In this document: in pieces, positions 1 to 64,000 of the stretch
Layout: each line of letters begins with the position of its first letter
How positions within the stretch are numbered: the first letter of the stretch is position 1
NCBI GenBank assembly: GCA_040386275.1
Contig: JAZKFU010000005.1
Coordinates: 7,378-71,377 of the forward strand
DNA from: Patescibacteria group bacterium
GTDB lineage: Bacteria; Patescibacteriota; Minisyncoccia; Phycocordibacterales; UBA918
Direction: 5' to 3'
DNA: 64,000 bases
Notes under the pieces: generated by a model
Databases searched by the model: none
What the model was told of the DNA's origin: nothing
The model's input: only the letters and a program-made list of their open reading frames with translations
Translations under genes and position numbers: made by a program

Positions 1-139
1 AGCTTTTCCCTCTTTTTTGATACTTAGTTGCTGATTTCCCTACCTATCACAGGTTACAAAATACTGCCTCACGGTGTATTACATGATTCAAAATGTCTAA
101 CCAGCAATCCTGAGTACTTTTTGATATACTAGGAACATT

Positions 140-1129
140 ATGAGCGATTCGCCAAAGAAAACCATCACGAGAGATGATGCCGGACATCTCGATCAGACGT
201 TACGACCCCAAAGTTGGGAGGAATATGTTGGCCAAAGTAAGATTAAAGAAAATCTGCGCATTTTACTAGAAGCCGCACGCGAACGAGGTCATGCCGCGGA
301 ACACATTTTATTGTACGGCCCGCCCGGATTAGGTAAAACCACATTGGCGCACCTGATTTCGAAAACCCTAGGCACCAACATGCGTACCACTTCTGGCCCC
401 GCCATAGAACGAGTAGGTGATTTGGCGGCCATCCTGACCAACCTTAGTCCCGGCGACGTACTCTTTATTGATGAAATTCATCGCTTAAGCAAAACCATTG
501 AGGAAGTCCTCTACCCAGCCATGGAATCAGGCGTGCTTGATATCATTATCGGTAAAGGTCCTTCTGCGCGTACCGTACAATTAGAACTCCCGCCGTTTAC
601 CCTGGTTGCAGCCACTACTCGGATATCGCTTCTTTCTGCCCCCTTACGCTCCCGTTTTTCTGGCGGAACCTTTCGGTTAGAGTTTTACACCGATACCGAA
701 ATTGCTGACATTTTGACTCGTTCTGCCTCCCTATTACAAGTAACAGCCGATAGTGCTGTTATGCATAATATTGCCGTCCGCTGTCGCGCCACCCCTCGAA
801 CGGCTAACTATCTTTTGAAACGCTGTCGTGACCTTGCTCAACTTGAGAAAGGTGACCTCACTTCAGATATCGTGCAAAAAACTTTTAAACTACTTGAAGT
901 CGACACCCTGGGGTTAGGTGCTCCTGACCGGGCTGTGCTAGAAGCTATTATTCATAAGTTCGGTGGCGGACCGGTAGGTCTTAACACCATCGCAGCGGCA
1001 ACTGGTGAAGAACAGTCAACTATTGAAGATGTTATTGAACCCTACCTCATTCGACAAGGACTCCTAGAACGGACTCCTCGTGGTCGAGTAGCCGCCGCTC
1101 TCGCGTACAGTCATTTACAAGAATTATAA
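140..1129 (+). CDS. ruvB: Holliday junction branch migration helicase RuvB
   Basis: Walker [15 protein letters not shown], Walker [11 protein letters not shown], full-length 329 aa with the typical RuvB N-terminus. Confidence 0.95.
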
Positions 1130-1208
1130 ATAGACTAGAATCAACCTATTAGAAATAGTAGTTTTAAAGAGACTCCTCTTCATTACTACGCTCATAAGAA
1201 AATCTGGC

Positions 1209-1754
1209 ATGAGTGGACATAATAAATGGTCAAAAATTAAACACAAAAAAGCAGCTACCGATGGACAAAAGAGTAAAATCTTTTCCAAACATTCAATGTT
1301 GATTGCGATGGAGTCCCGAAAAGCCGGTGGTAATTTAGCGTCAGCCTCTTTGCAGGCCGCTATCTCTCGTGCTAAAGCCGACTTAATGCCAAAGGATAAT
1401 ATCGACCGAGCCGTAGCCAAGGGTTCAGGTGTCGGCGGTGCTGCTTTAACCGAAGTACTGTTTGAAGCGTTCGGCCCAGGAGGAACAGCCATTTTAATTA
1501 CCGCCGTGACCGACAACAACAATCGAACAGCTCCAGAAATTCGTAGCATTTTTACCAAAGCCGGACTGGCGCTCGGTGGCCCTGGTTCTGCTTCCTGGGC
1601 ATTTACCAAAGCAGATGCCGGGTATGTACCTATGAATCCCGTAGAACTCTCAGACGAAGATGGAGAAAAGTTAGCTGATTTGATTGAGAAGTTAGAGGAT
1701 CAGGAGGATGTGCAAGAAGTCTTTACCACCGCCGATGAGCCCGAAGAGGCATAA
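1209..1754 (+). CDS. yebC: YebC/PmpR-family DNA-binding regulator (short, 181 aa)
   Basis: N-terminal MSGHNKWSKIKHKK...KSKIF signature of the YebC/TACO1 family; acidic C-terminus. Confidence 0.85.
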   Translation: MSGHNKWSKIKHKKAATDGQKSKIFSKHSMLIAMESRKAGGNLASASLQAAISRAKADLMPKDNIDRAVAKGSGVGGAALTEVLFEAFGPGGTAILITAVTDNNNRTAPEIRSIFTKAGLALGGPGSASWAFTKADAGYVPMNPVELSDEDGEKLADLIEKLEDQEDVQEVFTTADEPEEA

Positions 1755-1761
1755 GAACCTC

Positions 1762-2012
1762 ATCTACTGCGTTGCGCTACGTTAAATAATTTTTCAACGT
1801 ACAAGAAGTACGTCTCAAAATATTTACCTTGCGCGCCTTGTATCTGAAGTCCTTCTGCCTCTTCTTTCTTTGCAAGCAAAAATTAAATTATAAATTAGAC
1901 GCTCAAAAATCGATACAGTCCTAGGCGCGGAAATAAAAGTTTGCGAGCCGTACTTTTGTACGGTGAGTAAAATTTTATGCACCGCTACAACGGAATGTGC
2001 GATTTTTGTGCG
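1762..2012 (+). repeat. Intergenic repeat element (B module 1762-1830 with ACGTACaagaaGTACGT hairpin, A module 1906-2012 with CCGTACttttGTACGG hairpin)
   Basis: Near-identical copies elsewhere in the window (25425-25510, 53999-54093, inverted 28853-28930; B module at 10335-10410 and 58790-58860). Confidence 0.7.
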
Positions 2013-2040
2013 TCTTCTCTAAAATGGTAGACTATGTCAT

Positions 2041-2520
2041 ATGAGAGTATTAGCTATTGATCCGGGATATGACAGGCTTGGGGTGGCGGTAATGGAGTAC
2101 CAGAACGGAAAAGAACATTTGATTTTTTCGACCTGCGTGGAAACGGACAGAAAAAGTGACTTGCCCGAACGTCTGTTTATGGTCGGAGATACCATCGCTA
2201 CACTTATTGCCACCCACGCCCCTGATACCGTCGCTATTGAAACGCTCTTTTTTAATAAAAATGTTAAAACTGCAATTGGGGTGGCCCAGGCTCGTGGCAT
2301 CATTATCTACCTCGCTAAAAAATCGGGCTGTGTAGTTCATGAATTTGGCCCTCAAGAAATTAAAGTGGCGGTAACTGGTTACGGTAACAGTGATAAAGCA
2401 GCGGTGTTTGCTATGGTAACTCGACTGGTACCCAATGTACCAAGGAAAGCTCTTGACGATGAGTACGATGCAATTGCTGTTGGTATTACCTGCCTTGCAC
2501 AATTTGGACGAAACCCGTAG
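2041..2520 (+). CDS. ruvC: Crossover junction endodeoxyribonuclease RuvC
   Basis: MRVLAIDPGYDRLGVAV N-terminus (catalytic Asp), RNase H-like fold length 159 aa. Confidence 0.9.
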   Translation: MRVLAIDPGYDRLGVAVMEYQNGKEHLIFSTCVETDRKSDLPERLFMVGDTIATLIATHAPDTVAIETLFFNKNVKTAIGVAQARGIIIYLAKKSGCVVHEFGPQEIKVAVTGYGNSDKAAVFAMVTRLVPNVPRKALDDEYDAIAVGITCLAQFGRNP

Positions 2521-2594
2521 AATCTCGAGCGTACTGGTAAAGGGAGTTGCATAAAATGACAACCTTTGTTACAACATTTACATAAATAATTGAT

Positions 2595-2870
2595 ATGATA
2601 AGCAACTTTGCAAAAAACGACGACGACATCGAAGAACCGGAAGAGTTAAATGATGAGGATGCAACCCTTGCTGATGATTTACTCGATGAAGTAGCCGCTG
2701 ACGAAGTCGAAGAAGATGACGCTCTACTGGAAGGCTTTGGAATTTTAACTGAAAAGGAAGTACCTGAAGATGAAGAAGAAAAAGACGAGGATGAAGAAGG
2801 TGATGCGGAACTCGAGGACGATGCTGAGGATGTAGAGTTTGACGCGTTTGATGACATTGACGAGCTCTAA
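2595..2870 (+). CDS. Small highly acidic protein (91 aa, D/E-rich), function unknown
   Basis: ORF followed immediately by a strong terminator hairpin; antisense ORFs are low-complexity artefacts. Confidence 0.5.
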   Translation: MISNFAKNDDDIEEPEELNDEDATLADDLLDEVAADEVEEDDALLEGFGILTEKEVPEDEEEKDEDEEGDAELEDDAEDVEFDAFDDIDEL

Positions 2871-2875
2871 CAAAA

Positions 2876-2905
2876 AACACCCCCTGTGCAGGGGGTGTTT
2901 TTTGT
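2876..2905. terminator. Bidirectional rho-independent terminator (aaaaaacaccccctgtgcagggggtgtttttt)
   Basis: Perfect GC-rich inverted repeat flanked by A/T runs between convergent genes. Confidence 0.75.
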
Positions 2906-2907
2906 TA

Positions 2908-4170
2908 TTACGTTGTGCGGAGGATGACGATATTCTTTTTTCCTCTTTTCAGTGGCTTAATCTCCCCTGCTGTAAGCGTAATGACGGCCTCTAAATTAGT
3001 AACTTTAACTCCGTCGTAGGTAATAGCACCTGACTCAATAAAGGTTCGCGCTTCTCGATTACTCGAAGCTAATCCTGAAGAAACTAATAGCTCAATCAGT
3101 GATGTTGGTGCAGTCACCGTAATAGCAGGTGCATTCGTTAAGAGGATATCTTTTTCTAACGGCGAAAGTGTAGTGGTATCTTTATCACTAAAGAGTATTC
3201 CGGCCACGTTGGCTACAGCGTTTGCTGTTTCAGACCCATGAACAAAGGCAGTAACGGCGAGCGCCAACTCTCGTTGCGCCCGGCGTTCACTTGGATGTTG
3301 CTTAAAATCAGCCACAATTGTTTCAATTTCTTCTAATGAAAGGAGTGTGAATAATTTTAAATAATCAACCACCCCTTCATCCCCTTGATTGAGCCAAAAT
3401 TGATAAAATGCAAACGGTGAAGTTTTTTCGGCATCAAGCCAAATCGCATTCCCCTCACTTTTACCAAACTTTTTACCGGTACTTTTATCTACCACCAAGG
3501 GAACGGTTATCGCATGAACTGTTTTTTGTTCTTTACGACGAATCAACTCTACTCCCGCTATAATATTCCCCCACTGATCTGAACCCCCCACCTGAACATC
3601 ACACCCGTGTTCTTTATTAAGGACTAAGTAGTCATACCCTTGTAGTAACGGGTAGGCAAATTCGGTATAAGAAAGTCCGACGTCACTTCCCAGTCTCGTC
3701 GCAATGGCATCTTTTTTTATTAATTCATTAACGGTAAAGTGTTTTCCAATATCTCGCAAAAAGGTTAAGAGACCTACTGAACCGAGCCAATCTTTATTAT
3801 TTACAAACGTAATCGGTACATTCTCTCCCCCAATTAACCGCTGGGCTTGGGCTTTAATTTTCTCAACATTACCATCAGTTATAGCTACGTCTTGTAACAC
3901 CCGCTCAGCATTAGGCTTGGGGTCACCAATCATACCCGTACCACCCCCCACCAAAAAAATAACTCGGTGTCCCGCCTGAGCTAAATGGTGCAACAACAAC
4001 CAAATCACCATATTACCCGCGTGTGCTGAGTCAGCACTCGGGTCAATCCCGTGGTAAATAGTCCGTTTAGGACCATCCAGAACATCGGCGAGCGATTCAC
4101 TGGTATGTTGATGAATAAATCCGCGTTTAGTTAAATCAGTAGATAACGACATAGCTATAATGTACCACAC
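2908..4170 (-). CDS. tyrS: Tyrosine--tRNA ligase
   Basis: Class I aaRS with KFGKS (KMSKS-type) motif, C-terminal S4-like domain, 420 aa. Confidence 0.93.
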   Translation of the reverse strand: MWYIIAMSLSTDLTKRGFIHQHTSESLADVLDGPKRTIYHGIDPSADSAHAGNMVIWLLLHHLAQAGHRVIFLVGGGTGMIGDPKPNAERVLQDVAITDGNVEKIKAQAQRLIGGENVPITFVNNKDWLGSVGLLTFLRDIGKHFTVNELIKKDAIATRLGSDVGLSYTEFAYPLLQGYDYLVLNKEHGCDVQVGGSDQWGNIIAGVELIRRKEQKTVHAITVPLVVDKSTGKKFGKSEGNAIWLDAEKTSPFAFYQFWLNQGDEGVVDYLKLFTLLSLEEIETIVADFKQHPSERRAQRELALAVTAFVHGSETANAVANVAGILFSDKDTTTLSPLEKDILLTNAPAITVTAPTSLIELLVSSGLASSNREARTFIESGAITYDGVKVTNLEAVITLTAGEIKPLKRGKKNIVILRTT

Positions 4171-4228
4171 TCATTTGTTAATTTAACTAGACAAATTATG
4201 CTACTATTGGCACTATACACACAAATTT

Positions 4229-6508
4229 ATGTTCAAAAAACTCATTACAAAAGACTGGTGGAAGAAAAACTATAAACGAATTATCGTTGATAGTTTAATT
4301 GTTATGTTCGTCGGCACCGTCTTAATCGTGAGTGGTCTCTTAATTTGGGTATCCACCTTAGAAATACCTGATCTTTCCTCATTTGAAGACAGACGGATTC
4401 TTCAATCTACTAAAATTTATGACCGAACGGGGGAAATTCTTTTATATGACCTTCACCAAGACGTAAAGCGGACGATAGTTCCCTACGAAAACATCTCTCG
4501 CAACATCAAAAACGCCACCATAGCGATTGAAGATGAACGGTTTTATAGTCACTTTGGGATTGACTTAAAATCAATTGTTCGAGCAGCAGTCGTTAACACC
4601 ACCGCCGGTGATCTTTTAGGCGGACAAGGTGGTTCAACAATTACGCAGCAAGTAATCAAAAACTCGGTATTGCAACGAGATAAAAAACTGTCACGAAAAG
4701 TAAAAGAGGCTATTTTATCCATTAAGCTTGAACGAACGCTTTCTAAAGATGAGATTTTAAGTATCTACCTTAACGAATCCCCGTACGGCGGAACTATCTA
4801 TGGGGTAGAGGAGGCTTCTCAGTCTTTCTTTGGCAAAAAAGCCAGTGATGTAACACTCGCTGAAGCGGCGTATCTCGCTTCCCTCCCGCAAGCTCCTACA
4901 TACCTCTCTCCTTACGGCAACAACAAAGAAGATCTTGATGCTCGAAAAAATGTTACCTTGCGAAAAATGCTGGAAAACCAACTCATTTCAGCCGACGAGT
5001 ACAATCAAGCAAAAGATGAAGTAGTGACTTTTTTGCCCCAGGCTATTTCTGGTATTCGCGCCCCGCACTTTGTAATGTTTGTGCGCGAGCAATTAGTAAA
5101 ACAATACGGTGAAGAAGCGCTCGCTGAACGTGGGTTTAAAGTTATCACAACGCTTAACTATGAATTCCAAGAAAAGGCTGAGAAAATCGTAGCTGAAAAA
5201 GCAGCCATCAACAAAGAACGTTTTAAAGCAGATAACGCTGGCTTAGTAGCAGTTGACCCAAAGAACGGAGATGTACTTACTATGGTAGGATCAAAGGATT
5301 ATTTCAGTGAAGAAATTGACGGCAACTTTAATATAGCCCTCGCTGAACGTCAGCCTGGATCTGCAATTAAACCCTTTATTTACGCGGCCGCTTTTTCTAA
5401 AGGCTACCTCCCTAATACTATTCTCTTTGACGTTAAAACTCAGTTCTCTCCACTATGTCCACCTGATAGCACCAGCTCTGAATCACCATGTTATTCTCCA
5501 AACAACTACAACGGAAAATTCTTAGGACCAATCAGTATGCGCAACGCCATGGCGCAATCATTAAACATCCCAGCTGTAAAAACATTGTACCTAGCCGGCA
5601 TTAAAAACTCGCTTAAGCTGGCAGCAGACATGGGTCTCACCACCCTTAATGACCCCGAACGATACGGACTAACCCTAGTACTCGGCGGTGGTGAAGTTCG
5701 CCTACTTGATATGACTCATGCGTTTGGAGTCTTTGCCAACGAAGGCGTGCGCGCAGAACCACGCAGCGTGCTAAAGATTGAAGATTCTCAAGGTAACCTT
5801 GTATTTGAAAGCCAGGTAGCCAGTAAGCGAGTTCTCGACCGTAACGTTGCATTAATGATTAGTGACGTACTTACTGACAACGTTGCCCGAACACCACTAT
5901 GGGGAGCAAACTCACTGGTTAATTTCACCACTCGTGATGTAGCCTCAAAAACCGGAAGTACCAACAACCTCCGTGATGCCTGGCTTATGGGGTACACGCC
6001 TAACCTCGCAGTAGGCACCTGGGTCGGAAACAACAACAACGCCCCGATGGGTGGTGGCCTTTCAGGATTAATTGTTACCCCTATGTGGCGAGAGTTCTTT
6101 GATTTTGCCCTCGAGAAAATTCCTGATGAAAAATTTGCCCAACCACAAATAGACTTAGCGGGAGTTAAGCCCATAATTCGTGGTGACTATATTGATAGCT
6201 CAATCTTAATCTCCCAAGCACAAACTGGATCTACCACCCCTGACATTAGTGGAGTCATCAATAGTATTCACGACATCTTGTATTACGTCGATAAAAATGA
6301 CCCTCAAGGACCATACCCTTCAAACCCTAATGTAGACGATCAATTTGCTAACTGGGAATATGGAGTGCAAGCGTGGAAAAACGCCACGTACGGTGCCATT
6401 TTAGCCGCTTCAGTTGCATCTTCTACAGCAGAGACAGTGACACCAGATGAAGAAACTGAGGAAGAGGAGGAGACGCCCAGACGGCGACGAAACAATCGTG
6501 ACGATTAA
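4229..6508 (+). CDS. Class A penicillin-binding protein (transglycosylase/transpeptidase, PBP1A-like)
   Basis: GT51 motif EDERFYSHFGID, transpeptidase SAIKPF (SxxK), N-terminal TM anchor, 759 aa. Confidence 0.93.
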   Translation: MFKKLITKDWWKKNYKRIIVDSLIVMFVGTVLIVSGLLIWVSTLEIPDLSSFEDRRILQSTKIYDRTGEILLYDLHQDVKRTIVPYENISRNIKNATIAIEDERFYSHFGIDLKSIVRAAVVNTTAGDLLGGQGGSTITQQVIKNSVLQRDKKLSRKVKEAILSIKLERTLSKDEILSIYLNESPYGGTIYGVEEASQSFFGKKASDVTLAEAAYLASLPQAPTYLSPYGNNKEDLDARKNVTLRKMLENQLISADEYNQAKDEVVTFLPQAISGIRAPHFVMFVREQLVKQYGEEALAERGFKVITTLNYEFQEKAEKIVAEKAAINKERFKADNAGLVAVDPKNGDVLTMVGSKDYFSEEIDGNFNIALAERQPGSAIKPFIYAAAFSKGYLPNTILFDVKTQFSPLCPPDSTSSESPCYSPNNYNGKFLGPISMRNAMAQSLNIPAVKTLYLAGIKNSLKLAADMGLTTLNDPERYGLTLVLGGGEVRLLDMTHAFGVFANEGVRAEPRSVLKIEDSQGNLVFESQVASKRVLDRNVALMISDVLTDNVARTPLWGANSLVNFTTRDVASKTGSTNNLRDAWLMGYTPNLAVGTWVGNNNNAPMGGGLSGLIVTPMWREFFDFALEKIPDEKFAQPQIDLAGVKPIIRGDYIDSSILISQAQTGSTTPDISGVINSIHDILYYVDKNDPQGPYPSNPNVDDQFANWEYGVQAWKNATYGAILAASVASSTAETVTPDEETEEEEETPRRRRNNRDD

Positions 6509-6514
6509 GCTTTA

Positions 6515-6545
6515 AAAAACACCTGGACAGCCAGGTGTTTTTTAA
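6515..6545. terminator. Bidirectional terminator (aaaaaacacctggacagccaggtgtttttt)
   Basis: Inverted repeat with flanking T/A runs between convergent PBP and DUF721 genes. Confidence 0.7.
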
Positions 6546-6832
6546 AAAATGATTTTAGGTACACTCGTCTCCCCCAACCGAGCTTTAAGATGAATTAGAA
6601 TTTCCTCTTGGTGTAATTTTATTTCTTGCTTTAACACTGCCGGCGCAGTTAAAGAAATGGTTCGTGAATGTACAGCGTATTTTATATACTTAGGACTTAA
6701 CGCTACTCCAGTTAAATCAGCAATTACCTCTATCACCTCTTTAACCACACTACTTTGTGGTGCTTTAAGTACCTTTTTATATTTTTCAAAAAGTTCACTA
6801 ACTTTTGTAATTTCACCGCGCCGGGTTTTCAT
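6542..6832 (-). CDS. DUF721/DciA-like protein (origin-region small protein)
   Basis: About 96 aa basic protein directly downstream of dnaN, typical position of DUF721/DciA; weak sequence-level call. Confidence 0.6.
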   Translation of the reverse strand: MKTRRGEITKVSELFEKYKKVLKAPQSSVVKEVIEVIADLTGVALSPKYIKYAVHSRTISLTAPAVLKQEIKLHQEEILIHLKARLGETSVPKIIF

Positions 6833-7044
6833 ATCTCTATTATAAAAGGAAATTTAGAAAATGAGTAAGGAGGGATTTATAGGTTTAAGTTAACGTCTTA
6901 AGGAGGTCTACTTTAACGATGACAAGTTCTAGCGATTTACCCCAGGAACGTTCACCTCAACGATTTCAGGTTCCAGGAGTTTGCCCTAGCGAGGGGCAAA
7001 CTCGGAACAAAATTCGCAATACACCCTTCGGGTGTTTGCTTATT

Positions 7045-8139
7045 TTATTTATTCATCGGCATCACGAGATACCTCAGAGTGGTATCAGATACACCTTGGA
7101 TTACCAGAGGCCTTCCAATGCCGGCAAAGTGCATTATAAGACTATCGTCACTAATATGTGACAGCGGATCAATTAAGTACTGTTGGTTAAAATTAAGCGT
7201 AAGGTCCTCCCCTTCTGTTTGCACTTTAATCGTATCGGTAGTGGTTCCAACTTCACCATTCTGAGACGAAATAGTTAATTCCGAAGCAGCAATTTTAATA
7301 GTAACCTGCATAAACTTATTTAAAAATACTTGTGTCTTTTTAAATGACTGCAAAATATCACTCTTAAGCGCAGTGGTGTGTGTCACATACTCCTTAGGAA
7401 TAATCTGCTCATAGTCGGGAAACGAGCCTGAGACGAGTCGTGACGTGATATACACCCCTTCAGAAAACGAAAGCGCACATTGATTATCATTAATAATGAG
7501 AGTTGGATCAGTTTCAAGCAAATCACAGATACGAGCTAATTCAATTGCGTTCTTTTGGGGAATAAGAATAGTTTGATTGAGTATAAAATTCTTTTGCGGA
7601 ACAGTCTTTTCCATCAACCTAAAAGAATCAGTAGCCACAAACGTGAGTGAGTGTTCTTTTTTTTGTTGAATAAAAATACTGCCTAATTCCGGCTTAATAG
7701 AAGACTGCGAAGCAGCAAACGCCACTGTCTTTATTCCTAACGCAAAAAGATTTTTTTGGATTGGAGAACCACCCACAGTTAGTTTTACAATTGACGGAAA
7801 CTCATCATACGGAATAGCGTTAATGGTAGTTTTACCACTTCCACTATCAACTAAGAGCACACCTTCAGTAACAGAGAGCGTTACATCCTTTTTAGTAATA
7901 TATTGCACTGCTTGCATTAAGGTGGTGGCTGAGACTGCCACAATTCCCTCTTCTTCCACATTAGCTTCCACTACCACCTCAATTCCTATCTCTAAGTTAG
8001 TCGCTTTAAAAGTGACTGTACCTTCTTTAACAGTAATTAAGACACACTGTAGAACGGGTAACGTTACATGTTTGATACTTACTCGGGTAATGAGTTCTAG
8101 TGCGTGGATAAGTTTTTGTTGGTTGAGTATTATTTTCAT
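7045..8139 (-). CDS. dnaN: DNA polymerase III beta sliding clamp
   Basis: 364 aa, MKIILNQQKLIHAL N-terminus, located immediately downstream of dnaA. Confidence 0.93.
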   Translation of the reverse strand: MKIILNQQKLIHALELITRVSIKHVTLPVLQCVLITVKEGTVTFKATNLEIGIEVVVEANVEEEGIVAVSATTLMQAVQYITKKDVTLSVTEGVLLVDSGSGKTTINAIPYDEFPSIVKLTVGGSPIQKNLFALGIKTVAFAASQSSIKPELGSIFIQQKKEHSLTFVATDSFRLMEKTVPQKNFILNQTILIPQKNAIELARICDLLETDPTLIINDNQCALSFSEGVYITSRLVSGSFPDYEQIIPKEYVTHTTALKSDILQSFKKTQVFLNKFMQVTIKIAASELTISSQNGEVGTTTDTIKVQTEGEDLTLNFNQQYLIDPLSHISDDSLIMHFAGIGRPLVIQGVSDTTLRYLVMPMNK

Positions 8140-8496
8140 TTTTTTATATTTTACTCTCTCTTATTAGGGGTGTGGAAGTGTGCATAAGCTAAAAATATGT
8201 TGTATTTATAAGGCTACTGTAGCACCTTTATTTATAAAATACCTGTGTATTTATCTGTGCATACTGTTCATTTCTTTGGGGATAGAACTGGTCTTTTCAT
8301 AATATGGGTATAACTCACTCTTTTATACCCACTATTTTTTGTAAAAATTAGCAGTATCGACGGTTTATTAGCCACTAAACCAGCTCTTCTTCCCCAGGGT
8401 TACAAAGGATCATCCCCAGTTTATCCCACGTTGGTGGGTATAACTGATACTGCTGTATAAAATAAAACATCAGGTATCCTCGTGATACCTGATGTT
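8140..8496. promoter_or_regulatory. AT-rich dnaA-dnaN intergenic region (possible oriC part / DUE)
   Basis: 357 bp non-coding, AT-rich, degenerate DnaA-box-like words; hairpin 8464-8498 overlapping dnaA stop. Confidence 0.4.
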
Positions 8497-9882
8497 TTAT
8501 TTTAAGAGTAGTCGTACCTGAGTAATCTCTTCTTCTAGTTCGGCGTCTACTTTGAGGTCTCGTTTAATTTTTTCACAACTATGGATCACCGTGGTATGGT
8601 CTCTTCCTCCAAGTTTTTTACCAATGGCCGGGTACGATACCTGAAAATCTTCTCGTAAAATGTACATGATAATCTGTCTTGGCTTCACTACTTCTTTTCG
8701 ACGGGTCTTTTCGTAAATACTCGCTTGATCAATATCAAAGAAGCGTGCCACTTTATCAACTACATCAGAGACGGCTAGGGTTTTTCGGGGTCGACTACTG
8801 TTTTTAATAATCGCCTTTACCTCCTCGATAGTAAGGGTTCGTCCCAATAGTTGTGATTGGCACATAATGGTATTAAGAGCCCCTTCGAGTTCCCGGATGT
8901 TGCCTTCAATAGTTTGAGCGAGGTGTTCAACTACATCGTCAGCCAGAGAAATACTATTTTGCGCAGCTTTGGCGCGTAAAATAGCCGCTCGTGATTCTGT
9001 GTCGGGAGCAGGAATATCAACAATCATCCCCTGTCCAAACCGTGATCGTAACCGATCTTCCATACCAGCAAGTAACGCTGGGTGCATGTCACTTGAAAAC
9101 ACAATTTGCTTATTGGTGTCATGGAGCGCATTAAAGAGGTGAAATAATTCTTCTTGTGTCTTTTCTTTGGTGGCTAAGAACTGGACGTCGTCCATAATCA
9201 GAACATCATACTGGCGGTATTTGTCTTTAAAATTATTAGCAGTTCCACTTTGCAGCGCATTAAAGTAATCCACGGCAAACCGTTCACTGGTGACATAAAA
9301 CACCTTCTTACCAGTCTTTTTTACCTGATTACCTACCGCTTGAATGAGGTGAGTCTTACCGTGACCGGTTTTACCATAAATAAATAGTGGATTATACGCA
9401 ATTCCCGGCTTTTCACTCACAGTTTTAGCAGCTGCGTGCGCAAGCGCGTTGTAAGGGCCTACCACAAAGTTTTCAAAAGAATATTTTGGGTTAAGGTTAT
9501 CACTTTTATTGATGTAGTAATCCTCAAGCGGGAGAGCGGCATTAATGGTTTGAGTTTTATTGGTCTCCCCTCTTCTATCGCTCCGTTGTAGTACGGCGTA
9601 TTCAATACTCCGTACATAGGGAGTAATTTCACGCAGGGTTTTTAAAATCATTGACTGAAATTTATCAGCCAGCCAGTCCCGAACAAAAATACTCGGTACC
9701 CCAATAGTGAGGGTGCCGTCCTCAAGCGAAACAATGTGCGTGTCGCGAAACCAAGTCTTAAAGTTAGCAGGAGTGATTGATAGTTCAATCTTAACCAAGG
9801 CATTATCCCACAGACTTTTAACATCAATTTGCTCAGTTCGAACAATGCTATTGCTTTGATGTTGGTGTGTTACAGGAGGCAT
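8497..9882 (-). CDS. dnaA: Chromosomal replication initiator DnaA
   Basis: Walker A GKTGHGKTHL, AAA+ sensor motifs, C-terminal DNA-binding domain, 461 aa. Confidence 0.97.
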   Translation of the reverse strand: MPPVTHQHQSNSIVRTEQIDVKSLWDNALVKIELSITPANFKTWFRDTHIVSLEDGTLTIGVPSIFVRDWLADKFQSMILKTLREITPYVRSIEYAVLQRSDRRGETNKTQTINAALPLEDYYINKSDNLNPKYSFENFVVGPYNALAHAAAKTVSEKPGIAYNPLFIYGKTGHGKTHLIQAVGNQVKKTGKKVFYVTSERFAVDYFNALQSGTANNFKDKYRQYDVLIMDDVQFLATKEKTQEELFHLFNALHDTNKQIVFSSDMHPALLAGMEDRLRSRFGQGMIVDIPAPDTESRAAILRAKAAQNSISLADDVVEHLAQTIEGNIRELEGALNTIMCQSQLLGRTLTIEEVKAIIKNSSRPRKTLAVSDVVDKVARFFDIDQASIYEKTRRKEVVKPRQIIMYILREDFQVSYPAIGKKLGGRDHTTVIHSCEKIKRDLKVDAELEEEITQVRLLLK

Positions 9883-9995
9883 AGTGATAATATTTCTAAA
9901 GCTGTGTGAATTATACTGGGTGAAAAAAAACTGTAAATACTAAGGCAATAAAGTGACTAAAAAGTACCCCTCAGTATTGATACTCTTTATGCAAC

Positions 9996-10015
9996 TGTGG
10001 ATAACCTGTGGACAA
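9996..10015. promoter_or_regulatory. Two adjacent DnaA boxes (TGTGGATAA, TGTGGACAA) in the dnaA-rpmH intergenic region
   Basis: Exact reverse complement of consensus TTATCCACA plus a 1-mismatch copy 2 bp away. Confidence 0.65.
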
Positions 10016-10145
10016 TAATTTTTTATACCAACTGTCCATCCCCTATCGAGTCACTCGTACTATTATTATACGGATAGTGAGGGTCGGTTAACAGGTTGCG
10101 AACTTTAAAATATCATGTATAGTTCTACCACTAATTACATTTAAT

Positions 10146-10301
10146 ATGAGTAAACGAACCTACCAACCAAGTAAGCAGAAACGAGCCACTACCCACGGCT
10201 TCTTAGTGCGTATGGCAACTACTGCCGGAGCCAAGATTATCCGCGCTCGAAGACGAGTGGGACGTGCACGACTAACCGTTAAGCCCTCAAAAGCTCGATA
10301 A
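10146..10301 (+). CDS. rpmH: 50S ribosomal protein L34 (51 aa; missed by the >=60 aa ORF track)
   Basis: Translation [45 protein letters not shown]..., classic L34; rpmH-rnpA-yidC synteny. Confidence 0.9.
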
Positions 10302-10466
10302 ACAATTCTAAAAAGGCCCCATCTACGTTGTTGCCTGCACAGTTTATTAAGTTCATCGTACAAGAAGTACGTTTCACCTAAAAACTGCTGGTCGCCTAGT
10401 ATCTGGGGCCTTTTTAGAACCGTTTAATTACGCAAGGCAATATACTTTCTAGAGTATAATTTATAT

Positions 10467-10793
10467 ATGTTCAAAAAATCCGAACGTATCACCCGTACCG
10501 CTTTTACACAATACTTTAAAATTGGCCGTCGGTTCCATACTGATTTCTTTACGCTTATTTACTCCCCCGCCCCGGTGCGGGGAGTGGCGGTGGTGGTTGG
10601 AAAAAAAGTATTTAAAGAGGCAGTTGATCGGAATACGTTACGTAGACGGGTCTATGCGGCGGCACGCACTTCACTTCAAACGAGTACTGGTATCTATCTG
10701 ATTATCGCCAAGCCGACTGCTAAAAATCTGAATCAAAAAGACGTAGCTCCGGCAATAGCAGAGCTTCTCGCCACCGCGTTAAAAGCAAGGTAG
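10467..10793 (+). CDS. rnpA: Ribonuclease P protein component
   Basis: 108 aa basic protein downstream of rpmH, RnpA-like. Confidence 0.85.
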   Translation: MFKKSERITRTAFTQYFKIGRRFHTDFFTLIYSPAPVRGVAVVVGKKVFKEAVDRNTLRRRVYAAARTSLQTSTGIYLIIAKPTAKNLNQKDVAPAIAELLATALKAR

Positions 10794-10805
10794 AATAGCG
10801 ACATT

Positions 10806-11540
10806 ATGTTTAGTTATATTTGGCACACGATTTTTTTTGACCCGGTCTATAACGGACTGGTGTTTTTTATTGATGTAATGCCCCGAGGAGACGTGGGGTT
10901 AGCGATTATTGCCATCGTTATTTTGGTAAAGTTTTGTCTCCTTCCTTTGTCTATAAAGGCGGTCAAGACACAAAAAATTATGAAGGAACTTGAGCCAAAG
11001 CTCAAGGAACTCAAAGAAAAATTTAAAGACAAGCGGGAGGAACAAGCGAAGGCCATGATGGAATTATACAAAGAAGCGGGCATGAATCCGTTTGCTAGTA
11101 TTTTACTTTTGTTTATTCAAATCCCGTTTATCATTGCCATTTACTTCGCGGTGTCTAAGGGTGGAGGCGTTCCTCTACCGGGCATTAATACAGATATCCT
11201 CTATTCTTTTATTCCCAATCCGGTCATGGTTTCGATGGAATTTTTTGGCAGTATTGATATTACGCAAAAGAGTATGGCGCTCGCATTGCTCGCGGGTATT
11301 ACTCAATTTTTTAGTACCAAACTCTCAATGGCTTCGATGCCGTTAAAAGAGAAAGATAAAGATGCGGCCCCAAGTCTAAAAGATGATTTTGCTCGCAATA
11401 TGCAGTTTCAAATGAAATACGTTATGCCTGTTTTTATTATCTTCATCGCCTACAGCTTCTCTGCTACCATCGCCCTATATTTTGTAGTCAGTAACCTAGT
11501 CCAAATCGCTCAAGAGTTCTACGTACGAAAGCACCGGTAA
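10806..11540 (+). CDS. yidC: Membrane protein insertase YidC/Oxa1 (short form)
   Basis: Multi-TM, coiled KELEPKLKELKEKFKDKREEQAKAMMELYKEAGMNP motif typical of YidC. Confidence 0.88.
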   Translation: MFSYIWHTIFFDPVYNGLVFFIDVMPRGDVGLAIIAIVILVKFCLLPLSIKAVKTQKIMKELEPKLKELKEKFKDKREEQAKAMMELYKEAGMNPFASILLLFIQIPFIIAIYFAVSKGGGVPLPGINTDILYSFIPNPVMVSMEFFGSIDITQKSMALALLAGITQFFSTKLSMASMPLKEKDKDAAPSLKDDFARNMQFQMKYVMPVFIIFIAYSFSATIALYFVVSNLVQIAQEFYVRKHR

Positions 11541-11552
11541 AAGTAACTATCA

Positions 11553-12629
11553 TTATAGAATCGGATCGACGTAACCTTCAGGTACACATCCACGAGTGGA
11601 ATCCCATTGTGTAGTCGGGTCTGCATCGCACGCTACCCGGGCAGCTTCTTCCGCAGCTTCTTCCGCAGCTTCTGCTTCGGCAGCAAGGTCTCGAGGTATT
11701 GAACAAGTAACAGTGGTATCTGTAGCAGCAGTTACATACCCAGATCTATCGTAACAATCATCTCGAGCAGATTGGCAAAAGCCCCCTTGATTTATTGCGG
11801 CACCACCTCCTCTACCTCCACCACCACTAGTAGCTCCGGTACAGGTAATAGATTCTGTAGCACCATTTCTCACTAAGCACGTCTGGCCGTTACTGGTATA
11901 CACACCATTTATCCCACTACACGCTCCTGGGCAGGTATTGTAATCAGCACCATACACTTCACAACTTAGAACCGAACATTGCTGGCTATTTCCACCGCAC
12001 GAACTTCCTACCATAAGTTCAGCCAGGCGTTCATTACTTACGGCACATCGTATGGCTCCATTAGCTGTTTCTCGGAACACAAAACCATCTGCATTATTAC
12101 AATCATCCTGGCAAGAGGCGCCAGACCCGCCGGGTAAAAATTCACTTATGCCCGGCAATCGGTTCTGGCTATCAGTACATACTTGAATAGTACAGGTGCT
12201 ATTATCTGTTCCACAAAGTCTTCGTAATTCACCCTCAGGGCCAGTTAGAGGACGATCGTTAATGGGGAGAGTTTCAAGATCAAAATTTACATTCGTTAAG
12301 TCAGTGTTAATAGTATTAAGAATTACAATAGCACCGATGACAATTAAAAGTCCAATTAAAGCCCCTTGGATATCTTTTTTGGCTTCTTCTTTGGCTGGCA
12401 CTATGTCGGTGAGCATGTATTTTGCTCCCGCGGCGATAATTTTAATTACCGCAAGCAAAGCTGCAATACTAATAGAGAGTCTATAGAGGGCGTTAATATA
12501 TTGATTTAAACCACCTCCTACTACATCTACCCCCGGTATACCCACCAACATTCTAAATTCAGCTGCAAAAAGAGCACTTGGTGTTAAAAATCCGATTATC
12601 AGTAAGGAAATAAATAGTTTAGATTTCAT
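11553..12629 (-). CDS. VirB2/TrbC-like pilin domain fused to a C-terminal Cys-rich (about 22 Cys) extracellular domain
   Basis: Signal peptide MKSKLFISLLIIGFLTPSALFA, two hydrophobic helices separated by a short loop, then a Cys/Gly-rich 240-aa domain; start overlaps upstream gene stop (ATGAAATCTAA). Confidence 0.5.
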   Translation of the reverse strand: MKSKLFISLLIIGFLTPSALFAAEFRMLVGIPGVDVVGGGLNQYINALYRLSISIAALLAVIKIIAAGAKYMLTDIVPAKEEAKKDIQGALIGLLIVIGAIVILNTINTDLTNVNFDLETLPINDRPLTGPEGELRRLCGTDNSTCTIQVCTDSQNRLPGISEFLPGGSGASCQDDCNNADGFVFRETANGAIRCAVSNERLAELMVGSSCGGNSQQCSVLSCEVYGADYNTCPGACSGINGVYTSNGQTCLVRNGATESITCTGATSGGGGRGGGAAINQGGFCQSARDDCYDRSGYVTAATDTTVTCSIPRDLAAEAEAAEEAAEEAARVACDADPTTQWDSTRGCVPEGYVDPIL

Positions 12630-13797
12630 ACATCCAAAGTGTATTATCAGTTTTATTTGTAAAGTATAACACCCCGCCGTCACTACTGGTCTGCATAGTT
12701 GTAACGTCAATTGCTCTCCCTACGACTGATTCAGGGTTAATCAATTGTGAGGCGCTACCTTTAGATGCATCTATTCTCCATAGTTGATCAGAGTAGGAAC
12801 GAATTCCTTTATACCAATCGTCGGGAAATTCAGAACCATATGTTTCCTGGGTTGATCCACAGTAGAATATATTTAATTCAGTTTTTGAAAAGGCACATTT
12901 GTTTGGGTCTATAGTTGAAGCCAGGGTGCTGCTTGTTTTTTTGTCTACGGAATACGCCTGACTTGCAGGGCCGTTTCCTGTTTGTTTTGAAAAAATTACA
13001 TAATCACTATTGGCAAAGCTGGTTAATCCCCTCCCCTCAATTGGTAAGCGGTTAACAGTACCTCCTACAAAAGAATAGAGAAAACCGGTTAATTTTGCCG
13101 AGGCTTTTGGATATACATAATGTGGTGTTGTGGTAGTCATGCTCCATATAAAAGTTGCACTTTGAAATGGTACTGAAAAAAGTGTACGTATAGTTTTTGT
13201 AGTCGGGTTGAGTTCCTTTCCGGTTAAACCAACAGAACTAAATTCAGAATAAAGAAGTTGATTATTATCATTAAAATTAAAATCAACCATTTTGGGAATC
13301 AGGGTTACTTTAGTGGCGCTATTTTCTCCGGCTAGAGTTAAAAGTTCAACCGTGTTTTGAGCGCCATAACCTGATCGAATCGCAACGTATTCCCCGTTAG
13401 GGCTAAATTTTGCTAATTGAGGATTTGTAATTGTTATGTTTGAGAGACGGATTTCCGTTCCGGTCACAAGATCAATAGAAAAAACATGCCCAGTCCCCGC
13501 TTCGGCATACAACATTAATTGTTCATTATTAGTAATGCTTATTTTTTCTCCAAATCCAATGGTAGGTTTAAGGGTCAATTGTCTGAGCTGTACTAGATCA
13601 TCGACATCAACTTGACCATTGGTTACTTCGGGTATAAATGGTGTAAGGGGTGTAATATCAGAGTTTTCCGCAAAACTAAAATCAGTAAAAAATTGTTCAA
13701 TTGGTTTTGGTGTTCCATAAATAAGGAGGTATAACCAAATAGCTACTAGTAGTAGTATAGCGGATACTCCAGCGATAATAAGTAGTGTTTTATTCAT
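12619..13797 (-). CDS. Membrane-anchored secreted protein (possible beta-propeller), T4SS-cluster member
   Basis: N-terminal TM MNKTLLIIAGVSAILLLVAIWLYLL, operon context with VirB4/VirB6-like genes. Confidence 0.55.
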   Translation of the reverse strand: MNKTLLIIAGVSAILLLVAIWLYLLIYGTPKPIEQFFTDFSFAENSDITPLTPFIPEVTNGQVDVDDLVQLRQLTLKPTIGFGEKISITNNEQLMLYAEAGTGHVFSIDLVTGTEIRLSNITITNPQLAKFSPNGEYVAIRSGYGAQNTVELLTLAGENSATKVTLIPKMVDFNFNDNNQLLYSEFSSVGLTGKELNPTTKTIRTLFSVPFQSATFIWSMTTTTPHYVYPKASAKLTGFLYSFVGGTVNRLPIEGRGLTSFANSDYVIFSKQTGNGPASQAYSVDKKTSSTLASTIDPNKCAFSKTELNIFYCGSTQETYGSEFPDDWYKGIRSYSDQLWRIDASKGSASQLINPESVVGRAIDVTTMQTSSDGGVLYFTNKTDNTLWMYEI

Positions 13798-13798
13798 A

Positions 13799-14773
13799 TT
13801 AAAGCTTCACCTGGAATGAACTTTCATCACTTTGTAAAAGTTCTGAAAGGTTTCGAATTTTAAAACCAACACGGGCACTTCCGGCCGCTCCCCGTTCCAG
13901 GTTAATTTCGAATGGGTCAAAGTTGTTTGTTGGTGTTGGCCTGTTATTTATGCTCCACTCAGTAAAAAGATTGCCATTAATTGCTCTGGTGTCGAGGTAA
14001 TATGGTGCCGCTTTAATAGATGCGCTGTTACCAGTGAGAATAAACTCACTGGAAATTGCTTTTTGACCCAAACCAAGCAGGCTATTCATTTCGTAAAATT
14101 GCACATCAAGCTTAGCGGTTGGAATAGAAACTAACTTCCGAGCGACGGTGGTGTTATTTTTATCTTGTACGGAAATGGTGACGACACTCGTTTCACCATG
14201 CGGAACAACAATTTGTGCCCAATTCCCCCCTAGTCTCCCTCCTCCGTATACTGAATCGTTATTTAAGCTCCAAACATAGATGTAATTAGCACTATTAATT
14301 GGACCGTTTATATTTTGAAGCAGCGCATTAATATTAATGATGCTCCCTTTGGTAGGTAAAGCTCTTCCTTGATAAAAAACAGGAGTATAGGTTTGAGGTT
14401 CAACAATAAGGTCGAGGTAAAGGGGCGAGAGAATTCTTTTCGCTTCAATTTTTTGTCCGTTTGGATAAGTCAGACGGGCTATAACTGACATGGATTTACC
14501 AATCGCTGGTGCGGTAAAAGTAATTTTACGGAGGTTAGTAACCGCTGGAGCACTGAGTCCATCAAAATACCAAGTAATTGTTGCTCCGCTTCCGTTGAGA
14601 GCATAATCATCAAGGGTGGCAGTGACTTGTTCGTCAGGATTAGGAAATTGAGGATTAAGAATAATACTCACGTTTTCACCTGTTATTTCTGCAATACTGC
14701 TCCCCACTTGAGCACATAAGATAGTTGTCGGCGTCGCGAGCAATAAAAAAAATATAATAGCAATCAATCGCAT
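13799..14773 (-). CDS. Secreted hypothetical protein (start moved to MRLIAIIFFLLL signal peptide)
   Basis: Signal peptide; the longer ORF would overlap the upstream gene by 82 nt. Confidence 0.5.
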   Translation of the reverse strand: MRLIAIIFFLLLATPTTILCAQVGSSIAEITGENVSIILNPQFPNPDEQVTATLDDYALNGSGATITWYFDGLSAPAVTNLRKITFTAPAIGKSMSVIARLTYPNGQKIEAKRILSPLYLDLIVEPQTYTPVFYQGRALPTKGSIININALLQNINGPINSANYIYVWSLNNDSVYGGGRLGGNWAQIVVPHGETSVVTISVQDKNNTTVARKLVSIPTAKLDVQFYEMNSLLGLGQKAISSEFILTGNSASIKAAPYYLDTRAINGNLFTEWSINNRPTPTNNFDPFEINLERGAAGSARVGFKIRNLSELLQSDESSFQVKL

Positions 14774-14820
14774 ATCCCTATTGTACCAAAGTGTTTTCCC
14801 TAAATGACGAGGAAGTTCAC

Positions 14821-15591
14821 TTATTTTGGATAAGCGGCCACTGCCCACGCCCAAATAGCCGTCATGGGCACAATGGGTAAAAAGCAACTTATAATCGCAC
14901 AAAGGAAGAGACCAGTTTTTAAAGTGGTAGCGTTACCAAATAATGGATGAAGTCGCATTATTTTGGCACCTAGTAGTGCGCCGAGTAAAAGTACTCCCCC
15001 TATAATGGCAAGTAAGGCAAAGGCCGCGCTTGCCAGTGCACTCAAATCGGAATACTCAAACCCTACTACCCAACCCACATTTTGCACCACTTTGTCAGCG
15101 GCCCAGGCCAGCCAGGATTCTTCAACTTGGGTCGACATACCTAAAAGAATTCCCCCAATAGACGCAAGTAATATCTGTATGGGCCAGAGCGTAAACGCAA
15201 TGCTGGCGACAATGCCACCAAACGATACTCCGCGAGCTCGTGCGAGGATGGTAATTTTTGGTTTATTGGCGTCGAGCGCAGTATCGTTGCTTGCCATTAT
15301 TTGTTGTTCTTCTCTGTAGTAGCGCTGATCCACACGTTCATTGCGTGGACTGATCTCAGTTTCCTTTAAAGATTCATTTCGGCCTTGGTAACGTCGGGCA
15401 GTTGTACGTTTACGCCGTCCATCTTCACTAGGTCGTGAAGTAAGGGTTCTCGGTTGATTCCCATTTTCTATTCGTGAATTTTGTATACCTGAGTCATTTT
15501 CCGAGGAGTTTCTAAAGCGCAGGTTGGGATTATTATAACCTTCTTCAAATTCCGAGGCTATATCACGTTGTTTGGGGCCAAAAGTTGCCAT
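14821..15591 (-). CDS. Integral membrane protein with long hydrophilic N-terminus, T4SS-cluster member
   Basis: C-terminal multi-TM region; tightly packed in operon upstream of the VirB4-like gene. Confidence 0.5.
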   Translation of the reverse strand: MATFGPKQRDIASEFEEGYNNPNLRFRNSSENDSGIQNSRIENGNQPRTLTSRPSEDGRRKRTTARRYQGRNESLKETEISPRNERVDQRYYREEQQIMASNDTALDANKPKITILARARGVSFGGIVASIAFTLWPIQILLASIGGILLGMSTQVEESWLAWAADKVVQNVGWVVGFEYSDLSALASAAFALLAIIGGVLLLGALLGAKIMRLHPLFGNATTLKTGLFLCAIISCFLPIVPMTAIWAWAVAAYPK

Positions 15592-15606
15592 ATACTGCTA
15601 AGTATA

Positions 15607-17403
15607 CTACAACTGACTCTCGTTTAATTCCTTGCGCGCATTTTTGATTTGGAGAATTTGAGAAGGGTCCGAGGTGATGATTTGATCTTCCGTGTATGAA
15701 GCAATCACTTTAATAGCGACGTGTTTTAACCCGACGAAGAATAAGCCCTCCCCCACATCTGATTCCAGTAACAAGAACTTTTCTTCATCTGTTAAGTTAA
15801 ACGTGCGTTGAATGTTATCAATGGCGGTAGGTGATTGTTTCATTAAAAATTGAAGCGACGAGTTTGTAATCATCGGTACCCCGTACGGTGAGCGTAAAAA
15901 GTCGTCCACGTCTTGCGTTATAGTAGCAATACCTAAAAAGTATTTTCGTCCTCGTTTAGCCAAACTAAACAAGAAAGAAGCAGTGTCTTCAGATTTCATC
16001 ATCCACCAGGCTTCATCAATCACCAGTAGTCGTTTAACCAAGCGACGACGAATAGCAGCCCAGATGTAGTTGGTCACGATAAACATGGCGATGGTTTTTA
16101 ATTCATCTTCCATGTCTCGGAGTGAAAACACCACAAATTTCTGTTGAATATCAACGTTGGTGGGGTGGTTCATAAAACCAGACCAAGTACCAGAGGTATA
16201 TTTTTGTAATCGACTAATTAACGAGGCGCTCCCATTCATTCCGGCAAGCACCATTTCAAAGTCCGAGAGTAGTGGCGGTTCAAGATCTTTAAAGTTACTT
16301 TGTTCGGTAATATCCTTTAAGGCGTAGGTTTCGCGAATCGCTAAGTCAATAATTGTCTCTTCTTCAGGCGCTAGTCCGCCTAACATTAATTTAAAAAGTC
16401 CAATTAAATGAACGATCTGTGATCGCAGTACGTCAGCTGGTTCCTCGTCATCTCCTGGAGGTGGTAGATCAAAGGGGTTAATGTGGTGTTTTGAAGAAAG
16501 TGAAATATTAAAAAATCGTCCGCCGGTGGCTTCTGCTAAGTACTCGTATTCACGCTCCGGGTCAATCACGATTACCTCTGACCCAAACATAAGGGATCGG
16601 AGAATTTCTAACTTAATACTGTATGACTTCCCGGCTCCCGAGGTCGCAAAGGTAACAGAGTTGTAGTTCGTTAATCCAAAACGATCAAATAATACCAATG
16701 ATGAGTTGTGGCGATTGATACCATATAAAATTCCCGTGTCTGAAGTGAGGTCAAACGAAGTAAACGGAAAGAAGCTAGAAAGTGGTGAGGAGTTAAATTT
16801 ACTGTGGGTCATTAACTCATCGGTTCCGGTTGGAATAATACTTTGCAGTCCGGGTTCTTGGCGGAAGAGGGCGGGTTTGATGTAAATGAGTTTAGAGTCA
16901 AGGATACCTTTAATGTCATTTTCGACTTTATTTAGTTTGGCGTCGTCTTCTCCATAAACCGCAATGTATAGCCCGACATCAAATAACTTTTCTTCGGCTT
17001 GTTGGAGCTTGTCGCGCAAATCCTCAAGGTTACGATAGGCCGCTTCAAGTTGCGGGTCACGCACTTCCCCGCGCTCGGCACGAATATTAATTTGACTCTG
17101 TACCTCCGCTACTTTTTTCTGAAATTTCTTTAAAGTTTCGGCAGTACTAATCGGGTGAATCACAATGGTCACATCGAGTTCCTTTTCCATGTTGAGTACT
17201 GGTTCAAGCCAGCCGTCATTTAAAAAGCGGGGGTAGGATACTGCATAAAATACGCGGGCGGAGGTACCGCTAATATTAATACTGCCGGGTTTGATACTAA
17301 CAGCCGAAGGAGCGATAACGTCAGCCAGCGTTAAAAGACTTTCACTAATCGCGATTTGATTTTCATCTAATTTTTTTGGTCGTAGATTATCGAGAAGTCC
17401 CAT
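15607..17403 (-). CDS. virB4: VirB4/TrbE/CagE-family type IV secretion ATPase, C-terminal 598-aa part
   Basis: Walker A FATSGAGKS, Walker B LLVIDEAWWMM, CagE/TrbE-family conservation throughout. Confidence 0.9.
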   Translation of the reverse strand: MGLLDNLRPKKLDENQIAISESLLTLADVIAPSAVSIKPGSINISGTSARVFYAVSYPRFLNDGWLEPVLNMEKELDVTIVIHPISTAETLKKFQKKVAEVQSQINIRAERGEVRDPQLEAAYRNLEDLRDKLQQAEEKLFDVGLYIAVYGEDDAKLNKVENDIKGILDSKLIYIKPALFRQEPGLQSIIPTGTDELMTHSKFNSSPLSSFFPFTSFDLTSDTGILYGINRHNSSLVLFDRFGLTNYNSVTFATSGAGKSYSIKLEILRSLMFGSEVIVIDPEREYEYLAEATGGRFFNISLSSKHHINPFDLPPPGDDEEPADVLRSQIVHLIGLFKLMLGGLAPEEETIIDLAIRETYALKDITEQSNFKDLEPPLLSDFEMVLAGMNGSASLISRLQKYTSGTWSGFMNHPTNVDIQQKFVVFSLRDMEDELKTIAMFIVTNYIWAAIRRRLVKRLLVIDEAWWMMKSEDTASFLFSLAKRGRKYFLGIATITQDVDDFLRSPYGVPMITNSSLQFLMKQSPTAIDNIQRTFNLTDEEKFLLLESDVGEGLFFVGLKHVAIKVIASYTEDQIITSDPSQILQIKNARKELNESQL

Positions 17404-17408
17404 AGTTG

Positions 17409-18041
17409 TTATTGTATCGTAGGAGCGGAGCCAGTGATATCACCGGGGTTGTATATGTGATAAAACAGCTCAACTAATTCGTCTGTTTGAAGTGCAATCG
17501 TACGAACTCCCATGCGATTAAGTCCTTGTTCCACCACCGCTTGGCGTTGCTCAAGTTGGAGTCGCTGTTCTTCTAGAGTAGCTTCGTTTTGTAACCCGGC
17601 CCGGCCTTGGTTTAAAATGCCTTTAAAACCTTGTGTAATATTAATTTTGTTTGGCGTATACGGCACAATCACAAAAAAGTTTTTACTCATCACATCAACT
17701 TCAACGGTAAAACTGCGAATAAATTCAATATATTCGCGTAACTGGACGCGCATTAAATCATTATCCTGACTCCCCTGCCGTTCGGCGAGCATGGCTAGAT
17801 ATGGTTCGATGTTTAATCGACGTGACTGCACGTAAATTTGTAGAGAAAAATCGATAGTATTAAGAAAGTTTTGAAATTGAAACAAGATGGCACGTTGTTC
17901 ATCTTGTGATTTGAGTGCAAAGTTAACTGACGAAGCTAACAGTACTTTACAAATCTGGCCAGATTTTAATATCACAATGCCGTCGCGAATGTCGCGAATT
18001 GAAACAAAGTCTTGAGTTGCTGCAGAAGTATTGGTAGCCAT
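17409..18041 (-). CDS. VirB4/PrgJ N-terminal domain (210 aa), separated from the ATPase part by TAA plus 5 nt (frame change)
   Basis: DFVSIRDIRDGIVILKSGQICKVLLASSVNFALKSQDEQ pattern matches VirB4 N-terminus; 210+598 aa is about full-length VirB4. Confidence 0.65.
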   Translation of the reverse strand: MATNTSAATQDFVSIRDIRDGIVILKSGQICKVLLASSVNFALKSQDEQRAILFQFQNFLNTIDFSLQIYVQSRRLNIEPYLAMLAERQGSQDNDLMRVQLREYIEFIRSFTVEVDVMSKNFFVIVPYTPNKINITQGFKGILNQGRAGLQNEATLEEQRLQLEQRQAVVEQGLNRMGVRTIALQTDELVELFYHIYNPGDITGSAPTIQ

Positions 18042-18047
18042 ATAGTA

Positions 18048-18467
18048 TTAATCCTTTTTTTCCATGGCTTTAAGTTCCAAACGGCGCGCCAAAGACGTAA
18101 TATCCTTTTTTTGGTTATGGGTCGGATTCATCATAATAGGATTACGAATAGTCGTGGTGGGCGTAAAAGTTTCTTTATGAACAATTTCTCGTGTTTGTTG
18201 CCATAGATAGAGCCGTTTCCGACGATAGTGGTTATACATCGCCTCCAGAAAGTGAGAAAAGGGACGATTGTTAACGGGGTAAAACGCTAAAGCGGCGGTA
18301 AAAAGTCCAATTAAAAATGCCGGAATAATAGCGAGGAAAAACGGTAATGTTAAGAGTAACACCACGACCATTCCCCCACCGCCACCCAAATACAAAAATT
18401 GCCGCCACGTAAATGGACCTACAATCTTGTCTTCTATTTCGATGAACTGCGGGACTTCAAACTGCAT
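18048..18467 (-). CDS. Small two-TM membrane protein, VirB3/PrgI-like
   Basis: 139 aa, hydrophobic core GGGGGMVVVLLLTLPFFLAIIPAFLIGLF, immediately upstream of VirB4 as in monoderm T4SS loci. Confidence 0.5.
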   Translation of the reverse strand: MQFEVPQFIEIEDKIVGPFTWRQFLYLGGGGGMVVVLLLTLPFFLAIIPAFLIGLFTAALAFYPVNNRPFSHFLEAMYNHYRRKRLYLWQQTREIVHKETFTPTTTIRNPIMMNPTHNQKKDITSLARRLELKAMEKKD

Positions 18468-18526
18468 GCGATTATTATACAGTATCGCTACTAATAGAGA
18501 GTCAGACTTTTACTCAGTGCTCGGTG

Positions 18527-19444
18527 TTAGCTCCAGCGAGATTCATCTGTATCAGGCTTTGCTGGTACTGGTTGTGTGTATGTCGGCACACCCACGGCAG
18601 TTCGTTCGAGGGTTGGCTGGGTCGATACGTAGATAGGTTCATCAATATTCGCTACTGCATTAAATGTAGTCCGGGCCGGTGATCGTTCCTGAGCCATATC
18701 CGACGCCATGGTTCGAATTTCTGGAATTGCAGACTGTTGTTCGAAATGTACTGGTGTAGAAGGTTCTAATGGGGACTGGGTACTATTAGATAGTGGTGGA
18801 TTAGAAGCTTCAAACTCCTCTTCCTCGTCATCTCCTGGTGGTTGCCAGTTAGGATCAGAAAGTGGTTTTAGAAACTCTTGTATATCAATCGCAATTTTTT
18901 CGGCTGTAGTGGTATCAAGTGCTAGTTCCTGCTGAAGAAGGGCTGCAGTATCTTCAATTTTATAAAAGCCCAGAGCAATATCTCCAATAACTATAAGAAA
19001 CTGTTTAAAGGAAACAACCTCAAAAAGATTGTTAGTAGTATAAATTTCAGCAACTTCAATTTTACACTTGGGAGCGTGAATAAAATAGGCTTTATGTGGA
19101 TCATGGTTCATTTGGTTAGTTCGTAATTCTGTAGAAATTTGCGGGGCAAGTGTTGTGTAGTCATTTTCAGTAAGAAAAAAATGAAAACAAAGCTCAGTGA
19201 CAGGCGTAATTAAACTGCTGTTTAAATTGTTTTTACTAATGTAACTTTCTAAATCATTTGATTCTGATAAATTCAAAACCGTGTTACTTATATGCAGTAC
19301 CAAATCACGAATAATTACACTAGTTAGTTTCCCCGCAAGTTTTTTTTGTAAATATTTCGAAATTATATTTGAATCAATAAAATTCTGCGTCTGAGGACTT
19401 GCTTGTCGGTAGGCTTCAATAAATTTTTCCCAATTGTAAAACAT
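18527..19444 (-). CDS. Hypothetical protein (acidic C-terminal tail), T4SS-cluster member
   Basis: 305-aa ORF in operon; no recognisable motif. Confidence 0.45.
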   Translation of the reverse strand: MFYNWEKFIEAYRQASPQTQNFIDSNIISKYLQKKLAGKLTSVIIRDLVLHISNTVLNLSESNDLESYISKNNLNSSLITPVTELCFHFFLTENDYTTLAPQISTELRTNQMNHDPHKAYFIHAPKCKIEVAEIYTTNNLFEVVSFKQFLIVIGDIALGFYKIEDTAALLQQELALDTTTAEKIAIDIQEFLKPLSDPNWQPPGDDEEEEFEASNPPLSNSTQSPLEPSTPVHFEQQSAIPEIRTMASDMAQERSPARTTFNAVANIDEPIYVSTQPTLERTAVGVPTYTQPVPAKPDTDESRWS

Positions 19445-19447
19445 ATT

Positions 19448-21649
19448 TTAAGCAAAGTTTATACCTAACTGCGCGCCATACACGGTATTGTCAGACCATT
19501 TACGCCACATTTTAAGCGAAGAAGGATTGGCAGAGGTAGCATGAATAACATTAGCTTCAATATTGTTTCGTATTTCTTCCAATTGTGATGAGTTGATAGC
19601 ACCAGTTTTCATTTTTTCTTCTACCATTTGTGGTGTTAAGTACTGTGCCATTGCTGGCTTTGTAAACACCTCGGTCGGCATTTTAGCAATATCTTGAACA
19701 CTTCGGTTCATAAGTTTTTGTCTTTGTTTGCTTGTAACGGTAGTAGAAGAAGCTGCTGAAGGAATGGATCCAGACGTTATGCTATGACCAGTTGCGGCAA
19801 TATTAGTAAAGGCATTAGTACGGGAGGCTTTAATTTCTGAAATCTCTTGTCTTGAGAATTTACCTGACTTTTCCAATGATTCGATGTGACCGTCAGTTAA
19901 ATGAGCTGCAATTTGAGTACTTTTAAGTTTGTTTATACCCAAATCAGTGCGCTGTTCATCACTCATCTCTTTAATAGTTTTGCCAAGTGTTTCAAAGGCT
20001 GAGTTCAATTCATCAGCAGTGGCTGATGTTTTAGCGAGAGTAGAGTCGGCATTTTTAAATGAGTTTACCCGTTCAATATCATCTCCTTTACGTTCATCAG
20101 CTCTGCGAGTTTGGTCTGCTCTAGCACTAATTCCAGCAGCATATTTTCTTTGCTCTTTATTTGAGCCAACTGTTCCTAATTTTGCATTACTAGCTGATTC
20201 AGCTGCGCCCCGTAAAGCACGATCAACTGTATTAGTGCTTGCTAATTTTCCTAATACACCCCCTCTCGCCTGGAGCCTGTTAAGACCACGCTCTGACATT
20301 TCTCCCGCCTTATTTACAGCCATCCGTGTACCAGCACGTGGCATGTAGGTAATGGCATTTTTAGCTCGACCAGTAATATTTTTTCCAAATGATGCAGTCA
20401 TCGTGGCACCGTGTGCGCCCATTTTTTTAGCTACCACAATAGAGGCTACTAAAAAGACAATCACCATCGCAAAAAATGGAATGGTTGGATCAATCGCAGA
20501 AGTGCTACCGGCAAATCCACCTTGAGAACCGTCTTGCGTTGTGCCAAACACGTAGGCAAAACTTCTTTGACTTGAAGGAAAGGACGAGGCAACTCTATAG
20601 GATAGATAGAGCATAAACATAAACGCTGGTGCAAAAAATGCTTGGCGGAGGAATCCACTCCAGTAGTCACGGGAATAATGTTGAAGGGCAGGAAATACCC
20701 ACCCAAGAAACATAAAAGGTGAAAAAACCATATAGATACACAATACGACGAATCGAATCATTATCATTAACGCGCCCGCTAAAAATACGTATCCTAAAAC
20801 CAATAGTACTATTGCCAGACCGACAACATATTGATATCCACCTTCAGTTTGAATATACGAAACTCCCAAAATCTCATTAATACCCATTAAATTTTTGAAC
20901 GATTCCGTTAGACTAAAAACTCCCGGACTAGTGCCCGCAAAAGCCGTATATATTTGATACGCAGCTATATTAGAAAAATCAACGACAAATTTAGTTATAA
21001 ATAAACTAAAGTTTACCAAGAGAGCTGCTCCTATTAAAGACACGAGCATTTTTCGAGCACTACTGTCACTACTGTCTAAAATCATTTTAAACCCGATATA
21101 CACGAGTCCAAAAATAAACGTTAGATTAAAAATATCGCGAACAGTGGTCCATAAGTTGTCTATGTTTTGACCGATATTTTGATTCAAATACAATTCCCCA
21201 AAACCGATAATAAAATTATTTACGGAGTAGTCAAACATGTACCCTATCTGACCTACCACCCACCCTAAGCCGGTGACAAAGATGGCGTGTAGTAGTAAAA
21301 GTACAGGGTCACTCGTTCCTCCTGTTTGCACTAAGGGTACCGGTTCTGTTTGATTTGCACTCCCCGAATAATCGTCACCATAAGGCACATTTCCTGCTCC
21401 AGTTCCGCCTGTGGCCCCACCACCTGTGCCGGCACCGGGTCCGTTACCTCCAACTGGAAATGTTCCAGGTCCTCCAACAGGTATTGGTGGAGGATTAGCT
21501 GCACCGCCTGAATCAGCTCCTCCGCCTTGAGCAAGTACCTGAGCAAAACTGCTTAAGAAGAGTGTACTTAATATTAAGAGTAAAAAGACAAAGGAAATAC
21601 CCCGTTTACCTAATTTATCTCCACTGAAAATACCGACCAAATAAGTCAT
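19448..21649 (-). CDS. Polytopic membrane protein, VirB6/TrbL-like, with Gly-rich N-terminus and long C-terminal hydrophilic extension
   Basis: Signal/TM, GGxG-rich segment, 6-7 TM helices, 733 aa; architecture of VirB6/TrbL. Confidence 0.5.
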   Translation of the reverse strand: MTYLVGIFSGDKLGKRGISFVFLLLILSTLFLSSFAQVLAQGGGADSGGAANPPPIPVGGPGTFPVGGNGPGAGTGGGATGGTGAGNVPYGDDYSGSANQTEPVPLVQTGGTSDPVLLLLHAIFVTGLGWVVGQIGYMFDYSVNNFIIGFGELYLNQNIGQNIDNLWTTVRDIFNLTFIFGLVYIGFKMILDSSDSSARKMLVSLIGAALLVNFSLFITKFVVDFSNIAAYQIYTAFAGTSPGVFSLTESFKNLMGINEILGVSYIQTEGGYQYVVGLAIVLLVLGYVFLAGALMIMIRFVVLCIYMVFSPFMFLGWVFPALQHYSRDYWSGFLRQAFFAPAFMFMLYLSYRVASSFPSSQRSFAYVFGTTQDGSQGGFAGSTSAIDPTIPFFAMVIVFLVASIVVAKKMGAHGATMTASFGKNITGRAKNAITYMPRAGTRMAVNKAGEMSERGLNRLQARGGVLGKLASTNTVDRALRGAAESASNAKLGTVGSNKEQRKYAAGISARADQTRRADERKGDDIERVNSFKNADSTLAKTSATADELNSAFETLGKTIKEMSDEQRTDLGINKLKSTQIAAHLTDGHIESLEKSGKFSRQEISEIKASRTNAFTNIAATGHSITSGSIPSAASSTTVTSKQRQKLMNRSVQDIAKMPTEVFTKPAMAQYLTPQMVEEKMKTGAINSSQLEEIRNNIEANVIHATSANPSSLKMWRKWSDNTVYGAQLGINFA

Positions 21650-21701
21650 TACATTAATATTCTAGCACTGCTACCGCTTCGTTTACCTAGGTTAACCACT
21701 A

Positions 21702-23390
21702 CTAAAGGTTAAGTGCTTGTCGCCAACGGGTACGATTCTGGTCTATGGTTAATTGAGTGGTAAGAGTGCCTCCAGTGACCAATGTAGAGTATTCTAATGC
21801 CACATCATTTCGTATTGAGGTAGGTGATGATGTTGAAGCACTTGAGCCAATAACCGGCACGTCAGCATTGTTGTACCTCGAAATTAAGCTAGTAAGTCTA
21901 GAAACATTGGCGGTAGTTCTTGGAACAATCACATTGAGTTCTGAAACAAGGGTTGTAAGTTGGGTAACCACCCGTGCTCCTTCTGCTTCAAGTCTGGTAA
22001 AGGTAAAGGTTGGTAACGTTGTGGCAAGCGTTCTGTCGTCAGACATGGTAGCGATGACACTTAAAGCATTGCTAATAGTGTCTAATTGAGTTTGTACTAC
22101 GGTTAGGTCGGCTCGCTCTTGAGTAGTGGGGCTATCACTAAGGGCCGTGGAAACCTTACTACGAGCGCTCGTGAGGGTGTCTGAGCGGGTGATGTTGGCG
22201 AGGTTGGTGCCGGGGTTACCAGCAGCAAATAAGTTGGTAATGGCACTTTGACTGGCTGCTACCAGGCTTAATCTTCGGCTGGCTTCACTTAAGGTGCCCG
22301 AAGTCAGAGTGAGATAAGACTGTTCGGTTGTAAGAGAAGTTTGCATTTGTGACAGAGTGGCACTAGTGTTTAGTGATCCCTGGTCAACCATATCATCAAG
22401 GTAGGCACGAGTGCTTGATCCATTCAAACTGTAATCAGTATACCCAGTACCCTCACTTAGTCCCAACAGACCATTAATTCCCTCCATGGCAGCGGTTACG
22501 AGTTGATTTAACAGTGCGCCAATAAGTTCGTTAATTTCGTCTGCTTCAATAAGAGAGCGTGGTCCGGTTGAAAGTTGAAAGGTTAGTGCTTCAGAAATTA
22601 CTTGTCCCGGGGTTGAAATAGTACAGTTTTCTCGACCGCCACTACCTTCAATAGTCTCACATATTTTTTTTGATAAAAAACCATCTCCCCAGCTCGCCAC
22701 CTCAATTTCCTGGCCAGCTTCATTTTTTAATTTAATATTAAGTCGAGCCTGCGCTTCAAGGTAGGCCCCATAGGGAGTGTTTTGTGGACTACTCGTAACA
22801 TCTAGCCACTCTCCCCACCCTCCATCAGAAACTCCCGCAAAAAAACCTTCAATATTATTGGCTATATCAGAGAGTCTACAAGCGGGTGCGGTTGGTCCTG
22901 AGGGCATTCCACTGCGTGCTTGAGCGTAGGAAACGCTCAAAGCAGCTTGCACATCCAATCGAAACGGCGAACAAATAAATTCACCAATTCCACCGAGACT
23001 TCTTATATATTCTCCAGCTGCAGTATCCAAGGCATCAAGTAAAAAAGCGTTTAAATCGGTAATAAACGCGGGACTACCTTCAAAGCCCGAGTTAATCCAG
23101 TTAATCAAACTGCGAGTCATGCTACTGACCATTTGTTTGGCAATGGCCCAGCCAATTCCGTCAAGAACAGTTTCTTTTAATACTAAGCTATTAACACCAA
23201 CCGCCGTAGCTGCGTTTGATAATGCCGATGATGCTAATTCCGCTTGTTGGACAATCTGCATTCCTAATGTCGCTCCCCCGCCTGCTCCTCCCGCTTCTGC
23301 TTTATGGGTCGGTACCGAAACAGCAAAGACAGTCATGAGCAAGAAGCATGACAATGCAAGGACAGAATATTTTTTAAGGCGGTAATACAT
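21702..23390 (-). CDS. Large secreted protein (562 aa) with Ser/Thr-rich C-terminus
   Basis: Signal peptide MYYRLKKYSVLALSCFLLMTVFAVSVPTHKAEA. Confidence 0.55.
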   Translation of the reverse strand: MYYRLKKYSVLALSCFLLMTVFAVSVPTHKAEAGGAGGGATLGMQIVQQAELASSALSNAATAVGVNSLVLKETVLDGIGWAIAKQMVSSMTRSLINWINSGFEGSPAFITDLNAFLLDALDTAAGEYIRSLGGIGEFICSPFRLDVQAALSVSYAQARSGMPSGPTAPACRLSDIANNIEGFFAGVSDGGWGEWLDVTSSPQNTPYGAYLEAQARLNIKLKNEAGQEIEVASWGDGFLSKKICETIEGSGGRENCTISTPGQVISEALTFQLSTGPRSLIEADEINELIGALLNQLVTAAMEGINGLLGLSEGTGYTDYSLNGSSTRAYLDDMVDQGSLNTSATLSQMQTSLTTEQSYLTLTSGTLSEASRRLSLVAASQSAITNLFAAGNPGTNLANITRSDTLTSARSKVSTALSDSPTTQERADLTVVQTQLDTISNALSVIATMSDDRTLATTLPTFTFTRLEAEGARVVTQLTTLVSELNVIVPRTTANVSRLTSLISRYNNADVPVIGSSASTSSPTSIRNDVALEYSTLVTGGTLTTQLTIDQNRTRWRQALNL

Positions 23391-23391
23391 A

Positions 23392-24288
23392 TTAATATTT
23401 AGGGCTAAAGGCTAAGAACACAAAGGCAGGGTCCCTTTCGGTAAATAAACGTACATGTGGCATAAAGGCGCTGTACATATTTTGCAAGGCAATCCCAAGA
23501 CCCTTGGTATCGTCTTGGTACCGTCGCACTCGTAATAACGCCACTACCGGATCGTCGTACACGAGTTTAAGTCCACTCAAGGTGGAATACATAGCTTGAT
23601 AGACATTGATCAAATCAAGATGCTGTTTTTCAAACCCCGTAGGCACTGGAGTGGCGAGCGTTTGATCACGGAGGTTTTTATACATCGTGATGAGCGGGTC
23701 TAGTTTCTTTAGTTCTTCTGGGTTTTCGGTTTGCAAAGCCCGTTCAATAATCGCCAGGTCGCTATCTCCCTTTACGTTATTATTGATAATAATTTGACCT
23801 AATGTGTTTGCGTACGTTCTTATAGCTTCGTCATTGGTACCAATAACTTGAATTTGATTAAGTTTAAAAATATAGTCGTTCATGGCGGTGCTACGAAGCA
23901 TTTCCGCGGTATCGGCTACTACTTGTTGCGGATTTGGGCCAACATTACCTCGGCCTTTAGCCTGCAGTACATTTTGAAATAGTTGAATCCCCACTTGATC
24001 CGTCAGTGAGGTTGGTGGTGTGTATTGTACTGGTCCTGCTACATCTGAATTATCAATAATTATAGGCGTATTATTAACAAATTCCTCTCGCCAATCTTCA
24101 ATTCCATTATCGTCAGCGTCGATAACTGGAATGTAATTTCGGGCGGCAGCTGGACTAGCGCCTAATCCATACACCGGTTCATTTTGAGTATCAATCCGAG
24201 GAGCATTAAAGTTACTGATGGTATAGGCACCAGCAACCAGCGCAAAACCAACCACAAATGCGCCGAGAATTTTTGGATTATATGCCAT
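23392..24288 (-). CDS. Membrane-anchored extracytoplasmic protein (298 aa)
   Basis: N-terminal TM MAYNPKILGAFVVGFALVAGAY; 1-nt spacing to downstream gene. Confidence 0.5.
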   Translation of the reverse strand: MAYNPKILGAFVVGFALVAGAYTISNFNAPRIDTQNEPVYGLGASPAAARNYIPVIDADDNGIEDWREEFVNNTPIIIDNSDVAGPVQYTPPTSLTDQVGIQLFQNVLQAKGRGNVGPNPQQVVADTAEMLRSTAMNDYIFKLNQIQVIGTNDEAIRTYANTLGQIIINNNVKGDSDLAIIERALQTENPEELKKLDPLITMYKNLRDQTLATPVPTGFEKQHLDLINVYQAMYSTLSGLKLVYDDPVVALLRVRRYQDDTKGLGIALQNMYSAFMPHVRLFTERDPAFVFLAFSPKY

Positions 24289-24359
24289 TACGAATTATTA
24301 TAGCAACTACAAGGATTACTTTTAGCCTAGTAGTGTATAAGTTGTGTAAATCTTGTTGA

Positions 24360-25250
24360 TTACTCTGTCGATAACACTTGCGTAAGGTTGGGTATATGGA
24401 TGAGATGTTTAGTTAATGAAAGCCATGTGGGGAGCGGTAGGGTTTCGGCGCGGGCGTCTAGTCGTATTTTGAGGGTGGTAAAAAGTTGCTCAAGGGTACC
24501 CCGGTCGTAGCGATGAGAAAAATTAGACAGTAATTGCTTACGTTTTTGACCAAAACCCAGATGCAGGAGTTCAAAAAACAGCTGTTGTTCCGCGACCGAA
24601 GCAAAATTATTGGTGGTAATGTCGCTCACTCGTAAAATTGCCGAATCAACCTTCGGTTTTGGGTTAAAATGGCCTCGCGTAACGGTTTTTATGTACTTAG
24701 GGACGCCAAAAGCCTGTACCGACAGTGATAAAATAGACGATTTACTCGCTCTGGCAATCCGCTCCACTACCTCTTTTTGCATTAAAAACACTAATTGGGA
24801 GGGTTGAATCGGGTTTTCAAGGAAGGTTCGCAATAAAAACCCCGATAAATAGTACGGAATATTAGCCACTACTTTAAATTGCTGGTGTGTAAGACCTAAA
24901 TCACTCACCGAAAGCTCCCGGGCATCAAAATGTATTAGGGTTAGCTGTTTTGAGGTTATGTAGTCTTTAAATACATCTTCTAAAATAACTACCGCCCGAT
25001 TATCAGCTTCTAAGGCTATTACGTTTGCTCCCGTTGCCAACAGCGACTTAGTTAAGGCTCCTGTTCCAGGGCCAATTTCTATCACGGTATCGTTACGCGT
25101 TACTTCCCCAGCTTCGGTGAGCCATTTGGGCACTACATCGCTCGTAAGAAAATTTTGCCCGAGGGATTTTTTATGCAAAAATTTCTCCACCCCCTCCCCC
25201 TCTTCTGTATGTCCATAATGAGTACGCTTCATATACCCCCGAGCATACAT
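24360..25250 (-). CDS. rsmA: 16S rRNA (adenine1518/1519-N6)-dimethyltransferase RsmA/KsgA
   Basis: LGQNFL motif and SAM-binding EIGPGTGALT. Confidence 0.9.
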   Translation of the reverse strand: MYARGYMKRTHYGHTEEGEGVEKFLHKKSLGQNFLTSDVVPKWLTEAGEVTRNDTVIEIGPGTGALTKSLLATGANVIALEADNRAVVILEDVFKDYITSKQLTLIHFDARELSVSDLGLTHQQFKVVANIPYYLSGFLLRTFLENPIQPSQLVFLMQKEVVERIARASKSSILSLSVQAFGVPKYIKTVTRGHFNPKPKVDSAILRVSDITTNNFASVAEQQLFFELLHLGFGQKRKQLLSNFSHRYDRGTLEQLFTTLKIRLDARAETLPLPTWLSLTKHLIHIPNLTQVLSTE

Positions 25251-25424
25251 ATATATGTACTTAATTACAAGAGAATGTTGAATATTAAATATGGGATAGA
25301 GAATATAGAAAATGGAATATTGAAAAGTGAAGAGTTTAAAGAAATAAATTCAAAATAGAAGTAAACGAATCAACAAATGTTACCCTGCATAAAAGGACGC
25401 TCATAAATGAGTGCAATTCAAGGC

Positions 25425-25510
25425 AACCAAGTAAAATGGACTGAGCCGTACTTTTTGTACGGTGAAGAGCATTTTGCGCGGGTTAACGCAGAAGTGTGCC
25501 ATTTATGCGT
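25425..25510 (+). repeat. Intergenic repeat element, A module copy 2
   Basis: gagccgtactttttgtacggtgaagagcattttgcgcgg...acgcagaagtgtgcc aligns with 1925-2010. Confidence 0.65.
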
Positions 25511-25519
25511 GTCCGCTCC

Positions 25520-27481
25520 TTAGTCGAGGAAGATTGTGGTCTCGTAACCGGATGAAGTATTCCCCCACCCTCTCGGGTTCTCACTCTCCACGTATTCTTT
25601 ACTAATATCATTAATAAATGTCGAAGGCACATTTACTTTTTGGGTTCCATAAATGGTGCGCATATGTGCGTAGGTCAAATACACTTTTTTCTCTGCTCGC
25701 GTTAACGCTACATAAAATAACCGACGCTCTTCTTCGTGATCAATGCCGATGTCATCGAGGCGTTCATGAGGAAACAATCCTTGCTCAAGACCACACACAA
25801 ACACGTATGGGAATTCCAGTCCTTTTGCGGAGTGTACGGTCATAAGTCGTACTGCATTTAATTCCTCTTTGTCTTTAATTTCATCTTGATCACTTTGCAG
25901 AGCGGCATTTTCAAGTAAGGCCTCAACTGCATCTTCGGGACTGAGCTCGTCGTAACGGACAGCCAGGGTAACAAGCTCCTGAAGGTTTTCCAGACGAGAT
26001 AAATCATCCTCTGTTCCGTTCTTTTTTAATTCAGTTTCTATCCCGGTCCGCTTCATAATAAATTTTAGCGTCTCAGAAAGTACTTTGGTGCGGGCTTCAT
26101 CAGCAATATCGAGCATCATTTGATCAAATCGTTCCACTTTTTCTAAGGTGGCTCCTTTGAGTTCAGCCTTCTTGCCTTCCATAACTTTAAGCATCGTTAC
26201 TTTACCTATACCACGAGCTGGCTCATTAATTACCCGGGCTAAATCAGCGGTGCTGGTAGGATTTAAGGCTAACCGAAGGTACGATAATACGTCCTTAACT
26301 TCTTTACGTTCAAAGAATTTTGTACCCAAAAGCTGGTAGGAAACCCCGTAGTTAAGGAATGCTTCTTCTAGCACTCGAGATTGGAAGTTCGTTCGATAGA
26401 GCACGGCAATCTGGGATGGTTCTAGGCCGTCTTCGATAAGTTTTTTTGCGGTGCGGGCAATGTATTCAGCTTCGTCAGGACCAGTCATAGCGGCATAGAG
26501 GGATATTTTCTCCCCATCCCCATTACTGGTGAATACTTCTTTAGCAACGCGATTTTTATTTTTTTCAATGACATCATTTGACGCACCAATGATGTTTTTA
26601 GTGGAACGATAGTTTTCTTCAAGGAGTATGGTAGTAGCAGTAGGGAAAAACCTTTCAAACTGTAGTACGTTTTTAATATCTGCTCCTCGCCAGGAGTAAA
26701 TATTTTGGTCGATATCTCCCACGACGCATAAATTGTGACGTTCGCCAGTTAGTAATTTAGCAATTTCAAATTGTACGCGATTAGTATCTTGATACTCATC
26801 AACGTGAATGTATTGAAAACGGTTTTGCAGCGTTGTGCGTACAGTTTGGTTTTGTTCAATTAAACGTAAGGTTTTAATCAGTAAATCATCAAAATCTAAG
26901 GCGTGTTCTCCCTTCATTATTTCTTCATACTTCACCCAGACATCACCCGCTACCCGATCCGGATATGATGAGGCTTCGTCTTTAAAAGCAGCAGGTGATT
27001 TTGCATCACCTTTTGCTTTAGAAATTTTACTGAGAATTTTTCGGGGTTCAAATTCTTTTGGGTCGTTATTTGTAGCCTCCAGAGCCTGTTTGATGGCCCG
27101 TAAACTGTCACTTCGATCATAGATAGTGAAGTGACGACGTAATCCAACCGCTTCGTGGAACTCGCGTAAAATCCGGACTCCGAGGGCATGGAAGGTGGTG
27201 ACGGTGGGTAGTGAATTAACTACCGTTCCGTTTGAAGTGGGAAATTCATGAATCAATTTTTCTACCCGCTCGCGCATTTCTTTAGCTGCTTTATTGGTAA
27301 AGGTAACGGCTAAAATGTTGTGTGGGGCTACCCCGCCTTGGATTAAATGGACAATCCGATGAGTAATTACACGGGTTTTTCCTGAGCCGGCGCCGGCGAG
27401 AATAAGTAAAGGACCTTTCGTGTGCAATACGGCTTGTTTTTGAGGGGTATTTAAACCTGAAAAGTACGGTGCATCATTCAT
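25520..27481 (-). CDS. pcrA: ATP-dependent DNA helicase UvrD/PcrA
   Basis: Walker A AGAGSGKTRVITHRI, UvrD motifs, 653 aa. Confidence 0.93.
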   Translation of the reverse strand: MNDAPYFSGLNTPQKQAVLHTKGPLLILAGAGSGKTRVITHRIVHLIQGGVAPHNILAVTFTNKAAKEMRERVEKLIHEFPTSNGTVVNSLPTVTTFHALGVRILREFHEAVGLRRHFTIYDRSDSLRAIKQALEATNNDPKEFEPRKILSKISKAKGDAKSPAAFKDEASSYPDRVAGDVWVKYEEIMKGEHALDFDDLLIKTLRLIEQNQTVRTTLQNRFQYIHVDEYQDTNRVQFEIAKLLTGERHNLCVVGDIDQNIYSWRGADIKNVLQFERFFPTATTILLEENYRSTKNIIGASNDVIEKNKNRVAKEVFTSNGDGEKISLYAAMTGPDEAEYIARTAKKLIEDGLEPSQIAVLYRTNFQSRVLEEAFLNYGVSYQLLGTKFFERKEVKDVLSYLRLALNPTSTADLARVINEPARGIGKVTMLKVMEGKKAELKGATLEKVERFDQMMLDIADEARTKVLSETLKFIMKRTGIETELKKNGTEDDLSRLENLQELVTLAVRYDELSPEDAVEALLENAALQSDQDEIKDKEELNAVRLMTVHSAKGLEFPYVFVCGLEQGLFPHERLDDIGIDHEEERRLFYVALTRAEKKVYLTYAHMRTIYGTQKVNVPSTFINDISKEYVESENPRGWGNTSSGYETTIFLD

Positions 27482-27799
27482 AACGGTGACACTATACCAT
27501 ACCTGGTAAAAAAACCATTAATTAGATTTAATAAAGTGTCAATAGAATAAAAACAGTTATTTTTATACCTATTTCGACCCTTCCCTCCCTCGACTGGGGA
27601 AAGTGCATTACGTCAATTGTACTTACGGAAGACTCTAGTAGAATTAGCGCATTACCAACGTGTGGTAACGGCAGAAGAGCCTTTGGCTCTTTTTGTTTCG
27701 ACAAAATTTCCTGTAGCGGTTGTACGGCGGCGTGTCCATAACTTAACAACTATTCAACCAACTCCACCAAAGTCCAAAACAATTCTCGTACTTGACCGT

Positions 27800-28849
27800 A
27801 TGGTTGCTCGGATGAAACATAGAACAATTACAAAACGCCTCGCGCGATATAGTTTTGACGGTGTATTACTGATTGTATCGATTGTTGTCCCGTTATCTGT
27901 ACAAGCGGGTGTTTTCCCATCCTTTAAAGACGTGGGTGAAACTCCTCAAGTAACTGAATTTAATCCCACTGAATCATTAGTAGATGTAACGGTATTAACT
28001 GCCGCTCAAAATGCAGAACCACACGATGCTCGAGGCGGATCTGATGTTTTAGCACAAGATGGGGTATTGGTTTCAACCGGTCCGGTAGGAGCGGATGAGA
28101 TTACCGCATCTCGCACCAATGGTGGAGAAATTAGTGTGTATGTAGTTCGGGCCGGGGATTCCCTTTCTGAGATTGCCGCTATGTTTGGCGTGACTTCAAA
28201 TACTATTTTATGGGCTAATGATTTGCCGCGCGCTTCAGCTATTAAGCCCGGTGACACATTAATTATTCTTCCTATTGCCGGTGTCAGACACGTGGTTAAA
28301 TCAGGTGATACACTTTCCAGTATTGCTAAAAAATACAAAGGAAACGCAGAAGAAATTTTGTCCTACAATCAATTAGAGAATAATAATGATTTAGCGATTG
28401 GCGATACGATTGTTATTCCAGGTGGTGCCCTGCACGTTGAATCAGCTCCTCTTTCTACAAAAACAGCCAAGAAGAGTAGCACCATTAAAAATACTGCGAC
28501 TGGGGGTAGTTCATTCTCGCATCCAATTCCAGGTGGAGTAAAAACTCAAGGTATCCATGGTTCAAACGGCGTCGACTTTGGAGCGGGTATTGGAACAACT
28601 ATTCGCGCAGCCGCTGCCGGACAAGTTATCGTTGCCAAGAGTACTGGCTGGAACGGAGGATATGGTAACTACATTGTAATTAAACATGCCAATGGTACGC
28701 AGACACTGTACGCCCACCTCTCTCGAGTTGATGTCGGAGTAGGTGCTTCAGTTGCTTCTGGAGAATCAATTGGTGCTTCAGGAAATAGTGGTAAGTCGAC
28801 GGGGCCACATCTTCACTTTGAAGTTCGTGGAGGAAAAAATCCTTTCTAA
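27800..28849 (+). CDS. LysM-domain M23 family metallopeptidase (start inferred at MVARMKHRT)
   Basis: Two LysM repeats (GDSLSEIAAMFGV..., GDTLSSIAKKYKG...), M23 motif ending GPHLHFEVR; TM anchor. Confidence 0.82.
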   Translation: MVARMKHRTITKRLARYSFDGVLLIVSIVVPLSVQAGVFPSFKDVGETPQVTEFNPTESLVDVTVLTAAQNAEPHDARGGSDVLAQDGVLVSTGPVGADEITASRTNGGEISVYVVRAGDSLSEIAAMFGVTSNTILWANDLPRASAIKPGDTLIILPIAGVRHVVKSGDTLSSIAKKYKGNAEEILSYNQLENNNDLAIGDTIVIPGGALHVESAPLSTKTAKKSSTIKNTATGGSSFSHPIPGGVKTQGIHGSNGVDFGAGIGTTIRAAAAGQVIVAKSTGWNGGYGNYIVIKHANGTQTLYAHLSRVDVGVGASVASGESIGASGNSGKSTGPHLHFEVRGGKNPF

Positions 28850-28852
28850 TTT

Positions 28853-28930
28853 CGGCGCATTCCGTTGTCGCTACAGAAAATGGCGTTCGTCGTATATTGA
28901 ATACGCCTCGCGCCATTTTTCTTAGGCTCC
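28853..28930 (-). repeat. Intergenic repeat element, A module copy 4 (inverted; hairpin replaced by CGTATtcaatATACG)
   Basis: Reverse complement contains cagtcctagg...acaacggaatgcgcc matching copy 1. Confidence 0.6.
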
Positions 28931-29183
28931 TAGGACTGCATCCAAAATAAGAAAGGATTATCTCGTTGCTCCAAAACTTTTCCTTGCGCGCCTCGACCTT
29001 CATTGTGTTGAGCAAGTTTGTATTTTACCAAATATTCTTATTGTATTACTAGTGTATAATTTTTAAATGAGTCGTATCTGGCCGCTCTTTTGTAGTCCTG
29101 GTAACTGTTTTTTACATAGTTTGTTCCAGATTGCCGCAATTAATCTTTAGTATCAAACGCAAAACGTAGTATATACTTGTTAT

Positions 29184-29738
29184 ATGAAATTGCAGAACAA
29201 TGGTTTTACTTTACTGGAATTGCTAGTTGTTCTGACTATAATTGGAATGCTGGCTTCAATTGTGATTGCAAGTATTAGTGAGGCGCGCGAGAAAGGTCGC
29301 ATTGCAAAAGCACAGGCTGAACTGAACCAGTTATCGATAGCTATGGAACTACTCTTCAATGACACTGGATATTATCCATCTGGTGAACCAAACGTTACTA
29401 CGGTATGTGCCCGTACAATAGCGACAAATGAAATTCGTGCATCCTACCCACGTGCGGGACTTGTCTCCAATGGTCAAAGTTGGACTACCTGGAATGGACC
29501 ATACATTCGAATCGGGGACGACCCTTGGGGCACACCGTATTTTTTTGACAGCGATTACGAGTGTTCTCCTGAAGTGCTTGGTTGTAATGGTATCAATGAC
29601 AACGGGCAGCTTATCTCCTCGGTAATTATAAGTTGTGGCCCGAATAGAGACCTCACGGGTAGTGACGCGTCTGGAAATCTTCAGTGTGACAGTGATAGTG
29701 ATAATATTGTGTTTCGAATCTGCCGTAATGGTTACTAA
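29184..29738 (+). CDS. Type IV pilin / pseudopilin (prepilin-type N-terminal cleavage/methylation domain)
   Basis: MKLQNNGFTLLELLVVLTIIGMLASIV class III signal; Cys pairs in C-terminal domain. Confidence 0.82.
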   Translation: MKLQNNGFTLLELLVVLTIIGMLASIVIASISEAREKGRIAKAQAELNQLSIAMELLFNDTGYYPSGEPNVTTVCARTIATNEIRASYPRAGLVSNGQSWTTWNGPYIRIGDDPWGTPYFFDSDYECSPEVLGCNGINDNGQLISSVIISCGPNRDLTGSDASGNLQCDSDSDNIVFRICRNGY

Positions 29739-29865
29739 ATAAAAAACTCAAAATAGACTAATCTCTTCTTCAGATTAGAAATAGCTCGTCACCGTACTAA
29801 TGTAGGCTCTGAGTTTTTTGTTAATTTGCCTTCACTTCTATTCTAAAATTATTTTTGATATCCCA

Positions 29866-30462
29866 CTATAACTTTACTCGATATTGGAGGGCTTCGAATA
29901 AATGTTTGGGTTCTATTACGTGTATTCCCTCCAGGTCAGCTATTGTTTGCGCTACTTTTATTAAGCGGTGGTAACTGCGAGGTGAAAGATTTAGTTTAGC
30001 GGCAGAAGCTTTTAAGATGTCTTTTACTGGTGGAGTGAGTGTTATGACGTCGTCAATATCACGGCTCGACATGTGCGCGTTTACGGTAATGCCGCGGTTA
30101 TGTAATCGAGTCTCTTGCCGGTTGCGGGCGTTTACTATTTCTTTTCTAGCGTTTTGGGTCTCGCCTTTATTCATAGCTAGAGCGGTCAATGTGTCATACG
30201 GTATATGGGGTACTTCTATCCATAAGTCTATCCGATCTAAAATGGGACCTGATACTTTTTCCCGGTAAGTTTCTTTCATGGCGCGTGCTAAATCAGTAGT
30301 GCCATCATAACTCCCTCGGTATGGATTCATGGCTGCCACTAAAATAAAATCTGCGGGAAACAGCGCGGTGCCTTGTACTCGCGAAATACTAATAACTCTA
30401 TCTTCAAGCGGTTGACGTAACGCATCCAGTGAACGCCGATCAAATTCTGGGAATTCATCCAT
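29866..30462 (-). pseudogene. comM: comM/yifB (Mg-chelatase-like AAA ATPase) 3' fragment, C-terminal 198 aa, separated from its 5' part by a 12.4 kb insertion
   Basis: Starts MDEFPEFDRRSLDALRQPLE (ComM sensor/arginine-finger region); the matching N-terminal half is at 42794-43744. Confidence 0.85.
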
Positions 30463-30594
30463 AATGAGTGTCCCACAATTAGAATATTTTTTCTGTTAGT
30501 AATTCTCCCAGTACCTTGGTTCTTGACCTTGTATCTTTGACTCATTAAACCGGCTGCCAATTTCAGAAAGTCTTGCCACTTTTGTAAAGTGTTG

Positions 30595-30822
30595 TCATTC
30601 CTTTTTCTCTATTAAACTCCTTGTTACGAAAGGAGTCGTACTGATATCATAATTCTTTGAGAGCTGGATAAAGTGTTCTGGTAAAGGTAAAACGTTACCT
30701 CGTTTGGATGAATGAGTAAGCATAACACCGTGAAAAGAATATTCGTCAATATCAGATAAAAACACTATAGGGTGGCTACCTAAATGGTTATTTGTTCCAA
30801 AAACAATATCGCCTGCTTCCAT
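30595..30822 (-). CDS. Small protein with MazF/PemK-like N-terminal region (75 aa, possibly truncated toxin-fold protein)
   Basis: EAGDIVFGTNNHLGSHPIVFLSD...GVMLTHSSKRGNVLPLP resembles the GDIxxVDFxPxxGSE...RPxxVLS...TS core of MazF/Kid. Confidence 0.4.
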   Translation of the reverse strand: MEAGDIVFGTNNHLGSHPIVFLSDIDEYSFHGVMLTHSSKRGNVLPLPEHFIQLSKNYDISTTPFVTRSLIEKKE

Positions 30823-30832
30823 ACATTAACAA

Positions 30833-31576
30833 CTACTTAATATGTGGCAATACCCTAAGTCCATCTTGAATTGAAATTGCAGCCACATTTGTCCTTAATA
30901 GCTTTTTTGCAATAAGACTAATCGGTAATTCTCCTGTAATTACAGCAATAATCATAACGTACGTTAAGTAGTTGTTTTTGCCACCTACTCCACCCTTAGT
31001 TAAATCCTTACCTTTATAATAATATTTAACGTCTTCATTTAAAGCTATTGCATCTAGATACTGTAAAAAGACAATGGGTGGCACTCCGTAAATTAAAGGG
31101 ATTTTTGACGTTATATAGTCAATCACCATACTGTTTGGACAATATCTATAAATACGAGTGCCTGAGATTGTTAATTCATCTTTATGATCAAGCAGAAATG
31201 CTGAACGGAAAAGCAAAGCTCCAATTAATTCAACACAATATTTTTCTACTTTTGCTACTTCTTCTAAATCGCTTACTACATCACCAAATGTTGCCGCTGA
31301 TCCAAGATTAATATTATTCTTAAACAGGTCTGGTCTCATATCATGAGGATTTAGTGCACCGGTATACCCCGACTCGTTAGTTGATTCCTTACCAGGTTTA
31401 CCGAATGCTATTTTATAAACCCCATTTTCCCATATAGAGTGATATATTTTGCTTCTGAAAGTACCTGAATCCCAAGACATAGCTTCATTAATACGATTCA
31501 TTCTTTTTTCAAATACCGCTCGTTGACTAGGTGGATTTCCAACAATTTTCAGTATTTCGTTAAATTCAGGCACCAT
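30833..31576 (-). CDS. Hypothetical protein (247 aa), middle gene of GHKL-ATPase operon
   Basis: 10-nt spacing to downstream small gene, 132 nt to upstream GHKL gene; no recognisable motif. Confidence 0.5.
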   Translation of the reverse strand: MVPEFNEILKIVGNPPSQRAVFEKRMNRINEAMSWDSGTFRSKIYHSIWENGVYKIAFGKPGKESTNESGYTGALNPHDMRPDLFKNNINLGSAATFGDVVSDLEEVAKVEKYCVELIGALLFRSAFLLDHKDELTISGTRIYRYCPNSMVIDYITSKIPLIYGVPPIVFLQYLDAIALNEDVKYYYKGKDLTKGGVGGKNNYLTYVMIIAVITGELPISLIAKKLLRTNVAAISIQDGLRVLPHIK

Positions 31577-31708
31577 AAATATTGAGTTTGAGATTAAAGT
31601 TTGCTTCGAAACGAAGATATTTTATATTAGCATCATTGCTGTTTAATGGCTAAATGAAATACTAAAAATGACCTGCAAAGTGCAGGTCATTTTCAATAAA
31701 GTAAAGTA

Positions 31709-33259
31709 CTATCCTAGAAGTATTCTAAGATTGCTAGACATTGTAATAATCATGTCATTTAATAACTTACTTCTTAGTGCGTCAGTAGAATATTGCAACT
31801 TTGCTTCACCAATAACATAAACAAGAGCATGGACAGCATTTAGCAAGTCTTTATTGTCACTATTGTTAATTACAAATGTTTGGTAGAAAGGGTGGTCAAT
31901 GTTCCAGATAATAATAGTTAGTTTGCCTTCTTTCTCGACATCAATTATTGGACCTGCGGCAGTAAACGACGAAGTGCCAAACCTAACAATGTCACTAGAA
32001 AGCAATTGTTTACCAGTCTGAGAAGTTTTCTTTGGATTGGCGTCAGTCAAAAAACTAACAAGCTTTTTCTTTGTAATAGAAGAAGCGGTTGATTCTGGGG
32101 AGGCGATTTCAAGTAGCTTTGCAGAAGATTTAATATTTTTTTCTGCACTAATAAAATCATCTACCAGTTCCTCAGTACTTTTCTTAACAGAATTTTTATC
32201 TGTGCGATTTTTAATTGTTTCTACTGTATTGTAAGTACACTGATCAAGTAAATCAATAATTTTTTGCGTTGGATTGATATCGTGTTTTGAGAAGTTTATG
32301 CCCATTTGGTTATCTAATTCAGCACTAAATAACACTTCAATTCTCACACGATTTAACGCATTATGAACTTTAAACCTTCCAAGTTTGAGCCCTTTTGCAA
32401 TTTGTCGGTGGTTTCTAAGAATGTAGAATCCTTGATTTGTTTGATTAATTTTAAGACGAGTGTTTGTAGGCTTATCAAATTCAGGAATATGATAAATCTT
32501 TATTCTGATACTCTCTACAGCACCACTCTCGAGAGTGACGGGATATTTTTCGTCACTCAGTAATGTTGTGGTTTCTGCTTCGTTATATTGATCTACTAAT
32601 ATTCCGTCTACCCACATTGGGTCTTTGATAAAAACAGGTTCATTGTTAATGCTAATTTTGAGTCCAGCTCGCAAGAAATATCTGTAAATTTCACCAAAAT
32701 GGTTTGATAGAGTATCAATCAATTCTTTAGTATTTCTGATTGTGAGCTTATCACAATTACGTAGCACTAAAACTGTTCCTTGCTCACCAAGTCCAAATTC
32801 TTGACTAACTTCGATATGCGCTGGTGTTGCCAGACCACGTTGAAATTCAAAGGAGTTAGTCTTAATTACATCATCTAAGTCAAGAATCCCCGCAAAAGTT
32901 TGAGAGTTTTTCTTTTTAGTGTATATTTCGATTCTCTTTGTAAGAGATATTGAAGCTGTGACCAATCCAAGTCCAAATTTTCCTAAATCAGAACTATCTT
33001 CATGGTTAGTATCTGATCCAAGTCTGAGCGCCTGGCAAAGAACGTTGAAATCCATTCCTATTCCATCGTCAGATACGGCAATTGTAGTTTGTCCCTTTTC
33101 TTCAAGAACGTAAACCTTGATATTCTTTGCGTCTGCGTCGATACTATTGTCTAGTATATCTGCTATTGCTGTTTCATTTTTATAGCCACTGCTTCGTAGT
33201 GATGTCATCAATCTACCAGCATTTGGTGTATTTTCTGCCGTCGTAAATTTCTCGTTCAT
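31709..33259 (-). CDS. GHKL/Bergerat-fold ATPase (HATPase_c_3, MORC/Hsp90-like N-terminal domain), 516 aa
   Basis: Motif I IADILDNSIDADAKN, motif II DDGIGMD, motif III GKFGLGL. Confidence 0.8.
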   Translation of the reverse strand: MNEKFTTAENTPNAGRLMTSLRSSGYKNETAIADILDNSIDADAKNIKVYVLEEKGQTTIAVSDDGIGMDFNVLCQALRLGSDTNHEDSSDLGKFGLGLVTASISLTKRIEIYTKKKNSQTFAGILDLDDVIKTNSFEFQRGLATPAHIEVSQEFGLGEQGTVLVLRNCDKLTIRNTKELIDTLSNHFGEIYRYFLRAGLKISINNEPVFIKDPMWVDGILVDQYNEAETTTLLSDEKYPVTLESGAVESIRIKIYHIPEFDKPTNTRLKINQTNQGFYILRNHRQIAKGLKLGRFKVHNALNRVRIEVLFSAELDNQMGINFSKHDINPTQKIIDLLDQCTYNTVETIKNRTDKNSVKKSTEELVDDFISAEKNIKSSAKLLEIASPESTASSITKKKLVSFLTDANPKKTSQTGKQLLSSDIVRFGTSSFTAAGPIIDVEKEGKLTIIIWNIDHPFYQTFVINNSDNKDLLNAVHALVYVIGEAKLQYSTDALRSKLLNDMIITMSSNLRILLG

Positions 33260-33520
33260 ATTTTTTTGTTTTAGCCCCCAATGACGTGTGCCACCAGAGA
33301 ATTTTTAAAATAAAAATGCAGACTCCAAAGGATGCCTGCATAATACAAAATAGTATAGTGCTAGCTTCTTTGGTCCTCGATAACCATTGGCCACCAAGAT
33401 AAGAATGCTATTTTTATGTAAATTGATTCTAGCGCATGAATATTTATCTGTCAATTTGAATAGGAATGTGTTTGCTTAATATGTCAATTCTCTATATTAG
33501 TCGATTTTCTCACACAATAG

Positions 33521-33555
33521 AGGGACAATTACTAGAATAGCTGTCCCACATTTAG
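33521..33555. promoter_or_regulatory. Dyad-symmetric site GGGACA-N14-TGTCCCACATTTAG, near-copy of the island-terminal recombinase half-site
   Basis: GTCCCACATTTAG vs island left end GTCCCACAATTAG (12/13); inverted GGGACA arm 14 bp upstream. Confidence 0.55.
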
Positions 33556-33559
33556 TTAT

Positions 33560-34396
33560 TTATATAATAATTTTTCTTAATTTATATATAACTTCCTTCA
33601 TATTTTCACTATTTTTAGTGTTTTCTCTTAGTGTAAGCGCGAAAACAGAGTAGGTATGTACCGCAGTCATATTGATAGCAAACCGTATCATTCCCTCTGA
33701 TTGCTTAAAATGATCATCTGTTTCAGAGTGGTAAGAATCAATGGTACTTGGTCCTCCATGAACAAAAGAGGATAGTCTGGAGTAATCAGATACAAGGGCT
33801 GGAATAAAATCACTTCCTGGAGCCTTGTGTTCAGATAGATATCTAATGATATTCTTATAATCAAAGTTTGCTACCGCATCTTTTACTGATTGGTGCGAGG
33901 TATCCTTTAGGGAGGGTAAGTGCTTGATTATGTGTTGCCATACATTTAAGTTCTTTGATTCCAAGTCCATGATTTCAGACATTCGTTTTAGAGATATTCC
34001 ATACTGAACCTCTTCCCCAATTCTAACTAAACTTCGGTATTCATTTCCAGTTTCATCACTTTTTTCATTTGAGTATCTTGTCCAAATATAAGTAGCCTTA
34101 AGCCAATGTTCTAGAAAAGACCTGTACAGGACGTTCATGCTGTAATAATTGTCCTCTTTACCCAATTGAAGGAGGCCATTCTTAATCGTAGAAAGTCGCA
34201 CTATAAACTCCATTAAAACAATGAGGGTAACTTTGTCAGACCATCCTTTAATATGGTCATTTAATATCGGCATTCCAGTTTCAAATAGCTCAAAATAAGA
34301 GTTATTTACATCGTTAGCTGTATCTAGCCATTTAGAGAAAATTTCAAATTTATCGTCGTACTCTTTTTCCTTAGTACTTTGTTGATTCATCCTCAA
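33560..34396 (-). CDS. Hypothetical protein (278 aa) translationally coupled (ATGA overlap) to the serine recombinase
   Basis: 4-nt overlap with recombinase stop; no motif recognised. Confidence 0.5.
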   Translation of the reverse strand: MRMNQQSTKEKEYDDKFEIFSKWLDTANDVNNSYFELFETGMPILNDHIKGWSDKVTLIVLMEFIVRLSTIKNGLLQLGKEDNYYSMNVLYRSFLEHWLKATYIWTRYSNEKSDETGNEYRSLVRIGEEVQYGISLKRMSEIMDLESKNLNVWQHIIKHLPSLKDTSHQSVKDAVANFDYKNIIRYLSEHKAPGSDFIPALVSDYSRLSSFVHGGPSTIDSYHSETDDHFKQSEGMIRFAINMTAVHTYSVFALTLRENTKNSENMKEVIYKLRKIII

Positions 34397-36165
34397 ATGA
34401 TACTACTCATTCTAGGTTTGTACATTAGTGGGTTACTTTTTAAAAGATATTGCCTTCGCTGTGTTTCAGAGAGAATTTTTACGTGAAGTACTAATCGCAT
34501 TTTTTGGTCCACGTTTAGTTGTTTGCTAGTTGGTGATTTGATTGAGGATGGAAAGCGAAACACAACTTCTGCGTAATTGTCTTGAATAAATAGAGATATC
34601 CTTTCAATGAATAATCGTAGGATATATTGCTGTTCTTCGTAGCTCACATTAGCTAGTCGAGACTCGTACTGCTTAAACAACATCTTGATAATGTCATTTC
34701 TATTTACCAGCTCATCTGCTTTTAATAATGACTGGGTCAATTTATCTCTTTCGATAGTAAGAGTATTTACACGTTCCTTATTATCTCTAATTAGTTTTCT
34801 ATAGTCATCTTCTGCGAGATTCATTTCAGCAAATGCTAGCGCGATACGACCTTGTTGGTCTTTAAGGTTTTTAACTTGTTCCGTCAGTTCAGCAACTTTC
34901 TTTTCAATTCTTGCTTCGTTGCGGTTCTTAAAAGTGTACTCTTCAAGTCGAGGTAAAACGTTGTCTGGATTACTTAGAATCTCGACCAATGTTGTCCATA
35001 TAGGTATCAATCTAGTTTCTGCGCATTGACCCTCTGGATTGTGTTTTGAGTCACTCGAAGCAACTCTGTCTATGTCTTGAACATAAACATGGTAATACTT
35101 ACCTAATGTTGGTGTTTTTTGGTCTTTCTTTGGCTTCTGATATCCGCTCTGCAGTTTCTTGCCAGTGCTTCCCGAATAGAGCAAGCCAGAAAATAGATAT
35201 ATTCTTTTTTCATTACGCTTTTGCATTCGACGATTCATGTGTAGCTGTTCGATAGCCTGCGCGAACATTTCTTTTGAGATTATTGCTGGAACTGTTATTA
35301 AAACATGTTCAGAGCTATCTTTGTGAAAGCTTGTATCTGTAACAATTTGGGCTGTCCTTTGATTAGTTTTATATTTTCCAAAATACGTTTCACCAGTGTA
35401 TACCTCGTTAGCTAAAATTCGGTTGATTGTTCGTTTGTACCAGCTACCTTTCTTTTTTCTTGCGGTAATAGTTGTGTGTTTTGGGGTCGGTAGTTTGAGT
35501 TCAATCGCTCGCTTAGTAATTTCACGAAGTGAACATCTCTCATGTACCAACCATTCAAAGAATCTAACGACGACCTCTGCTTCCTCTGGGCATACAATCA
35601 ATTTCTTAGTTTCAGTGTTTACACGATAGCCGTATGGAGGTACTCCGGTAACCCATTTACCTTCTGCAGCAGCTCTTCGTTTACCTCCCATCATTCGGTC
35701 TCGTATAACTTCTCTCTCGTGTTCCGCAAAAGAACCTAGAATTTGTAGCATTAATCTACCGCTTGGAGTTGCTGTATCGAACGCTTCAGTCGAAGATTGA
35801 AACGCAACACCATACTCAACTAACTTGGCCAGTGCATTTAGTAGCTTACGTTGATTACGGAAGATACGGTCGAGCTTATAGACCAGCAGTAAATCAAATT
35901 CTTTATTTTCAGCCGCTTTAAAAGCTTTTGCTAATCCTGGTCGGGATTCAATTTCAAGAGTTCCTGAAAGACCCTCATCTCTAAATACATGCTCATCTAA
36001 TAGTGTGAAACCCTGACTGCTACAAAACTGTTTTAGTCTATCCTCTTGTACCTCCAGTCCGTAGTGCCCCTCTTTAGCCTGTTCTTCAGTTGATACACGC
36101 AAATAGATTGCCACTCGCTTGGTGGGTGCTATTGTGAAATTTAAGTTATTTAATTGCGTTTGCAT
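34393..36165 (-). CDS. Large serine recombinase (integrase), 590 aa
   Basis: Catalytic N-domain RVAIYLRVSTEEQ ... LLLVYKLDRIFRN, recombinase domain, Zn-ribbon/coiled-coil C-terminal extension. Confidence 0.9.
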   Translation of the reverse strand: MQTQLNNLNFTIAPTKRVAIYLRVSTEEQAKEGHYGLEVQEDRLKQFCSSQGFTLLDEHVFRDEGLSGTLEIESRPGLAKAFKAAENKEFDLLLVYKLDRIFRNQRKLLNALAKLVEYGVAFQSSTEAFDTATPSGRLMLQILGSFAEHEREVIRDRMMGGKRRAAAEGKWVTGVPPYGYRVNTETKKLIVCPEEAEVVVRFFEWLVHERCSLREITKRAIELKLPTPKHTTITARKKKGSWYKRTINRILANEVYTGETYFGKYKTNQRTAQIVTDTSFHKDSSEHVLITVPAIISKEMFAQAIEQLHMNRRMQKRNEKRIYLFSGLLYSGSTGKKLQSGYQKPKKDQKTPTLGKYYHVYVQDIDRVASSDSKHNPEGQCAETRLIPIWTTLVEILSNPDNVLPRLEEYTFKNRNEARIEKKVAELTEQVKNLKDQQGRIALAFAEMNLAEDDYRKLIRDNKERVNTLTIERDKLTQSLLKADELVNRNDIIKMLFKQYESRLANVSYEEQQYILRLFIERISLFIQDNYAEVVFRFPSSIKSPTSKQLNVDQKMRLVLHVKILSETQRRQYLLKSNPLMYKPRMSSII

Positions 36166-36168
36166 ATT

Positions 36169-36606
36169 TTATGTTTCTTCAAGTTCATCTGGACAGATAA
36201 TTAGTCGTCCGTCGTTAAAGTAAGTAGTGAATGGTCGATTAATACAGTGTATGTTTATGTCATTTTTCAGTAGCTCACCCACAAAATTGACGAGTCCACG
36301 GGTATTCTTACTGACTTCACTGAATCTCATAATTATGAGCACATCGTACTTTCTTGCGTGACCGGCAGAACGTGCGCCGTTTAATCCTGGAAGTTCATCG
36401 TAATTCTGTTCTTTGTAATTAATATGGTCTGTGAACTCGAGTATCGGTTTAATGTTTTGCTTTTGACAATACTGTTCAACAAACATTTTGTTTCGTCTTC
36501 CTCCATGCTGTTCTGCTCCATGAGTCATAAGTGAAAATGGTTTTTTCCATGCCCAGTAGTAAGTTGCGTAACGCACTGATTTGTTAGGCTTATTCTCCAT
36601 AAGCAT
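36169..36606 (-). CDS. Resolvase/invertase-like serine-recombinase catalytic-domain protein (145 aa, lacks HTH; possibly degenerate)
   Basis: YDVLIIMRFSEVSKNTRGLVNFVGELLKNDINIHC matches DVLxVxKLDRLxRS...LxxxGVxF core; N-terminal RVS(T)xxQ motif divergent. Confidence 0.45.
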   Translation of the reverse strand: MLMENKPNKSVRYATYYWAWKKPFSLMTHGAEQHGGRRNKMFVEQYCQKQNIKPILEFTDHINYKEQNYDELPGLNGARSAGHARKYDVLIIMRFSEVSKNTRGLVNFVGELLKNDINIHCINRPFTTYFNDGRLIICPDELEET

Positions 36607-36854
36607 TTTTGTCTACTGAAACAACAATCATTCCTTCCTCAATTCTTCGTTCAAACACTATTCCCTCAGGTGATTCATATTCGTGTAATATACGGTGGAG
36701 CAAGTCATTTTCCGATATACACTTAGATAGCCGTTTTAATCTATGATTTGTTGTTTTCATAATGCCATATAGTTGACTATATGGCTGATTAAATACGGCT
36801 CCTTCTAAATGTACATAGGACGCCTGTTATTCATCCCTCTGATTTACCTGGCTT

Positions 36855-37838
36855 TTAGTGAACTAATTTGTACTCTCTTTTCCCATTCTTAGTGTCATAT
36901 ACAATTTTTTGTTCACTAACAAGTAATCTTATAGCTTCTCCAGCATTGCGTACTCCACACTTTGATTCTCTAACGATTCTTTCCTGAAGAATCATTCTAG
37001 GCAAAGATTCTTCGTTCAATATTTTTAAACAAAATGTTTTTGCAGTATCAACTTTAAGGATATTTTTGTCCGAATGTCCTCCATATTCTAAGGTCAAACC
37101 CTTATCATCTTCGTTTTGTATAAGGAATAATTTGATTGGCTCCGATTTTGGACCACACCGATTTTTTTCCTGTTGCAGAATTATTGTGTTTATCCCGTCA
37201 AGAGTTTTACCATCGATACTTATTGCAGAATCTGCACGGCCTAATATTGCCGAAGAACCTCTCGTGTTCTGTCCAGATGTACCAATTCCTTTTCTGCTGT
37301 GATGAACGAAAATTACAGAACATCCAGCTAATGCAAGTTGCTGTAACGCGGTCATCACTTTCTGCATTTCACTTGAACTATTTTCTTCACAGTCGTGAAC
37401 TGCAGCAAAGGGGTCGAGGATGAGACATTTTATATTGTTATCCATTATGTATTGCACAATCTCATCAATCCAACTCGGATTATCGAGCTTAAAACCATTC
37501 TGGGAAAGAAAATTCAGCGGTAAATTTTTGGAAAACCCAAGTAACTTACAGCGTTGTCTCATCTGCCAGATCCCTGATTCTTCGTCAATTATAAGAACAT
37601 TTCCTTGCTTAACATCAATTTGACCTACGAATTTATCACCACTTGCAACAGCTCTAGCTATTTCTAGTACAACCCAAGTTTTGCCCATACCAGGATGGCC
37701 ATATAGATATGAGATTCCGAATTCTGGAATAAGTTGATTTACTAAATATGAAGGAGCGGAGGATTCTGGTAATTCCATCAGCTCTTTAAGTGTGCAGGTC
37801 CCTTTATAGTAGATGGGGCTACTTTCAGTTTTACTCAT
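36855..37838 (-). CDS. RecA-fold AAA_25/RepA-like ATPase (plasmid/phage replication-associated)
   Basis: Walker A YGHPGMGKTW, Walker B CLILDPFAAV, 327 aa. Confidence 0.7.
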   Translation of the reverse strand: MSKTESSPIYYKGTCTLKELMELPESSAPSYLVNQLIPEFGISYLYGHPGMGKTWVVLEIARAVASGDKFVGQIDVKQGNVLIIDEESGIWQMRQRCKLLGFSKNLPLNFLSQNGFKLDNPSWIDEIVQYIMDNNIKCLILDPFAAVHDCEENSSSEMQKVMTALQQLALAGCSVIFVHHSRKGIGTSGQNTRGSSAILGRADSAISIDGKTLDGINTIILQQEKNRCGPKSEPIKLFLIQNEDDKGLTLEYGGHSDKNILKVDTAKTFCLKILNEESLPRMILQERIVRESKCGVRNAGEAIRLLVSEQKIVYDTKNGKREYKLVH

Positions 37839-38098
37839 AGTCTTCCTGAAATTCGAGTATCTTGTAAAAGTGCGACAGTCTTTGAAAAACCACTCAGAAT
37901 CTCTTGAATATCCTCCGTCCCATTCAACACTCGATTATTCATAGTAAGAGAAATTCTGTCACCTTCTCTTGTCTGGTAATAAAGGATGTTCGTATCTCCA
38001 ACGCTGTCTAATCTAACGTAACTTTCTTTCATACTTTTGCTTATTTCTAAGCACCCCGTCCTGTTCAGGAGATTTCGCATCTGAGAGTAACTTCTCAA
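37835..38098 (-). CDS. Hypothetical small protein (87 aa), overlaps upstream gene by 4 nt
   Basis: Operon position only. Confidence 0.35.
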   Translation of the reverse strand: MRSYSQMRNLLNRTGCLEISKSMKESYVRLDSVGDTNILYYQTREGDRISLTMNNRVLNGTEDIQEILSGFSKTVALLQDTRISGRL

Positions 38099-38179
38099 AC
38101 AATATTCTCCATTCCGTTTCTAAATTACCGAAGTGCATACGCACAAGGATAATTTAAAAACGATAATCCGTCGGTTAAT

Positions 38180-38983
38180 TTACTTTTTACCACTCAATCC
38201 ACGTCTTGAAATAAAGCTTTTGTTGTCACTAAGTGGTAAAACTCTTAGCCATATGTCACTTTTATCAATTTTTATTTTCAAGGGAATGCGCTTAGTATTT
38301 AGTTGGCGTTGAATTTCTCGAGTTACAAGTGTTAGTTTATTGAGGTTTAAATTTTCTTTGTCATATACAAATTCATGATTCTTCCAGTCAAGTTTCGATA
38401 TTAGACGTTCTAGGGGCATTTCTTCATAAACTTTTACACCAGCTTCCATTTTTGCAGGCTGACTTAGTAAAATTTTGAGTAGCTGTTTAGCTGTTTTGCG
38501 AGGTGAGTACTCTTCGCCAAGCGGCACTTTTATCGTAAGTGTGTCATCATTAGTAAAAATAAATTGCACCTCAGTTTGGCTTATAGATGCACTGGATACT
38601 GTGTCCTCGCTAGAGTTAAGAATTAAGCATAGCCTTTCGTATAAATAGCTACCCCATTCAACTAATTCCTTTTGTGCTTGTGATTGATTTTGTAATTCGT
38701 AATTTATTGTTCCTGGAGTATAAGTAAATGAATTACTACAATAAGCAGCAAAGCCAATGAAATCTTTCACAAAATCCCAAACAGCATAATTGGCTCCGAC
38801 TGGCGAAAGTTTGCTTGAAAATGATGTCGTTAGAAGTTGAGTAGTTTTGTCTAAAAAATTGACATTTCGTTGAGTTACCATTCCATCATTCAAATTTACA
38901 AGCAAATCCTGAAATTCAGTTTCAGAGAAAATAACGTCAGTTGTTAAATTGTAATGCTCTGAGACTATATTCTGCTTCTTCAT
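38180..38983 (-). CDS. Hypothetical protein (267 aa), island cargo
   Basis: ORF only. Confidence 0.45.
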   Translation of the reverse strand: MKKQNIVSEHYNLTTDVIFSETEFQDLLVNLNDGMVTQRNVNFLDKTTQLLTTSFSSKLSPVGANYAVWDFVKDFIGFAAYCSNSFTYTPGTINYELQNQSQAQKELVEWGSYLYERLCLILNSSEDTVSSASISQTEVQFIFTNDDTLTIKVPLGEEYSPRKTAKQLLKILLSQPAKMEAGVKVYEEMPLERLISKLDWKNHEFVYDKENLNLNKLTLVTREIQRQLNTKRIPLKIKIDKSDIWLRVLPLSDNKSFISRRGLSGKK

Positions 38984-39259
38984 ATTACCAGCATATCAAT
39001 CTCATTTATTATTGCAAAAGTGCAATCTATTTAATAGATTGCACTTTTGCACAAATTTACTACGTAGCACGCCTTTTGCGTGATATGTAGTAAATCGCTT
39101 ACTTTGAATTGATTTAAATCATCAAGTGATTACCTGACTTTATTAGAGAGATTTAACCAGATTACATTTCTACTATCTAGATGTAGTAAATACCTTAATG
39201 ACACTTTTCGTGTCATCTAGTGTATTTCCAGGGCTCAAGACCATGGCTCGATACAACAC

Positions 39260-39853
39260 CTATCGGCCAAATCTAGCTTTGCAATCGTCTACTTTTTCTT
39301 TAATTCTTTTTTCTACCAGACCATCTGCCCTGAAAGACTCTGCGTCTTTTAGACAAAGTGTGTAAAGCGTTGCTTTGTCGTTTACTCTAAAGATACCAAT
39401 ATCCTTAACGTCAGAAAAGGAAATACTGGAAGTAGATTGGACTTGAGGTGACAGAACTGTTGTGTCACCACTCACAGCGTAAACTTCGTTGTTAGATATT
39501 AAATATACATATCCAGCATTTGGTGAAGCGATAGCTCCTATCCAAACTATTACTCCATCTCCAATCGGATTTTGATAGACGTCAATATACGACTTACCGA
39601 TACCCAATCTGTCCCAGAAAGCATCGTCGATTGTGGCATAGACTTTCTCAATAGCAGCTTCTCTTTCCTTTTTATTAGTTATTCTTACAACTGGATTTGC
39701 TTCAGGTAGATTCCAATTCTCAGTATCGAGTACTTCAGCTACTGGTTTTTGTTCTGGTGTAAACATACCCTTAAAGAAAAGTATTCCTAGTATGAACAAA
39801 ACCACTACTAGAATTACTTTGCGGTTCTTACTTTGATTGGTCGCTCCTTCCAT
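39260..39853 (-). CDS. Membrane-anchored hypothetical protein (start inferred at MEGATNQSK)
   Basis: N-terminal TM KVILVVVLFILGILFF. Confidence 0.45.
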   Translation of the reverse strand: MEGATNQSKNRKVILVVVLFILGILFFKGMFTPEQKPVAEVLDTENWNLPEANPVVRITNKKEREAAIEKVYATIDDAFWDRLGIGKSYIDVYQNPIGDGVIVWIGAIASPNAGYVYLISNNEVYAVSGDTTVLSPQVQSTSSISFSDVKDIGIFRVNDKATLYTLCLKDAESFRADGLVEKRIKEKVDDCKARFGR

Positions 39854-40062
39854 ATTAAAAGGCTTAACTTTGTAAGCGCAAGGAGTAACAAAAAACTCCC
39901 CGCGAGATGGTGGCATGGCCACCCACTGTCAGTTTCCCAACAGGGCCTACAAAGCATCCCTCGCGAGGAGGTTTTTACTTTGTAGGACTTGCGGCCATAC
40001 CTCTATCAAGAGATAAAGGGTTAGGCCATTAATATTCAGTTGTCAGCTAATAGTATATCTTT

Positions 40063-41442
40063 TTAAACATTAGTAAATATATTAGGACCAGCAAAGGTAT
40101 ACTCTGCTAAAGATTTAAGAACACTTTTAGAAACCACAACATTTATTGGCATTTCAACAAGTTTTTTTGAATAATAAAAATAGAAGCCATTATGCACACC
40201 TTTTTCAAGTGCGCCTTCAACATCTTTTTTCCTTATTTCTAAAGTCTTCTCACGTAAGGTTTTTGTATCAAACCCATTTTCACTAAGGTACTCACTAATT
40301 TTATTTCTGGACACCAGATATAGCTGTGCGTGTGTAATGTCCGAATGCTTAATGTCCCACTCTTTTTTAGCTCTTAGCCAGACAATCATATAATACTCCG
40401 TTACCTTATCAGTGTCAGTAAACCAGCCCTCAATGACGTCACCTTTGTTTATAAAACTTAACTCAAAGGCAAATGTTGGCAAATCCTTATTTATATAATG
40501 CGTAAGTGTCTTTTCGTCTACTGTTACGTTCTTCAAATCTTTATATGTAAAATGAATATCAATTCCTTTCATTTGTGTTTCCCGGTCGAAATAACGTTTG
40601 ATTTTTGCACCAATCTTAGGATAAACATTGTTATCTAAATAGGTAACAACTTCATTATCGACTTCCATGTCTCGAGTTCGATTTCCATTCATATATCAAC
40701 TCACAAAATCCTTAAGCTTATCTGGACTTGTCCTCTCGAGATAGCGACGAATCACTTGAGTCATATATGAATTTTTAAGGCGAAAAGCTCTAATCTCAGC
40801 AGGACTTTCACTAAAAGGCTGTGTGGTTTTCGATTTTCTATCGCTGGGGTCTTTAAATGTTCCTCCGTGTTTAGGACATAGTGTGAGGTATTTATGATCT
40901 GACTGGTGGATATGATGTGCGTTGCCAGATTTAATCTTATCTAAAATTAGTAGATAGTCATCATTTAGTTCATTTAAGATAGTGTCGTCCATCCTCCATA
41001 TAAAGACGTATGGGATTATGTATTCGGAACGCGGTTTTGATTCGTCATGTACATACCAAACGAAAAGAATATTCTTGTTCTTTTTTACAAGCGATGACTG
41101 ACTAATCTGAGTATTTTTTGATTCCTCGTTGTAGTTGATTATATTTAGTGAAAGGGGCTCTTTAACTCTCAATTTTCCATCCTTACCCATTTTTAATGCA
41201 CTACTTTTTATCTCCACACCTAAATGCGGTATATCAGCTCCGGCTATATTATTTCTAGACAGACCAAATACTCCTTGTTCAACAAGGTCACCAACTCCAG
41301 CCTTGGAAGACACCCTACTAACATCGTCACTTTTCAGGATTTCTTCAGTTATCTCTTTGAGAGACTTACCTTCAATATAGAATTTAGCGATACGTTCAAG
41401 TTCTTCAATAGACTTAATATCTGCAATGTTGACTAAACCCAT
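40063..41442 (-). pseudogene. Sau3AI/MutH-family GATC restriction endonuclease, single 460-codon frame interrupted by one in-frame TGA (at + coords 40696-40698)
   Basis: N-part has MutH catalytic motif DIPHLGVEIKS and KAGVGDLVEQGVFG; the 248-aa and 209-aa ORFs are in the same frame separated by TGA-TAT; combined length matches two-domain Sau3AI. Confidence 0.7.
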
Positions 41443-41529
41443 ATATTTGATCTTTTATAAAATTGTTGTTGAATAGTAAGAAATCCTTGATCTTTAGCTG
41501 CTGCAATGATAAGATACTAGCATCATATT

Positions 41530-42801
41530 TTGTCAAACACCATGAGTTCAAAAAAAATTAGAGTAGTTGAATTATTTGCTGGCGTAGGTGGTTTTCGCCT
41601 AGGTTTAGAAGGACACGAGGGAAATAAAAAGCCTCACCACGATACATTTAAAACCGTCTGGTTTAATCAATGGGAACCCGCAACTAAAAGACAACATGCA
41701 CACGAAACGTATGTTCAACGATTTGGCTCTATTGATGAATACACCAATTACGATATCGCTAAAGTGGTAGATAAAGTACCAGAGCATGACTTATTGGTTG
41801 GCGGTTTTCCGTGCCAGGATTATTCGGTTGCTAAGAATCTCTCTGCGTCTGGTGGCATTGAAGGTAAGAAGGGTGTTCTATGGTGGTCAATCTACGATAT
41901 CCTTAAACTTAAAGGTGACAAAGCGCCAAATTACATAATGCTTGAAAACGTTGATAGATTGTTAGTTTCACCAGCTAAACAAAGAGGACGTGACTTTGCA
42001 ATCATCTTGTCATGCTTAAACTCACTCGGCTACGTGGTTGAGTGGCGTGTTATTAATGCTGCAGAGTATGGAATGCCACAACGTCGAAGACGTATATTCA
42101 TATTGGGATATAAAAAGGGTTCAAATATTGAGAAGAGATTCAAGAAGAGTACACCACTAGATTGGCTATCAAAGGACGGTGTAGCACAACAGGCATTTCC
42201 AGCTACGATTCTTAAAAGCGTAGATTCAATCGAGATAAATACAGACCCACTTGAAGTTTCAAAAAGCTTTAATATTGAAAGACCAGCTACGCCACCGTTC
42301 GGAAATGCAGGAGTAATGTGTGACGGCACTGCATTCACCACCAGAGTTGAGTCTGCATACACTGGTAAGTATTCCAAATTAGGGGATTTTACTCTGGCAG
42401 ATAAAGATGTGCCTGAAGAGTACTACATAACTGATGCAAAAGATTTAGAACGATGGAATTATCTGAAAGGTGCTAAAAATGAAGAAAGAAAGGCAGCTAG
42501 TGGATTTCAATTTATCTATAAAGAGGGTGCTGTTGGCTTTCCAGATGCCTTAGATAAGCCTTCTCGCACAATCATTACAAGTGAAGGTGGGTCTACACCA
42601 TCCAGATTTAAGCATGTGATTCAAACAAAGAAGGGATTACGTAGACTAACACCAATTGAACTGGAAAGATTATGTATGTTTCCTGATTATCACACCGTAG
42701 GACATAGTGACACTAAAAGAGCTTTCTTTATGGGCAATGCTTTAGTTGTGGGTGTAATTGATGGGTTCGGGAAAGCCATTTCTGAATTTCATTCTAAATA
42801 G
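41530..42801 (+). CDS. DNA (cytosine-5)-methyltransferase (Dcm family), cognate MTase of the Sau3AI-like system
   Basis: Motif I VELFAGVGGF, motif IV GGFPCQDYS, motif VI IMLENV; 423 aa. Confidence 0.9.
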   Translation: MSNTMSSKKIRVVELFAGVGGFRLGLEGHEGNKKPHHDTFKTVWFNQWEPATKRQHAHETYVQRFGSIDEYTNYDIAKVVDKVPEHDLLVGGFPCQDYSVAKNLSASGGIEGKKGVLWWSIYDILKLKGDKAPNYIMLENVDRLLVSPAKQRGRDFAIILSCLNSLGYVVEWRVINAAEYGMPQRRRRIFILGYKKGSNIEKRFKKSTPLDWLSKDGVAQQAFPATILKSVDSIEINTDPLEVSKSFNIERPATPPFGNAGVMCDGTAFTTRVESAYTGKYSKLGDFTLADKDVPEEYYITDAKDLERWNYLKGAKNEERKAASGFQFIYKEGAVGFPDALDKPSRTIITSEGGSTPSRFKHVIQTKKGLRRLTPIELERLCMFPDYHTVGHSDTKRAFFMGNALVVGVIDGFGKAISEFHSK

Positions 42802-43744
42802 CAAACTGTGGGACTGGTTTCATAAATAAAACCCCTTTGTGCGCTAGCGTAACTTCGCCCGGTTTGGGGTGTGTGCCGCCACCCACTAAGGCTGTGTGTG
42901 ACGCGGTGTGGTGCGGTGTCCGGAACGGAGGCATCGAATTCAGTAAGTTCTCGGCATTGCCTGCCAATGAATGAATTGATCCGACTGCCAAAGTTTCCTC
43001 TCGAGACAGAGGCGGCAAGATACCCTGAAAAGCTCGGGCTAACATGGTTTTACCCGTGCCCGGTGGACCGACCAGCATAACATTGTGTCGTCCAGCGGCA
43101 GCAATAATCAGGGCTCGCTTGGCCGACTCTTGCCCTTTAATATCTTCTAAGAGTATCGCGCTGTCGTACCAATGGTTTTGGATTACCGTGGTGGGAGTGT
43201 CTGTAATTTTTTTATGATCAGGATGCGTGTGGTCGATATGAAAAATAACTTCTTGTAAATTTTTGGCTGCACAAATACTCACGCCTTCAATCATAGCTGC
43301 CTCTGCTTGATTTTCAAAGGGTACGATGACCTCGGTAAATCCATGCTGCTTGGCAGTTTGTACCATGGATAATACTCCTCGTACGGCACGGAGTTCCCCA
43401 CTTAACCCCAGCTCTCCAATAAAGATTCGTTTAGTAGCATTACTACTTATGAGTCCAGCGGTCAATAAATACGCAATGGCAATCGGTAAATCAAAGAGTG
43501 GTCCCTCTTTTTTTAAATCGGCGGGAGCTAGAGAAATTACAATTTTCTGGTTCTTACTTTTAGGAGAATCATACCCACTATGTTTGATAGCGGTACTGAC
43601 TCGGTCTTTAGCTTCTTCAATGGCCTTGCCTGCTAATCCCACAATTGAAAATGAATGCAGTCCTAAACTTAAGTCGGCTTCAATACTAACGACAGTTCCC
43701 CCAAGTACGTGTCCTTGCACTGTATATACTTGGGTGATACTCAT
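42794..43744 (-). pseudogene. comM: comM/yifB 5' fragment (N-terminal 308 aa + 8 island-encoded residues)
   Basis: Walker A LVGPPGTGKTMLA, ends ...HKGVLFM-KPVPQFAI* where KPVPQFAI is read from island DNA. Confidence 0.85.
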
Positions 43745-43750
43745 AACCAG

Positions 43751-44128
43751 TTATGGTAACGGCAAATCAAACTCAGTCTCCATATGCTGGGTGCACGTAC
43801 GTGCGGCAGGGTTTGCTTCGAGTCTGCCTAATTCAATCGCCTCGCCGGCAATTTCACATATGCCGTAGGTACCATTCTTACATTTTTCTAGTGCATGTTG
43901 TATGAGGTGATAGCGATTTTCTAGTTCAGCTACAATAGCTATTCGTTCATCAGCTTCTTCTGAATTATCAGCCTGACTATTTACATCTGCTTCGGTTACA
44001 TCAAAGTCATAAGTTTTAATGATCCAATCTTGAGACTCTTCATCAAGGATAGCGAGGTCTTGTAGTTGTGCAGTAACGTCTTGTAATTGCATCGTTAGTA
44101 TCTCTTGGTATTTTTGTAAATGATCCAT
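43751..44128 (-). CDS. DksA/TraR-family C4 zinc-finger protein
   Basis: C-terminal CEIAGEAIELGRLEANPAARTC pattern; 125 aa. Confidence 0.55.
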   Translation of the reverse strand: MDHLQKYQEILTMQLQDVTAQLQDLAILDEESQDWIIKTYDFDVTEADVNSQADNSEEADERIAIVAELENRYHLIQHALEKCKNGTYGICEIAGEAIELGRLEANPAARTCTQHMETEFDLPLP

Positions 44129-44162
44129 ATACCACTATGGTAGCACACTGTAATGTTATGTA

Positions 44163-45998
44163 TTAGGGGGTGGGAAAATTAGCAACCAAGAACATAAAAG
44201 AATCGGTGTCGCTCGTGATAATAATGGTGGTTTCAGAAATAAAGCCATACACCAATACTTCGTCACCCTCATTATTCTTGAGAATGCGTACATCGCGGGT
44301 GCCGCTAATGCCGTCAGTAAATGTATTGGCGGTACCTATAGTGTTGGGGTTAAAAATAGGACTTAGGTTTGAGGCCATGGTAGTTTCCCATTGGAGCATT
44401 CCACCCAGGGCGGTAATAGCGTCGAGAACTGATAAGGTTACCCACGGCTCACTTTGATATCCACCAAACCGGACTTCGGTCACTGTTTCTTTAAAATCAA
44501 ATACTACCGGAGCGTTAGTGAAACTGAAAAAATCATCAGGACTGACTACGGCATTAGTGGCACTATTAATAAAAGTAATTTCAAACAAATCATTGGTGGT
44601 GACGAGTTGGTTTCTTAGTTCGGTAAATAACGCATCACTTGAAGCGATAACTGTCGGACTCGGAGCAATACTACTTGAGTCAAACGTGGTGGTTACCTCA
44701 GTTAATTCCACGGGCGCAATTTCTGCGGTGTTTGAGTTTTGTAAATAACTGCGCAAACTTAATCCCGTCACTACCACAAAAAGTAATACTCCAAAGGAAA
44801 TAAATACCAATTGATTGGTTTGGGTCATCACATCAATAAACGAACGACGAGGGGTTCGCGGTGGAGCAAACTGCCGTTCAGGTGTTCCCTTTTCAGCTCG
44901 AGGCGTAGCCGGGTCTGTATACTCTGAATCAAAAACCGACGGTGGATTAGAGGGGGTTACGTTATTGGTAATGATAGTTGATGGAGTGGGAGCAGGTACA
45001 AAATTTGGTGTGCTTGCGGGCACGACGGGAGTAATTTTTGGTCGAGACGGAGTAATTGGTGTGATAGCTGGTTGTTCGTGTACCGTAGTAATCGGTAGTG
45101 CCGATTGGGTCTTTGTTGCAGGCGTTGTTTTTACCGGTTCTGGTTCAGTGACGGTAATGGCTTTTGCAGCCACTGCCGGTACTGCTTCAATTTTTTTAAC
45201 AGTTTCTGCTGCGGTAGTGACGGGTTTATGTGCAACTGCTGAAATTATTGGAATTGAAGCATTATGAATATGAGAGGGTGATTCGGTAGCGTTGGTATGA
45301 ATAGTTGAAACGGCCGGTTCGGGTGTCGTTTGAATTTTTTGAGTGACAAGTCCCACCGCTGGTTTTTTGGGTACTGAAGTTGCTTCGTGACCTGATTCCC
45401 AGGTCGGAGTCGTTGCATGAGTAGCCGTTGTAGAAACGAGTGGGCTTGGAGTGTTATGTGGGACTTGTTTAGCAGCTTTAATTCTTGATACCACTGCCGC
45501 ATGATCGGCAGTTGATTCACGACCGGTTTTTGTCGTCGCTTTTTGAATAACTCCTTTACGTCGTTCTGCTGAAGCGACAGTATATTTAGGTAATTTCCGT
45601 TTGCGCGCTTCTTCTTTTTTGGTGTGCCACCACTGCGACATCGACTCCCCGAGAGCCTCGGTTAAAGAAAATCGCTTTCGTTTTGTGTCGGTAATAATTA
45701 CAGCCGGTAAGGATTCAGTGGTAGTTTTAGATTTAGTACTATTGGCACTAATAATCTGCTGTGCTTTAACGGTTGATTCACTAACGGGTGCAGCGATAAC
45801 CGGAGCAGCGTCTTTGTGGGCATGGGTAAAGGTATGAAACGGAGGGATAACTCCTGATGAAGCGGCTGCTACTGGCGGGGCAGTTTTAACGGGGGTTTTT
45901 TGTGCGGTATGGTCACTACCGTCAACGCGGTTCGCTGATAAATCAGTCGCAAACGTGCGCATTTTAGGGAGAGTCTTCGCCGTGTCGTTTGTAGTCAT
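44163..45998 (-). CDS. Pro/Thr-rich low-complexity protein with single central TM (611 aa)
   Basis: Long PT-rich tracts, TM FISFGVLLFVVVTGLSL. Confidence 0.5.
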   Translation of the reverse strand: MTTNDTAKTLPKMRTFATDLSANRVDGSDHTAQKTPVKTAPPVAAASSGVIPPFHTFTHAHKDAAPVIAAPVSESTVKAQQIISANSTKSKTTTESLPAVIITDTKRKRFSLTEALGESMSQWWHTKKEEARKRKLPKYTVASAERRKGVIQKATTKTGRESTADHAAVVSRIKAAKQVPHNTPSPLVSTTATHATTPTWESGHEATSVPKKPAVGLVTQKIQTTPEPAVSTIHTNATESPSHIHNASIPIISAVAHKPVTTAAETVKKIEAVPAVAAKAITVTEPEPVKTTPATKTQSALPITTVHEQPAITPITPSRPKITPVVPASTPNFVPAPTPSTIITNNVTPSNPPSVFDSEYTDPATPRAEKGTPERQFAPPRTPRRSFIDVMTQTNQLVFISFGVLLFVVVTGLSLRSYLQNSNTAEIAPVELTEVTTTFDSSSIAPSPTVIASSDALFTELRNQLVTTNDLFEITFINSATNAVVSPDDFFSFTNAPVVFDFKETVTEVRFGGYQSEPWVTLSVLDAITALGGMLQWETTMASNLSPIFNPNTIGTANTFTDGISGTRDVRILKNNEGDEVLVYGFISETTIIITSDTDSFMFLVANFPTP

Positions 45999-46116
45999 AT
46001 ACTACTCTATAGTATCTCATGTTTTAGTAATTATTTTCAGTCTACCTCTGTGAGTCTGGATAGAACAATACACCGTGCCAAAGCGGCACGGTGTATTGTT
46101 CAGTTGAAACGAATAA

Positions 46117-48237
46117 CTACAGTGAGGACGAAGCGTTGGTTGCGAGAAAGTGAGGGTTAATTTTCTTAATGGATAGTCCAATTTTTCCTTCATCAATTTT
46201 CACAACAGCCACCATCACTTTATCCCCTGGTTTGAGAATACCCTCGAGCGATTCGAGTCGCTCAGGTATAACTTCAGAAATATGAATTAGTCCTTCATGG
46301 TAGGTATCGAGTCGAGCAAAGGCGCCAAAAGCAGTAATTTTTGTGATTTCTACTTCAACAATATCCCCCACCGCGTACACTTTTGTCATGGCGGTGATTA
46401 TGGCGGCGGCTGTTTGGGTGGCTATGTTCGTGCCTGTTATATAGACGATCCCCGAGTCTTCAATGGTAATTTCGTCTACTCCTGATTCGTCTTTTATTTT
46501 ATTAATGGTCTTGCCCCCGCCCCCAATAACCAACCCAATTTGTTCCGGGAGAATATGCACCATTGTGATATGCGGAGCCCGTGGTGAAATCTGGCTTTGG
46601 GGCATAGGAATAGTAGCGACTAATGTCTCTAGAATTTGTAACCGAGCCAACCGGGCTTTTTCTAACGCACCGTGTAAAATTTCAATCGATACCCCTTTTA
46701 CCTTTACATCCATTTGAATAGCGGTAATGCCTTCACTTGTTCCGGCTACTTTAAAATCCATATCCCCGTGTTCATCTTCTGGTCCTTGAATATCAGTCAG
46801 TAACACGTATGAACTCTCTCCCATCATGACGCCCGAAGCAATCCCCGCTACGTGGCACTTCATCGGTACTCCCCCATCAAATAACGCAAGAGAGCTGGCG
46901 CATACCGAAGCCATCGAACTGGAGCCGTTGCTCGACATTGTTTCAGATACTAAACGAATCGTATACGGAAAATCCGCTTGGGCGGGTAGTAACGGCACGA
47001 GGGCTTTTTCGGCGAGCGCCCCGTGTCCAATCATGCGCCGGTTAAATCCACCCACTCTTCCCGTCTCCCCGACACTGTAGGGTGGGAAGTTATAGTGATG
47101 CATAAAACGTTTACTAAAATTTTTGTCTTCTACGCTATCAATAATTTGGGCACTATCAGGACCACCCAAGGTAAGGGCGGAAAACACGTGGGTCTCACCA
47201 CGGTAAAAAATACCACTGCCGTGTAGTACTGGCGAAATTCCACCCGCTTGAGCATGGAGGGGTCTCACTTCATCCAACGCTCGTCCGTCGGCTCGCAAAC
47301 CCGAGGCTGCTCCACTATGGAGCACGTCGTTTATTTTTTCGTCAAAGTAATCTTTACTATGAACGGGAGATAATGTGGCGTCGAGTGCAGCGACAGCAGT
47401 TATAAATTCTTTCCCTAAGGCTACTATATGGTTTTTGCCTGATTGTTTAGAAAATACCGTCTCCCATAAACGATGAGAAAATTGACTAGCGTACAGTTCT
47501 TCCACCGCGGGCGCAATAGCTGTAGCGGTAATCCTTCGCTTTGGTTTACCAATCTGGGAAATAATATTTTTTTGGAAAACTTCAAGGACGGCATGAAAAT
47601 TAATCGCTCCCTCAAGTACTGCGAGTACGTCCCCTTCTTGTACTTCGTCGCCGCTTACTTCAATCATATTTATCGTGCCCTCTAACCCACACGCCACTAC
47701 TTCAAACTCCATTGCTCCTACCGGTCGCTCAATGTAGGTTGGATTAATGTAGAGCGCACCGGTAACTTTGTTGCGACTAATCCGAACGGCTCCGACGGGT
47801 CCTCCCCACGGAATATCAGAAATACCAAGTGCTAGTGAGGCGCCAATAATTCCGAGAATATCGGGATCGTCTTCACCTAACGCAAGCACGGTGATAACCA
47901 CTTGAACATCATGCCGAAGGTGAGATGGAAAGAGTGGACGAATGGTACGATCAATTAAGCGAGCAGACAACACCGCTTCGTCACTCGGCTTGCCTTCACG
48001 GCGACTAAAGCGACTTCCCATAATTGCACCGGCTGCATAAAATTTTTCTTCAAACTCAACTGACAACGGAAAGTATGGAAGTGCCGGTTGTGTGTGGTCA
48101 CTCATGACTGCAGTAGCCAAGACTACCGTCTCTCCCAATTTCACCATCACTGAACCCCCAGCCTGACTGGTGAGGTCGGTATGTTCTACGATTAATGTTT
48201 TTCCGGCGAGTGGTAATTCAAAAATTTGTTTTTTCAT
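46117..48237 (-). CDS. pnp: Polyribonucleotide nucleotidyltransferase (PNPase)
   Basis: Two RNase PH domains, KH and S1 C-terminal domains, 706 aa; rpsO upstream. Confidence 0.95.
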   Translation of the reverse strand: MKKQIFELPLAGKTLIVEHTDLTSQAGGSVMVKLGETVVLATAVMSDHTQPALPYFPLSVEFEEKFYAAGAIMGSRFSRREGKPSDEAVLSARLIDRTIRPLFPSHLRHDVQVVITVLALGEDDPDILGIIGASLALGISDIPWGGPVGAVRISRNKVTGALYINPTYIERPVGAMEFEVVACGLEGTINMIEVSGDEVQEGDVLAVLEGAINFHAVLEVFQKNIISQIGKPKRRITATAIAPAVEELYASQFSHRLWETVFSKQSGKNHIVALGKEFITAVAALDATLSPVHSKDYFDEKINDVLHSGAASGLRADGRALDEVRPLHAQAGGISPVLHGSGIFYRGETHVFSALTLGGPDSAQIIDSVEDKNFSKRFMHHYNFPPYSVGETGRVGGFNRRMIGHGALAEKALVPLLPAQADFPYTIRLVSETMSSNGSSSMASVCASSLALFDGGVPMKCHVAGIASGVMMGESSYVLLTDIQGPEDEHGDMDFKVAGTSEGITAIQMDVKVKGVSIEILHGALEKARLARLQILETLVATIPMPQSQISPRAPHITMVHILPEQIGLVIGGGGKTINKIKDESGVDEITIEDSGIVYITGTNIATQTAAAIITAMTKVYAVGDIVEVEITKITAFGAFARLDTYHEGLIHISEVIPERLESLEGILKPGDKVMVAVVKIDEGKIGLSIKKINPHFLATNASSSL

Positions 48238-48387
48238 TATGTAATGCTTAAAGGCGAGTCAGACACGTTTCAGATTTCAAAAGAGAAACCTACCTACGTA
48301 TCAAACTCGTAACGAATAATGGGGTGAGTATATCAAAAAAACGTGCCCGCTGTGTAAAGACTGCGGGCACGTTTTATCGTAAAAAAG

Positions 48388-48990
48388 TTAGGCGAGAAAA
48401 TCGGTATCCGTGCCCACCACTTTATTAATTTGTAATTTTAATGATGAAGATTTTTCTCGTTTATGACCTTTTGATTTTCCACCTTTATACCCGATTAAAT
48501 ACTCACTCGGGTTTTCGTCGAGGTCAATAAAGTCGTCAACAACTTCTCGTAATTTTCCCGAGGCGGAGCGACCAAACGTCACGGCTTCAACTTGGCACCC
48601 CTGACTTTTTACATATTCAACCAACGGAATAAAATCTCCATCTCCCGTCACTAAAATAATGGCATCAACTTTGTGGGCCATCTTAATAGCATCAACGGCC
48701 ATCCCAACATCCCAGTCAGCTTTTTTGGCTCCACCGTAAAAAATTTGTAAATCTTTCGTTTTAATTTCGATACCTACTTTTTCAAGCGCATCAAAGAATG
48801 CTGACTCCTCTCCCCCTTCCGTATTTACAACATATGACAGTGCGCGCACTAAGCGACGGTTACCTAACGCTGCGTGCACTACTGCTCCAAAATTTACTTT
48901 AGACTTGTATAAATTTTTAGCACTGTGATAGAGGTTTTGCGTATCAATAAAAATTGCTACCCGTTGATCGTCATGTCGTATTACTCCCAT
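48388..48990 (-). CDS. NYN (LabA-like PIN-fold) domain protein
   Basis: VAIFIDTQNLYHSAK ... ILVTGDGDFIPLV motifs. Confidence 0.75.
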   Translation of the reverse strand: MGVIRHDDQRVAIFIDTQNLYHSAKNLYKSKVNFGAVVHAALGNRRLVRALSYVVNTEGGEESAFFDALEKVGIEIKTKDLQIFYGGAKKADWDVGMAVDAIKMAHKVDAIILVTGDGDFIPLVEYVKSQGCQVEAVTFGRSASGKLREVVDDFIDLDENPSEYLIGYKGGKSKGHKREKSSSLKLQINKVVGTDTDFLA

Positions 48991-49125
48991 ATAAAATTAT
49001 ATTAGCTACTGATTCTATTTCTTAAATTAAAAAACAGATTTATATTAAAAACTTCACTCCCTCCTATAATTACTATACTCCTAAAACTACATTTGCTCCA
49101 CTACAAGAGTAGTGGAGCAAATGGA

Positions 49126-49392
49126 TTAACGCTTGAGGTTAAGCTTCTTGATCAATGCTTCGTAGGCTGCCTCATTTTTCCGTTTAAGGTATTTAAGGTG
49201 AGACCGACGATCTGCTACTAATTGAAGCAATCCGCGTCGTGAGTGAAAATCTTTTTTGTGTTTACGCAAGTGCGTAGAGAGATCTTCAATCTGTCGAGAG
49301 ATAAGGGCTACTTGCGCCTCAGGAGATCCGGTGTCAGTGTCATGACGGTGTACGGATTTGAGGACATTTTCTTTTACTCGCTTTGTTAACAT
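49126..49392 (-). CDS. rpsO: 30S ribosomal protein S15
   Basis: 88 aa, HRHDTDTGSPEAQVALISRQIEDLSTHLRKHKKDFHSRRGLL. Confidence 0.95.
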   Translation of the reverse strand: MLTKRVKENVLKSVHRHDTDTGSPEAQVALISRQIEDLSTHLRKHKKDFHSRRGLLQLVADRRSHLKYLKRKNEAAYEALIKKLNLKR

Positions 49393-49866
49393 AATGATGA
49401 ATATTAGTTACAGTCGAGTATAGATACTTCTCTAATTTTTATTGAGAATACCAGACTGCACTTTTAGTAATAACCTGCGAAGGTGAAAAATATTATAGCA
49501 TATCCTTTAAAAAATGCAAGATACACACAAGAGTGACACTGTATTGTCAATGCTGGGTCTTCCCCAACGCTCGTGGAACGCTTGTGTTTAAGGCGTAATT
49601 GAGAGCGTGGAATATATTTTTAAATTATAGCTGTGATGTAGTAATTATTAGTGTCGTGGAATCACGTTGGGAATGAATGCAAAAGTTACTAATCCCCGAT
49701 GACACGAATAGTTACTTACTAGTAACTCCGTGGGTAGCGCTGTGGTGACAGGCGTAACCTTGACGTTGATATTTTTTAGCGCGGTAAAAATACCACATAA
49801 GAAAAACCAAATTTAATCACCCACGACTACTTCCCGGTGGGGTGGGGCAGCAGGGGTCACTACTAA

Positions 49867-50577
49867 TTAATACACGTTGTACGAATCTTCTTCTTTGATA
49901 AGCGCGTAGTCAATGTGCTCTCCCAGTACAGACTGTGCGTAAGGTGTTTGGTCACATACAAATTTTGTGATTTCAGCCGTACTCGCCTTTTCCCATTGTT
50001 GCCAAATTTTATGTACATGGGCAAGTTCTTTTTTAGACAAAAGCCCAAGTGATTTTTTTACCGAGGCACGTGTCTCTTCAATTTCGTACATGTGATAGTC
50101 ATCGCGGTAAATTTGTTTAATGTTTATGACTCCCCCTTGCTCCATTTCTTCAAGTAATCTGAAATAAGAATCAGCCACCGGACCAAAGGCAATTTTTCGA
50201 TACGACAAATCACTTAAGCTAGTATTAGTGTGGTAGTACCAAGCAAAGTCAGTGAGGTACAGTAAATTAGCGAGCTTAGTTTTTTTAAGTGCAATCTTGC
50301 TCGCCTTTGCTTCACGTAAAAACGCGAGAATCAGTTCCCGATATTTCTCAAGATTAGGTGCTGCGGTTTGTACTAGATCATCAATCGTAATGCCAAATAA
50401 TTTTGTGAGTGTGAGGGCTTCACTGAGGGATAATTCTTTTGTCCCTTTTTCGAGGGCAACATATGAGGCGCGTGACATGTGGGTAGCTTGAGCCACTTCA
50501 GCCTGCGAAAGGTTGCGCTCTTCCCGAAGGTATTTTATAAAATCTGCGTAAGTAGTTTTCATGGATTGAGTATACAA
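49867..50577 (-). CDS. XRE-type HTH protein with C-terminal DUF4065/Panacea-like domain (candidate antitoxin)
   Basis: N-terminal HTH LSQAEVAQATHMSRASYVALEKG; C-terminal KLANLLYLTDFAWYYHTN...FGPV matches KLxKLLYxxDF...GPV Panacea signature. Confidence 0.55.
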   Translation of the reverse strand: MYTQSMKTTYADFIKYLREERNLSQAEVAQATHMSRASYVALEKGTKELSLSEALTLTKLFGITIDDLVQTAAPNLEKYRELILAFLREAKASKIALKKTKLANLLYLTDFAWYYHTNTSLSDLSYRKIAFGPVADSYFRLLEEMEQGGVINIKQIYRDDYHMYEIEETRASVKKSLGLLSKKELAHVHKIWQQWEKASTAEITKFVCDQTPYAQSVLGEHIDYALIKEEDSYNVY

Positions 50578-50686
50578 GAGCTGTATATTTTTTCAACGTT
50601 AAATGTTGATAAAATTGACACCTTACTTACAGTACAATTTCATCAAAAATTGAACAATACATCTTCTTACTTTCGATATAAAAATA

Positions 50687-50716
50687 ATTATGGGGTGCGC
50701 GAAATAATTTCGCGCA
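50687..50716. terminator. Perfect hairpin GGGGTGCGCGAAAT-AA-TTTCGCGCACCCC with T-rich flanks (bidirectional terminator)
   Basis: 14-bp perfect stem. Confidence 0.75.
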
Positions 50717-50723
50717 CCCCATT

Positions 50724-50915
50724 TTATGCATTGTGTGGTTGCCGTTCAGTCTTGGTCATCGTATCAGTAACAACGTGAACGAATAGTGATTCATGTTCCG
50801 TCATGCACACACGAAACGTATGCAAGCCGAGACTGAAACTTTCTCCAACTCCCACTCCGCGATCACGAACGATGTTCAAGACCTCACTTTGTGTCAGATT
50901 GGTTTTGCCGAGCAT
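50724..50915 (-). CDS. Small hypothetical ORF (63 aa) ending 8 nt before the terminator hairpin
   Basis: ORF plus immediately following terminator; no homology recognised. Confidence 0.3.
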   Translation of the reverse strand: MLGKTNLTQSEVLNIVRDRGVGVGESFSLGLHTFRVCMTEHESLFVHVVTDTMTKTERQPHNA

Positions 50916-50985
50916 GGAACCTCCTCCCTTCTATCGGTCGCTATCATGCCAGGTTGTCGAGCAGTTTGCAACTCCTTTGGCAGCG

Positions 50986-53415
50986 TTATGAAAGTGAAAG
51001 TTCAACAGGAGAAAAATCTTCAACACTGAGATGGATGTGTCCACCGACGGGAGTTTTTCCTTCGATAATTATTTGGGCAATTTTTTCTTCTATCAAATCT
51101 TGGATGCCGTGATTGAGTCCTCTTCCCCCGCTACGTTCGGTAAAACTTTTTTCTACAATGAGCGCTATAAGTTCTGGTGTGGTGGTCAGGTGATAACCGC
51201 GCGTGAGGACGCGGGTAGAAACATCGTTCACTAACAGCTGTGCTACTTGGGTCAAGGCTTCTTTTGGCAATGGTTCAAAAATTACGGTACTGTCAAAACG
51301 ATTTAAAAGTTCTGGTTTAAATATTCCGTTTTCAATAATGTGATTAAGAACATCTGCTTCAAGGTGCGGGGCATTAGTTCGAATGTGAGAAGTCTTAGCA
51401 ATTAAATCACTCGCTGCATTACTAGTAGCAATAATAAGCGTGTTGCGTGCATTTACCTTAATTCCCTGAGTACTAGTGAAGTACCCTTCATCAAGAATTT
51501 GTAAAAATAAATCGTGCACTGAGGAATGGGCTTTTTCGAATTCATCGAGTAATATCAAACAGTATGGATGTTCTTGTAATTTGTCGGTCAGCATACCTGT
51601 TCCATTTTCGTCACCCGTTAAATACCCCAAGGTATGGGCCCCGCTAAATTCTGACATATCAAAGCGCACCATTTTCTGTTCATCGCCAAAAAATATATGG
51701 GCTAAGGCTTTAGCAGTTTCAGTTTTTCCTACCCCCGTTGGTCCGAGGAACAAAAATGACCCCATCGGTTTATCGGTACGTTCAATATCAACGCGAGCTC
51801 GCCTCAGAGTACGGGCGATAGCTTTAACGGCTTCAGGCTGCCCCACTACGCGCATACTTAAAATTTGCTCGAGGTGTAACAACTGATCACGCTCTTGTGT
51901 CGTTATCGGTCCAAGTGGGATACCGGTTGCTTGTGATAAGAATGTTTGTACAAATGGAATTGTTATACAGACTACTCCTTGTTGTTGCGCAGATTGGGCA
52001 ATGTCGTGAATTAAGTCGATAGCTTTTTCAGGCATTAACCCTTGAGGTATGTATCGTTCGGCTCCTTCTACTACCGCCACTATCGCGTCATACGTAAAGA
52101 GAACCCCACGGCGACTTTCTTGCCGAGCTACAATCGGTTGCAGAATATTTATAGTGTCTCCAAGGGTGGTGCCTTCAAGAATTATTTGTTGGAAACGACG
52201 CATCATTGTGGTGTGGGGTTGTAGTCCGGCGTGGTAGTTATTGGCACTATCAATGCCAATGCAGTGAATGGTGGGATGTGCTAAATATGTTTCAAGAATG
52301 GTTGGTAATGAAACATCGTAGGCTAAGCACGCGTTAATCGCATCTCGTAAACGAGGAATGATGATTACTTGGGTGGCTGCCTCTCCGGCTTGGGTAAGCA
52401 TATGGTGCAGGGCTGTTTCTAATGAATTGGTATCGGGGTGCGCTGAAATTATTTTTTCAATAGAAAGAATTCTAAAACTAAGTCCCGAAAGAGCATTTAA
52501 TCCTGAACCACGAACAACGCGCGAAGCGAGTGCCGTGAGAATAGCAAGTGCCCGCGATTCATCTTCAGCAATTACCATGATATTACTGGCTTTATCAGTA
52601 GCCAACATTCGTTCCATATTTTGAATCTGTTGTATTTCCTCTGGGGTGAACCTCCGGTCACTATCATGGTTGAGGGATAGTGACTGTGAAAACCGGTCTA
52701 ATTCTGGGGCTGTGCCGGTAGAAAGTGAACGTCCAATCCCTCGATGTAACGAAAGCTGGTCACGGCTCCACCATCGGGTGCGGCGTTTGGCGCTTATGTA
52801 CCGATTTAAAACAAATTGCAGGGCTCCAAAAAACGTATCATGCTGTACCCCGTGTTCAGTAAGGAGAGTCACAAAGCTTTGATCGTGGGTATAAAGAAAC
52901 GTAGCGACATCGTAGACCGTAGTGCTCGACTGGGGAGAAAGGGTAAGGTTAACCGCCGGAATAAATATGCGATTAGAGCTGAGATAGCTTTTTATATCAC
53001 GGGCAGAAATATTGCAACGCACGAGCACCTCGGCCCCTAACGGAGAGAGACAAAATCCAGAAGTTATGTCCCCTTCGTTGCGTAAGAGTATTTGCGCTAC
53101 TTCGTGCGTGATGCCCTGGCTAGATTTGTGAGCACTGCCAATAAATGAATCAAATCCTCGATAGTAAAAACTATTATGAAAACAGTATAAAAGAATTTGT
53201 TCCAGCCATAGGGCAAAAAATACTAACGCCGACCCGAGCAGGGCTCTATCGTAGGAGCCGTTGTTGTAGTGAGCGCTTATAATAAGGCTCAGGGTGCACA
53301 CAATAAACAATATAAAAAAACTAACGCGAAACACCGTGAGACTGGTTCGACCCAGGGTGGCCTCGTAGGTAATTACAGAGCGGAAGTGCTCAAGCTCTTG
53401 ATGTATTGATTTCAT
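50986..53415 (-). CDS. Membrane-anchored ClpB/ClpC-like AAA+ protein with degenerate D1 (no P-loop) and intact D2
   Basis: D2 Walker A FLGPTGVGKTETAKALA, Walker B CLILLDEFEKAH; D1 region NIMVIAEDESRALAIL replaces GEPGVGKT; two N-terminal TM helices; 809 aa. Confidence 0.85.
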   Translation of the reverse strand: MKSIHQELEHFRSVITYEATLGRTSLTVFRVSFFILFIVCTLSLIISAHYNNGSYDRALLGSALVFFALWLEQILLYCFHNSFYYRGFDSFIGSAHKSSQGITHEVAQILLRNEGDITSGFCLSPLGAEVLVRCNISARDIKSYLSSNRIFIPAVNLTLSPQSSTTVYDVATFLYTHDQSFVTLLTEHGVQHDTFFGALQFVLNRYISAKRRTRWWSRDQLSLHRGIGRSLSTGTAPELDRFSQSLSLNHDSDRRFTPEEIQQIQNMERMLATDKASNIMVIAEDESRALAILTALASRVVRGSGLNALSGLSFRILSIEKIISAHPDTNSLETALHHMLTQAGEAATQVIIIPRLRDAINACLAYDVSLPTILETYLAHPTIHCIGIDSANNYHAGLQPHTTMMRRFQQIILEGTTLGDTINILQPIVARQESRRGVLFTYDAIVAVVEGAERYIPQGLMPEKAIDLIHDIAQSAQQQGVVCITIPFVQTFLSQATGIPLGPITTQERDQLLHLEQILSMRVVGQPEAVKAIARTLRRARVDIERTDKPMGSFLFLGPTGVGKTETAKALAHIFFGDEQKMVRFDMSEFSGAHTLGYLTGDENGTGMLTDKLQEHPYCLILLDEFEKAHSSVHDLFLQILDEGYFTSTQGIKVNARNTLIIATSNAASDLIAKTSHIRTNAPHLEADVLNHIIENGIFKPELLNRFDSTVIFEPLPKEALTQVAQLLVNDVSTRVLTRGYHLTTTPELIALIVEKSFTERSGGRGLNHGIQDLIEEKIAQIIIEGKTPVGGHIHLSVEDFSPVELSLS

Positions 53416-53416
53416 A

Positions 53417-53803
53417 TTAAAAAAGTAAATAGAGGCCGTAGCTAAAACAAAGTGCCACTAATATCGGAGCAATAATAAAAATAGCGTACCAGATTGCGGC
53501 CACGAGACTAAACACACTCAGACTCAGTACCCCACTAATAATAATAGTGAGTCGCGCCACAAGCCCGAGGAGTCGTGAAAGTAGATTAATGGTGAAGTAT
53601 TCCAACCATCCTTCCATGTCTAATAATTTTCCCCGTCGCTCCGTCATTCGTTTGTAGGGGGCAAATAATGAGGTGAGAAGTTGTGGAAGCGAAAAAAATT
53701 GCGTTAAAAACCACCAGAAGTTTTTATAAATCCGCACAAATGAAATCAAGGCAGTGGTGTAATGCCAGGTAAGATAATCATGAACAATGGTAAGGAAGAA
53801 CAT
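53417..53803 (-). CDS. Small 3-4 TM membrane protein, 1-nt spacing upstream of the ClpB-like gene
   Basis: 128 aa hydrophobic; operon partner. Confidence 0.55.
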   Translation of the reverse strand: MFFLTIVHDYLTWHYTTALISFVRIYKNFWWFLTQFFSLPQLLTSLFAPYKRMTERRGKLLDMEGWLEYFTINLLSRLLGLVARLTIIISGVLSLSVFSLVAAIWYAIFIIAPILVALCFSYGLYLLF

Positions 53804-53998
53804 AGAGTGTTATGCGTACAGTATAGCAGTCGTATTTGCAAAAAGAGTAGTCACGTGGTGAAAATTTTTTATCAGTTTAGTTTCATGTCTTTTTAAATTA
53901 AGAGAACGAAGACGTAATATACATATATATATGTATCGAAGGAAGTGATTAAAATAAACGAGTACTGTCCAAAAAATAAGATTGGTGTAGACGAGTGC

Positions 53999-54093
53999 AG
54001 TTCTAGGCAGGCAAGGAAAATAATTTGAGTCGTACTTTAGTACGGTGAAAATTATTTTACCGCAGCCTAACAACGAAATGTGCTGTATACGCC
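53999..54093 (+). repeat. Intergenic repeat element, A module copy 3
   Basis: cagttctaggcaggcaaggaaaataatttgagtcgtactttagtacggtgaaaattatttt...caacgaaatgtgc aligns with 1906-2005. Confidence 0.65.
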
Positions 54094-54154
54094 AATCACC
54101 GTAAAAGAAAATACCACATGCAATGCATGTGGTATTTTCCTTTTACGGTGCGTA

Positions 54155-54355
54155 TTATGCGCGACGTACGTTTGTTGCAGCTGGTCCTTTCGGGCCGTCT
54201 TCAAGATCAAAAGTAATTTTGTCTCCTTCGTTCAATTCATCGTAAACATTGTCTACAACTGATTGTGCGTGGAAGAATACGTCCTTTCCTCCATCATCTG
54301 GAGTAATGAAACCGTAACCATTGTCTTTCTTCATTCGTGCAATTGTTCCTGTCAT
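54155..54355 (-). CDS. cspA: Cold-shock protein (CspA family)
   Basis: GTIARMKKDNGYGFITPDDGGKDVFFH RNP motifs, 66 aa. Confidence 0.92.
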   Translation of the reverse strand: MTGTIARMKKDNGYGFITPDDGGKDVFFHAQSVVDNVYDELNEGDKITFDLEDGPKGPAATNVRRA

Positions 54356-54653
54356 TTTATTTTTTTTATATTTTTAATACAAAACTTCACTACGCCTTAC
54401 CACTCGTTACCTTGCTTTGAGGGAGTTATTGTTTCGCTACTCTTATTAAAGCACACCATAAGGAATATAACAAGCAAATACACAACGCTAGTATTGTTGG
54501 GTTTGGGTAAGGCGATGGGTGAAATTCGGTATAGTGGACCTGCGGTAGGCCAGATTGCGCGCGGGCCTTGTTAGGAGGGGTCCTCACCGTAGTATAGAAA
54601 AAACCACTAGTTTGCCCGTGGCAGCTAGTGGTTTTTCCTTTAAAAATTGAAGT

Positions 54654-55805
54654 TTAGAGTCCAACTTCTACGTCTGAGGTAACAGAACTGTTGCTTTCAA
54701 TTGTAGTGTCGAGTAATTCGGTGCTCGTTGTGCTGTCAATTGAGGCTCCACCCTGAATCTTGGCATTCTGATCACGGTTATCTGAAGAGGTAGAACCTTC
54801 CCCGTCCCCGCGGTCAATTTTCATAGGGTCAATAGAGAAATCTATATCGGCAATAATTCCAGTATCTGGATCAATTTCCACTTGTCCCAATGTTGATAAG
54901 GTTGCTTCTACTTCTCCAGCGAGCGTAGCGGCTTTTTCAAGCGTGAGGCGTGCATCGGCTTCTGCCTGGGTTTCTGCCTGGGTCGTGAGCGTTGTGGCGG
55001 TAGTAATTTTAGCAGTTACCTCAGTGTACACAGCGGCACTTAATTTACTTTGGTGCTTCACAATTATATTTTTTAACGCTGTGGTTCGAGCTTTCATATC
55101 CGCTTGGTAGGCTGTAATTGAGTACAGGCCAGTGGCTAGATCTGAGGCGCGCATGCTCATAGATATATCTGAATTACTTTCGGACGCAATAGCGGCATCA
55201 CCGGCTTCGATGGTGGCAATGGTTGTGGTGTCACCTCCAAGTGCTAGATACGTGGTCATAGCTTTTTCGAGGCGCCAGTTAATTTCCGCGGCCACTTTCT
55301 CACTACTCTTTGCTGAGGCTTCGGTCGCTACGGCAAATTGATTACTAATAGCAGTAGAAACCTCGGTAGCTGTTTCGGCAGTCAGACGTCCCTCTGCTTG
55401 AAGCGTTTGAGCCTCCTCAATTCGTTCTTCTAATAAGGCAGTGTGAACTTTAGCTTCACTGTCGGCTGAAAAAGCAAACGCCGTTCGGATGTTTTCATTA
55501 AATTCAGTTTTTACGGGATACAGGAAGTCACCTGGTACCGCAGTTTGAGCTGCAAAGGTAGTTGATCCACCGATGACAACAGCAAGGATAAGCATTAATG
55601 GCATAAAGGAATAACGTAAAGATAATAATGAGGTACTCGCGGTTGCGGGCACTTCACTAATAAAACGACTTTCCTCCCCGCCTCTTACCGCATGAAACGA
55701 AGCGTAGGCTTGGAGATTATCGGCAATGCGTGTTCGGGCACTGTCAGACAGCTTAATATCCTTAAGCTTAGAAACGTATTCTGTTGTTTTTAATTCCGGA
55801 TTCAT
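54654..55805 (-). CDS. Putative membrane-spanning anti-sigma factor (383 aa) co-transcribed with ECF sigma
   Basis: ATGA overlap with sigma gene, single TM MPLMLILAVVIGGSTTF, extracytoplasmic Ala/Thr-rich coiled region. Confidence 0.5.
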   Translation of the reverse strand: MNPELKTTEYVSKLKDIKLSDSARTRIADNLQAYASFHAVRGGEESRFISEVPATASTSLLSLRYSFMPLMLILAVVIGGSTTFAAQTAVPGDFLYPVKTEFNENIRTAFAFSADSEAKVHTALLEERIEEAQTLQAEGRLTAETATEVSTAISNQFAVATEASAKSSEKVAAEINWRLEKAMTTYLALGGDTTTIATIEAGDAAIASESNSDISMSMRASDLATGLYSITAYQADMKARTTALKNIIVKHQSKLSAAVYTEVTAKITTATTLTTQAETQAEADARLTLEKAATLAGEVEATLSTLGQVEIDPDTGIIADIDFSIDPMKIDRGDGEGSTSSDNRDQNAKIQGGASIDSTTSTELLDTTIESNSSVTSDVEVGL

Positions 55806-56299
55806 ATATGTAAAATGGTCTGCAAACGTTTGGTGGCCCGATTTATGCGAACCGATATAACATTTGCTGTTTCATCTAACAGTGTGGCAATATCTTTAGG
55901 TTCTAAACCCTCCACAAACCGTAGAACCATCACCTCCTTATCTTTTTCGTCGAGATGATCTAAGGCTTCGATAACTTCCCGATGGCTTGCGAGGATTTCA
56001 GCACTGGGGCTTTTTTCGGCCGGTGCAAACCCTTGGTCCATTTGATCATCAAGCGAGTCAGATTTTTTCTTTTTATACCAATCTTTGGCTAAGTTGTTAG
56101 CGATAGTATATAAAAGGGCTCGAGGATTCGCTACATCAGTGCCAGCTTTTAGGTAACCCCAATACCGCATAAATACCTCCTGGGTCATATCTTCAGCAAT
56201 ATCAACATTTGATACCTTAACGATACAGAAACGAAAAATCGCATCCCCATATTCGGCGAAGTGATCAGCAAACAATTTTTCTTTCCTGCTCTGTAACAT
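55802..56299 (-). CDS. ECF (sigma-70 family group 4) RNA polymerase sigma factor
   Basis: Region 2 DIAEDMTQEVFMRYW and region 4 DKEVMVLRFVEGLEPKDIATLLDETANVISVRINRATKRL. Confidence 0.85.
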   Translation of the reverse strand: MLQSRKEKLFADHFAEYGDAIFRFCIVKVSNVDIAEDMTQEVFMRYWGYLKAGTDVANPRALLYTIANNLAKDWYKKKKSDSLDDQMDQGFAPAEKSPSAEILASHREVIEALDHLDEKDKEVMVLRFVEGLEPKDIATLLDETANVISVRINRATKRLQTILHI

Positions 56300-56413
56300 A
56301 AAACGATTTTATACCCATACTCTTACATTGAAAGCACGACCCTGCAAGTCTAAATGTGTGCTTTTACTCCATACATAAAAAGGTGTCCCTCGAAGGGGAC
56401 ACCGTAATTCTTT

Positions 56414-56860
56414 CTATACACAAGCAGCAATCAAGCCATGAACCATCCGTACACTGCGGAAATTGTCACCACGAAACGGAAACTGCTCAATTCTCTTCTG
56501 CGCATGTATCGTATAAATCCCCTGATCGAGATACCGGTGATGACGTTTGCAGTACCCGCGCACCGTCGCCTCGTCCTGGCGTGGAATACTCAGTATGCCC
56601 CAGGTTATTGATTCCCAGATAAGAGCGCGTGAATGAAACCCATTGTTTTGCTTTGTGCCATATGGGTACAGTTCTCGTTCGAGCCCCTCAGTAAATTCAG
56701 CGCCCTCTTTGGCTAATAAGGGAAGCACAAGATGGATATGGAGTGGCCGAGCAAAAAATGCCCGTGCCGCATCGTATGTTTCGTAGCAAGCTTCAGTTTC
56801 GCTCAATCCAACGACCAGATGGTTTGGTCGCAGTCCGAGTAGGATATTCAAAGAACTCAT
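56414..56860 (-). CDS. Hypothetical protein (148 aa)
   Basis: ORF; weak HxH(LHIHLV) resemblance only. Confidence 0.35.
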   Translation of the reverse strand: MSSLNILLGLRPNHLVVGLSETEACYETYDAARAFFARPLHIHLVLPLLAKEGAEFTEGLERELYPYGTKQNNGFHSRALIWESITWGILSIPRQDEATVRGYCKRHHRYLDQGIYTIHAQKRIEQFPFRGDNFRSVRMVHGLIAACV

Positions 56861-56918
56861 TAGCCCCTCATGTTGGCTGTTTTTTCCGGATGGACACTAT
56901 CGCACAAACCACCTAAAG

Positions 56919-57320
56919 ATGCAAAGCGTCTCGGTTACCGTAGTATTTACAGTACTTTGTACCTGTGTTTTACTGACTTTGACCTCTCATAAAAAGGGTT
57001 CACTGATGGAGCAAGAACAAAAAGTAACGTGTGAGTGTACTTATGAATGTGTAAATATCTTTGGAGATAAGGCCAGATTTTGGGCCCGGATTGTTATTCC
57101 CCATTTTCCCCTTAATCAAGAAGACAGAGATATTTTGGTGGCTTGGCTAGCTCAACATGATGAGGTAAGTAAATGGAGTCAAGTAGAAACAGCCATGTTG
57201 CTGGAGATTCGATCTCTTACCGTAAAAGTCATCGAAGAAAATATCACCAAAGAAGAACTATTTAGAATGTATTATCTTCTCACCCAGTTTGAGTGTGTAA
57301 CCCGTATCCCCCTGCCCTAG
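56919..57320 (+). CDS. Hypothetical protein (133 aa)
   Basis: ORF whose stop lies in the loop of hairpin CCCCTGCcctagcGCAGGGG followed by T-run. Confidence 0.45.
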   Translation: MQSVSVTVVFTVLCTCVLLTLTSHKKGSLMEQEQKVTCECTYECVNIFGDKARFWARIVIPHFPLNQEDRDILVAWLAQHDEVSKWSQVETAMLLEIRSLTVKVIEENITKEELFRMYYLLTQFECVTRIPLP

Positions 57321-57466
57321 CGCAGGGGTTTATTTTATAAAACACTCTTTCAATAATTGAGACCGTTTTAATTCTTGCCGATTACAATTTTTAAGCGTAT
57401 CCTTATTTCAGAATTGTTTAGCTCTCATACCACGGTAGCCTCCAAGCTACAGAAAGGAAGGTAAAA

Positions 57467-57865
57467 ATGGCACCCAAGCAAACCCAGCCGCTGTTGTTAA
57501 CGAACAAACTTACCGAGTGGCAAAACGTACCGCCGCTTAATGTGCCTCAATACCGAGGAAGACATTATATAGGGATTATGCGACAAAAACGCGGCCACCG
57601 CTTTATTTGGCGGTTTGTGCACCGAAGCGGTCATGTCATGTTTGATGGTTGGTATGATGAAGTCAGGCACTTTTCCCACCATTACGCAGCTGTCCGTCGG
57701 GGAGAAAAGTGGCATTTTATCAACCTGCATGGCAAAGTTGCCTGTCGTCACCGGTTTTTAGAAGTGGGAGAAGTCAACGAACATAAAGAAGTAGCGGTTC
57801 TTCATCCCACCTATCTTGATATCCATACGCGGCAACCTCGTTGGTTCATCTATACCCTTCCGTAG
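57467..57865 (+). CDS. Hypothetical basic protein (132 aa)
   Basis: ORF followed by hairpin/T-run at 57895-57930. Confidence 0.4.
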   Translation: MAPKQTQPLLLTNKLTEWQNVPPLNVPQYRGRHYIGIMRQKRGHRFIWRFVHRSGHVMFDGWYDEVRHFSHHYAAVRRGEKWHFINLHGKVACRHRFLEVGEVNEHKEVAVLHPTYLDIHTRQPRWFIYTLP

Positions 57866-57978
57866 GTACCTGCCTATGGTTTCAAACTAAAAACGCTCCC
57901 CTCATTTTTGGGTGGCGTTTTTTTAATTTAAGAATCTAAGGTTTGAATGTTGTAGGCATTATGAGTATGATGAACATT

Positions 57979-58773
57979 ATGAAAATCTACTCGTGGAATG
58001 TGAACGGCATCAGGGCGGTTTTAAAGAAAGGAGAGTTTCAGGCATTTGTGAAAAACCACAATCCGGACGTGATTTGCCTCCAGGAAACCAAAGCACAGCA
58101 AAATCAGGTCGAGATAGACCTGGGGGAGTACGAGGAATACTGGTGTTCCGCCGAGAAAAAGGGGTACTCGGGAACAGCAATCTTCAGTAAAATAACGCCA
58201 GAAAATGTGTTTTACGGTTTACCGGAACATATTTCATCCCAATATGCCCTTAAAGATAGCTATGGTGACACCACGACCGAAGGTCGTGTAACTACCGTGG
58301 AATACGAAAACTTTTACATTAGTACCGTTTATACCCCCAATGCCAAGGATGATTTGTCACGCATTGCCATGAGAAAACAGTGGGATCCAGCCTATTTGGC
58401 CTATATGAGCGAGTTAGAGGCCATGAAACCAGTAATTTACTGCGGGGATTTTAATGTGGCACATACCGAATTGGACCTAGCTCGCCCTAAGGAAAATATA
58501 GGTAAAAAAGGCTTTACGACAGAAGAGCGGGAGGGCTTTGAGGCTATGGTTACGGCTGGGTTTGTTGATACCTTTCGGCACCTCCATCCAACCGAAGCCC
58601 AGCAGTATACCTGGTGGTCCCATTTCGCCAATGCCCGAGAACGAAATATAGGCTGGCGGATAGATTACATCATGAGCTCACCTGCTTTGATTCCATTGCT
58701 AAAATCCGCCAGGATTCATCCGGAAGTATATGGCTCGGATCACTGCCCGGTTTCAGCTGAGTTTAGTTTTTAG
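57979..58773 (+). CDS. xth: Exodeoxyribonuclease III (Xth/APE1 family)
   Basis: MKIYSWNVNGIRA, QETK, SDHCPV C-terminal motif. Confidence 0.9.
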   Translation: MKIYSWNVNGIRAVLKKGEFQAFVKNHNPDVICLQETKAQQNQVEIDLGEYEEYWCSAEKKGYSGTAIFSKITPENVFYGLPEHISSQYALKDSYGDTTTEGRVTTVEYENFYISTVYTPNAKDDLSRIAMRKQWDPAYLAYMSELEAMKPVIYCGDFNVAHTELDLARPKENIGKKGFTTEEREGFEAMVTAGFVDTFRHLHPTEAQQYTWWSHFANARERNIGWRIDYIMSSPALIPLLKSARIHPEVYGSDHCPVSAEFSF

Positions 58774-58980
58774 GAGGCAACTTCCACAAATAGCACACTG
58801 CGTTGTCGTGATGCGGTAAATAATTTTCAACGTATAAAAATACGTTTCAAACTATTTTCCTTCCACTCCTAGCACTGTATCTATTTCTGAAAGTCTAGTA
58901 TTAAAAGTAAGGTAAATTAAACTAAACAAAAGCACACGATTCTCGTGAATGTCAATATCTAGTGTTCGGTGTCAAAATGA

Positions 58981-59005
58981 CGGCTTAACTGAGCCGTTTT
59001 TTTGA
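58981..59005 (+). terminator. Rho-independent terminator ACGGCTtaactgAGCCGT + TTTTTTT
   Basis: Hairpin plus 7-T run about 200 nt after xth stop. Confidence 0.6.
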
Positions 59006-59603
59006 TGGTAAAAAATCTTTTTACTAGTTGTCTTTTATAAAGGACATTATTTTTTGAGTTATTCACATGTATCCCCGGTAATGTCCTTTACACTATTCTC
59101 TATAGGACATACTATAGTAGTAGGCCCAGAGAGGGCGAGCAGGAATCTCCAGAGTTCAGAACTTAAGTCAAAAACTTCAGTCCCGAACCCTGGAGGTTCC
59201 CCTTAAAGAGCACATTAATAATTAAGAGTATTACCTCCAAAAAACTCTAAAGCACATAGAACCCACCCGTGTGAAATCTTCTTACAAGATTAACTAATGT
59301 CAGACGTAAAGGACATCGGTAGATATTTGCAAGCAACATTGACTTCACACAAGTAGTAATCAACAAAAAATAATATGTTGAAACTCTAGAATAGATCTGA
59401 TGGACGGAAGGTAGAACGAATTGAGCAATAAACTTGGTTAGCCAATTAATTTGGCGCCACATAGAGACTCAAGTCTCTCACATAAGTAACGCTCAGAAAA
59501 TAAAGGCCTGAGGGCATCGCAAGCGGATTATCTAACAATCAGCTAACGATTCTCTCAGGCCTTTTTATTTTACCCAAAAATAACGCCTACCCTGAACTCT
59601 ATC

Positions 59604-59640
59604 AAAAAACCCCTCAAAGCGTACGCTTTGAGGGGTTTTA
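59604..59640 (-). terminator. Terminator AAAAAACCCCTCAAAGCGTACGCTTTGAGGGGTTTT downstream of cca
   Basis: 12-bp stem with flanking A/T runs. Confidence 0.7.
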
Positions 59641-59650
59641 ATGTTTAGGA

Positions 59651-61123
59651 TTATCCAACCTTATGTTCTTTGGCGATTTTTCGTAACGCGGCCGCTTCTT
59701 CCTCGGCTTGTTTCTTCTTGCCTGCTTCCGCTAAGGTGATTAACGCTGCTTCAGTGAGCGCATTAAGCTCTAAAACCCTTGATTCTAAATACTTGGAGGT
59801 GTTTTTCCCCGACTCTACTAACACCTCTTCCATTAAGGTATTCAGTATATATCCCAGCTTTTTCCCCGGTTTTTCCCCCGTTAATTCCATAATCTTTTCG
59901 CCGTTAATCTTGAGCATTTTAACCGAAATGGGGTCTCGCAAGGCTTCATCAACCATGGCTTTGTATTTTCGAAACCGAAATGGCTGTTCTTTTGGTCTGC
60001 CGGTTCCAATCCGGTCGCAAACCCTAAGATTGAGGAGGTTTTCAATGTTATCTTCTCCGATTCGAACGATGGTTCGTCGCACCGCCGCTAGAGTTATTTG
60101 CTCAGGATCGCTAAAAAACATGTGCCAACGAACCAATTTCTCTACGGCTTCAATAGTTTCGCGGGACATTTTGAGCCGCTGTAGTATCTTTTTGGTCATT
60201 CGCGCCCCCACTACTTCATGGCCAAAAAAAGTGTAGTGTTTGTTTTTACCTCCCGTACCACGGGTAGCTGGTTTCCCAATATCATGTAAAAGTGCCGCCA
60301 GACGGAGGTTGGTACCATATTCCTTGTCGGCTGCGGCTTGCAGGGTTCGCAGGGAATGTTCATAGACATCATACGCATGAATACCACCCTGTTCACAGCC
60401 AATTGCGGGTATGAGTTCAGGCAGGATGTATGGTAATAGGTTGAGCTTTTCGAGTAAGGCAATTCCTTGCATTGGCGCTGTCGAGTTAATAAGTTTTACA
60501 AATTCACTACTTACCCGTTCAATTGCAATTTTCTCTAAAAGTGACGATTTAGCTATAATTCCAGCCATAGTCTCGCTCTCAATCATAAAATTAAGTTCCG
60601 CAGCCAGGCGTACCGCGCGCATTAATCGTAACGCATCCTCCCCGAATCGCTCTGAAGGAACGCCGACGGTTTTAATCCTTTTCTTACGGATATCCTCCAC
60701 CCCTTCATATAAATCAACCGTCTCGCTGGTTTTTAAGCGGTACGCAATAGCGTTAATGGTAAAATCTCGTCTCGCTAAATCTTCAGCTAAACTAACCCCA
60801 AACGCCACACTATCGGGTCGCCGTGCGTCACTATAGGAACCCTCGCTCCGGTAGGGGGTGACTTCAACCACTTTAAGTTTAGTATCTTCCGTTTCCTCGT
60901 TTTTAACCCCAACGGTCCCATAGTCATTATTACAAAAACTTTCAGGAAATAGAGCCATTATCTGGTCTGGATGAGCGTTGGTGGTAATATCCCAATCCTT
61001 TGGTACTCTTCCCGTCACTAAATCCCGCACACATCCTCCTACCAAATAGGCTTCGTACCCCGCCGCTTCTAATGTTTCAGAAATAGTTCGGACTTCAAGC
61101 GGTATCGATAGATGGTTAATCAT
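59651..61123 (-). CDS. cca: CCA-adding tRNA nucleotidyltransferase with HD domain
   Basis: LVGGCVRDLVTGRVPKDWDITT polymerase beta head, HD domain LHDIGK, 490 aa. Confidence 0.9.
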   Translation of the reverse strand: MINHLSIPLEVRTISETLEAAGYEAYLVGGCVRDLVTGRVPKDWDITTNAHPDQIMALFPESFCNNDYGTVGVKNEETEDTKLKVVEVTPYRSEGSYSDARRPDSVAFGVSLAEDLARRDFTINAIAYRLKTSETVDLYEGVEDIRKKRIKTVGVPSERFGEDALRLMRAVRLAAELNFMIESETMAGIIAKSSLLEKIAIERVSSEFVKLINSTAPMQGIALLEKLNLLPYILPELIPAIGCEQGGIHAYDVYEHSLRTLQAAADKEYGTNLRLAALLHDIGKPATRGTGGKNKHYTFFGHEVVGARMTKKILQRLKMSRETIEAVEKLVRWHMFFSDPEQITLAAVRRTIVRIGEDNIENLLNLRVCDRIGTGRPKEQPFRFRKYKAMVDEALRDPISVKMLKINGEKIMELTGEKPGKKLGYILNTLMEEVLVESGKNTSKYLESRVLELNALTEAALITLAEAGKKKQAEEEAAALRKIAKEHKVG

Positions 61124-61210
61124 TACTCAGTATTGTAGCAGACCAACATTGCTTTTTCTTGTCTAGACGCGTATTATTTCGAAACTGCAGAAAGCAATGA
61201 CTGCCGTATT

Positions 61211-61285
61211 GCACCCGTAGTGAAGTGGATATCATTACTGACTTCGGATCAGTCGTCGGGGGTTCGAGTCCCTCCGGGTGCACCA
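61211..61285 (+). tRNA. tRNA-Arg (anticodon TCG), CCA encoded
   Basis: Manual cloverleaf: acceptor GCACCCG/CGGGTGC, D arm GTGA/TCAT, anticodon stem ACTGA/TCAGT loop CTTCGGA, T arm GGGGG-TTCGAGT-CCCTC, discriminator A, CCA. Confidence 0.8.
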
Positions 61286-61293
61286 GTGAAAAT

Positions 61294-61335
61294 CAAAACC
61301 ACCCCTTAAAATAAGGGGTGGTTTTGATTTAGTAA
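61294..61335. terminator. Terminator AAATCAAAACCACCCCTT-aaaata-AGGGGTGGTTTTGATTT
   Basis: 18-bp perfect inverted repeat right after the tRNA. Confidence 0.75.
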
Positions 61336-61463
61336 ACAACTGAGGTTGTTTGCGGCACTGGCGCACCCGGAGGGCGTAGCTTTTCTTTGAAAAGCGTATA
61401 CGCGACTCGAAGAGGTTGCCAGCTATTTTGAAAAAAGAGCACAACCTGTACTGAACTCGTAGA

Positions 61464-61478
61464 GTTCGAGTCCCTCCG
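61464..61478 (+). repeat. 15-nt direct copy of tRNA-Arg T-arm/acceptor (GTTCGAGTCCCTCCG); inverted 12-nt copy at 61372-61383
   Basis: Exact match to 61262-61276; surrounding sequence cannot fold into a tRNA. Confidence 0.55.
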
Positions 61479-61563
61479 ACCCAACAAACCATCACCTTGC
61501 AAACCACTCAATTTTCTATACTCTATATTTAGAAACGTTAATATAACTCCGAAAGGAATCAAA

Positions 61564-61896
61564 ATGAGCTACCTGTGTGTACGTTGCGGTCGTGAAAGAA
61601 TAGAGCACGATACGAATCTTGTTCTCGAAACCGAGGAAGTACTTGCTGAAATCGGAGCTCGCGACGTGGAAACCGGATTCAAGCTAAGCTTGCTCGATTG
61701 TAGCGACAGTCCACGTCCAAACGAGTATGTTACAAAAATGCATGACGAAGGCTACTTTTTTGGGTACGGTGCTGGCTACGTATCCTCCGACCCCGCGGCA
61801 GAAACGAAACTCTACCGCGAGTCACGACCAATGTTCCCTGGACACACAGTAACCATGTTGCTCCTGGGTGGTCGCGTCATGGATATTGGCCTTTAA
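61564..61896 (+). CDS. Hypothetical protein (110 aa), locally higher GC
   Basis: ORF only. Confidence 0.35.
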   Translation: MSYLCVRCGRERIEHDTNLVLETEEVLAEIGARDVETGFKLSLLDCSDSPRPNEYVTKMHDEGYFFGYGAGYVSSDPAAETKLYRESRPMFPGHTVTMLLLGGRVMDIGL

Positions 61897-61959
61897 GTTA
61901 GAAGTATAACCGCCCGGAGTTCCTCTGGGCGGTTTGTTTATATCAAAAAATTTAATCAC

Positions 61960-62526
61960 CTACCTCACCATCTCCTCCATCACCCCAGGATTTTTTGCAT
62001 TACGAGAAATCATTTCCCGACACTCTTCCCCTGCCAAATTACACGCCTTGATTTCCAATCGTCCGTCATCCGTCCATTTCATAACCTCGCCGTATATTTT
62101 TTCTGTAAACATGCCCGTGTCCACGTTGTAGATGTTCACAAAATAATCTTCAAATCCAATTGCTTGCAAGGCTACAAATCTAGCATCGGGCGAAATAAAG
62201 GCTTCTAAATAAGTTTCAATTAATTGAATGTCGGAAACATCTTCCGCGTCGAGTCCTTGAGCAATTACTTTGATGCTGCCGTCAGAAAAAGTAGCTTCTA
62301 CATCGTTATTTACGATAGTTGTTGTTGCAATAAAGAGATTAGACAGGTCGCTTTCAGAAGATTGAGGGTCTGCCATTACTAACTTCCCTACTTCAATTAC
62401 TTTTACAGGTGCCAGTGTGTAGCCAATATACCCCCCGATAAATGGCATAAGTATAAATAGAGTTGCCGCTAAATACTTAGAAAGCGGTGTTACTTGATTG
62501 AGTTGATCAAAATTTTTAATTTCCAT
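61960..62526 (-). CDS. Membrane-anchored hypothetical protein (188 aa)
   Basis: N-terminal TM LAATLFILMPFIGGYIGYTLA. Confidence 0.45.
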   Translation of the reverse strand: MEIKNFDQLNQVTPLSKYLAATLFILMPFIGGYIGYTLAPVKVIEVGKLVMADPQSSESDLSNLFIATTTIVNNDVEATFSDGSIKVIAQGLDAEDVSDIQLIETYLEAFISPDARFVALQAIGFEDYFVNIYNVDTGMFTEKIYGEVMKWTDDGRLEIKACNLAGEECREMISRNAKNPGVMEEMVR

Positions 62527-62606
62527 ATTTAAAATATATCACAGAATACGTTGTTCATATCTTCAAATCGAATAGTCGTACCAGTATATAATATACACAC
62601 TTTGCA

Positions 62607-63281
62607 ATGACAAAAGTTCGCCATTATAAACAAGATGCATACGATCAAGCGCTTGCCTTTCGTCGGCGTGGCTTTACGTATAGTGAAATTGCCAAGATAT
62701 GTAATGTTTCGGTGAGTACGTTAAGTAACTGGCTCGCCGATGAACCCTTTTCCAAGCAAGTAGCGCAAGACAACAATGATAAAGCCATAGCGCAAAACAC
62801 AAAACGATTGGCATTAATTAATAAAGCACGCACTACTGAGCGTAAAGGGCAATATGCTGAAATCACGCGCCTAGCCGAGATTGAATATAAAAACTACCGC
62901 ACCTCCCCACTTTTTATAGCTGGCTTAATGCTCTATATAACTGAAGGTGACGTTACTAACGATCGTCTCATTCGGGTAACTAATCGCCGAACTGAACTCC
63001 ATCGTGTATTCATTCGCTTCCTAACCACCTATTTAGGCGTTCCTAAGGGCTCAATCAGGTTTTGGCTCCTGTTGTATCCTGATCTCGATGAAGTCATGTG
63101 TATGAAGCATTGGTGCAAGAAAACTGGTTTAAGTGCCGGTCAGTTCTATAAAAATCAAGTAATTGAAGGACGAAGCACCAAGCGAACATTGCATTTTGGC
63201 GTTGGTAATACGATTGTGAGTAATACTCTCTTAAAAAAGAAGTTACAACGTTGGACGGAGTTGTTAGCTCGAGATATATAA
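62607..63281 (+). CDS. HTH-domain protein with C-terminal LAGLIDADG-like motif (224 aa), paralog 1
   Basis: N-terminal HTH GFTYSEIAKICNVSVSTLSNWL; motif LFIAGLMLYITEGD; paralogous to 63314-63988. Confidence 0.5.
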   Translation: MTKVRHYKQDAYDQALAFRRRGFTYSEIAKICNVSVSTLSNWLADEPFSKQVAQDNNDKAIAQNTKRLALINKARTTERKGQYAEITRLAEIEYKNYRTSPLFIAGLMLYITEGDVTNDRLIRVTNRRTELHRVFIRFLTTYLGVPKGSIRFWLLLYPDLDEVMCMKHWCKKTGLSAGQFYKNQVIEGRSTKRTLHFGVGNTIVSNTLLKKKLQRWTELLARDI

Positions 63282-63313
63282 ATGAACTACGGTACTATGC
63301 TACAATATGAGTA

Positions 63314-63988
63314 ATGCGAACAGATAAGGAATCAGCTTTTACACTTAGAAAGCAAGGGAAAAGCTATAAATATATTCATAAGGAGCTTGGAATGTCCATG
63401 AGCACTCTTTCCAATTGGTTTAAGGGTGTTGATTTTTCAGAGGATGTAAAGCGTGCTGTAACTGCAGAAGCTCTAACAAAAAGTACTCTACGACTTAAGG
63501 TTTTGAATCAAGCTCGTGGCGATTTGCTACGAGCTCATTATTTCCAAGCTGAAGCTGAAGCTCAGCAAGAGTTAAATGAAAATTTAAGTAATCCCCTTTT
63601 TGTTAGTGCAATAGCAGCATATTGGGGTGAAGGAGATAAATCTACTGGAAGTCTTGTCCGTTTAGCAAATACTGATCCGCAAATGATAAAGCTGTTTGCG
63701 AATTTCCTTTTAAATATATGTGAGGTGCCAAGAGATAAAATACGTTTAGCACTATATCTTTATGAAGATCTAAATGATATTGAATGTAGAAAATATTGGA
63801 CTGATAATACAAATCTGGATCACTTTCATAAGACGATGGTGTTGCCAAGTCGTCATAAAACAAAAAAATTGCCTTACGGAACCTGCACAATACTCGTTGC
63901 TAATACATACCTTAAAAAGAAACTACTGTTTTGGATTGACCAGATGCCCAAAATAGTATTAAATATGATGCCTGACGAGAAAAAATAA
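63314..63988 (+). CDS. HTH-domain protein with C-terminal LAGLIDADG-like motif (224 aa), paralog 2
   Basis: HTH GKSYKYIHKELGMSMSTLSNWF; motif LFVSAIAAYWGEGD; shared ...NTxLKKKLxxW... C-terminus. Confidence 0.5.
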   Translation: MRTDKESAFTLRKQGKSYKYIHKELGMSMSTLSNWFKGVDFSEDVKRAVTAEALTKSTLRLKVLNQARGDLLRAHYFQAEAEAQQELNENLSNPLFVSAIAAYWGEGDKSTGSLVRLANTDPQMIKLFANFLLNICEVPRDKIRLALYLYEDLNDIECRKYWTDNTNLDHFHKTMVLPSRHKTKKLPYGTCTILVANTYLKKKLLFWIDQMPKIVLNMMPDEKK

Positions 63989-64000
63989 TTTTTGCGGCCA

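Follow-up and report, generated by a model that had tools for sequence, protein, structure and literature searches.

Prophages of Listeria such as A118 and phi10403S integrate into comK by means of a large serine recombinase (LSR). Competence genes are enriched among LSR targets (Durrant et al, 2022, PMC10083194), and in Proteobacteria comM is disrupted by AbaR/Tn7-like islands in Acinetobacter and by tyrosine-integrase mobile genetic elements in Aggregatibacter, Mannheimia, Francisella, and Pseudomonas (PMC4774983, PMC11441513, PMC12378983). That such insertions reflect selfish anti-competence behavior is an established idea for these other bacteria (PMC4774983, PMC12378983, PMC11441513). For LSRs, the central dinucleotide of the attachment site alone sets polarity and must match between the partners, as attributed to Ghosh et al (2003) where PMC10083194 cites that work. 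Orthogonal core pairs have been engineered for serine integrases, namely six phiC31 attP/attB pairs that differ in the central dinucleotide (PMC3936721) and core variants of Bxb1 (PMC10083194).

Here, we analyze a 64,000-nucleotide stretch of DNA (the window) from a metagenome-assembled genome (MAG) of an uncultured Patescibacteria (Paceibacteria-like) bacterium, which contains an integrative, probably self-replicating element of 12,361 bp. Insertion of mobile or LSR-encoding elements into competence genes is already known, and this island adds one more case; its most unusual feature is a second attP-like site in the interior, whose core is CT and which belongs to an array found across the family. 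With A118/phi10403S and LSR islands in competence genes it shares the LSR, an attB located within a gene of the competence pathway, a precise empty site, and a conservative 2-bp crossover with no long direct repeats. In contrast to the Listeria-type elements, its host belongs to a Patescibacteria lineage, its target is a comM Walker B codon, and no virion genes were detected in it with Pfam or PHROG; the family further differs from such elements (PMC10083194) by a putative attP array with different cores. The comM disruptors of Proteobacteria resemble it in target gene, in proposed benefit (blocking transformation-mediated curing), and in variable accessory cargo, but reside in another phylum, use Tn7-type transposition or other integrases instead of an LSR, and insert at a different codon, whereas that of the island family is exactly conserved.

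Results

The element splits comM within the Walker B motif

The element, which interrupts comM/yifB, was mapped at base resolution to window positions 30463-42821 plus the 2-bp core, so that the 12.4 kb of the preliminary description becomes exactly 12,361 bp. The cut falls in the Walker B motif (VLF|MDE) and leaves two ORFs:

42794..43744 (-): comM' N-terminal fragment, 316 aa = 307 native residues + crossover Met + 8 island codons (KPVPQFAI)
29866..30462 (-): 'comM C-terminal fragment, 198 aa, beginning at the native Met codon regenerated at attR

Both are portions of a single ComM/YifB, with Pfam matches to ChlI and Mg_chelatase (2-118) in the N-terminal ORF and to Mg_chelatase (112-205) and Mg_chelatase_C in the C-terminal one. 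Fusing 43744..42821 to 30459..29866 yields an in-frame ComM of 505 aa containing ...HKGVLFMDEFPEF..., which scores 501.6 bits against TIGR00368 (cut-off 362.4) and differs from the intact allele by 2 substitutions (99.6% identity), confirming the earlier proposal that the halves are one gene. As also described before, the N-terminal fragment (identical to NCBI MES2749168.1) acquires eight codons from the island past the Met and ends in ...GVLF-M-KPVPQFAI*.

A natural empty site, for which a comparison with related genomes had been proposed, is provided by two near-identical strains, L001 (NCBI GCA_040384005.1) and L002 (Logan SRR26324618), in which comM is uninterrupted between the same neighbors. 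L001 positions 1-3526 align to window 46334-42821 with 99.2% identity and positions 3522-7870 to window 30464-26116 with 99.9% identity, and the two alignments overlap by exactly TTATG. Occupied and empty alleles are thereby both present among strains more than 99% identical. The island also stands out in GC content (0.33-0.40, versus 0.42-0.46 in the flanks). The empty site and the LSR encoded inside the island uphold the view that an LSR inserted it into comM.

From the established knowledge of ComM function, we infer that the split would inactivate the branch-migration helicase of transformation and thereby protect the element from transformation-mediated curing. The selfish anti-competence behavior initially suggested for the island can be called a reasonable inference.

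Attachment sites and the crossover dinucleotide

The junctions carry P and P' arms and no long direct repeats, as first proposed:

42807..42838 (-): attL (B half, AT, P' half), ...AAAGGGGT TTTATTT AT GAAACCA GTCCCACA; central AT at 42822-42823
30446..30477 (-): attR (P half, AT, B' half), TGTGGGAC ACTCATT AT GGATGAA TTCCCAGA; central AT at 30461-30462

The reconstructed attP reads TGTGGGAC-N7-AT-N7-GTCCCACA and consists of an 8-bp arm, 7 nt, the 2-bp core, 7 nt, and a second 8-bp arm. The terminal inverted repeats, previously noted as imperfect, are real: on the comM strand, TGTGGGAC (30470-30477) and GTCCCACA (42807-42814) are perfect 8-mers, each 7 nt from the central AT. The full-site pattern occurs twice in the window versus 0.11 expected, and none of 100 shuffles produced two matches. 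The P half-site of attR has a PWM score of 19.3 and the P' half-site of attL one of 16.4; the empty-site alignment stops at attL. The pentamer CATAA is indeed present in both junctions (30460-30464 and 42821-42825), but the crossover itself is assigned to the central AT rather than to CATAA, because AT is centered exactly between the perfect 8-bp arms and because it alone is common to attL and attR of the related element L008. The attB spans the Walker B motif of comM (GVLF-[M/L/V]-DEFPEF), with the crossover on codon positions 1-2 of the hydrophobic residue.

Since AT is self-complementary, the element should be able to insert through this core in both directions, and relatives indeed show both. 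Elements L008-L011 are flipped, their comM-N-side arm being homologous to the reverse complement of the comM-C-side arm of the window, and the tail of P0245 suggests a second flipped insertion. In L012 the P' arm is gone, which locks this element into its site.

One integrase family targets a single comM codon

The recombinase lies in the middle of the island, and directly upstream of its gene is that of a smaller homologue of its catalytic domain:

34393..36165 (-): LSR, integrase, 590 aa (PF00239 1e-38 + PF07508 4e-17; PHROG 95 integrase 5e-99)
36169..36606 (-): resolvase-catalytic-domain homologue, 145 aa (PF00239 E=5e-6; nucleophile Ser to Ala, RYATYYW)

The integrase (identical to MES2749159.1) contains R23, S25, and Q29, which are invariant across 23 relatives. 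Its relatives were checked in 12 lineages (87, 80, 72, 61, 59, 56, 55, 44, 42, 41, 39, and 38% identity). All 12 sit at the same comM codon, with comM fragments breaking at the same residue wherever the contig reaches far enough, whereas more distant LSRs are not flanked by comM fragments. Because lineages ranging from 38% to 87% share one codon, the targeting of comM is clearly non-random. The relatives at comM carry unrelated defense cargo.

In the 145-aa ORF, the alignment places R[VY]ATY.W (window, L008, L101, and L102) against RVSTEEQ of the integrase, by which the protein appears catalytically dead; it is a candidate accessory or directionality factor. A second resolvase-family ORF next to the recombinase is also found in SCCmec (CcrAB/CcrC, rlmH/orfX), which likewise has its LSR inside the element rather than at the end and several att-like sites in one integrated region; CcrB (133 bits) and CcrC (121 bits) are the best NCBIfam matches of the integrase. 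However, these scores are far under the 900-bit family cut-offs, CcrA is active while the second ORF of the island has no catalytic serine, and SCC arrays repeat one core while the cores of the island family all differ.

An internal CT site belongs to ordered arrays with differing cores

A second, intact site of the same architecture lies within the island, followed by a segment that separates it from the AT site:

33519..33550 (-): internal intact attP-like site with CT core, TGTGGGAC AGCTATT CT AGTAATT GTCCCTCT
30595..33259 (-): segment between the CT and AT sites, GHKL/HATPase_c_3 ATPase (516 aa) + 247-aa ORF + 75-aa ORF

The arms of the CT site score 20.5 and 20.0, compared to 19.3 and 16.4 for the used AT site. 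It is orthologous to CT sites in nine other elements, in one of which (L101) it is the used site. Throughout the family, elements carry ordered arrays CT-(GC)-GT-TT-AT, read in the direction of int and located just downstream of it, and the same ordered set holds across 37% to 87% integrase identity. Scanning 130 kb of element DNA gave 20 full sites, whereas 154 kb of host DNA and 722 kb surrounding distant LSRs gave none. The information content amounts to 1.4-1.6 bits per column in the arms versus 0.27 in the flanks, with a sharp drop outside the 32-bp frame. Inside any one element all cores differ (P=5e-6 when shuffled), and sites with the same core are orthologous across elements, whether used or internal (spacer identity 8.1/14 versus 5.5/14, p=2e-13). 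The internal TT site of L016 matches the used TT site of L014, and the internal AT site of L014 matches the used AT site of L013. A single circular order fits all elements, in which sites preceding the used one come to lie at the attR end and sites succeeding it at the attL end (e.g., L014, L101, L017, and L021).

AT, CT, TT, and GT are each found as real junctions in some lineage, the GT junction having been predicted and afterwards found, while the GC core was observed a single time and at no junction. Among the 120 closest intact ComMs, the crossover residue is M in 96, V in 15, L in 4, A in 3, and C in 1; the codons of M, V, L, and A begin with AT, GT, CT/TT, and GC, which is the core set of the arrays. 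Spacing between sites ranges from 36 nt to 3 kb. In L008, L014, L022, and L024, sites are 36-96 nt apart without genes between them, and in L022 they lie within the int ORF; genes separate some sites in the window (HATPase + 247 aa + 75 aa), in L101 (267 + 220 aa), and in L016 (two blocks). The PWM was built from sites found via a pattern derived from the junction arms, which biases its sensitivity towards the 55-87% clade, and with it no internal sites were detected in L015 and L019. The TT site of L013 is weaker (3.8 and 9.1), L104 shows no TT or AT site beyond its GT attL within the 1.6 kb available, and in L102 a P-arm-TT half-site adjoins 28 nt not resembling comM. Near-identical elements (>95% nt) using different array members were not found among the elements compared.

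A probable multi-attP array matched to codon variants at the comM crossover

The best reading of this pattern, which we consider probable, is that the sites form a multi-attP array serving the different codons at the comM crossover, with internal sites that would be active. The LSR of this family recombines attP with attB in the comM Walker B motif, splitting the AAA+ ATPase, and one element would carry several attP sites with integrase-binding arms in common and different central dinucleotides. As LSRs recombine attP and attB only when the central dinucleotides are the same, each array member would fit one target codon class, ATG/ATH, CTN, TTR, GTN, or GCN. Alleles of comM with different crossover codons would then be open to a single element; if the reading is true, one integrase suffices for all of them. 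Integrated copies would be circularly permuted according to the site that recombined; in the window this was the AT site, and the CT site is left intact. Excision would need a directionality factor, for which the conserved Ser-to-Ala ORF directly upstream of int is the candidate. The principle is that of the engineered phiC31 and Bxb1 sites, where one integrase serves several pairs, each reacting only if its two central dinucleotides agree; those are laboratory constructs, whereas the island set appears naturally evolved and matched to codon variants of one residue. We found no description of an attP array with differing cores in the work on LSR targets in competence genes (PMC10083194) or the searchable literature.

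Alternatively, each lineage might possess a single working attP, the other sites being relics of earlier host switches or attP duplications that are young or harmlessly bound by integrase. That each element is seen in just one integrated configuration, that the L013 TT site is weak, and that L015 and L019 have no detectable internal sites would fit such relics. We nevertheless regard them as unlikely, since the internal arms are as well conserved as the used ones (as for CT and AT in the window), conservation falls sharply beyond the 32-bp frame, the ordered set persists across the whole range of integrase identity, cores never repeat inside one element, and a site internal in one lineage is the used site in a sister lineage. 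Tandem accretion, in which the internal sites are junctions with captured integrase-less cassettes as in composite SCCmec or CIME/ICE accretion, would explain the genes between some sites and agree with the Ccr matches of the integrase. It is very improbable, however: site-specific accretion gives identical cores at all junctions, a segment bounded by CT and AT cores cannot excise alone, several elements have sites with no gene between them or, in L022, inside int, and the Ccr scores are far below the cut-offs. Clusters of dimer-binding sites adjoin the crossover site as a rule in small serine resolvases, and the position of the arrays just downstream of int would similarly suit accessory sites that bind integrase for synaptic architecture (like Tn3-type res II and III) or gene regulation and never cross over. 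This we think hardly credible, as every site is built 8+7+2+7+8 like the crossover site, distances between sites vary widely, CT, TT, AT, and GT orthologues are demonstrable crossover sites in other lineages, and no need for such accessory sites is known for LSRs.

A further possibility, which bears on biological role and could hold together with the multi-attP mechanism, is that the element excises precisely under some condition and restores comM, leaving the host conditionally competent. Parallels are phi10403S in Listeria comK, SPbeta in spsM, skin in sigK, and the XisF fdxN element. LSR excision is conservative, the rejoined comM is intact, open frames are kept in both fragments, occupied and empty alleles coexist among near-identical strains, and the integrase has a weak NCBIfam match to XisF. 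Yet signs of excision were not found, as IMG/VR does not contain the attP 32-mer and a circular junction was not recovered. The defense-like, variable cargo resembles that of selfish islands, and L012 cannot leave, so that we rate a regulatory switch as rather doubtful. A chimeric join could in principle arise in a MAG, but over 12 independent assemblies (NCBI, JGI, ENA, and Logan) show this junction geometry at the identical codon, and the junctions are structured exactly as expected for LSR att sites, which makes an assembly artefact practically negligible.

Backbone and cargo of the element

The remaining features of the island are:

41530..42801 (+): C5 cytosine DNA methyltransferase, Dcm type, 423 aa, intact (PF00145 E=6e-57; TIGR00675 219.8 bits, cut-off 100.65; PADLOC MTase_II 2e-156)
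40063..41442 (-): Sau3AI/MutH-like type II restriction nuclease, interrupted (PF02976; NF040973 176 bits, under cut-off 300)
39909..40027 (-): LOOT RNA (Rfam RF03000), full-length match, 72.2 bits (gathering score 46.4)
38180..39922 (-): two ORFs without assigned function, 220 aa (predicted membrane segment) + 267 aa
36855..37838 (-): AAA_25/DnaB-like replicative helicase-type ATPase, 327 aa (PF13481 3e-28; PHROG 906/3228/239 primase-helicase)
33560..34396 (-): DUF5677-like ORF, cargo, 278 aa (PF18928 E=3e-4, below cut-off)

The AAA_25 ATPase is about 40% identical to counterparts in L008, L015, L016, L019, L101, and L102, where it is fused to or adjoins Prim-Pol, and forms the replication module. 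With actinomycete AICE-like or integrated-plasmid-like elements and phage satellites, the family has in common its small size (6-15 kb), an integrase combined with a Prim-Pol/AAA_25 or Rep_O-type replication module, and the lack of detected virion or conjugation genes; among the island genes we found no capsid or conjugation (transfer) genes, satellite hallmarks, or FtsK-like Tra.

Of the restriction-modification system that the island was thought to import, the methylase is intact, but the nuclease reading frame contains a TGA that divides it into 248 aa (40696-41442) and 209 aa (40063-40692); the two ORFs share one frame and have this TGA and one codon between them. The NF040973 match of the nuclease covers profile positions 3-221 of 475. 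The 220-aa and 267-aa ORFs have no Pfam, PHROG, or PADLOC match, the former being weakly similar to one ORF of L008. The preliminary description had missed the CT-core site, the LOOT RNA, and the dead resolvase-like ORF. LOOT RNA, kept in eight related elements, and the Ser-to-Ala ORF are backbone components. The 516-aa GHKL ATPase (PF13589 1.5e-26; NF041932 107 bits, cut-off 850; PADLOC MzaB 1e-25) is distantly MzaB-like.

A serine recombinase element interrupts comM at the Walker B codon

The island lies between two ORFs on the minus strand:

42794-43744 (-), comM N-terminal ORF, 316 aa, Pfam ChlI and Mg_chelatase positions 2-118
29866-30462 (-), comM C-terminal ORF, 198 aa, Pfam Mg_chelatase positions 112-205 and Mg_chelatase_C

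Because the two ORFs cover successive Mg_chelatase positions, they represent adjoining portions of a single ComM/YifB AAA+ protein. The minus strand reads ...GGGGTTTTATTTATG/AAACCAGTCCCACAGTTTGC... at one junction and ...AATTGTGGGACACTCATTATG/GATGAATTCCC... at the other (slash, junction). As the preliminary description had proposed, the halves rejoin seamlessly: 43744..42821 joined to 30459..29866 yields an in-frame 505-aa protein with ...HKGVLFMDEFPEF..., which reaches a full-length family score against the YifB model TIGR00368 (501.6 bits, cut-off 362.4), and 391 bits against the enterobacterial equivalog NF007365, under that model's cut-off of 530. The eight island-encoded codons said to extend the N-terminal fragment are present (KPVPQFAI). 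G+C is 0.33-0.40 in the island and 0.42-0.46 outside.

A search with the rejoined protein retrieved an intact 505-aa ComM (P0001) that differs by 2 substitutions (99.6% identity) and is encoded on the contigs L001 (NCBI GCA_040384005.1) and L002 (Logan SRR26324618). The neighbours of comM on both contigs match those in the window, namely a 611-615-aa protein, DksA/TraR, comM, a pilin-like gene, and LysM-M23. By blastn, L001 1-3526 equals window 46334-42821 at 99.2% and L001 3522-7870 equals window 30464-26116 at 99.9%, and the two alignments overlap by exactly TTATG (5 bp). A related genome thus carries an intact empty site, and therefore the postulated insertion into comM is real; the size of the island, put at about 12.4 kb, is exactly 12,361 bp. 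The host belongs to the uncultured Patescibacteria, and homologues come from Paceibacteria, Nomurabacteria, Uhrbacteria, and Kaiserbacteria.

Directly downstream of comM, a type IV pilin-like gene (29184-29738 (+)) displays an N-terminal methylation motif and T2SSG, an arrangement also found in L001; together, comM and this gene possibly form a transformation-related neighbourhood. In Haemophilus, Vibrio, and Acinetobacter, ComM is known to act in natural transformation (PMC12378983).

Gene content of the island

Genes of the island, listed along the comM strand
Dcm-type methylase, opposite strand to comM; intact, TIGR00675 219.8 bits (cut-off 100.65), PF00145 full-length
Sau3AI/MutH-like nuclease; broken by one in-frame TGA, 248 + 209 aa
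39909-40027 (-), LOOT RNA, Rfam RF03000
Two ORFs with no assigned function, between the LOOT RNA and the AAA_25 ATPase gene
AAA_25 replicative-helicase-like ATPase
36169-36606 (-), resolvase-domain ORF, 145 aa
34393-36165 (-), large serine recombinase (LSR; int), 590 aa, Resolvase and Recombinase domains
DUF5677-like ORF, after the LSR gene on the comM strand
GHKL ATPase, distantly like MzaB, after the DUF5677-like ORF; NF041932 107 bits
Two small ORFs, end of the list

The claim that the element imports a restriction-modification (R-M) system holds for the methylase, which is intact and above cut-off, but not for the nuclease, whose frame is broken after codon 248 at 40693-40698 (...GTG AGT TGA TAT ATG...), with both ORFs in the same frame. 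The nuclease matches profile positions 3-221 of 475 at 176 bits (cut-off 300), short of an intact two-domain nuclease of ~475-490 aa. The TGA could be a nonsense mutation leaving an orphan methylase, or a site of read-through or recoding.

An MZA system is not supported for the GHKL ATPase, which scores 107 bits against a cut-off of 850 for NF041932 and has neighbouring ORFs without a PADLOC match. A temperate phage is likewise not supported, as all island ORFs of at least 60 aa, several of them unannotated, gave no capsid, portal, terminase, or tail match in Pfam or PHROG. Conjugation genes were not detected either, and searches of IMG/VR returned no close relative. The element looks like an integrative replicon with defence-type cargo, not an obvious prophage, and its helicase/Prim-Pol module would replicate the excised circle.

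Between the helicase gene and the resolvase-like ORF, the intergenic stretch 36718-36815 is 77% identical to 3603-3699 of L102, a contig with a related element, while the proteins of the adjoining genes share just ~40-46% identity. This stretch could serve as an origin or a promoter, or encode an RNA.

LOOT RNA is part of the element backbone

The LOOT RNA in the window scores 72.2 bits over model positions 1-121 (gathering score 46.4). Seven related elements carry it too, at 66-86 bits:

L008 5063-5179; L014 6982-7097; L016 5585-5703; L101 3573-3689
L019 991-1106; L015 5519-5638; L024 3629-3750

In every case it shares the strand of the integrase gene and lies 3-6 kb upstream of it, and the empty-site loci lack it; this orphan RNA motif therefore belongs to the backbone of the element family. 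Outside int, no other stretch is conserved with L101 and L008 at the nucleotide level. A literature search, not exhaustive, found no description of the genomic context of LOOT RNA, and these elements give the motif a genomic home and hence a route to its function.

The integrase family targets comM

In the LSR, residues 18-171 match the catalytic domain PF00239 (E=1.2e-38; motif YLRVSTEEQ) and residues 193-308 the Recombinase domain PF07508 (E=3.8e-17), while its 590 aa fall within the expected ~450-700 aa. It matches the PHROG 95 integrase at 5e-99, and R23, S25, and Q29 are invariant across 23 relatives. The zinc-ribbon PF13408 has no match in the clade of the window LSR and is found in relatives at ~35% identity. 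The attachment sites agree with those of serine integrases, being a dyad of 8+7+2+7+8 with hybrid attL and attR that lack long direct repeats. Assignment as a CcrA, CcrB, or CcrC equivalog was rejected (52, 133, and 121 bits vs cut-offs of 700, 900, and 900).

The integrase has ~300 relatives, nearly all in Patescibacteria. We examined genomic contexts of relatives at 87, 80, 72, 61, 59, 56, 55, 44, 42, 41, 39, and 38% identity and found, wherever the contig was long enough, a comM N-fragment ending ...GVLF and a C-fragment starting [M/L]DEFPEF. LSRs under ~35% identity are not in comM. Targeting of comM is a property of the integrase family. A search with the truncated N-fragment further retrieved 6 truncated ComMs among the top 120 clusters (P0244-P0252), cut at the same residue. 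This puts the occupied share of the closest comM clusters at about 5%, a rough figure derived from clustered proteins. A scan of GTDB representative genomes with the integrase was uninformative, returning just distant LSRs (Brevibacillus, a deltaproteobacterium, Chthoniobacter).

The ORF directly upstream of int is a homologue of the resolvase catalytic domain in which the nucleophile is changed from Ser to Ala (R[VY]ATY.W vs RVSTEEQ):

window 36169-36606 (-)
L008 9208-9624
L101 7846-8262
L102 3817-4275

The corresponding position in L012, L015, L016, and L017 is occupied by an unrelated ORF of 59-77 aa that has the motif DYLIADEIQRIxSLSREEL. Each of the two kinds of ORF is a candidate recombination directionality factor, and we infer an accessory or directionality role for the Ser-to-Ala homologue.

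Elements carry ordered arrays of sites with different cores

Oriented by comM, all junctions share one geometry of 8-bp arm, 7 nt, 2-bp core, 7 nt, and 8-bp arm. The attP reconstructed from the window is TGTGGGAC ACTCATT AT GAAACCA GTCCCACA (as a single string, TGTGGGACACTCATTATGAAACCAGTCCCACA), and the core corresponds to codon positions 1-2 of the Walker B hydrophobic residue. The core at the junctions is AT in the window, L008, L013, L016, and L024, TT in L014, L019, L021, and L023, and CT in L015, L017, L020, and L101. The CATAA that the preliminary description saw at both junctions is there (30460-30464 and 42821-42825) but does not mark the crossover: the junctions of L008 share just AT. 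Part of the 5-bp match in the window is therefore incidental, and crossover takes place at the central dinucleotide, as it does in characterised serine integrases.

A mismatch-tolerant search revealed an internal full site at 33519-33550 (comM strand), TGTGGGAC AGCTATT CT AGTAATT GTCCCTCT, giving two hits of the full-site pattern in the window vs 0.11 expected. L101 is the mirror case, with CT at the outer junctions and an intact AT site inside. We then built a half-site weight matrix from the sites, in which true half-sites score 12-22 each and the full-site maximum in 43 kb of host DNA is 4.1. A metagenome scan with the integrase alignment had matched generic LSR motifs, family members making up 6 of its 80 loci (L019-L024), and the remaining loci served as negative control for the site search. 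Rescanning 130 kb of element DNA with the matrix detected 20 full internal sites, whereas 154 kb of host DNA and 722 kb surrounding unrelated LSRs contained none.

Site arrays in the direction of int (core of each site; used site in square brackets)
Window: CT-[AT]
L008: CT-TT-[AT]
L013: CT-GT-(weak TT)-[AT]
L014: CT-GC-GT-[TT]-AT
L016: CT-GT-TT-[AT]
L017: [CT]-TT
L021: CT-[TT]
L022: CT-TT
L024: CT-TT-[AT]
L101: [CT]-AT

A single circular order, CT-GC-GT-TT-AT, accommodates every listed element. In the integrated copy, sites before the used one lie at the attR end and sites after it at the attL end, as expected if a circle with several sites is circularly permuted. No core is repeated inside any one element (P=5e-6 on shuffling). 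Conservation per column is 1.4-1.6 bits in the arms and 0.27 in the flanks. Moreover, same-core sites are orthologous across elements, whether used or internal (spacer identity 8.1/14 vs 5.5/14, p=2e-13): the internal TT site of L016 (TAAAACA TT AAAGTCA) is nearly identical to the used TT site of L014, and the internal AT site of L014 to the used AT site of L013.

In L022, from the 37%-identity clade, the CT and TT sites (3488-3582) lie 63 nt apart within the integrase ORF (624 aa), at its 3' end, and each encodes a copy of the peptide L[WR]D..[AV]K.[RC]PTI; use of either would alter the integrase C-terminus.

The exact attP 32-mer and the conserved CT-site 24-mer have no match in IMG/VR, where the integrase search yielded relatives at 32-34% only and no free circular form was recovered. 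L101 has no terminal overlap that would indicate a circle. L102 initially resembled a free form, but its contig ends in a P-arm-TT half-site and 28 nt unlike comM. Its region 7669-7816 contains a complete CT site followed by a strong P half-site with TT core (TGAGGGAC ACTAATT TT), joined to these 28 nt (GATACTCCAGTCTTCGTGCGCAAAGGCG), which also differ from the P' arm. This half-site could mark insertion into another target or could be degenerate.

Cores match the codons at the crossover residue

The crossover residue in the 120 closest intact ComMs is M in 96, V in 15, L in 4, A in 3, and C in 1. M, V, L, and A are encoded by codons that start with AT, GT, CT/TT, and GC, respectively, the exact core set of the arrays. 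Core position 2 is T except in GC, as it is T in codons of hydrophobic residues.

A model in which cores are matched to codon variants forecast, before the search, that GT sites are in use in Val hosts. Taking the island-encoded tails of truncated ComMs as readout of the joined arm, we found the tail F/VVSVPL in P0252, and its DNA (L104), ...CCTGTTT GT AGTATCT GTCCCTCT, is an attL with GT core whose half-site scores 18.0. Four different cores are thus in use. Further, the tails F/IRTV[PL]Q of P0249 and P0251 agree with the P' arm of the internal AT site of L101, and therefore that site is used in relatives.

AT-core elements insert in both orientations

The central dinucleotide is described as the sole polarity determinant for serine integrases (Ghosh et al. 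2003, as cited in PMC10083194). AT is self-complementary, so with polarity set by the core alone, AT-core elements should insert either way round. In L008-L011 (integrase 80% identical), the internal gene order is the same but flipped relative to comM, and the comM-N-side arm (AT AATGGAT GTCCCACA ATTAGAA) is homologous to the reverse complement of the window comM-C-side arm (AT AATGAGT GTCCCACA ATTAGAA). The AT core thus occurs in both orientations. The protein tail of P0245, F/IKCVPQ, matches the reverse complement of the P arm of an L014-type AT site and suggests a second flipped case. Non-palindromic cores cannot flip without a changed codon class, and a test for association between orientation and core type would not be meaningful; the informative point is simply that flipped AT insertions exist. 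With its palindromic sequence, the AT core offers a natural check on whether the central dinucleotide alone sets polarity.

Arrays as probable alternative attP sites

Serine integrases obey a strict core-matching rule between partners. Comparison of the sites indicates that the arrays are probably alternative attP sites by which one integrase copes with variation of the crossover codon. Each site would keep the integrase-binding arms and change the central dinucleotide, thereby fitting one codon class at Walker B. With slightly less confidence, we also favour a broader reading, in which the arrays of a widespread family of Patescibacteria elements constitute a natural orthogonal attP set (AT/CT/TT/GT/GC, same arms) that lets one integrase enter comM at Met/Ile, Leu, Val, and Ala codons, in either orientation with AT, and widens the host range, the orphan LOOT RNA and the dead resolvase paralogue being part of the machine.

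Tandem accretion, the first model considered for the internal sites, predicts identical cores, but the cores always differ; it is contradicted and was rejected. The same applies to the extra sites as accessory sites that never take part in crossover, given that every site has identical geometry and that use as crossover sites is demonstrated. A relic model, with one working attP and other sites no longer used, is weakened by conservation that is strong and sharply bounded and by orthologous sites in use in sister lineages. A role as a reversible switch at comM is possible, and is compatible with alternative attP sites as the mechanism.

Core variants that are mutually orthogonal serve as a design principle in the laboratory (PMC3936721), and all matches of a non-exhaustive literature search for multiple attP sites are engineered systems, natural arrays being undescribed there. 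If the arrays are alternative attP sites, they would represent a previously undescribed route round the core-matching rule: nature would already have made the synthetic biologists' design of one serine integrase with several core-orthogonal sites, as a compact toolkit of a 590-aa integrase, 32-40-bp sites, and 4-5 cores, and as a clean model for site-specific elements that track target-site variation. The integrases, with attB in a conserved gene, could also become genetic tools for Patescibacteria, for which, to our knowledge, very few exist at present.

comM elements as small defence islands

The family elements have only Int, the AAA_25/Prim-Pol module, and the small resolvase-like ORF in common. 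Their cargo is entirely different between elements and comprises type IIG and type III R-M, PvuII-type R-M, CBASS (CD-NTase and Cap15), and SocA/Panacea toxin-antitoxin genes. Defence cargo loci are:

L015 12424-13959
L016 12591-13289
L101 10841-11539
L008 3727-5013

With cargo dominated by defence systems, comM elements serve as small defence islands in Patescibacteria.

Members of the Candidate Phyla Radiation are believed to rely on DNA uptake, and we know of few mobile elements described from them. The conflict between mobile elements and natural transformation is hereby extended to this radiation. The comM island itself is an ordinary, known sort of event in a phylum for which we found no description: a non-exhaustive literature search returned none of comM-targeting elements or of serine recombinases of this radiation in Patescibacteria. 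Mobile elements that disrupt competence genes, notably comM, are well documented in Proteobacteria (PMC4774983, PMC12378983, PMC11441513), and competence genes are reportedly over-represented among LSR targets (PMC10083194). We infer, from the parallel with AbaR (PMC11441513), that disruption of comM would benefit the element by blocking transformation-mediated curing.

Two near-identical loci, L012 4018-6951 and L013 3760-6951, differ at attL. L013 retains the P' arm (GAAAACA GTCCCTCA), while L012 has lost this arm by deletion and its comM N-fragment continues in frame into a type IIG methylase/nuclease ORF, giving a 977-aa product; the L012 copy is probably locked in the chromosome.
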